Positions 1 through 24,000 of a DNA stretch of 24,000 nt are shown piece after piece; within the stretch, counting starts at the first letter, position 1, and each line of letters begins with the position of its first letter. The stretch is from Actinomycetota bacterium. GTDB lineage: Bacteria > Actinomycetota > Actinomycetes > BP-191. Made by a program: the position numbers and the translations under genes. The notes under the pieces are model-generated. The model was not told the origin of the DNA. It searched no databases and saw nothing but the letters and a program-made list of their open reading frames with translations. The stretch lies in assembly GCA_040005895.1 (NCBI GenBank), contig JBDTYE010000005.1, forward strand, positions 1 to 24,000, in the 5' to 3' direction.

Positions 1-338
1 TCGCGACCGAGTACGGCTCGCCGAAGTGCATCGTGAAGCTCGGCTGCTGGGGACCAGTCGTGAAGTGCAACGTCCCGAAGCGCGGCTGGATGAACGGGAT
101 GGGCGGCTGTCCCAATGTCGGCGGCATCTGCATCGGCTGCACCATGCCGGGCTTCCCCGACAAGTTCATGCCGTTCATGGACGAGCCGCCGGGCGGCAAG
201 CTCTCGACGACCGCTGTCGGCATGTACGGCGCGACGATCCGCCGGCTGCGGACGATCACCACGAAGACCGTCGACAAGGAGCCCAAGTGGCGGCGCCCCG
301 GTCGAGAGTTGACGACCGGCGCCACCCGGACCTGGTAG
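1..338 (+). CDS. hhyS: [NiFe]-hydrogenase small subunit, C-terminal fragment (5' end outside window)
   Basis: Frame 3 is open from the window edge to TAG 336-338. The translation ATEYGSPKCIVKLGCWGPVVKCNVPKRGWMNGMGGCPNVGGICIGCTMPGFPDKF shows the C-terminal Cys-ligand pattern of hydrogenase small-subunit Fe-S clusters. It sits immediately upstream of the large subunit. Confidence 0.85.
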   Translation, partial: ATEYGSPKCIVKLGCWGPVVKCNVPKRGWMNGMGGCPNVGGICIGCTMPGFPDKFMPFMDEPPGGKLSTTAVGMYGATIRRLRTITTKTVDKEPKWRRPGRELTTGATRTW

Positions 339-385
339 CCGAGCCCTGCCCCCTTTCCTCAGTTTCGGAGATGGAGAAAAGCCGC

Positions 386-2179
386 ATGACGACGACCCTG
401 CCGAATCTTAAAAGCACCAAGGAGAAGGACAAGGGCCTTGTCGAAATGGCGTGGGACCCCATCACCAGAATCGTCGGCAGTCTGGGGATCTACACCAAGA
501 TCGACTTCGCCAACAAGAAGGTGGTGGAGTGCAAGAGCACGTCGTCGATCTTCCGCGGCTACAGCATTTTCATGAAGGGCAAGGACCCACGGGACGCGCA
601 CTTCATCACCAGCCGGATCTGCGGCATCTGCGGCGACAACCACGCGACGTGCTCCTGCTACGCGCAGAACATGGCGTACGGCGTGAAGCCGCCGCACCTG
701 GCGGAATGGATCGTCAATCTCGGCGAGGCCGCGGAGTACATGTTCGACCACAACATCTTCCAGGAGAACCTGGTGGGCGTTGACTACTGCGAGCGGATGG
801 TCGCCGAGACCAACCCGGGAGTGCTCGCGAAGGCCGAGAACACGCAGGCGCCGCATTCGGATGCACACGGCTACCGGACCATCGCCGACATCATGCGGGC
901 ACTCAACCCGTTCACCGGCGAGTTCTACCGCGAGGCCCTGCAGGTCAGCAGGTGGACGCGCGAGATGTTCTGCCTGATGGAGGGCCGGCACGTCCACCCG
1001 TCGACCCTCTACCCGGGCGGCGTCGGCACGGTCGCGACCATCCAGCTGATGACCGACTACATCACCCGGCTGATGCGCTACGTCGAGTTCATGAAGAAGG
1101 TCGTCCCGATGCACGACGACCTCTTCGACTTCTTCTATGAGGCGCTGCCCGGCTACGAACAGGTCGGACTTCGCCGGACGCTGCTCGGCTGCTGGGGTTC
1201 CTTCCAGGATCCGGAGTACTGCAACTTCGCCTACAAGGACATGGAGCAGTGGGGCCGCAAGATGTTCGTGACGCCGGGCGTCGTCGTCGACGGCAAGCTC
1301 GTCACGACCAGCCTGGTCGACATCAACCTCGGCATCCGCATCCTGCTTGGCAGCTCCTACTACGACGACTGGACCGAACAGGAGATGTTCGTCACCAAGG
1401 ACCCGCTCGGCAACCCGGTCGACAGGCGACACCCGTGGAACCAGCACACCAACCCGCGCCCGCAGAAGCGCGACCTCGACGACAAGTACAGCTGGGTGAT
1501 GTCACCGCGCTGGTACGACGGCAAGGACTATCTCGCACTCGACACCGGCGGCGGCCCGCTGGCCCGGCTCTGGTCGACCGCGCTGGCCAAGCTCGTCGAC
1601 ATCGGCTACGTGAAGTCCACGGGAACCAGCGTCCAGATCCACTTGCCTAAGACTGCGCTCAAGGGTCCCGTCGACTTCGAGTGGAAGATCCCGCAGTGGA
1701 GCAACACGATCGAGCGCAACCGGGCCCGCACCTACTTCCAGGCGTACGCTGCGGCCTGCGCACTGCACTTCGCGGAGAAGGCGCTCGCCGAGATCCGCGC
1801 CGGCCACACCAAGACCTGGGAGAAGTTCGAGGTCCCGGACGAGGCGATCGGCTGCGGATTCACCGAGGCCGTCCGTGGCGTGCTGTCACACCACATGGTG
1901 ATCAGGGACGGCAAGATCGCCAACTACCACCCGTACCCGCCGACTCCCTGGAACGCGAACCCGCGTGATTCCTACGGGACTCCGGGACCGTACGAGGACG
2001 CGGTGCAGGACCAGCCGCTGTTCGAGGAGAACGACGTCGAGCACTTCAAGGGCATCGACATCATGCGTACCGTGCGCAGCTTCGACCCGTGCCTGCCGTG
2101 CGGCGTACACATGTACCTGGGCGGCGGCAAGACGCTGAAGAAGATTCACTCGCCGACGATGGCGGCGTCACTCGAGTGA
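386..2179 (+). CDS. hhyL: [NiFe]-hydrogenase large subunit, group 1h/5-like (high-affinity uptake type)
   Basis: N-terminal metal-site motif SRICGICGDNH and C-terminal SFDPCLPCGVH, followed by a 22-aa tail (MYLGG...ASLE, 2111-2176) of the kind removed by the maturation protease. GGAG at 373-376 lies 9 nt upstream of ATG 386. ATG 371 is an alternative start with no spacer to its SD. The track ORF from 26 overlaps the small subunit and is an artefact. Confidence 0.95.
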   Translation: MTTTLPNLKSTKEKDKGLVEMAWDPITRIVGSLGIYTKIDFANKKVVECKSTSSIFRGYSIFMKGKDPRDAHFITSRICGICGDNHATCSCYAQNMAYGVKPPHLAEWIVNLGEAAEYMFDHNIFQENLVGVDYCERMVAETNPGVLAKAENTQAPHSDAHGYRTIADIMRALNPFTGEFYREALQVSRWTREMFCLMEGRHVHPSTLYPGGVGTVATIQLMTDYITRLMRYVEFMKKVVPMHDDLFDFFYEALPGYEQVGLRRTLLGCWGSFQDPEYCNFAYKDMEQWGRKMFVTPGVVVDGKLVTTSLVDINLGIRILLGSSYYDDWTEQEMFVTKDPLGNPVDRRHPWNQHTNPRPQKRDLDDKYSWVMSPRWYDGKDYLALDTGGGPLARLWSTALAKLVDIGYVKSTGTSVQIHLPKTALKGPVDFEWKIPQWSNTIERNRARTYFQAYAAACALHFAEKALAEIRAGHTKTWEKFEVPDEAIGCGFTEAVRGVLSHHMVIRDGKIANYHPYPPTPWNANPRDSYGTPGPYEDAVQDQPLFEENDVEHFKGIDIMRTVRSFDPCLPCGVHMYLGGGKTLKKIHSPTMAASLE

Positions 2180-3114
2180 CCATTGCCGAGCGGACGGGAG
2201 AAGCAACACCGGGCGCTGATCTGCGCGCGGCCGGTGACCGGATCGAACGCCTGCTCGAGGCGAGTTCCACTTCCGGTCCGGTCGCCAGGGAACGCGCGGA
2301 AGAACTGGTCCGCACCGTCGTCGAGCTGTACGGCACCGGGCTCGAGCACGTCATGGAGCTGCTGTACGACGCCGGTGCGCTGTCCGACGAGGTACTCGAC
2401 CGGCTTACGTCCGACGACCTCGTGTCCGGTCTGTTGCTGGTCCATGACCTGCATCCGTACGGTGTGCAGGAACGCGTGCAGCGCGCCCTTGATGCGGTGC
2501 GCCCCTACCTGGGGTCGCACGGCGGCGATGTCGAACTCGTAGGGGTCGCAGCCGACGAGGCCGGTGGCGCCGTCGTACACCTGCGGATGCTCGGGAGCTG
2601 CGACGGCTGCCCGTCGTCGTCGGTGACCCTGAGCCTCGCAGTTGACGACGCGATCAAATCCGCTGCTCCTGAGGTGGTCGCCATCGAGGTCGAGGAGAGT
2701 CCCGCGGCCGCAAAGAAACCGGCACTCATCCCGGCCGATTCGTTGACAGCTCGCCTCCGTGAGCAGTCAGGCGGCGCCACCTGGCTGCCGGTGATTGTGC
2801 CAGAAGCCCCTGGTGTCACGGCGATTGTTGCGGGCGGCCTGGACCTCGTGCTGTGCCGCGTGGGGGACGCCGTGTACGCCTTCCTCGACCGGTGCGGTGT
2901 CTGTGATTCCGGCCTCTCAACAGCCGCTCTCGAGCGACCGCTGGGCTCCCCGCTCGGCGCCGCCGTCCTGACCTGCCCGGCATGTCACGCGCACTTCGAG
3001 GTACACCGCGCAGGCGCGGGTAGCGCCGGCACGGAGGGCAGGCTGGATCCGCTCCCGCTACTCGAGCGCGACGGTGCCATCGAGGTCGCGGTTCCGCGGG
3101 TGGTGCCCGCGTGA
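2176..3114 (+). CDS. Fe-S protein: NifU/Nfu-like domain fused to a Rieske-fold-like C-terminal domain (possible HhyE-type electron-transfer or assembly partner)
   Basis: GTG 2176 overlaps the hhyL stop (GTGA). The Nfu-type segment is VRPYLGSHGGDVELVGV...LGSCDGCPSSSVTL. The C-terminal segment YAFLDRCGVCDSG...LTCPACHAHFEV...DGAIEVAV resembles a Rieske beta-fold but carries CxxC...CxxC. Confidence 0.8.
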   Translation: MTIAERTGEATPGADLRAAGDRIERLLEASSTSGPVARERAEELVRTVVELYGTGLEHVMELLYDAGALSDEVLDRLTSDDLVSGLLLVHDLHPYGVQERVQRALDAVRPYLGSHGGDVELVGVAADEAGGAVVHLRMLGSCDGCPSSSVTLSLAVDDAIKSAAPEVVAIEVEESPAAAKKPALIPADSLTARLREQSGGATWLPVIVPEAPGVTAIVAGGLDLVLCRVGDAVYAFLDRCGVCDSGLSTAALERPLGSPLGAAVLTCPACHAHFEVHRAGAGSAGTEGRLDPLPLLERDGAIEVAVPRVVPA

Positions 3115-3752
3115 CAACCGCGCCGGCCGGACCACTCGGCGTACTCCGCCGGTTGAACACCTCTCGCGCGGACCGCTCCGACCGCGAGCGCTGCGAGATG
3201 TGCGGCGCCGAGATCGCCTCAGAGCACTCGCACGTCGTCAACGTAGGCACTCGAGCACTGTTGTGCACCTGCCGGGCCTGCTACCTGCTTTTCAGCTCTG
3301 ACGACGCCGCGCTCGCGTACCGCGAGGTGCCTGACCGCTACCTGAGCTTCCCTCGGTTCGCGCTGTCGCCGGGACAGTGGGACGACCTGCAGATCCCCGT
3401 CGGCATCGCTTTCATGTTCCACAACTCGGCGATGGGCCGGGTCGTCGCGTTCTACCCGGGACCCGCCGGCGCAACCGAGTCCGAGCTGCCGCTGGAGGGT
3501 TGGACAGCCGTGCCGGCGGCCAACCCCGAACTAGCCGTGATGCGGCCGGATGTCGAGGCGCTGCTGCTGCGCGCGCAGGGAACGGGCGTCGAGTGCTTCC
3601 TGGTCCCGATCGACGCGTGCTACCAGCTCGTCGGCACCTTGCGTCTGCAGTGGCACGGTTTCGACGGTGGAGCCGAGGTGCGGCAGACGCTGGAGGAGTT
3701 CTTCGCAGACCTGCGCAGGCGCAGTCGCCCGGCGCCGGAGGTGGCCCGATGA
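3111..3752 (+). CDS. Hydrogenase-cluster protein of unknown function, N-terminal Cys-rich motif (213 aa)
   Basis: GTG 3111 overlaps the upstream stop (GTGA). High GC3. Motif C28-x2-C31-x20-C52-x-C54-x2-C57 (CEMCGAE...LLCTCRACYLLF, nt 3192-3281). From memory only, unverified: possibly a DUF5947-type family. Confidence 0.8.
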   Translation: MTTAPAGPLGVLRRLNTSRADRSDRERCEMCGAEIASEHSHVVNVGTRALLCTCRACYLLFSSDDAALAYREVPDRYLSFPRFALSPGQWDDLQIPVGIAFMFHNSAMGRVVAFYPGPAGATESELPLEGWTAVPAANPELAVMRPDVEALLLRAQGTGVECFLVPIDACYQLVGTLRLQWHGFDGGAEVRQTLEEFFADLRRRSRPAPEVAR

Positions 3753-4405
3753 CTGACCTGGCCTTTTCAGTCGTCGACGTCGTGCCCGAGCGGTACGCCG
3801 TTTCGCCGCACCTGATGTTCAGGGTGCGGGTGACGGAGAGCAGCGGCGCCGCGGTGCACGCCATCGCCCTGCGGTGTCAGCTGCGAATCGAGCCGGCCCG
3901 ACGACAGTACGCCGCGGGCGAGGCGGACTCGCTGCTCGACCTGTTCGGCGGGCGGGACCGGTGGAATTCGACGCTCAAGCCGTTCCTCTGGGCGGAAACC
4001 AGCGCGATGGTGTCCGGCTTCACCGGCGAGACGACCTTCGAGTTGCCGGTCGCCTGCACCTACGACTTCGACGTCGTCGCCGCCAAGTACCTGGCGGCGC
4101 TGCGCGGCGGCGAGGTCCCGGTGGTGCTGCTGTTCAGCGGCACGGTGTTCACCCGTGGCAGCAGCGGTTTCGGGGTCGAGCGGGTGCCGTGGCATCTCGA
4201 GGCGTCCTACCGGCTGCCGGTGCAGGTGTGGCGCGACCTGATGGACCTCTACTTCCCCGACAGCGGCTGGATCAGGCTGCAGCGGGACAGTCTCGACGCG
4301 CTCGGGAGATTCAAGGCCTCGCACGGGCTCACCTCGTGGGAGCAGGCTGTAGAGCTCCTGCTCGACGGTGCTGCCGAAGTGCCTGGCGGGGTGATCGCGT
4401 CATGA
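3749..4405 (+). CDS. Hydrogenase-cluster protein of unknown function (218 aa)
   Basis: ATG 3749 overlaps the upstream stop (ATGA). The coherent high-GC3 ORF begins MTDLAFSVVDVVPERYAVSPHLMFRVRV. The track ORF extension to 3377 overlaps the preceding gene. From memory only, unverified: possibly a DUF6084-type family. Confidence 0.8.
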   Translation: MTDLAFSVVDVVPERYAVSPHLMFRVRVTESSGAAVHAIALRCQLRIEPARRQYAAGEADSLLDLFGGRDRWNSTLKPFLWAETSAMVSGFTGETTFELPVACTYDFDVVAAKYLAALRGGEVPVVLLFSGTVFTRGSSGFGVERVPWHLEASYRLPVQVWRDLMDLYFPDSGWIRLQRDSLDALGRFKASHGLTSWEQAVELLLDGAAEVPGGVIAS

Positions 4406-5796
4406 CTGTTACGGACGCGCGCCGGGTCGCTGACGCAGTTCTCTACGAGGGCTACCTGTTGTACCCGTACCGCGCGAGTTCTTCGAAGAACCAGGTGCGC
4501 TGGCAGTTCGGGGTCCTCGGTCCGCTCGGCGCGGCGGCAGCCGGCGTCGGTGAGGAGCCCGACCTGCAGGCCGAGATCCCGCTCGAACCGCACGGCTCGC
4601 CGATCGTGCAGGCGCAACTGCGCTTCCTGCACGTGCAGCACCGCGCCGTGCAGCGCTTCGACGGCACGACGTACACGCCGGTCGAAGAACTCCGCGTCGG
4701 CGGCGCCACCTGGATCCCCTGGCATGAAGCTGTCGCGGAGGAGTTCGACCTGCCACCCATGTCACTGGCCGATCTCACCCAAGGTCAGCGGGTTGTCGTT
4801 GCGGTGGAGGGCGGCACGGACGTCGAGCCGTTGTACGAAGCGGACGGCAACATAGTGGGCCGGCTGGTGCGCACCCGGTGGCCGTTGCGCGCTGAAATCA
4901 CGATGTCGGCCCGCTCGGTCACTGAGAGCATGGTGCCGATCGTCCGCGTGCAGGTGCGCAATACCGAGCACTGGCAGGGCGTGGCCGGCGCGGGCAACCG
5001 GATGCACGCCCGCGACGTGGCCGCGAGGACGTCGTTCGTCAGCACGCACCTGCTGCTGTCGGCGCGCGAGGCAGCTTTCATCTCGCCGGCCGATCCGGGG
5101 CCGGAAGCGGTCGACGCGGCAGCCGCCTGCGACAACAGGCGGTGCTGGCCGGTGTTGCTCGGAGATCCGCTGGCGCGCGATCTCGTGCTCATCTCGCCGA
5201 TCATCCTTGACGACTTTCCCGCGGTGTCGAAGGAGAGTCCTGCAGACTTGTTCGACTTGACCGAGATCGACGAGATCCTGACTCTTCGGGTGCTCACGAT
5301 GACCGACGAAGAGAAGGCCGCGGCCCGCGGCACCGATCCGCGGGCAGCCGAGATCGTCGATCGCATCGACGCGATGCCGGCCGAGGAACTCGGGCGTCTG
5401 CACGGCGGCCGGCGGGATGTGCCGGATATGAACGAAGTTCCGACCTTCGCCGAAAGGCAGCCTGACGACTCGACGCCGTGGTGGGATCCGGGCGTCGATG
5501 CCGCAGTCGCGCCGGACCGGGACGCGGTGCGGATCGGTACAGCCCTGGTGCGCAAAGGCAGCCGCGTCGTACTGCGCCCGAGCCGGCGGGCCGACGCCCA
5601 GGATCTGTTCCTGGCCGGGCAGGTCGCAGTGGTGGCCGGCGTCTACTTCGACGTCGACGGTCAGACCCACGTCGCCGTCGTACTCGAGGACGACCCGGCG
5701 GCTGACCTGCACCAGTGGTTCGGCCGCTTCTGGTACTTCGGTCCTGAGGAAATCGAGCCGCTGACGTCACCGCAGGTACCGGACGTGACCAGGTGA
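4402..5796 (+). CDS. Hydrogenase-cluster protein of unknown function (464 aa)
   Basis: ATG 4402 overlaps the upstream stop (ATGA). The ORF begins MTVTDARRVADAVLYEGYLLYPYRASSSKNQVRWQFGV. I can name no recognisable catalytic or cofactor motif. The 3' end overlaps the protease start (GTGA at 5793). Confidence 0.8.
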   Translation: MTVTDARRVADAVLYEGYLLYPYRASSSKNQVRWQFGVLGPLGAAAAGVGEEPDLQAEIPLEPHGSPIVQAQLRFLHVQHRAVQRFDGTTYTPVEELRVGGATWIPWHEAVAEEFDLPPMSLADLTQGQRVVVAVEGGTDVEPLYEADGNIVGRLVRTRWPLRAEITMSARSVTESMVPIVRVQVRNTEHWQGVAGAGNRMHARDVAARTSFVSTHLLLSAREAAFISPADPGPEAVDAAAACDNRRCWPVLLGDPLARDLVLISPIILDDFPAVSKESPADLFDLTEIDEILTLRVLTMTDEEKAAARGTDPRAAEIVDRIDAMPAEELGRLHGGRRDVPDMNEVPTFAERQPDDSTPWWDPGVDAAVAPDRDAVRIGTALVRKGSRVVLRPSRRADAQDLFLAGQVAVVAGVYFDVDGQTHVAVVLEDDPAADLHQWFGRFWYFGPEEIEPLTSPQVPDVTR

Positions 5797-6287
5797 CGGC
5801 GCGCGTCCTCGTCGCCGGCATCGGCAACATTTTTCTCGGCGACGACGGCTTCGGACCCGAAGTTGCCCGGCGGCTTGCGACGCAGCCGCTGCCTGCCGGT
5901 GTCCGGGTCGTCGACTACGGTATCCGCGGCATGCACCTGGCGTACGACCTGCTCGACGGGTTCGACATGCTGGTCCTTGTCGACGCCGTTCCGCGGCGCG
6001 AGCGGCCGGGCGACCTCGTCGTTCTCCAGATCGGACAAGAAGACCTCGGTGAGGGCGATTTCGACGCGCACGGCATGGCACCCGCGGCGGTGCTCGCCGG
6101 GCTCGGCGCACTCGGCGGCGAGCTTCCGCAGCAGACGTACCTGGTCGGCTGCGAGCCCGCGGACGTCGGCGAGCGAATCGGTCTTTCGCCGGCCGTCGAA
6201 GGTGCGATCGACCCCGCCGTCGGCATCGTGATCGACTTGGTTTCGCGCGCGTACGCAACCATCGAAGTAGAGGAGTTCCTGGCATGA
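5793..6287 (+). CDS. hupD: Hydrogenase maturation endopeptidase (HyaD/HupD family)
   Basis: VLVAGIGNIFLGDDGFGPEVARRL...VVDYGIRGMHLAYDLL...LVLVDAV...DAHGM matches the GxGNxxxxDDGxG, D and H metal-binding pattern of large-subunit C-terminal proteases. This is consistent with the cleavable tail on hhyL. Confidence 0.9.
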   Translation: MTARVLVAGIGNIFLGDDGFGPEVARRLATQPLPAGVRVVDYGIRGMHLAYDLLDGFDMLVLVDAVPRRERPGDLVVLQIGQEDLGEGDFDAHGMAPAAVLAGLGALGGELPQQTYLVGCEPADVGERIGLSPAVEGAIDPAVGIVIDLVSRAYATIEVEEFLA

Positions 6288-6403
6288 GAGTTCTCGGATT
6301 GTTCACCGCGGGCATCGTCGGAGCGGCGGCTCTGGTCGGTGTAGCTGTCGGCGTCCGGTCGATTCCCGATATACGCCGCTACCTGCGGATGAGATCCATG
6401 TAG
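6284..6403 (+). CDS. 39-aa predicted single-pass membrane micro-protein (not in supplied ORF track)
   Basis: ATG 6284 overlaps the protease stop (ATGA). GAGGAG at 6270-6275 lies 8 nt upstream. The translation is MRVLGLFTAGIVGAAALVGVAVGVRSIPDIRRYLRMRSM, with TAG at 6401-6403: a hydrophobic helix followed by a basic tail. Confidence 0.65.
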   Translation: MRVLGLFTAGIVGAAALVGVAVGVRSIPDIRRYLRMRSM

Positions 6404-6425
6404 CAACCGGATTCGAGGGTCTGCC

Positions 6426-6821
6426 GTGCACGAGATCAGCTATTGCGAGGGCGTCGCAGACGCCGTGCTGCGCCGCGCGCAGGGTCGGCCGGTGGCGCGC
6501 ATCGGTGTACGAATCGGGGTGGTCCACCGCGTCGTCGCAGCGGCGTTCCAGCAGTCGTTCGAACTCGTCGCCGCCGGCGGACCGGCGGAGGGGGCGACCA
6601 CCGAGTTGGTGGTCGTGCCCGTCAAAGGCAGCTGTCGGGACTGCGGTACGTTGTTCGAGGCCACCGATCCCGCACCGGCGTGCCCTCGCTGCGGCAGTTT
6701 CGATGTCGAGGCGGAAGGCGGCGACGAAGTCGTGCTTGAGTGGATCGAATACCGCGACGTCGAGGTCGAACGCCCGGACGAGCGAGTGCCCGAACACACC
6801 CATCCGGCTGAGGTGGGTTAG
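6426..6821 (+). CDS. hypA: Hydrogenase nickel-insertion protein HypA
   Basis: N-terminal MHE (Ni-binding His2) plus zinc motif CRDCG...CPRCGS. GTG start with GAGGG 6 nt upstream. The protein has a His-containing acidic C-terminal extension. Confidence 0.9.
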   Translation: MHEISYCEGVADAVLRRAQGRPVARIGVRIGVVHRVVAAAFQQSFELVAAGGPAEGATTELVVVPVKGSCRDCGTLFEATDPAPACPRCGSFDVEAEGGDEVVLEWIEYRDVEVERPDERVPEHTHPAEVG

Positions 6822-6823
6822 CC

Positions 6824-7099
6824 ATGTGCCTGGCGATTCCCGGTGAGGTCGTGGAGTTCCTCCCCGACACGGGCGGCCAACTCGCAATGGTCGACGTGGT
6901 CGGCGTGAAGCGGCGCATCAACATCGGTCTGCTCGAGGACGTACCGCTCGACGTCGGCGACTGGGTGCTCATCCACGTCGGCTTCGCGATGAGCAAGGTC
7001 GACGAGCGTGAGGCGGCGGAAGCTCTGTCGATGCTGGAGATGATGGGCCAGACGTTCACGGACGAACTGCAGGCCGTCGCCGAGTCGAGCATCGAATGA
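6824..7099 (+). CDS. hypC: Hydrogenase assembly chaperone HypC
   Basis: Canonical N-terminus MCLAIPGEVV (essential Cys2) and GDWVLIHVGFAM core. 91 aa. Confidence 0.92.
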   Translation: MCLAIPGEVVEFLPDTGGQLAMVDVVGVKRRINIGLLEDVPLDVGDWVLIHVGFAMSKVDEREAAEALSMLEMMGQTFTDELQAVAESSIE

Positions 7100-7332
7100 C
7101 CAGCGAACCTGCCACCTGCGAAGTGACCGAGGGTTGCATCACCTGCGGCGACGTCGCCGTGCCCCTCGTCGTCGTCCAGACGCGCGGTTTTGATGCGCAG
7201 TGTCGCGACGAAAAGGGCCGGACCGAGCTGGTCGCGACCGAGCTCGTCGGCGACGTGCAACCAGGCGACCGGGTGCTCGTGCACGCCGGCGTGGCGATCG
7301 AGCGGCTGTCAGCCGCACCGGCGGGAGGCTAG
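7096..7332 (+). CDS. HypC/HupF-family paralogue with non-canonical N-terminus
   Basis: ATG 7096 overlaps the hypC stop (ATGA). The core GDRVLVHAGVAIERL parallels the HypC GDWVLIHVGFAM, but the N-terminus is MTSEPATCEVTEGCITCGDVAV rather than MC(L/I)xxP. Confidence 0.75.
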   Translation: MTSEPATCEVTEGCITCGDVAVPLVVVQTRGFDAQCRDEKGRTELVATELVGDVQPGDRVLVHAGVAIERLSAAPAGG

Positions 7333-7337
7333 GAGCG

Positions 7338-8465
7338 ATGCGTTTCGTCGACGAGTTCCGCGACCCCGAACTCGCGCAGGTCCTGAGCCGTGAGATCACT
7401 GCGCTGTGTGAGCCTGGGCGGCACTACAAGGTGATGGAGGTCTGCGGCGGGCATACCCACACCATCTACCGGTACGGAGTGCAGGATCACCTGCCGGACA
7501 ACATCGAACTGGTGCACGGCCCGGGTTGCCCGGTCTGCGTGATCCCGATGGGCCGGGTCGACGACGGCATTGCGATCGCCGAGCACGACGGCGTGATCCT
7601 CACCTGCTTCGGCGACATGATGCGCGTGCCCGGCGGCCGAGGATCGTTCCTCGACTCCAACGCCCGCGGCACGGACATCAGGATGGTGTATTCACCGCTC
7701 GACGCCCTGCGGATCGCGCGCGCCAACCCGGATCGTCAGGTCGTGTTCTACGCCATCGGCTTCGAGACGACCGCTCCCTCGACTGCGCTCACGGTGCTGC
7801 GGGCCGCGGCCGACGGCATCGAAAACTTCTCGGTGTTCTGCAACCACGTCACTATCATCCCGGCCATCAAGGCGATCCTCGACTCACCCGACCTGCGGCT
7901 CGACGCCTTCATCGGCCCTGGGCACGTCTCGACGGTTATCGGCTGCCGGCCCTACGAGTGGATCCCGCGTGACTTCGGCATGCCGCTGGTGTGCGCCGGC
8001 TTCGAGCCGCTGGACCTGCTGCAGTCGGTCTACATGATCATGAAGCAGTTCGCCGAGGGTCGCGCCGAGGTCGAGAATCAGTACGCCCGGGTGGTGCACT
8101 ACGACGGCAACCCGGTGGCCCTCAAGGTTCTTGCCGACGTTTTCGCCCTGCGGCCCTTCTTCGAATGGCGCGGGCTCGGCTCGATCGCCCACTCCGCGTT
8201 GCAGCTCGCGCCGAAATACGCGAAGTACGACGCCGAACTGCGCTTCGAGCTGCCGGGCGTCCGGGTCGCCGACCCGAAGGCCTGCCAGTGCGGCGAAGTC
8301 CTCAAGGGCGTGCTCAAGCCGTGGGAGTGCAAGGTGTTCGGAACGGCGTGCACACCCGAGACGCCGATCGGCACCTGCATGGTCTCCTCCGAAGGGGCGT
8401 GCGCGGCCTACTACAACTACGGGCAGTACGCGAAGCAGCGGCTCACCCTCGAGGTGCTGCAATGA
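7338..8465 (+). CDS. hypD: Hydrogenase maturation protein HypD
   Basis: Motifs CGGHTH, GPGCPVCV, GFETT and PGHVS are present. ATG 7338 is preceded by AGGAG. The track ORF start at 7200 overlaps the upstream gene. Confidence 0.95.
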   Translation: MRFVDEFRDPELAQVLSREITALCEPGRHYKVMEVCGGHTHTIYRYGVQDHLPDNIELVHGPGCPVCVIPMGRVDDGIAIAEHDGVILTCFGDMMRVPGGRGSFLDSNARGTDIRMVYSPLDALRIARANPDRQVVFYAIGFETTAPSTALTVLRAAADGIENFSVFCNHVTIIPAIKAILDSPDLRLDAFIGPGHVSTVIGCRPYEWIPRDFGMPLVCAGFEPLDLLQSVYMIMKQFAEGRAEVENQYARVVHYDGNPVALKVLADVFALRPFFEWRGLGSIAHSALQLAPKYAKYDAELRFELPGVRVADPKACQCGEVLKGVLKPWECKVFGTACTPETPIGTCMVSSEGACAAYYNYGQYAKQRLTLEVLQ

Positions 8466-9544
8466 GCCGAGCAGTCACCGAGAGCGAGGTGGGCGAGCGG
8501 ATCGAGGCGATGCGCCGCCAGCCGCAGCGGTTCCGCGACGAGCGGATCACGATGGCGCACGGGGCGGGCGGGAAGGCGAGCCGCGCGCTCGTCGAGGGGC
8601 TCGTCGTACCGCTGCTGTCGAATCCTGCTCTCGAGGAGCTTTCCGACGCCGCGATGCTGTCGATCGGCAGTGCCCGGGTGGCGTTCACGACGGACGCCTT
8701 CGTTGTCCGGCCGATCCGGTTTCCCGGCGGGTCGATCGGCGAACTGGCCGTCAACGGCACCGTCAACGACCTCGCTGTCTCCGGCGCCAGGCCGATCGCG
8801 CTGTCTGCGGCGCTGGTGCTGGAGGAGGGCTTGACCGCCGCGGTTCTCGAGGCAGAGATCACTGCGATGGCGGACGCGGCTCGAGCCGTCGACGTACCAG
8901 TCGTGACCGGCGACACGAAGGTGGTCGAGCGCGGGAAATGCGACTCCCTCTACATCGTCACGACGGGTGTCGGACTGGTTGACGAACGTGCCGCGCTCTC
9001 ACCCAGGAACGTGCGTCCAGGCGACAAAGTGCTGGTCTCCGGGACCATCGGCGACCACGGGATCGCGATCCTGATCGCACGTGGTGACCTCGACCTCGAT
9101 GCCGACGTTCGCAGCGACACACAGCCGCTGTGGTCGCTGGTCTGCGCTCTGCTCGGCGTCTGCGGTCACGGACTGCACTGTGTGCGCGACGCGACCAGGG
9201 GCGGCGTCGCGACCGTGCTGAACGAGATCGCCCTCGCGGCCGAGGCGGGCGTCGTACTCGAGGAGAGCCGGCTGCCGGTGCGGCCCGAGGTGGCCGGCGC
9301 CGGCGAGATTCTCGGCATCGATCCGCTGTGGGTCGCCAACGAGGGCAAGCTCGTCGCGTTCATCGCCCCGGAGTACGCCGACGCGGCGCTCGAGGCGGCC
9401 CGCGCCCTGCCCGCGGGCCGGGACGCCGCCATCGTCGGGGAAGTCCGCGACGAGCCGCGAGGTCGGGTCCTCGGCCGGACCGGCTTCGGCGGCCACCGCA
9501 TGATCGACATGCTGGTCGGCGACCCGCTGCCGCGGATCTGCTGA
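8462..9544 (+). CDS. hypE: Hydrogenase maturation carbamoyl dehydratase HypE
   Basis: ATG 8462 overlaps the hypD stop (ATGA). AIR-synthase-like fold sequence (MAHGAGGKAS...) and the diagnostic C-terminal PRIC. Confidence 0.95.
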   Translation: MSRAVTESEVGERIEAMRRQPQRFRDERITMAHGAGGKASRALVEGLVVPLLSNPALEELSDAAMLSIGSARVAFTTDAFVVRPIRFPGGSIGELAVNGTVNDLAVSGARPIALSAALVLEEGLTAAVLEAEITAMADAARAVDVPVVTGDTKVVERGKCDSLYIVTTGVGLVDERAALSPRNVRPGDKVLVSGTIGDHGIAILIARGDLDLDADVRSDTQPLWSLVCALLGVCGHGLHCVRDATRGGVATVLNEIALAAEAGVVLEESRLPVRPEVAGAGEILGIDPLWVANEGKLVAFIAPEYADAALEAARALPAGRDAAIVGEVRDEPRGRVLGRTGFGGHRMIDMLVGDPLPRIC

Positions 9545-9578
9545 AAACTGGTGACCCGCGAGGAGAGAAGGTAGGCGA

Positions 9579-9764
9579 ATGAGCGAGAGCGACGAGAGTG
9601 CGCCCGTCTTGGAGGAGCCGCAGGAGGAACGAGGCGAACCTGGCGCACGGGACGAGGGCGGCGCCCCGGGCGCCGGACCGTCCGGCCGTGAAGCGGGTGA
9701 CCCGCATTCCGGCGACCACACGACGATCGACTCGCAGCAGACGTCGCAGGACGATGTGAAGTAG
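9579..9764 (+). CDS. Small acidic, low-complexity hypothetical protein (61 aa)
   Basis: ATG 9579 follows purine-rich AGGAGAGAAGGTAGG. Hand-counted GC3 is about 80 percent. The sequence MSESDESAPVLEEPQEERGEPGARDEGG... is probably disordered. There is no terminator between hypE and this ORF. Confidence 0.5.
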   Translation: MSESDESAPVLEEPQEERGEPGARDEGGAPGAGPSGREAGDPHSGDHTTIDSQQTSQDDVK

Positions 9765-9770
9765 TCGTGG

Positions 9771-9786
9771 CCGGGGGCGACCCCGG
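9771..9786. terminator. Short GC hairpin between convergent genes (possible bidirectional terminator)
   Basis: CCGGGG (9771-9776), GCGA loop, CCCCGG (9781-9786). It lies in the 28-nt gap between stop 9764 (+) and stop 9793 (-). There is no U-tract. Confidence 0.3.
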
Positions 9787-9792
9787 GTCCAA

Positions 9793-11052
9793 TCAGGTGG
9801 CGAGGGCTGCCCGGGTTGCTTCCCAGAGCACGTGGTAGAGCGTCGTCTGCACCTCCTGCACGCGGTGCACCGAGGCGGACGGAACCGCGAACAGATGCGC
9901 GAGGCTGGCCATCTCGGCCATCCGGCCGCCGCCGTAGCCGGCCAGGCCGACGGTTATGAGACCGGCCTGGGAGCCCTCTTCGATCGCCGCCAGGACATTC
10001 GGCGAGCCGCCGCTCGTCGACAGGGCGACCGCGATGTCGCCCGGCCGGCCGAACGCACGCAGCTGGCGGGCGAAGACGACGTCGAAGCCGACGTCGTTCG
10101 TCAGAGCCGTGACCACGGCAACGTCGTTGGTGAGGCTCAGTGCCGGCAGCGGATCGGCCGGGGGCGGGGGATCGATGAACGTATGCGCCAGATCCTGCGC
10201 GTCCGTGCTGCTTCCGCCATTGCCGAAGGAGAACAACGTCGCTCCCGCGGAGAAGGCCTTGGACAGTTGCGCCGCGCATTCGGCCAGGGCGGCCGAGTGG
10301 GCGACGGCGACCTCCTGCCGTAGCCCCAGAACCTCCGCAATCTTCTGCCGCGCCGACTCCGCAGCGGCTTCGAGTACGGGGCGGTCGGGGCCGCCGCCGT
10401 ACAGGAACGGGTAGAGCGACTCCACGCCGCCAGCGGACCGCTGCGTGTCGTCGGCCTCGGGCGATTCGAAGAAGACGTGCACGAGCTCCCAAAGCAGGTG
10501 GTACGCCGTGACGTGGCACTCCTTCACCGTGAGGGGATCGTCGCTGCGGACCACAAGAACGTGGTCGGCCTCGCCCTCGCCGGCAATCTCGCCGCCGTCG
10601 CCGCCGACGAGGGCGATCGTCAAGAGCCCGGCGGCCCGGGCGGCGCGCAGGCCGGCCCGCACGTTGGCGCACCGTCCGTCTCTGGAGAGGCCGAGGGCGA
10701 TGTCGTCCGATCGTCCGAGTACGCCGATCTGGTGCGAGTAAACGCTGTCGAGGCCGCCCCTCGCGGCGACGCCCATGAGCGTCGCCACATCGCTGGCGAG
10801 GGAGATCGCCGGAAGGGCGCGCTTGCCGACTATCACCGGGTGCACGAACTCGACCGCGATGTGCTGCGCGTCGGTGGTGCCGGCGCCGTTGCCGAACACG
10901 AGCAGCCGGCCGCCGCGCGTGAACTGCTCTGCCATCGCGCGACACGCAAGAGCCAGCGACGTCACGTCGTCGACCATCGCGAGGACTGGACCTACCCGGC
11001 GCTCGAAGGCAGCGGCGATGACGTCGGGCACGGACGCGTTGACTTTCGTCAA
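9793..11052 (-). CDS. Tandem SIS-domain protein (two GmhA/phosphoheptose-isomerase-like sugar-phosphate-binding domains)
   Basis: Two copies of the SIS pattern. The N-terminal half has LVFGNGAGTTDAQHIAVEF...LGLSRDGRCANV...LVGGDGGEI. The C-terminal half has FSFGNGGSSTDAQDLAHTF...ALSTSGGSPNVL...LAGYGGGRM. TTG start at 11052 with GGGGAGA 5 nt upstream. Confidence 0.85.
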   Translation of the reverse strand: MTKVNASVPDVIAAAFERRVGPVLAMVDDVTSLALACRAMAEQFTRGGRLLVFGNGAGTTDAQHIAVEFVHPVIVGKRALPAISLASDVATLMGVAARGGLDSVYSHQIGVLGRSDDIALGLSRDGRCANVRAGLRAARAAGLLTIALVGGDGGEIAGEGEADHVLVVRSDDPLTVKECHVTAYHLLWELVHVFFESPEADDTQRSAGGVESLYPFLYGGGPDRPVLEAAAESARQKIAEVLGLRQEVAVAHSAALAECAAQLSKAFSAGATLFSFGNGGSSTDAQDLAHTFIDPPPPADPLPALSLTNDVAVVTALTNDVGFDVVFARQLRAFGRPGDIAVALSTSGGSPNVLAAIEEGSQAGLITVGLAGYGGGRMAEMASLAHLFAVPSASVHRVQEVQTTLYHVLWEATRAALAT

Positions 11053-11230
11053 AATGGTCTCCCCAAGGGCGGTGACGTGACTCCGACGCTACGCGCCCGG
11101 CCCCGCCGAAGTGAATATCGCGGGCCGCATCGTACGAGGCCACCATGCGGCGTACGCTCGCGCTGGAGAGACGGCTACGCGTGCAATGCCCACGAGTAGT
11201 GGGGCTCTCACTTGCTGGCGAGGAGCCGTC
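11053..11230. promoter_or_regulatory. Divergent intergenic/promoter region between the SIS gene and the c-di-GMP gene
   Basis: Divergent gene starts require promoters here. GC3 in the downstream gene frame is only about 60 percent before 11231. CGTACG palindromes occur at 11131-11136 and 11151-11156 (20-bp spacing). No sigma-factor boxes could be called confidently. Confidence 0.4.
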
Positions 11231-13471
11231 GTGGGCGGATCTTCCGGCACCGACCCTGACGTGCGCCGGCCCGTCGAACCTCCGCTCGAACGGAGCTGGG
11301 AGTCCGGACCGGCACTGAGCACGCTGCCGGTCGCAACGGTGACCGTCGAAGGTGTCATTTCGCGGGCGAACCATGCCTTCGCGGCGCTGTTGGGACGGAC
11401 CGAGGAAGAGCTGACCGGCGTCGCCCTGCGCGCCGTTCTGCAAGCAGTTGACGGGGCGAGCGCGGACAAGGCGGATGCGTTGTTCGGAGCAACCGAAACG
11501 GATATGGCCGTCGCCGAGCGGCGGCACGTGCGAGCCGACGGCAGCACCACGCATGTGCAGGCGTTCACCACTGTCGTCCGGGATGACGATCGACGTCCGG
11601 TGCATCTGCTCGTCACCCTTGCCGACGTCACCGAGCAGCGACGGCTGGCCGAGGATTTCGCGGCGCAGGTGGCGGTGCTGGAAAGGATCGCCCGGCGCGA
11701 GCGGCTGGATCGGGTGCTGGATGGACTGTGCAGGTCGATCGAGGAACGGGCGCCGGGCACCATCTGCACCGTGCTGCTCCTCAACCGGGACGGCCGGACG
11801 ATCCGGCACGGTGCGGCGCCGAGTCTGCCCGAGGAGTTCCTCCTGGCGATTGAAGGAGCGCAGATCGGTCCGGCGGCAGGGTCCTGCGGGACCGCGATGT
11901 TCACCGCGACAGAGTTGGTGGTGGAGGACGTCTCGGTCCACCCGTACTGGCGGGACTACCAGTCGCTCGCCGTGCCCTTCGGCCTGCGCGCCTGCTGGGC
12001 GACGCCGTTGGTCAGCACCGACACGAGGCTCGTCGGCAGCCGGGTTCTGGGCAGCTTCGCGGTCTACTGGCGCCAGCCGCACCGGCCGACCGAATACGAG
12101 CGGCATCTCGTGAGCCGGATCGCGGACATCACTGTTATTGCAATCGAGCGTGAGCTGGCGGAACAGGCCCTCACCGATGCGAGCCGCAGGGATGCCCTGA
12201 CCGGTTTGCCGAACCGGACACTGTTCCTGCGCCGCCTCGCGGAGGCCCTCAGCCTCGCTGGTCAGGACAACCCGAAGGTCGCTGTTCTTTATCTCGATCT
12301 CGACCATTTCAAGTTGGTCAACGACGTCTTCGGCCACGAGCTCGGCGATCAGCTGTTGCGCGCCGTCGGAGCTCGATTGCAGAAAGTTGTTCGTCCGCAG
12401 GACACACCGGCCAGGATTGGCGGCGACGAGTTCGCGATCCTCTGCGAGAACGTGTCAGATCTGGCGGCGGCGCAGGTGCTCGCCGAACGGGCGCGGGCTG
12501 TGCTCGATGGCCCGTTCCGGTTCGCCGGACTTGAGGTGTTCGCGACCGCGAGCGTCGGAGTCTCGGTGGGCTCGGCGTCGGCGCGGCCCGAGCGCCTGGT
12601 CGAGGATGCCGATGCCGCGATGTACCGCGCCAAGGCCCGCGGCCGCGCGCGGGTCGAGTTGTACGACGACGACTTGCGGTCCCGTGCTCGTGACCGGCTG
12701 CGGATCGAGACGGCGTTGCGACACGGGCTCGACCGGTCCGAGTTCGCGCTGCACTACCAGCCGGTGATCGACCTGGTAACCGGCCGACTGGCGGCGTACG
12801 AGGCGTTGTTGCGCTGGACCTCCGCCGACCTGGGAAGCGTGCCGCCGGCGACGTTCATCCCGGTCGCCGAGGAGACCGGAATGATCGTCGGCATCGGCGA
12901 ATGGGTGATCACCGAGGCCTGCCGGCAGCAAGCCTTGTGGGGCAGCCGTGACGGAATCGCACCGGTCATCGCGATCAATGTCTCGCCGCGACAGTTGTCC
13001 GATCCGGGGTTCCTCGGCCTGATCACCTCAGCCGTTGCGGCTCATGACATGTCGATGGATGCGATCCTGCTCGAGATCACCGAGACGGCGCTCGCCGATC
13101 CAGTCTCTGACAGCGATGTACTCGCAGTGCTGTCAGAGCTCGGCGCCCGCCTCTCGGTCGACGACTTCGGAACCGGTCACAGCTCGCTTGCACGGTTGAG
13201 GGGCCTCGCGGTCAATGAGCTGAAGATCGACAGGTCCTTCATAGACGGGCTCGGGGTCGAGGCGGATGACAGTGCGATCGTGTCGGCGATCATTCGGATG
13301 GCGGGTGAGCTGAGTCTGGACGTCGTCGCGGAGGGTGTGGAGACGCGCGCCCAGTTGAGCGAACTGCAGCGGCTCGGTTGCTTGCGCGCGCAGGGTTTCC
13401 TGTTCGCCCACCCGGCGGCAGCCAGGGCATTCGACGACCTGCCGCCCGACCGCAACTGGCTGCCCGATTGA
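11231..13471 (+). CDS. PAS-GAF-GGDEF-EAL c-di-GMP turnover protein
   Basis: GGDEF at 12419-12433 with RxxD I-site (RPQD, 12392-12403) five residues upstream. The EAL domain has the full residue set: YEALLRW (12800-12808), INVSPRQL, EITE, DDFGTGHSSL, KIDRSF, EGVE, QGF. PAS and GAF segments lie upstream. The start is uncertain: GTG 11231 has GAGGAG 5 nt upstream, and 11111 and 11186 are in-frame alternatives. Confidence 0.9.
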   Translation: MGGSSGTDPDVRRPVEPPLERSWESGPALSTLPVATVTVEGVISRANHAFAALLGRTEEELTGVALRAVLQAVDGASADKADALFGATETDMAVAERRHVRADGSTTHVQAFTTVVRDDDRRPVHLLVTLADVTEQRRLAEDFAAQVAVLERIARRERLDRVLDGLCRSIEERAPGTICTVLLLNRDGRTIRHGAAPSLPEEFLLAIEGAQIGPAAGSCGTAMFTATELVVEDVSVHPYWRDYQSLAVPFGLRACWATPLVSTDTRLVGSRVLGSFAVYWRQPHRPTEYERHLVSRIADITVIAIERELAEQALTDASRRDALTGLPNRTLFLRRLAEALSLAGQDNPKVAVLYLDLDHFKLVNDVFGHELGDQLLRAVGARLQKVVRPQDTPARIGGDEFAILCENVSDLAAAQVLAERARAVLDGPFRFAGLEVFATASVGVSVGSASARPERLVEDADAAMYRAKARGRARVELYDDDLRSRARDRLRIETALRHGLDRSEFALHYQPVIDLVTGRLAAYEALLRWTSADLGSVPPATFIPVAEETGMIVGIGEWVITEACRQQALWGSRDGIAPVIAINVSPRQLSDPGFLGLITSAVAAHDMSMDAILLEITETALADPVSDSDVLAVLSELGARLSVDDFGTGHSSLARLRGLAVNELKIDRSFIDGLGVEADDSAIVSAIIRMAGELSLDVVAEGVETRAQLSELQRLGCLRAQGFLFAHPAAARAFDDLPPDRNWLPD

Positions 13472-13549
13472 TCCGGAGCGGCGCAGCGGCAGGCGGGCCG
13501 GATAGCGTGGTCAGCGGTCGCAGCTATCTGTGGCTCGACGGAGGAAACT

Positions 13550-14740
13550 GTGTATACGCTCGTGAATCCGGTCAAGGACTACCCGTGGGGCTCACTCGAG
13601 GCGATTCCGCGACTGCTCGGCGTCGCTCCCACTGGCGGCCCGCAGGCCGAGTTGTGGATCGGGGCCCATCCGGCGGGTCCGTCGCGAGCCATCACAGCCA
13701 CCGGCGAGCAATCGCTGCGTGACGTCATCTCGGCCGACCCGAAGGCAGCGCTGGGCGACCGGGTCGCCGGCCGCTTCGGCCCCGAACTGCCGTTCCTGTT
13801 GAAGGTGCTCTCGGCAGTCAAGCCGCTGTCGCTGCAGGTGCACCCGAGCAAGGAGCAAGCGAAGAAGGGGTACGCCGATGAGGAGGCCGCAGGCATCCCC
13901 CTCGACGCGCCCACCCGCAACTTCAAGGACCGCAACCACAAACCAGAACTGCTCTTCGCGCTCACTCCCTTCGAGGCCTTGAGCGGCTTCAAGCCGGTCG
14001 CCGAGTCAGCAGCCTTGCTGCGGCTCTTGCAGCTGCGGGCCGGCCCTGGCGGCGTACTCGATGACCTCCTTGGCGATCTCGGCTCGGGCGCCGGGAACGC
14101 GGGCCTGCGGGCCGCGGCCGAACGCCTGCTGACACTCGATGAGGCGACCGTCGAGAGCACTGTCGCCAGTGTCGTCGTCGCATGCGGAGGCCTCGACGAC
14201 CCGGCCGCCGACATCGCGGTCGAACTCAACCGCGTGTTCCCCAATGACCCGGGCGTGGTCCTTGCGCTGTTACTGAACCGCATCACGCTGGCCCCCGGCG
14301 ATGCCATCTACCTGCCGGCCGGAAACCTGCACGCCTACCTGCGCGGCACGGGCATCGAGCTGATGGCTGCGTCGGACAACGTGTTGCGTGGAGGGCTGAC
14401 GGACAAGCACATCGACGTAGCGCAACTGTTGGCGATCGTCGACTTCACTTCCGGCCCACCGATGCGCGTACAGCCGATCGAAGCTGCCGGGAGGAGGGAC
14501 TTCGGCGTACCCGTGGACGACTTCGCGCTCTCGATCCTGGACGTCGACAAGGGCCGGGAGGTCCGCTGGGACGACGACCTGCCTCGGACGGCCATCGTGC
14601 TCGAAGGAAGCCTGGAATTGGCCGGACGCGCAGGAGCTGTTCAGCTCGGGCCGGGCGGGTCGGTCTTCGTCGCGGCCGCCGATTCCCCGGTAGTGATCAC
14701 CGGTGTCGGCCGTCTCGCGGTCGCCTCCCCGGGTACCTAG
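13550..14740 (+). CDS. manA: Mannose-6-phosphate isomerase, class I
   Basis: NPVKDYPWGS, ELWIGAHP, LPFLLKVLSA..PLSLQVHP, NHKPELLFALTPFEAL and PAGNLHAYL match the type I PMI zinc/active-site pattern. GTG start with GGAGGA upstream. Confidence 0.9.
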   Translation: MYTLVNPVKDYPWGSLEAIPRLLGVAPTGGPQAELWIGAHPAGPSRAITATGEQSLRDVISADPKAALGDRVAGRFGPELPFLLKVLSAVKPLSLQVHPSKEQAKKGYADEEAAGIPLDAPTRNFKDRNHKPELLFALTPFEALSGFKPVAESAALLRLLQLRAGPGGVLDDLLGDLGSGAGNAGLRAAAERLLTLDEATVESTVASVVVACGGLDDPAADIAVELNRVFPNDPGVVLALLLNRITLAPGDAIYLPAGNLHAYLRGTGIELMAASDNVLRGGLTDKHIDVAQLLAIVDFTSGPPMRVQPIEAAGRRDFGVPVDDFALSILDVDKGREVRWDDDLPRTAIVLEGSLELAGRAGAVQLGPGGSVFVAAADSPVVITGVGRLAVASPGT

Positions 14741-14886
14741 TCCTCCATCCCGGCCGGCAGCGGTGCACTAAGCCGGGACGCGCCGCAGCGGCCGCACAAG
14801 ATACGGCATTGTCCCGATGTGGCAGGGGTCCTCAGACGCGCAGGCTCGAGTCATCTCAAAGAGAGCCAGCGCACGAGGAGGCCGAA

Positions 14887-15051
14887 ATGTTCATCCGCGA
14901 ATACGTGCTCGCCGAGGTCGCCAACCGGACCCAGCAATTGACCGACGACTACCGGGCGGCCAACCGTCCCAGGAAGCGCCGGTTGCCCCTCCGTCTGCCG
15001 TCACGGCCGGGTGGGCACCGCGTCAGGGCGCGCGCGCTCGCCAGTGACTGA
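14887..15051 (+). CDS. Small hypothetical protein (54 aa): helical N-terminus, Arg-rich tail
   Basis: GAGGAGG at 14875-14881 lies 5 nt upstream of ATG 14887. High GC3. The translation is MFIREYVLAEVANRTQQLTDDYRAANRPRKRRLPLRLPSRPGGHRVRARALASD. I recognise no homology. Confidence 0.5.
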   Translation: MFIREYVLAEVANRTQQLTDDYRAANRPRKRRLPLRLPSRPGGHRVRARALASD

Positions 15052-15127
15052 CGTCGGAGCGCTCGACACCGAGCTGCTGGACGGATCGCGATGGAAACAG
15101 CGGGGACAGTTGTCGGTGCCAGCCGCG

Positions 15128-18100
15128 ATGATGAGCGGCATGCCATCGGAACGGCTCGCACACAGCCCGCTCGTCGGACGGGCTGACGAGGTCACGCGCC
15201 TTGCTGCCATGGTCGGCATCAGCGGTGTGGGGCGCGAGACCGGCATTCTGGTCGCGGGTGACGCCGGCGTCGGGAAGACCAGAATGCTCGCCGAGCTGCG
15301 CGACCAGGCGGAGCGGGCCGGCTGGCGCGTGCTGCTGGGCCACTGTCTCGACTTCGGCGACAGCGCGCTGCCCTACCTCCCGTTCACCGAGATCTTCGGC
15401 CGGCTCGCCGCTCGCTCCGCCGCTGATGCGGAGGCGCTCGTCAGCGCCCACCCGGCCATCGCCAGGCTGATGCCGAGCAACCGGCTGCTCTCTGACGATC
15501 AGCGGCCGGAAGGGCCGCGGGTCGAGCGCGGCGACCTCTTCGAGGCGGTCCGCTCGGCCTTCACCCAACTCGCCGCCGACCAACCGCTGCTCGTTCTCAT
15601 CGAGGACGTGCACTGGGCCGACCAGTCGACCCGCGACATCCTCAGCTATCTGTTCGCCCGCCGGTTCTCCGGCCAGGTCACGGTCGTTGCGTCCTACCGC
15701 AGCGACGATCTGCACCGCAGGCACCCGCTCCGGGCCGTCGTCGCCGAGTGGTCCAGGCTGCCCGGTGTCGCCCGGCTCCCGTTGCAGCCGCTGGGCGACC
15801 TGCAGGTGCGTGAACTCGTCCGCGCGCTGCACCCCGCGCCGATGCCGGAGTCGCGCGTCACCAACATCGTCCAGCGCGCCGAGGGCAACGCGTTCTTCAC
15901 TGAAGAACTCGTGGCTGCATCCGACCTCGGCACTCAATCGCTGCCGACGGACCTCGCCGACCTTCTGCTGGTGCGTCTAGACCAGTTGGACGACACCACG
16001 CGCCGAGTCGTCCGGGCCGCCGCCGTCGCCGGCCGCCGGGTACCCCACGCGCTGCTCGCCGCGGTTGTCGGCATCGACGGTGGCACCCTCGACCGGGCCT
16101 TGCGCGATGCGGTCGAGGCCAATGTGCTCGTGCCGACCGGATCCGACGGCTACGGGTTTCGGCACGCGTTGCTCGCGGAGGCGATCTACGACGACCTGCT
16201 GCCGGGCGAGCGGGTTCGACTGCACGCTGCGTACGCCGCGGTCCTCGGTTCGCCCGACGTCGACGCCACCGCTGCCGAGCTGGCCCGTCACGCCCGGCTG
16301 GCGCACGACCTTGCCACCGCGACCCGCGCCAGCATCCAGGCCGGCGACGAGGCGATGGCGCTGGCGGGACCCGACGAAGCCGCCCAGCACTACGAGCTCG
16401 CGCTGGAGCTCATGGCCGACAAGGGGTTCGCCGCCAAGCTGAACATCGACGTGATCGGACTCGCGATCAAGGCGAGCGAGGCGGCACTCGCGGCCGGGCA
16501 CGTCTTCCGCGGGCTCGCGCTGGTGCAGGCGCAGTTGACGGCGTTGCCCCCGGATGCACCCCCGGAGCAGCGCGCCAGGCTGCTCGTCGCGGTGGCCGGC
16601 GCCGCGATCCTCAGCGACAGCAACGTCGACCTTCTCGAAGTGACCACCGAAGCGCTGAGTCTCATCTCCGCCGAGGCGACACCGCTGCGTGCGCGCGTGT
16701 TGAACGTGCACGCTCGCGCCCACGTCGACCGCAACCGCGACGAGGACTCGGTGCGCTGGGCGACCGAGGCGCTCGAGCTCGCTTCCGCGCTCGGGCTCCC
16801 TGCCGTCGTGGCCGAGGCGGCGACGACGCTCGCCAGGGTCAACGAGCGGCTCGGAAACCCGGACGCGTCGCGCCAGACGCTCGAGCAGACGATCGTCGAC
16901 GCCCGCGCCGCGGGTGAGGTGGCGGCCGAACTGCGGGGCATGTTCAACCTCGGCGGCCTGCTCTACGAGCAGGGCAAGCTCGAGGAGGCCCTGAGCGTTT
17001 ACGACGCCACCTGCCGGCGCGCATCCGAGACTTCCCGGCCGTGGGCGCCTTACGGCGTCGACTCCCGGATGATGTCCGGCATCGTGTCCTATGTGGCCGG
17101 TGACTGGGACGCCGCCTGCGCCATCGTCGACCTGACGGGGGAGTCGCCGCCGCCGCTGGGGGAAGCAGTGCTCGACTGCGTTTCCATGATCGTGGCCGCA
17201 GGCCGCGGTGACCCGCGCGGCCTGGCCCTGCTGCCGGCGCTGCGTGCCTGGTGGCCGCGCGACGGCATGACCGCGATCCTCAGCGCCGGGGCGGCCATCG
17301 ATCTCTACGGCGACTCCGGCGACCTCGCGGCGGCCAACGCGGTCTACGACGAGGTGGTCGCCACCGTGAGCGAGCTCTGGCGGCTGATGGCTTTCCAGGC
17401 CCGCATCCGGCTGAGCGCGCTGGTGCTCGGCGATCTCGCCGCCGCCGCTGCGACGTCCGTTGCCGACGAGCGGGCGGCGTTGGTGGCTCGCGGCGATGTC
17501 CTGTTGGCCAACGCCGTCAAATCCGCCGACAAAGGACGCGTCCGCGGCCAGAAGCGCGGCCCTGAAGGTGAGGCCTGGGTGGCGCGGGTGGGCGCCGAAC
17601 ACCTGAGACTGCGTTGGCTCACCGGCATCGACGTGCCCACGGAGTCCGAGCTCGTCTCCGCCTGGGAGTGCACGGTCGAACGCTTCCAGGAGTTCGGGCA
17701 TGTGTTCGAGGTCGCCCGATCGCAGGCCAGGCTCGGGGCGGTGCTGCGCGCCGTCGGCCGACCGGCCGACGCAGCCGCGACGATCGAGGCGGCGCGGCGT
17801 ACCGCAGAGCGTCTCGACGCCCGCCCTCTGCTCGCCGAACTGCGGGCACTCGGCGGATCCGCCGCCGGATCCGGGGCCCTGGCAGCGGAGGTCCACCGCC
17901 AGGGCGAGACGCTGACGCCGCGCGAGGCCGAGGTTCTCTCTCTGGTCGCGCAGGGTCTGAGCAACCGTGACATCGCCGGGCAGCTCTACATCAGTGCGAA
18001 GACCGTGAGCGTGCACGTGTCCAACATCCTGGCCAAGCTCGGTGCCTCCGGACGCACCGAGGCGGCAGCGGTCGCTCGCCGGCGCGGACTGCTCGGCTGA
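15128..18100 (+). CDS. Large ATP-binding LuxR-family transcriptional regulator (LAL/MalT-like: AAA ATPase, helical/TPR-like region, LuxR HTH)
   Basis: Walker A GDAGVGKT (15257-15280) and Walker B-like LLVLIEDVHWAD, followed by a long Ala/Leu-rich helical region. The C-terminal segment LTPREAEVLSLVAQGLSNRDIAGQLYISAKTVSVHVSNILAKLG is a LuxR/FixJ HTH. The start is uncertain: ATG 15128, GTG 15116 (GGGGA 9 nt upstream) or GTG 15044. Confidence 0.9.
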   Translation: MMSGMPSERLAHSPLVGRADEVTRLAAMVGISGVGRETGILVAGDAGVGKTRMLAELRDQAERAGWRVLLGHCLDFGDSALPYLPFTEIFGRLAARSAADAEALVSAHPAIARLMPSNRLLSDDQRPEGPRVERGDLFEAVRSAFTQLAADQPLLVLIEDVHWADQSTRDILSYLFARRFSGQVTVVASYRSDDLHRRHPLRAVVAEWSRLPGVARLPLQPLGDLQVRELVRALHPAPMPESRVTNIVQRAEGNAFFTEELVAASDLGTQSLPTDLADLLLVRLDQLDDTTRRVVRAAAVAGRRVPHALLAAVVGIDGGTLDRALRDAVEANVLVPTGSDGYGFRHALLAEAIYDDLLPGERVRLHAAYAAVLGSPDVDATAAELARHARLAHDLATATRASIQAGDEAMALAGPDEAAQHYELALELMADKGFAAKLNIDVIGLAIKASEAALAAGHVFRGLALVQAQLTALPPDAPPEQRARLLVAVAGAAILSDSNVDLLEVTTEALSLISAEATPLRARVLNVHARAHVDRNRDEDSVRWATEALELASALGLPAVVAEAATTLARVNERLGNPDASRQTLEQTIVDARAAGEVAAELRGMFNLGGLLYEQGKLEEALSVYDATCRRASETSRPWAPYGVDSRMMSGIVSYVAGDWDAACAIVDLTGESPPPLGEAVLDCVSMIVAAGRGDPRGLALLPALRAWWPRDGMTAILSAGAAIDLYGDSGDLAAANAVYDEVVATVSELWRLMAFQARIRLSALVLGDLAAAAATSVADERAALVARGDVLLANAVKSADKGRVRGQKRGPEGEAWVARVGAEHLRLRWLTGIDVPTESELVSAWECTVERFQEFGHVFEVARSQARLGAVLRAVGRPADAAATIEAARRTAERLDARPLLAELRALGGSAAGSGALAAEVHRQGETLTPREAEVLSLVAQGLSNRDIAGQLYISAKTVSVHVSNILAKLGASGRTEAAAVARRRGLLG

Positions 18101-18115
18101 GGCCGGCGCTGGCCG

Positions 18116-18355
18116 CTACTTGATCGCTGAGGGGTCGCCGACCCGAGCTGTCCGCTCGGCCAGCGTCTCGACATACCGCAGCATGGAGCGGACGCCCAGG
18201 AAGCTCCGGTGCGATTCCACGTGCTCCTCACAGGCCAGCCAGACCTTCTCGCGGTCGGGCGTGTGCAGTTTGGGGTTGTTCCACACGACGGCGTACACGG
18301 CCGGCGCCCGGCAACCTTTGCGGGAGCAGCGGGGGACTTCGTCGGTCTCTTCCAT
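18116..18355 (-). CDS. Small conserved-looking Cys/His protein (79 aa), putative zinc-binding
   Basis: The translation is MEETDEVPRCSRKGCRAPAVYAVVWNNPKLHTPDREKVWLACEEHVESHRSF... with a C-x4-C ... C-x3-H pattern. The longer 225-aa track ORF upstream is low-complexity and crosses the intergenic region. Confidence 0.6.
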   Translation of the reverse strand: MEETDEVPRCSRKGCRAPAVYAVVWNNPKLHTPDREKVWLACEEHVESHRSFLGVRSMLRYVETLAERTARVGDPSAIK

Positions 18356-18521
18356 GGCCGCAGTATCGCCGGTCGGCGCAAACTGAGGAATTCCTGGTGA
18401 ACACCGGTGCGCGCGGGTGTCCGGCAGGGCAGACTGACCGGCGGGAAGCGCAATCGCCCGGGGGGTGCTGCGCGTATTCCATTCCGGCGGTCGCGGCCTC
18501 GGGATGGCTGGGGGATGTGGG
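18356..18521. promoter_or_regulatory. Divergent promoter region containing two adjacent perfect palindromes
   Basis: AGGAATTCCT (18386-18395, 10-bp perfect palindrome with an AT-rich core in GC-rich DNA) and CACCGGTG (18402-18409). The region lies between divergent starts at 18355 (-) and 18522 (+). Confidence 0.4.
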
Positions 18522-21500
18522 ATGAGCAGGTCCATTTTCGGGTTGCGTCGGTCGTCAGCCCGGATGTCGCGGCGGCGGATGACGCAGGCCCTGATGTGCG
18601 TCGCGGTGTTGATCACACCGCTCGCGGCCAATCCCGGCGCGGCCGGCGCCAGCGGCCCGACGGCGGGCATCCTCGACTCGTTCAACCGGCCGGACGGGCC
18701 GGTCGGTTCCGGCTGGACCAAGCTCGGCAGCTTCACCGCCAACCTCGTGGTTTCCGGCAACCGGGTCACCGCGGTGGTCGGTGGCACCGCCAACTTCTGG
18801 AACGCCGCTGCCTACGGCCCGGACAGCGAGGCTTACGCGACCGTCGCCGCGCTGCCGACAGGTGACGGCTATTTCTACGGGCTGCTCGTCCGCATCCAGA
18901 ACGGCACATCGCAGGCGACCCGAGGCGGCTACGTCGGCAGAGTGAACGTGCGGACGGCAAACGCAACGGCCGACGACTGGGTGATCTACAAGACCGTCAA
19001 CGGGTCAGGGACCATCGTGTCCAACGGCGGCGTGGCGCTGCCCGGACCCAAGCTCGCGGTCGGCGACAAGATCATGACCGTCGCGTACGGCACCGTCCCC
19101 ACGACTGTCGAGGTCTGGCACTTCCGGGCGGCAGCGGGCAGCTGGACCCGCGTGGTGTCCTACAGCGACGGCACGAATCCCTTCACGGCAGCCGGCCAGA
19201 TCGGCCTGCACCTGCGGGACAACGTCATGGCAGTCGACGACTTCGGCGGCGGCACCACGGTGCTCGTCACCCCGACGGCCCCGGCCAACGCCACGCCGCC
19301 GTCGATTTCGGGCATCGCCGACCAGGGTCAGACGCTGACCGCCGCTGCCGGCACGTGGACCGGAACCCCCGCTCCGTCCGTCGGGCGGCAGTGGCAGCGC
19401 TGCGATTCGCAGGGCGGCGGCTGCAACGCCATAGCAGGCGCAACAGCGTCGTCGTACGCCGTCGGCGCGAGTGATGTCGGATCGACGATTCGGGTTGTGG
19501 AGACCGCCACCAACACGGTCGGTTCCGTGTCCGCCGCTTCTGCCGTGACCGCGGTGGCGACCGGGCCGACGTTGCCGGCGAACACCGCTGCTCCCACCAT
19601 TTCCGGCACTCCGCAGCAGGGGCAGACACTGTCCGCGGCTGCGGGCAGCTGGACCGGTTCGCCGGTCCCGGCCGTGACCAGGCAATGGGAGCGCTGCGAT
19701 TCGCTGGGGAGCGCCTGCACCCCGTTGCCCGGCGCCACGGCGTCGTCGTACGCCGTGACCGCGGCCGACGTCGGATCGACCCTGCGGGTTGTCGAGACCG
19801 CCACCAACACGGTCGGTTCGGTGTCCGCGGCCGCCGCCGTGACGGCGGTTGTCGCCGGACCGACACCGCCTTCCAACACCGCTGTGCCAGGCATTTCTGG
19901 AACGCCGCAGCAAGGGCAGACGCTGACCGCGACCGCGGGCAGCTGGTCCGGCACCCCGCCGCTCGCACTCTCCGAGCAGTGGGAAACGTGCGACGGCAGC
20001 GGCGCCAACTGCGGGCCGATAGCGGGAGCCAACAGCGCGTCGTACCCGCTCACGGCGGCCGAGGTCGGCTCGACCGTCCGAGTCGTCGAAACGGCCACCA
20101 ACTCCGCTGGTTCCGTCAGCGCCGCGTCGGCGGTGACGGCCGTGGTGCTCGGACCGACGCCGCCTTCGAACACCACCCCGCCAGCGGTTTCGGGTACGGC
20201 GCAGCAGGCGCTGACATTGACGGCCGTCGCGGGCACGTGGTCCGGCAGCCCGCCGCTTGCGCTGTCCGAGCGATGGGAGCAGTGCGACAGCGGCGGCGCC
20301 AACTGCGCGCCGATTGCGGGCGCCAACAGCGCGTCCTACGTGCTTACGGCGGCCGAGGTCGGCTCGACGGTCCGAGCCGTCGAAACGGCTACGAACTCTG
20401 CTGGTTCTGTGAGCGCTCCGTCGGCGGTGACAGCCGTCGTGGTGGGCCCCACGCCGCCTTCCAACACGGCAGTGCCGACGGTTTCGGGATCGGCGCAGCA
20501 GGGCCGGACGCTGACGGCAAGTCAGGGCAGCTGGAGCGGCGGCCCGCCGATCGCGTTGTCCGACCAGTGGGAGCAGTGCGACAGCAGCGGCGCCAACTGT
20601 GCGGCGATAGCGGGAGCCACCAACGCGTCGTACACCCTGGCTTCCTCGGATGTCGGCTCGACGGTGCGCATCGTGGTGAGTGCGTCCAATGGCGGCGGGT
20701 CCGCGCAAGCCGCGTCCGCGGTGACGGCGGTCGTCACGGCGACGTTCGCGCCGGTCAGCACGGTTGCTCCGACCATCAGCGGTACGACGCAGCAGGGCCA
20801 GACGCTGACGGGCACGCAGGGCACCTGGATCGGGGCGCCGACGCCGACGATCACCCAGCAGTGGCGCCGCTGCGGGTCGTCCGGCACGGGCTGCTCTCCG
20901 ATAGCGGGCGCCACCACGCTGAGCTACCAGCTCACGTCAGCCGATGTGGGTGGGACCCTGCAACTGCTGGTCACCGGCACGAATTTCGTCGGCAGCTCGC
21001 AAGCCGCGTCCGCTTCCACCGGTGTGATCGCGGGACCGCCGACCAGCTCGCCGGTGGCTCTCGAGAACAAGCTGCCGGGCACGCACGCCTGGTACCCGCT
21101 CTACTCGACGTCGACCGGCGGCGCGCTCGAGGGCTATGCCTCCGACACCAGCGTCGCGCCGGGGGAGTCGCTGCAGTTCCACGTGAGTGCAGCGGCGCCG
21201 GACAACTACCAGATCCAGATCTACCGGCTCGGCTACTACAACGGACTCGGTGGTCGCCTGATGACCTGCCTGCCGAGCTGCACGACCAACACGATCGGGC
21301 AGAAGCAGCCGTACGTCGCTCCGGATCCGGTGACCGGACTGGCCTCGCAGAACTGGCCTGTGACCAACTCCATGACAGTTCCCGGGACGTGGGTCAGCGG
21401 CTACTACGTCGCGAAGCTGACTCTCAAGAGCGGTACCAACGTCGGCAAGTCGTGGCCGGTCCCGTTCGTCGTCAGGCAGGACCCGAACGCCGCGCCGAGC

Positions 21501-22349
21501 CGGATGCTCGTGGTGAGTTCGGTAGACACCGAACAGGCCTACAACGCGTGGGGCGGCAAGAGTCTCTATGCGCACAACAGCACGGGATCGGTGCCGGCGA
21601 AGATGGTGTCGTTCGATCGGCCATACGGAAACCAGGTGCTGTACTTCGAGTTGCCGTTCCTGAGTTTCATCGAGAGCCAGCCGACGCTCGACCCGGCCTA
21701 CATCACTGACGTCGATGTCGACCGGACCCCGCAGGAGTTGCTGCGGCACCGGTTCACGATGGTCAACGGGCACAGCGAGTACTGGAGCAAGGGCACCCGC
21801 GACGCCTACGAAGCCGCGCGCGCGGCCGGGGTAAACCTGGCTTTCTGGGGTGGTGACCAGGGCGACTGGCAGGTGCGCTACCAGGACAACTGGCGCACCA
21901 TGGTCGGCTACAAGACCTCGCCCGACCCCTATCCGGACCCGTCCCAGCGGACGACGAACTTCTCCAAACTCACCCCGCCGCGCCCGCAGTGCCAACTGCT
22001 CGGCACGTCGTTCCAGGGGGGCTCCGGCGCCATCGGGTCGTACGCCGTCAATGCGGCGACGCTGAGCGACCGGTACTTCGCGGGCACCGGCTTCGTCGCC
22101 GGCGACACTTTCGCGGGCAACGGTTTCGAGTACGACTGGATCGGTTCGGCCAGCTGTCTCGGATATCCGACGACGGTGTTCTTCTCCGATGCGAGCAGGC
22201 CGAACGTCGGCCCGGCGCTGCGCTACACGACACCGTCGGGGTCAACCGTTTTCACGGTCGCGTCCGAGGCGCTCGCGATGATGCTGTCCCCGCAGGATCC
22301 GCGGCTGCAGCGGTTCGCGCTCAACGTCCTCCAGGACCTGTCCCAGTAG
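18522..22349 (+). CDS. Large secreted multidomain protein: signal peptide, lectin/LamG-like beta-sandwich region, 6 Ig-like repeats, N,N-dimethylformamidase-beta-subunit-like C-terminal domain
   Basis: GGGGGA lies 6 nt upstream of ATG 18522. The N-terminus MSRSIFGLRRSSARMSRRRMTQALMCVAVLITPLAANPGAAGA|SGP looks like a signal peptide (RRR, possibly Tat-like). There are six 98-aa repeats. The C-terminal motifs YQIQIYRLGYYNGLGGR and VDTEQAYNAWGGKSLY are typical of the DMFase-beta-like family as I recall it. Confidence 0.85.
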   Translation: MSRSIFGLRRSSARMSRRRMTQALMCVAVLITPLAANPGAAGASGPTAGILDSFNRPDGPVGSGWTKLGSFTANLVVSGNRVTAVVGGTANFWNAAAYGPDSEAYATVAALPTGDGYFYGLLVRIQNGTSQATRGGYVGRVNVRTANATADDWVIYKTVNGSGTIVSNGGVALPGPKLAVGDKIMTVAYGTVPTTVEVWHFRAAAGSWTRVVSYSDGTNPFTAAGQIGLHLRDNVMAVDDFGGGTTVLVTPTAPANATPPSISGIADQGQTLTAAAGTWTGTPAPSVGRQWQRCDSQGGGCNAIAGATASSYAVGASDVGSTIRVVETATNTVGSVSAASAVTAVATGPTLPANTAAPTISGTPQQGQTLSAAAGSWTGSPVPAVTRQWERCDSLGSACTPLPGATASSYAVTAADVGSTLRVVETATNTVGSVSAAAAVTAVVAGPTPPSNTAVPGISGTPQQGQTLTATAGSWSGTPPLALSEQWETCDGSGANCGPIAGANSASYPLTAAEVGSTVRVVETATNSAGSVSAASAVTAVVLGPTPPSNTTPPAVSGTAQQALTLTAVAGTWSGSPPLALSERWEQCDSGGANCAPIAGANSASYVLTAAEVGSTVRAVETATNSAGSVSAPSAVTAVVVGPTPPSNTAVPTVSGSAQQGRTLTASQGSWSGGPPIALSDQWEQCDSSGANCAAIAGATNASYTLASSDVGSTVRIVVSASNGGGSAQAASAVTAVVTATFAPVSTVAPTISGTTQQGQTLTGTQGTWIGAPTPTITQQWRRCGSSGTGCSPIAGATTLSYQLTSADVGGTLQLLVTGTNFVGSSQAASASTGVIAGPPTSSPVALENKLPGTHAWYPLYSTSTGGALEGYASDTSVAPGESLQFHVSAAAPDNYQIQIYRLGYYNGLGGRLMTCLPSCTTNTIGQKQPYVAPDPVTGLASQNWPVTNSMTVPGTWVSGYYVAKLTLKSGTNVGKSWPVPFVVRQDPNAAPSRMLVVSSVDTEQAYNAWGGKSLYAHNSTGSVPAKMVSFDRPYGNQVLYFELPFLSFIESQPTLDPAYITDVDVDRTPQELLRHRFTMVNGHSEYWSKGTRDAYEAARAAGVNLAFWGGDQGDWQVRYQDNWRTMVGYKTSPDPYPDPSQRTTNFSKLTPPRPQCQLLGTSFQGGSGAIGSYAVNAATLSDRYFAGTGFVAGDTFAGNGFEYDWIGSASCLGYPTTVFFSDASRPNVGPALRYTTPSGSTVFTVASEALAMMLSPQDPRLQRFALNVLQDLSQ
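19270..21033 (+). repeat. Six in-frame tandem copies of a 294-bp (98-codon) coding repeat
   Basis: Unit boundaries fall at about 19270, 19564, 19858, 20152, 20446, 20740 and 21034. Consensus: PTPPSNTxxPxISGTxQQGQTLTAxxGSWxGxPxxxxxxQWExCDSxGxxCxPIAGAxxxSYxLTxxxVGSTxRVVETATNxxGSVSAxSAVTAVV. Copies 3 and 4 are the most similar at the DNA level. Confidence 0.95.
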
Positions 22350-23813
22350 CTACCAGGGGAAGGGCTGGTAGTCCTTGAGGAAGCAGCCGTACAGGTCTTC
22401 GCCGGCCTCGCCGCGGACGATCGGGTCGTAGACCCGCGCGGCTCCGTCGACGAGGTCCAGCGGCGCGTGGAAGCCCTCGCCGGCGAGGCGCGCCTTGGTG
22501 GGATGCTGTCGCTCGTCGGTGATCCAGCCCGTGTCGACGCTGGTCATCAGGATGCCGTCGGTGAACAGTTCGGCTGCCGACGTGCGGGTCAGCATGTTGA
22601 GCGCCGCCTTCGCCATGTTGGTGTGCGGATGGCCAGGACCCTTGTAGCCACGGCCGAACTGCCCTTCCATCGCTGAGACGTTGACGACATAGGTACGCCT
22701 GGCGCTTGCCGCCGCCAGCGACGCGCGCAGCCGGCTGACGAGGACGAACGGCGCGGTCACGTTGCACAATTGCACTTCGAGCACCTCGAGGGCGTCGACC
22801 TCGTGCACCCGCCGGGTCCAGCTGTTGACGGCGTCGAGGTCGGGCACCAGGCCACCGGCATCGATCGCGGTACCACGAGCGATCCTGGCGGCCGATGCCG
22901 AACCGCTCGTCAGAGCCAGGGCAGTCAGGGTGTGCGCGCCGAACGAAGCGCCGGCGGCTGCACCTTCCAGTGCGGTCGGGACCGCCTCGGTCGAATGACC
23001 GAATGTCAGCACCTCGGGCAACGGGCCTGCGGGCAAAGGCGCGGACTCGGCGGCTATCAGCTGCGAGTAGGAGCCGGCGGTGCGGCGTACGGTCTGCGCG
23101 GCGTTGTTGATGAGGATGTCCAGAGATCCCGCGGCGCTGACCGAGTCGGCCAGGGCGACCACCTGCGCCGGATCGCGAAGGTCGATGCCGACTATCCGCA
23201 GCCGGTCGATCCAGTCGGCGCTGTCCGGCATCGAGAGGAAGCGGCGGGTCGCGTCGGTGGGGAAGCGGGTGGTGATCGTGGTGTGCACGCCGTCGCGTAG
23301 CAGCCGCAACGCGATGTACATCCCGATCTTCGCCCGGCCGCCGGTCAGCAGTGCGCGTCGCCCGGCGAGATCGGTGTGCGCGTCCCGCTTTGCGTGGCTC
23401 AACGCAGCGCAGGACGGGCAGAGCTGGTGGTAGAACGCGTCCACCTGTGTGTAGCTCTCCTTGCAGATGTAGCAGGGCCGGGCGCGGAGCAGAGTGCCCA
23501 CCGTCGGCGCCTCGGTCGAGGCGCGCAGGATCACTCCACGAGTTTCGTCGTCGATGCGGTCGGGCGCGCCGGTCGCGGTTGCGGCGACCACCTCCCGGTC
23601 GGCCGCGCTGATGGCGTCGCGGCGGGCCTTGCGGCGACCGATCTTGACGTCCTTGTAGAGCCGCGAAGCAGCGCGCCGCAGCAGCAGGACGTGCGGGTGG
23701 TCGACCGGCAACAGCTCGCTTTCGGCGATGACGGAAAGGCAGGTCTCGAGCCGTTCGGCGTCGATGCCCGCGGTCGCCGCGTCGGCCGGATGGTCGATGT
23801 CGAACGTCGTCAT
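22350..23813 (-). CDS. Atypical short-chain dehydrogenase/reductase with a ~150-aa N-terminal extension containing a Cys4 ribbon
   Basis: Rossmann motif LLTGGRAKIGMYIA, then ILINNAAQ and NVSAMEG...MAKAAL. The N-terminal motif CYICK-x14-CPSC lies at 23409-23474. ATG 23813 (MTTFDIDHP) is preferred to the track start at 23891. Confidence 0.8.
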   Translation of the reverse strand: MTTFDIDHPADAATAGIDAERLETCLSVIAESELLPVDHPHVLLLRRAASRLYKDVKIGRRKARRDAISAADREVVAATATGAPDRIDDETRGVILRASTEAPTVGTLLRARPCYICKESYTQVDAFYHQLCPSCAALSHAKRDAHTDLAGRRALLTGGRAKIGMYIALRLLRDGVHTTITTRFPTDATRRFLSMPDSADWIDRLRIVGIDLRDPAQVVALADSVSAAGSLDILINNAAQTVRRTAGSYSQLIAAESAPLPAGPLPEVLTFGHSTEAVPTALEGAAAGASFGAHTLTALALTSGSASAARIARGTAIDAGGLVPDLDAVNSWTRRVHEVDALEVLEVQLCNVTAPFVLVSRLRASLAAASARRTYVVNVSAMEGQFGRGYKGPGHPHTNMAKAALNMLTRTSAAELFTDGILMTSVDTGWITDERQHPTKARLAGEGFHAPLDLVDGAARVYDPIVRGEAGEDLYGCFLKDYQPFPW

Positions 23814-23911
23814 GCTGGGCTGTCCTCGCTCTTCCGCACCGCGCAGTGCCTCGGGCAGACTGTACGCAGGCCCGCGGGTTCGCGGCGCCACGCTGATCAG
23901 GGAGCCTGCGC

Positions 23912-24000
23912 ATGGGAATCTTCGACAAGATCAAGGACGCCGCCGAATCGGCGATCGAGGCGCACCCGGACCAACTGGAGACGGCCATCGAAAAGGCGAC
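23912..24000 (+). CDS. Small protein, N-terminal fragment (MGIFDKIKDAAESAIEAHPDQLETAIEKA...), resembles the actinobacterial MT0933/Rv0909-like 'antitoxin' family
   Basis: GGGAG lies 7 nt upstream of ATG 23912. The N-terminal MG(I/L)FDK(I/A)KD pattern is recalled from that small-protein family. The ORF is truncated by the window end. Confidence 0.5.
   Translation, partial: MGIFDKIKDAAESAIEAHPDQLETAIEKA

Follow-up and report, generated by a model that had tools for sequence, protein, structure and literature searches.

Three conserved hypothetical proteins encoded between hhyE and hupD of a group 1h [NiFe]-hydrogenase cluster: a coupled hhyE-A-B-C gene unit with a candidate Cys/His metal site

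Results

The three genes for proteins of 213, 218 and 464 aa (ORF-A, ORF-B and ORF-C) located between hhyE and hupD in a 24,000-nucleotide stretch from an uncultured Actinomycetota MAG (GCA_040005895.1, JBDTYE010000005.1:1-24000; hereafter the window) are, judging from alignment and gene order, orthologues of PHG067, PHG068 and PHG069 of Cupriavidus necator H16 plasmid pHG1, and together with hhyE they form a conserved translationally coupled unit, hhyE-A-B-C, which excludes the structural genes and hupD. The trio is not a new discovery: group 1h operons are already known to encode these conserved hypothetical proteins, called [quoted passage not shown] and reported to be universal in, and specific to, such operons (PMC5900883). 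What is added here is the breadth of the synteny, the limits of the hhyE-A-B-C coupling, the natural fusions and the full ORF-A site, and the unit to study is redefined as hhyE-A-B-C.

Gene organization around the trio

All the genes described here are on the + strand. The window begins with the 3' end of hhyS (1..338), the group 1h small subunit gene, which is cut by the window edge and was recognized by translation and tblastn; in 70 related loci, hhyS was found by tblastn upstream of hhyL at 71-91% identity. The large subunit gene hhyL follows at 386..2179 (alternative ATG at 371), and its translation contains the L1 motif TSRICGICGDNH and the L2 motif SFDPCLPCGVH. The L1 and L2 signatures of group 1h/5 enzymes are quoted in PMC5364354, and by these signatures the [NiFe]-hydrogenase adjoining the trio belongs to group 1h. 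The next gene, hhyE (2176..3114; Pfam NifU, E = 4e-20; aligned with PHG066 and mycobacterial HhyE), codes for a protein with an N-terminal helical domain, an Nfu-type NifU domain with a CDGC motif and a Cys-rich Rieske-like C-terminal domain. Then come ORF-A (3111..3752), ORF-B (3749..4405), ORF-C (4402..5796) and hupD, coding for the hydrogenase maturation endopeptidase (5793..6287; Pfam HycI and TIGR00072, E = 1.5e-35). Further downstream, hypA (6426-6821), hypC (6824-7099), hypD (7338-8465) and hypE (8462-9544) were assigned from their ORFs, from tblastn synteny in related loci and from the pHG1 annotation of their equivalents.

The chaining of the trio by 4-nt overlaps, as given in the preliminary description, was confirmed in both coordinates and junctions, with GTGA at 3111, ATGA at 3749, ATGA at 4402 and GTGA at 5793 read from the sequence. 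The GTG start of hhyE (2176) is joined to the hhyL stop codon by another 4-nt overlap, and the chain in the window thus extends from hhyL to hupD. The GC content of the trio is 0.84-0.90 at third codon positions versus 0.48-0.52 at second positions, and thousands of homologues were found for each of ORF-A, ORF-B and ORF-C; this codon-position bias and the number of homologues indicate that all three are genuine genes.

Synteny, coupling and natural fusions

About 90 loci, spread over Actinomycetota, Alpha- and Betaproteobacteria and divergent metagenome lineages, share the order hhyS-hhyL-hhyE-A-B-C-hupD. This order was present in 80/80 genome loci, wherever the contig was long enough, and on plasmids of C. 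necator (pHG1), one Methylocystis and one M. intracellulare; in a metagenome lineage at 35% GC, hhyE is relocated and A-B-C are still contiguous. The search ran from the trio outwards, and hhyL lay alongside the trio in every locus retrieved. The order shared by genome, plasmid and metagenome loci bears out the proposed link between this block and group 1h hydrogenases.

Among relatives, the 4-nt overlap is present at the hhyE/A junction in 55/79, at A/B in 64/79 (plus 6 with an overlap of 8 nt) and at B/C in 77/82, compared with 0/73 at hhyL/hhyE and, uncommonly, 12/69 at C/hupD. Overlaps are conserved only inside hhyE-A-B-C, and the fixed stoichiometry with the hydrogenase genes that had been deduced from the junctions is not upheld. 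Natural fusions join A to B (P0381), B to C (P0392) and the N-terminal helical domain of HhyE to B (P0443 and P0475), which is evidence that the products of hhyE, A, B and C work together. The A, B and C proteins of the relatives have median identities of 57%, 55% and 49% to those of the window, a divergence that resembles that of HupD (60%), HypC (54%) and HhyE (50%), unlike that of HhyL (88%) and HhyS (83%).

Family and fold searches

In Pfam, ORF-A matched DUF5947 (PF19372; 248.6 bits, E = 3.7e-74, profile positions 1-176 of 177) and ORF-B matched DUF6084 (PF19562; 311.1 bits, E = 4.3e-93, profile positions 1-210 of 213), the membership threshold being for both a gathering score of 25 bits. 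No other Pfam family was found for A, B or C, even as separate domains at E <= 10, and NCBIfam gave no match; ORF-C has no model in either collection. The earlier statement that the trio shows no motif of a known Hyp/Hup function agrees with these searches, in which A, B and C matched none of the HypA-F, HupF/G/H/J/K, HyaE/F and HybE models of Pfam/NCBIfam, the adjoining genes giving HupD and NifU in the identical searches. Fe-S carriers of the NifU/Nfu, IscU and HesB types were likewise unmatched by A, B and C, NifU being matched by HhyE only. Fold and sequence searches of the PDB returned no relative of the three proteins (weak fold matches only for ORF-C) and no similarity to any redox protein. 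The maximal 19-residue Kyte-Doolittle mean is 1.2-1.6, too low for a membrane helix, and a HoxZ/HyaC-like cytochrome b anchor was rejected for A, B and C on the lack of hydrophobic segments and of a Pfam match.

The ORF-B family comprises 1855 clusters at 50% identity, and ORF-C has more than 7900 homologues, every one annotated "hypothetical". No conserved metal-ligand pattern was found among the homologues of either protein. The AF2 model of ORF-C (pLDDT 83) predicts an N-terminal helix, a large beta domain (residues 54-265), a helical region (287-333) and an SH3-like barrel (375-453), with a near-invariant motif at residues 20-40 modelled at low confidence. Foldseek aligned ORF-C with the beta chain of nitrile hydratase over about 165-195 columns (E of about 2e-3, probability 0.7-0.96), but with a TM of 0.12 (query) and 0.21 (target) and an rmsd of 11-15 A, and a profile search of PDB sequences gave no nitrile hydratase chain; homology was rejected in favour of a fold resemblance only. 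The C-terminal barrel matched PetP by Foldseek with a TM of 0.64-0.76 relative to the target, SH3-like barrels being a very common fold. An anti-phage defence role for the trio, considered from a DrmA fold match (TM 0.23, rmsd 22 A), was also rejected, with no PADLOC match at E <= 0.1.

A candidate metal site in ORF-A

The five-cysteine motif C-x2-C-x20-C-x-C-x2-C previously noticed in ORF-A is present at nt 3192-3281 (+ strand) and corresponds to Cys28, Cys31, Cys52, Cys54 and Cys57. Comparison of 120 homologues showed that His39, His41 and Cys170 (nt 3618) are also invariant, which extends the candidate site to C28-x2-C31-x7-H39-x-H41-x10-C52-x-C54-x2-C57. The pattern CxxC-x7-HxH-x10-CxCxxC is conserved with exact spacing in 83/90 related loci and occurs once across the six frames of the window, and is on these two counts beyond chance. 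It is also present in the alignment in Cupriavidus and Methylocystis, and the seven ligands are kept where the HhyE homologue has no CxxC or Rieske-like domain (PHG066, Methylocystis). The DUF5947 Cys/His centre is, from this conservation, the sole universally conserved candidate metal site of HhyE-A-B-C. The AF2 model of ORF-A (pLDDT 81.5) predicts a 150-residue alpha/beta domain which contains Cys170, and the two knuckles C28-x2-C31-G and C54-x2-C57 flank a predicted beta-hairpin; ORF-A matched neither Pfam Rubredoxin nor a PDB fold.

Known counterparts of the trio

In tblastn against pHG1, ORF-C aligned at 35.5% identity over 96% of the query (E = 2e-58), and the pHG1 genes adjoining its orthologue are annotated as DUF5947 and DUF6084; four-way alignments were made as well. 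PHG067-069, which belong to the "actinobacterial-type" hydrogenase cluster of pHG1, share with the trio the families, the order between a NifU-like gene and the protease, the start/stop overlaps and about 36-40% identity or more, and PHG067 has the ORF-A Cys/His motif. Nothing essential differs between the two sets; the window HhyE is a long form with the Nfu CxxC and the Rieske-like domain, whereas PHG066 is short and without those ligands. According to PMC6883350, PHG067 corresponds to MSMEG_2717, and gene order would then make the trio MSMEG_2717-2715; PHG067 has also been put forward earlier as the electron acceptor for the C. necator enzyme (PMC6883350). In Thermomicrobium roseum, hhaABC, a name for either A, B and C or HhyE, A and B and probably all or part of the trio, lies within a putative structural operon and is induced together with hhySL. 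The equivalents had been described as uncharacterised elsewhere, and the literature searched still gives their function as unknown.

HoxR/HupI of O2-tolerant membrane-bound [NiFe]-hydrogenases resembles ORF-A in having a small metal site built from Cys knuckles (CxxCG ... CxxC) and in being encoded in the operon of an aerobic uptake hydrogenase; it is proposed, as far as the account of Fritsch et al. 2014 given in PMC6883350 goes, to guard metal-cofactor assembly in air outside the final enzyme. We propose this rubredoxin-type maturation factor as a working analogy for ORF-A, which in contrast has no Pfam Rubredoxin match and no PDB fold match, and has the additional invariant His39, His41 and Cys52 and the predicted alpha/beta domain with Cys170. 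The small-subunit chaperones of groups 1d/1e (HyaE/HoxO, HyaF/HoxQ, HupG/H/J) are, like the trio, hydrogenase-specific accessory proteins whose genes accompany the structural genes; during aerobic assembly they bind the precursor, and the mature enzyme lacks them. The trio has no Pfam/NCBIfam similarity to them, and is encoded before the protease whereas they are encoded after it. These chaperones act on precursors bearing a Tat signal, and to our knowledge group 1h small subunits have none.

Discussion

The soil sink for atmospheric H2 is in large part the work of group 1h hydrogenases, and two questions about them are how they are assembled and kept active in air and by which route their electrons reach the respiratory chain, Hhy, unlike Huc, having no known coupling subunit. 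A trio reported from group 1h operons universally and specifically is naturally a candidate for either role. In its widest form the claim would be that HhyE, the DUF5947 and DUF6084 proteins and the 464-aa protein are an unrecognised four-protein machine dedicated to atmospheric-H2 hydrogenases, with at its core a new Cys5His2(+Cys) metal centre in a fold without a solved relative, and that this machine installs clusters in air or links Hhy to the respiratory quinone pool; taken jointly, we consider these statements rather doubtful.

The reading that we prefer, plausible though not quite probable, is that a soluble HhyE-A-B-C module acts transiently in the biogenesis of the O2-insensitive hydrogenase. 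HhyE, A, B and C would assemble into a soluble cytoplasmic complex whose universally conserved metal site would be the ORF-A Cys5His2 (plus Cys170) centre. The complex would hold the small subunit in its apo form, or the precursors of the small and large subunits as a pair, and would install or protect metal centres in air, the Nfu domain of HhyE, where present, supplying Fe-S clusters and ORF-A handling a metal or supplying reducing equivalents. It would depart before or around HupD cleavage, which would leave a finished enzyme of HhyS/HhyL only. Synteny, hhyE-A-B-C coupling, fusions, conservation of the ORF-A site, HupD/HypC-like divergence and the literature support this reading; from them we infer the maturation role and the nature of the ORF-A metal, and from the genomics the formation of the complex.

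The C. necator enzyme has reportedly been purified and crystallised (PDB 5AA5) with small and large subunits only. Hhy activity is abolished on deletion of hhyE and is not restored by the artificial acceptor NBT (PMC6883350), and for the low-molecular-weight Hhy activity band the table of "selected proteins" has only HhyS and HhyL. The HhyE paralogue HucE is essential, and purified, menaquinone-reducing Huc consists of HucS, HucL and HucM only (PMC10017518), HucE being absent. Preparations with small and large subunits only, and a loss of HhyE that is not rescued by an artificial acceptor, favour assembly over electron transfer. Of the proposal in the preliminary description, aerobic maturation is the better-supported half, and electron transfer or quinone coupling is weakened.

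A module for electron transfer or respiratory coupling, standing in for the cytochrome b found in other group 1 enzymes and for HucM in Huc, would be the main alternative, and we regard it as somewhat unlikely. The ORF-A centre would be the electron acceptor for the distal [4Fe-4S] cluster of HhyS, with or without HhyE as intermediate, and B and C would attach the enzyme to the membrane and provide a quinone-reduction site. HucM gives a precedent: it is also a previously uncharacterised protein from the operon of an atmospheric-H2 hydrogenase (group 2a Huc), a small one, and turned out to be the missing coupling subunit, scaffold and quinone conduit; HucM, however, co-purifies stoichiometrically with HucS/HucL, whereas the proteins listed for the Hhy band do not include A, B and C. 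Hhy, a membrane-associated enzyme, shows sensitivity to the quinone analogue HQNO and has no known coupling subunit, so that something must fill this role, and no cytochrome b was found among the ORFs scanned in the 24-kb window. The trio is placed upstream of the protease, where classical operons have cytochrome b or other structural or electron-transfer subunits, and the co-induction of hhaABC with hhySL also speaks against assembly. The invariant Cys5His2 with its two rubredoxin-like CxxC knuckles and the proposal of PHG067 as acceptor point in the same direction. That A, B and C are unlisted for the band is to be read with weakly bound subunits being readily lost in purification or native gels, and with a mass-spectrometry table of "selected" proteins only. 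Against electron transfer, none of the 19-residue stretches has the hydrophobicity of a membrane helix, the roughly 900 residues of the trio offer a single candidate metal site, with no conserved ligand pattern in B and C and no redox-protein match, and the trio is coupled to hhyE, not to hhySL; moreover NBT does not bypass the loss of HhyE, and Huc reduces quinone without HucE.

A non-redox scaffold or protective partner is improbable. Here A, B and C would cage or tether Hhy, stabilising it in long dormancy or shielding it from O2 or proteolysis, with a structural zinc in the ORF-A site. CxxC...CxxC knuckles are mostly zinc ribbons, an assembly of several proteins is suggested by the fusions, and Hhy works in starved cells and spores; the model of ORF-C, a large protein of several domains that is rich in beta structure and has a C-terminal barrel of the SH3-like type, has a low-confidence, near-invariant N-terminal motif typical of partner-dependent folding. 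Such a partner has no precedent, and the low molecular weight of the Hhy band, with HhyS and HhyL the only proteins listed for it, speaks against it; two invariant histidines, a fifth cysteine and Cys170 suggest more than a structural four-ligand zinc.

A function unrelated to the hydrogenase, with the trio merely co-located, is effectively refuted by synteny, the order and overlaps being invariant across about 90 loci that range from Actinomycetota to Proteobacteria and include plasmids, and is further opposed by the fusion of ORF-B to the N-terminal domain of HhyE and by the induction of hhaABC with the structural genes.

Three genes between hhyE and hupD in the hydrogenase operon

The window, with a GC content of 64-73%, starts inside a group 1h [NiFe]-hydrogenase operon, and its large subunit HhyL contains the L1 (TSRICGICGDNH) and L2 (SFDPCLPCGVH) signatures reported as diagnostic for group 1h/5 (PMC5364354). 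Between hhyE, coding for a NifU-Rieske protein, and hupD, coding for the maturation endopeptidase, the three open reading frames of the preliminary description were recovered in place on the + strand: ORF-A (3111-3752, 213 aa), ORF-B (3749-4405, 218 aa) and ORF-C (4402-5796, 464 aa). The start/stop junctions are GTGA 3111, ATGA 3749, ATGA 4402 and GTGA 5793, and a further GTGA at 2176 joins hhyL to hhyE. The three ORFs are real genes, since their GC content is high at the third codon position (0.84-0.90 versus 0.48-0.52 at the second) and each product has thousands of homologues. Their exact product sequences belong to an NCBI MAG labelled Actinomycetota bacterium.

ORF-A corresponded to Pfam DUF5947 (E = 3.7e-74) and ORF-B to Pfam DUF6084 (E = 4.3e-93). 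No Pfam or NCBIfam model matched ORF-C, whose more than 7900 relatives are, every one, labelled 'hypothetical'. Profile-profile comparisons of A with B, A with C and B with C gave no signal (probability <0.3%), and at the profile level the three families appear unrelated to one another. A study of Chloroflexi gave the name hhaABC to conserved hypothetical genes that share a putative operon with hhySL and are induced 5.5-fold by starvation; in our literature searches, neither a recent structure of Hhy nor functional work on A, B or C turned up. Because the same genes lie on the Cupriavidus necator H16 megaplasmid pHG1 and are named in the literature, the block is a known, named but uncharacterised feature. 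The preliminary observation was correct and concerns biologically important genes; the trio of the window is a new copy of a recognised, unsolved feature and not a discovery. Added here are the four-gene unit hhyE-A-B-C, its natural fusions, the full conserved metal motif, the persistence of this motif where HhyE is degenerate and, from predicted models, the first fold descriptions for the ORF-A and ORF-C families.

Conservation of the gene order

On pHG1, the genes follow each other as small subunit, large subunit, NifU family, DUF5947, DUF6084, hypothetical and protease, then hypF, hypC, a SIS-domain gene, hypD, hypE, hypA and hypB; PHG066-PHG070 form the window-type block, where short overlaps are likewise present. 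With each GTDB species represented by a single genome, a synteny scan turned up ORF-C relatives at 578 loci or more, and among the best 80 of these the order hhyS-hhyL-hhyE-A-B-C-hupD was found wherever the contig was long enough. A Methylocystis parvus plasmid and a Mycobacterium intracellulare plasmid show the same order, and it is kept in divergent metagenome lineages with a GC content of 54-56% and a HhyL about 76% identical. One lineage with 35% GC (L089, metagenome contig Ga0180121_10000471, 7137-11538) has the order hhyL-A-B-C-hupD-hhyE: A-B-C stay contiguous, directly after hhyL, despite the relocation of hhyE behind the protease. Median identities to the window proteins were 88% for HhyL and 83% for HhyS; those of A (57%), B (55%) and C (49%) were similar to those of HhyE (50%), HupD (60%) and HypC (54%).

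Several actinobacterial loci, unlike the window, contain an additional ORF of about 105-115 aa between ORF-C and hupD (L004 10637-10978, L011 11792-12118, L013 5791-6138, L079 5774-6091 and L002 3193-3519). Its product is acidic and of low complexity, with the recurring motifs VPPYEGR(K/R)ESADV and ASP(A/S)DEQPA.

Translational coupling and natural fusions

Start/stop distances were measured across 83 loci. The 4-nt overlap was present at 55 of 79 hhyE/A junctions, at 64 of 79 A/B junctions (six more overlap by 8 nt) and at 77 of 82 B/C junctions. It was found at none of 73 hhyL/hhyE junctions, which usually show a gap of 3-10 nt, and at 12 of 69 C/hupD junctions, where more than 100 nt generally separate the two genes. 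Coupling is conserved across the unit hhyE-A-B-C. The coupling with the hydrogenase genes put forward in the preliminary description is therefore true of the window but not general, and the fixed stoichiometry argued from it is not supported, the conserved overlaps being confined to hhyE-A-B-C.

A search with the DUF6084 profile against 1.8 billion cluster representatives returned 1855 clusters. Only clean fusions were retained; other long hits, such as P0413 and P0506, were set aside as clearly frameshift artefacts. The representative P0381 joins DUF5947 to DUF6084, and P0392 joins DUF6084 to the ORF-C family, with 38% identity over the full ORF-C length. In P0443 and P0475, a helical domain homologous to the HhyE N-terminal domain (E = 2e-7) is linked to DUF6084. 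These natural fusions are evidence that the products of hhyE, A, B and C probably work together. When metagenomes were scanned with the HhyE-N/B fusion protein as seed, divergent syntenic loci were returned, and the fusion lineage itself was not among the results.

A candidate metal site in ORF-A

The five-cysteine motif described for ORF-A was indeed present at nt 3192-3281. Alignment of 120 homologues showed that His39, His41 and Cys170 are invariant too, and the full candidate site is therefore CxxC-x7-HxH-x10-CxCxxC with a distal cysteine. This Cys/His motif was found with identical spacing in 83 of 90 loci, and two more loci keep all ligands with a longer first spacer.

The HhyE proteins of the window and of mycobacteria contain the Nfu CxxC and a Cys-rich Rieske-like C-terminal domain. 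The short homologues of C. necator (PHG066, 192 aa, L081 6109-6687) and Methylocystis parvus (174 aa, L082 6195-6719) are devoid of the CxxC and of the entire C-terminal domain; judged from these residues, they cannot be Fe-S proteins of the same kind as that of the window. The DUF5947 site is intact in both organisms. Because it persists where HhyE has lost its ligands, DUF5947 would be the one candidate metal centre in the module that is conserved universally.

In the Rhodococcus yunnanensis locus L053 (~8560-8830), a tandem repeat between hhyE and A, which reads HTNAHAFAKRGQQTRTNPSP in one frame with about three copies, replaces the region of the first CxxC of DUF5947. This repeat may disrupt the gene or stem from an assembly error.

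Predicted structures

AlphaFold2 models built from 120-sequence alignments were usable for ORF-A and ORF-C. The ORF-A model (pLDDT 81.5) exhibited a short N-terminal element and an alpha/beta domain. The former, a beta-hairpin flanked by C28xxC31 and C52xC54xxC57, resembles in the model a zinc ribbon or a rubredoxin knuckle; the latter contains the invariant motifs YPGPAGATES, PID-C170-Y and GFDGG. A Foldseek search of the PDB with this model gave no analogue (best E-value 0.17).

The ORF-C model (pLDDT 83) showed five parts: an N-terminal helix, the segment EGYLLYPYR...KNQVRWQFG, a large beta domain (residues 54-265), a conserved acidic helical region (TEIDEILTLR) and a C-terminal SH3-like barrel. 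The segment is near-invariant yet predicted at low confidence, which suggests that it may fold on a partner. Foldseek matches of ORF-C in the PDB were weak, nitrile hydratase beta subunits giving E ~2e-3 with TM 0.12/0.21, and a match to PetP covers the barrel only. The best fold match, DrmA of the DISARM defence system (7s9v_A, E = 1e-4, 330 aligned columns), was rejected as uninformative, with a TM of 0.23, an rmsd of 22 Å and no PADLOC match. Single-sequence and profile searches of the PDB (2026 copy) gave no significant match for A, B or C, the best being an encapsulated ferritin (E = 0.19). In none of these proteins is any segment sufficiently hydrophobic to span a membrane as a helix.

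Assembly versus electron transfer

We tentatively favour a transient soluble assembly complex formed by HhyE, A, B and C, because of the coupling and fusion with HhyE, the effect of hhyE deletion, the composition of the enzymes and the absence of redox features in B and C. Coupling and fusion are with HhyE and not with the structural subunits, and B and C show no ligand pattern, membrane segment or redox fold. The C. necator enzyme is reported to have been isolated and crystallised (5AA5) without any protein beyond the two core subunits. HhyS and HhyL are the entries given in the 'selected proteins' table for the Hhy activity band of low molecular weight. The authors who deleted hhyE note that activity was abolished even when NBT served as an artificial acceptor, and the HhyE paralogue HucE is indispensable for Huc (PMC6883350). 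Purified Huc consists of HucS, HucL and HucM, without HucE, and reduces menaquinone analogues unaided (PMC10017518).

These observations weaken the reading of A-B-C as an electron-transfer module, which we consider less likely. The position of the genes upstream of the protease, the candidate metal site in A and the co-induction with hhySL are consistent with it, and the association of Hhy with the membrane and its sensitivity to HQNO, a quinone analogue, call for some coupling partner. A non-redox scaffold or a protective role of A-B-C is improbable beside the assembly complex.

Other genes of the window and of related loci

Downstream of the hydrogenase cluster, the + strand encodes a PAS-GAF-GGDEF-EAL signalling protein (11111-13471), a 1029-aa AAA_16-TPR-LuxR regulator (15011-18100) and a 1294-aa protein combining Ig-like domains with a dimethylformamidase-beta-like C-terminal domain (18465-22349); no evident hydrogenase link was found for these three large genes. 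Adjoining hypE on the opposite strand (9793-11052, -) is a gene for a 419-aa protein with two SIS_2 domains in a tandem GmhA-like arrangement. A single SIS-domain gene lies inside the hyp cluster on pHG1 and on the Methylocystis plasmid, and a 'putative phosphoheptose isomerase (gmhA)' has been noted in group 1h loci (PMC5900883).

On the M. intracellulare plasmid, a nuoA-G operon (NADH-quinone oxidoreductase, L083 10923-17281) lies about 700 nt downstream of the hypC of the hhy cluster. The RefSeq records of all three plasmids label the gene directly upstream of the group 1h large subunit, at the position of the small subunit (hofK/hhyS), as 'hydrogenase expression protein HypE' (L081 3205-4260, L082 3302-4381 and L083 2912-3967); group 1h small subunits seem to be systematically mis-annotated.

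Follow-up and report, generated by a model that had tools for sequence, protein, structure and literature searches.

How group 1h [NiFe] hydrogenases are retained at the membrane, and how they feed electrons into the respiratory chain without a transmembrane subunit or a cytochrome b, has been an open question since 2014. In M. smegmatis the Hhy enzyme is confined to the membrane fraction, from which 5% cholate fails to release it, and neither a transmembrane region nor a signal peptide is predicted for it (bioRxiv 10.1101/769216). Its operon lacks a gene for cytochrome b (PMC6883350). For high affinity it is important that Hyd-1h is associated with the membrane; the Methylacidiphilum 1h enzyme loses affinity when it is detached, its anchor being unknown, and the 1h enzyme of Cupriavidus necator is described as cytoplasmic and of low affinity (PMC7174314). 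The locus described here raises this question in a specific form, namely whether a hydrophobic micro-protein of 39 residues, encoded among the maturation genes of a 1h operon, could provide the link to the membrane.

The micro-ORF in its operon

The operon lies on the plus strand, from position 2 to about 9544 of the window, the whole stretch of 24,000 nucleotides of an actinobacterial contig that was analysed. It encodes the hydrogenase large subunit, a NifU-like protein, DUF5947 and DUF6084 proteins, a 472-residue protein without a family, the endopeptidase HupD, the micro-protein, HypA, HypC, a second HypC-like protein, HypD and HypE. Its closest relatives are found in metagenome-assembled genomes of the Frankiales and Mycobacteriales. 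The large subunit carries near its C-terminus the motif SFDPCLPCGVH, an L2 motif that is a signature of group 1h, followed by a 22-residue extension which is the substrate of HupD. The visible part of the small subunit, HhyS, comprises its C-terminal 111 residues (3..338) and has no hydrophobic anchor at its end. The micro-ORF thus shares its locus with a 1h large subunit, DUF5947, DUF6084 and a HupD-type protease, and stands among the accessory genes of group 1h.

Table 1. Features of the hydrogenase operon around the micro-ORF (window positions; KD19, maximum Kyte-Doolittle hydropathy over 19 residues)
Feature	Position	Strand	Basis and remarks
Group 1h [NiFe]-hydrogenase large subunit	2..2179 (reading frame; true start further in)	+	PF00374
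HupD/HyaD-type hydrogenase maturation endopeptidase	5793..6287	+	TIGR00072, 122 bits; PF01750
Shine-Dalgarno sequence GAGGAG	6270..6275	+	Sequence reading; spacer to ATG 8 nt
DUF6893 micro-protein gene	6284..6403	+	39 codons and TAG (6401-6403); product of 39 aa, MRVLGLFTAGIVGAAALVGVAVGVRSIPDIRRYLRMRSM; start overlaps hupD stop
Hydrophobic helix, residues 3-24 (VLGLFTAGIVGAAALVGVAVGV), Gly/Ala-rich, predicted membrane-spanning	6290..6355	+	KD19 2.24; 22-residue uncharged run; AlphaFold2
Conserved C-terminal tail S-I-P-D-I-R-R-Y-L-R-M-R-S-M, residues 26-39	6359..6400	+	Conservation; AlphaFold2
hypA	6426..6821	+	PF01155, 82.6 bits; GTG start

A sequence-only reading of this DNA had proposed the micro-ORF together with its ribosome-binding site and its overlap with the protease gene, and inspection of the sequence and of the list of open reading frames confirmed all three. 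The ATG (6284-6286) overlaps the TGA of the protease gene (6285-6287) in the tetranucleotide ATGA. Downstream, hypA begins 22 nt after the micro-ORF stop and has its own GAGGG at 6415-6419. A search of Rfam with positions 5600-7000, both strands, gave no match. Two antisense ORFs on the minus strand, at 5915..6406 and 6303..6887, overlie well-supported genes and were taken as high-GC artefacts.

Across loci, the start of the micro-ORF is usually coupled to the upstream gene: a 4-nt overlap is the commonest arrangement, found at 35 of 73 loci (median gap -4), and a purine-rich box (GGAG, GAGG or AAGG) lies 5-10 nt before the start in nearly all of the 73 listed orthologues. By itself, the GC pattern of the micro-ORF is only weakly coding-like, with GC1/2/3 of 0.64/0.51/0.69 against GC3 values of 0.79-0.88 in the neighbouring genes. 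The micro-ORF is 72% identical to a same-genus orthologue, neighbouring genes being 54-93% identical, and among the orthologous genes the median dN/dS over the last 29 codons is 0.69 in frame, compared with 1.16 and 1.19 in the other two frames.

A survey of codon usage covered 111 unique orthologous genes. At position -8, Arg is encoded by each of its six codons (CGC 67, CGG 21, AGG 9, CGT 9, CGA 2, AGA 2), and the same is true of the Arg at -3; for Tyr -7, Pro -12 and Asp -11 every common codon is used. The last residue is Met, followed directly by the stop, in 109 of the 111 copies, and the stop itself is TGA in 78, TAG in 25 and TAA in 8. Because the invariant Arg appears in all six codons and the Met-stop ending is so nearly constant, the survey shows that selection acts on the predicted peptide and not on the DNA.

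The DUF6893 family and its distribution

The predicted product scores 58.7 bits (E = 5.5e-16) in its match to the Pfam family PF21833 (DUF6893), for which the cut-off is 24.6, with residues 9-39 aligning with positions 2-32 of the 32-position profile. In a six-frame search of the source genome, a 2.5-Mb metagenome assembly that is 73% complete, the micro-ORF scored 57.1 bits against PF21833 and was the one DUF6893 copy found. A spurious or chance ORF is excluded by the Pfam match and by orthologues at all 77 assessable related loci. Judged by these comparisons, the micro-ORF is a real gene, predicted to be translated into a 39-residue member of DUF6893.

Relatives in Mycolicibacterium, Mycobacterium, Streptomyces, Arthrobacter and Rubrobacter are named 'DUF6893 family small protein' in RefSeq (examples are WP_096310999.1 of Mycolicibacterium, WP_085929192.1 of Arthrobacter globiformis and WP_420542105.1 of Rubrobacter naiadicus). 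Members have 32-40 residues, a hydrophobic helix, the C-terminus P-D-x-x-R-Y-x-+-x-R-x-M and an operon position beside the hydrogenase protease; the window peptide shares all of these, shows no material difference and is an ordinary member. No NCBIfam model matches it. The exact peptide is absent from a collection of 15 billion proteins, and therefore the gene was probably left uncalled in the source metagenome-assembled genome.

All 33 library representatives of the family are stand-alone proteins of 38-67 residues in which the PF21833 match ends at the last residue, and the window peptide, at 39 residues with its match at the extreme C-terminus, is likewise a stand-alone small protein. A fusion (Rosetta-stone) search of 1.84 billion representatives returned no relative joined to another domain. 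A profile search of the PDB with the family gave chance matches only, all with E > 2, and no related solved structure; a literature search found no paper naming DUF6893. The family is already catalogued, and the window peptide is another member of it, whose role in the cell is treated below as a hypothesis.

DUF6893 belongs to the operon of the group 1h (Hhy-type, atmospheric-H2) hydrogenases. In a survey of 401 actinobacterial genomes (E <= 0.001), DUF6893 matched in 37, of which two were weak matches inside long frames and were counted as false, leaving about 35 that are credible. The 1h-operon marker DUF6084 was present in 45 of the 401, and 33 of these also carried DUF6893, where about four would be expected by chance; a further DUF6084 genome has a divergent DUF6893 copy that fell below the filter. 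Two DUF6084 genomes were unassessable, the contig ending before the site. In one (G334), no hupD could be detected and the micro-ORF is missing too, and in eight others hupD abuts hypA with no DUF6893 ORF; the eight form a divergent branch whose large subunits are 62-66% identical to that of the window. No substitute hydrophobic micro-ORF was found in any of the nine DUF6893-less loci that were checked. DUF6893 is thus present in about 34 of 43 assessable actinobacterial 1h operons (79%), and the expectation of a conserved operon component held for most 1h operons but failed for this divergent branch.

Related loci were gathered with an alignment of four DUF6084 sequences, and the 80 most similar were taken. 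The micro-ORF is present in 77, the other three lying on contigs that stop short, so that the conservation on which the sequence-only reading had staked its case is complete among assessable loci. DUF6893 adjoins hupD in 75 of the 77, in either of two orders. In about 38 loci, including the window, it lies downstream (472-residue protein gene, hupD, ORF, hypA or hypC); in about 37, from mycobacteria and Arthrobacter, it lies upstream (472-residue protein gene, ORF, hupD, hypC). In one genome (L029) hupD lies between two copies, and two other loci (L079 and L140) have tandem copies. In a microarray table for M. smegmatis, a 'hypothetical protein', MSMEG_2714, has MSMEG_2715 on one side and the M52 peptidase MSMEG_2713 on the other, and its induction accompanies that of the cluster (PMC5445863); from its position, which matches that in mycobacterial loci, we infer that MSMEG_2714 is the DUF6893 gene of M. 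smegmatis.

The sequence-only reading had suggested that similar small proteins, annotated only as a DUF, stand next to actinobacterial hydrogenase genes. Such a family exists, but it is not confined to the actinobacteria. In a second phylum, that of a Dehalococcoidia metagenome-assembled genome, DUF6893 was found in 31 of 251 genomes, and the 11 loci inspected have the order 472-residue protein gene, hupD, DUF6893, with hypA next in most. In Cupriavidus necator H16, the megaplasmid pHG1 carries a copy of 33 codons (MKGFLKYLVLPALVVALLANIKDIRRYIRIRSM), which follows the 1h maturation protease gene directly and precedes hypF. It is missing from the gene table used, has a GGAGG box of its own and matches our family profile with E = 7e-10. 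A tblastn search of plasmids with the window peptide gave no match, probably owing to low-complexity masking, and the pHG1 copy surfaced only with the family profile. It differs from the window peptide in its betaproteobacterial host and in its hydrophobic stretch, which has only about 13 residues with a Pro among them.

A few copies lie outside a typical 1h operon. In Mycobacterium lacus, whose genome has no DUF6084, the order is nicO-hypA-hypB-x-DUF6893-hupD-x-hypF, with hypC following. The large subunit whose motifs were read there (L1 RVCGIC, L2 DPCISCSAH) is not of group 1h, and a 119-residue fragment with a faint small-subunit-like match lies beside the cluster, which looks like a deletion remnant; its DUF6893 peptide is the only one of the 111 with His at -4. 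A second genome (G423) presents a similar case, the ORF being kept with hupD and hyp genes in the absence of the 1h accessory genes. A further copy (L132) lies directly upstream of hypC, and two more (L130 and L131) have no hydrogenase gene near them.

A hydrophobic helix and an invariant tail

One hydrophobic helix followed by a basic tail had been read from the sequence, as the sole predicted membrane element of the operon. Both points stood for the window peptide: its uncharged run and KD19 (Table 1) are accompanied by net flank charges of +1 on the N-terminal and +4 on the C-terminal side, and every other product of the operon has a KD19 of at most 1.66, so that the micro-protein is its only strongly hydrophobic product. 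AlphaFold2, supplied with an alignment of 66 sequences, predicts a helix over residues 2-25 (pLDDT 95-99), a break at residue 26 and a second helix over residues 27-38, with a mean pLDDT of 96.1. The model places a kink at Ser-Ile-Pro, from which a short basic helix would run to the invariant C-terminal Met.

The two halves of the protein are conserved in different ways. In the N-terminal half the sequence is poorly conserved and its hydrophobicity is retained across the family. The carboxyl end has the motif (S/Q)-(I/L/V)-P-D-(I/L/V)-x-R-Y-(L/M/F)-(K/R)-(I/M)-R-x-M, in which, among 66 sequences, R32, Y33 and M39 are invariant and conservation reaches 90% or more at P28, D29 and R37. The window peptide has R32, Y33, R37 and M39, and with them all positions of the R-Y, R(-3) and terminal Met motif.

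Members fall into two length classes. In the 39-residue class, which includes the window peptide, the uncharged run has 21-26 residues and KD19 is 1.9-3.2. In the class of 32-36 residues, the run has 12-16 residues with Arg or Lys on both sides, and the charge bias is neutral or reversed in some. For the family as a whole, the median run is 16 residues (range 12-26) and the charge bias is mixed. Membrane spanning is therefore a good prediction for the window peptide but is not secure family-wide, many relatives falling short of the 19 or so hydrophobic residues expected of a textbook transmembrane helix. Likewise, an N-out/C-in topology throughout the family is not assured, because of the short uncharged runs and the neutral or reversed bias in some members of the shorter class.

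Possible roles at the membrane

The reading that we tentatively favour, at somewhat less than an even chance, is that DUF6893 acts as a membrane tether, its conserved cytoplasmic tail serving to dock the hydrogenase or the last step of its maturation. The N-terminal helix would insert into the cytoplasmic membrane N-out/C-in, as the flank charges of the window peptide suggest, and would serve as an anchor of low specificity. The invariant tail, P-D-x-x-R-Y-x-+-x-R-x-M-COOH, would be the specific docking element at the cytoplasmic face, binding a protein of the same operon, which may be HhyS/HhyL, HupD or another accessory protein. Such binding would hold the hydrogenase at the membrane, where it must pass electrons to the quinone pool, most likely from the HupD-mediated C-terminal processing onward. 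A tether of this kind fits the literature, in which Hhy is firmly membrane-bound and has no known transmembrane segment.

The evidence on the docked partner points in two directions. HupD, or maturation more generally, is favoured by the gene neighbourhood and by the cases in hyp clusters; the finished enzyme is favoured by the gap in the literature and by a slightly higher, still weak, co-variation between the tail and the large subunit. This co-variation comes from a mirror-tree test of DUF6893 against seven operon proteins in 43 operons. Raw correlations were 0.48-0.62, reflecting shared phylogeny, and partial correlations were all at or below 0.21 (0.21 for the tail against the large subunit, 0.04-0.10 for HupD), giving no partner signal. 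HupD proteins with and without a DUF6893 neighbour show many differences, in a comparison confounded by the fact that the group without it is one divergent lineage. Several observations count against a tether. About one in five assessable actinobacterial 1h operons has neither DUF6893 nor a substitute, the uncharged run is short in the 32-36-residue class, with a neutral or reversed charge bias in some members, and C. necator has the ORF in spite of a 1h enzyme that is placed in the cytoplasm (PMC7174314).

Known systems offer partial parallels. HucM, a small operon product of M. smegmatis, serves the group 2a hydrogenase Huc as a membrane-associated scaffold; like the proposed tether, it is non-catalytic and links a cytoplasmic, Tat-less hydrogenase of atmospheric H2 to the membrane, and its basic patch faces the lipid head groups (PMC10017518). 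By analogy, DUF6893 might work like HucM. Unlike DUF6893, with its 39 residues and one hydrophobic helix, HucM is a peripheral protein of 189 residues that forms a tetrameric amphipathic coiled-coil tube; the two are not known to be homologous, and membership of DUF6893 among HucM-like scaffolds is unlikely, judged by its size and predicted single helix. In the membrane-bound group 1 hydrogenases (HyaA/HyaC, HoxK/HoxZ), a single hydrophobic helix also keeps a [NiFe] hydrogenase at the membrane (PMC6883350). There, however, the helix forms part of the Tat-exported small subunit itself and is partnered by a haem b protein (cytochrome b), whereas in the window HhyS has no anchor, a gene for cytochrome b is lacking and the helix comes from a gene of its own. 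Proteins of 30-50 residues with one helix, encoded in the operon of their partner complex, include CydX, KdpF, AcrZ and yeast QCR10. DUF6893 resembles these in size and in its one helix and has no sequence relation to them; the one match to any of them, QCR10 (PF09796), scored 14.3 bits, below its cut-off of 27.5.

A rather unlikely alternative to the tether is that DUF6893 is a maturation factor only, working with HupD, for example by setting the place or the moment at which the C-terminus of HhyL is cleaved at the membrane, and forming no part of the finished enzyme or its anchor. The location of the gene in that half of the operon which serves maturation, with hupD on one side and hypA or hypC on the other, speaks for this, as do the constancy of hupD as its neighbour in both gene orders, the genome in which two copies flank hupD and the copy directly upstream of hypC. 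The pairing of the ORF with hupD in the hyp clusters of M. lacus and G423, two genomes without the 1h accessory genes, suggests a role in maturation and not in the finished enzyme. Against it, the order of the whole operon is inherited, so that adjacency may represent only one or two rearrangements, while the M. lacus locus has the look of a remnant and an exceptional His in its peptide. The partial mirror-tree correlations for HupD are also among the lowest obtained, and we know of no hydrogenase endopeptidase that requires a membrane partner.

The remaining alternatives question the membrane, or the peptide itself. That the micro-protein is not a membrane protein at all is quite improbable. 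In this view its helix would either be buried in a complex, the protein being an additional small subunit or a chaperone-like clamp on the hydrogenase or on an accessory protein, or lie in the plane of the membrane surface. The short runs of the 32-36-residue class, bounded by Arg or Lys on both sides, the inconsistent charge bias of some clades and the Pro-broken stretch of the C. necator copy, in a host whose enzyme is reported to be cytoplasmic, would suit such a protein. The long runs and high hydropathy of the 39-residue class would not, and free drift of the sequence with hydrophobicity preserved, as seen in this helix, is characteristic of helices that face lipid and not protein. In addition, the crystal structures of the C. 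necator 1h enzyme, which Schafer et al. are said to have described in 2016, reportedly contain the small and large subunits only. Far less probable still is a regulatory ORF acting in cis, in which the C-terminal sequence would stall the ribosome or couple translation for the downstream gene and the peptide would have no role in trans. A conserved motif that ends at the stop codon in nearly every copy, and the tight spacing to the flanking genes, recall such elements, and a peptide of 32-39 residues fits the ribosomal exit tunnel, as do TnaC and SpeFL. Yet the downstream gene varies with the locus (hypA, hypC or hupD), all three stop codons are in use, and some copies are orphans away from hydrogenase genes. 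The N-terminal half keeps its hydrophobicity, which no known arrest peptide of such size needs, and with a spacer of at most 22 nt and no Rfam element there is no room for an attenuator. On the varying downstream gene, the three stop codons, the short spacer and the lack of an Rfam element, an arrest or leader peptide of the TnaC, SpeFL, SecM or MifM type was rejected.

A stronger form of the preferred tether reading, that group 1h hydrogenases have in DUF6893 their missing membrane subunit, with the helix spanning the membrane and the tail clamping HhyS/HhyL, seems unlikely on present evidence. If true, it would account for three features of Hhy: it binds the membrane in a detergent-resistant way, it is coupled to menaquinone, and its high affinity for H2 is lost off the membrane. 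A role in maturation only, if that is the true one, would make DUF6893 the first membrane-linked factor of [NiFe] hydrogenase assembly. Much of the soil sink of atmospheric H2 is attributed to group 1h hydrogenases, and a conserved, coupled and hydrophobic micro-protein, present in most of their operons and often missed by gene callers, offers a concrete and testable candidate for their link to the membrane.

Copy number and position of DUF6893

DUF6893, the family of the 39-aa micro-ORF in the window, usually occurs as a single gene adjoining the maturation protease gene hupD, but in some genomes (loci L029, L079 and L140) a single operon carries two. The copy that lies upstream of hupD in L029, L034 and L035 represents a distinct subtype, 'MEKW...ASxDDIKRY'. 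Orphan paralogues are found in two species of one genus (L130 and L131), with no hydrogenase or hyp genes within about 7 kb of either. A GAF-ANTAR regulator is located about 1.2 kb downstream of the L130 paralogue.

The rule that a Met directly precedes the DUF6893 stop codon has two exceptions. The read-through in L106 could reflect either loss of the stop codon or faulty sequencing. The sole copy found in L062 is encoded on the other strand, well away from where the gene normally lies.

DUF6893 copies and related features (locus coordinates, except where the window is named)
Feature	Location	Strand	Detail
L029 pair	1501-1617 and 2433-2546	minus	one each side of hupD
L079 pair	9528-9629 and 9634-9750		tandem
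L140 pair			two copies, tandem
L130 orphan	~1240-1354		
L131 orphan	2716-~2830		
L106 frame (Planotetraspora sp.)	ends at 10003		...RYLEIRKM, then about 20 further codons read through
L062 frame (Mycobacteriales MAG)	ends at 1300	minus	last residue Leu
L147 ORF (C. necator H16 pHG1)	8658-8759 (NC_005241.1 about 66753-66854)		33 codons; GGAGG box
L148 gene (M. intracellulare subsp. chimaera plasmid NZ_CP012886.2)	7985-8112		39 aa
L048 cluster (M. lacus, G282)	5828-12776		nicO, hypA, hypB, 119-aa fragment, DUF6893, hupD, 82-aa ORF, hypF, hypC
Small subunit, C-terminal 111 residues	window 3-338	+	ends ...KEPKWRRPGRELTTGATRTW

Hydrogenases with and without the micro-ORF

Classical group 1 membrane-bound hydrogenases are anchored by a hydrophobic C-terminal helix, whereas no such helix is present in the C-terminal 111 residues of the window's small subunit. 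A divergent actinobacterial branch of group 1h (L037, L038, L039, L041, L043, L044, L046 and L047) contains neither DUF6893 nor any other hydrophobic micro-ORF, and here hupD directly abuts hypA. The large subunit of this branch is 62-66% identical to that of the window, and its homologue of the operon's 472-aa protein is also unusually divergent (25-29% identity).

Plasmid-borne and possible remnant clusters

DUF6893 is also found on plasmids. The C. necator ORF is flanked by the 1h protease gene and hypF, and has no entry in the pHG1 gene table used here. The 437-kb M. intracellulare plasmid carries a complete 1h operon directly followed by a nuoA-E cluster; its DUF6893 gene lies inside an unannotated 127-nt gap preceding the protease gene.

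The 119-aa fragment of the M. lacus cluster has a faint NiFe small-subunit-like match. DUF6084, the 1h marker, is absent from this genome, and the large subunit for which motifs were read is of a non-1h type. The cluster has the appearance of a 1h operon whose structural genes have been lost, with the micro-ORF and the protease retained.
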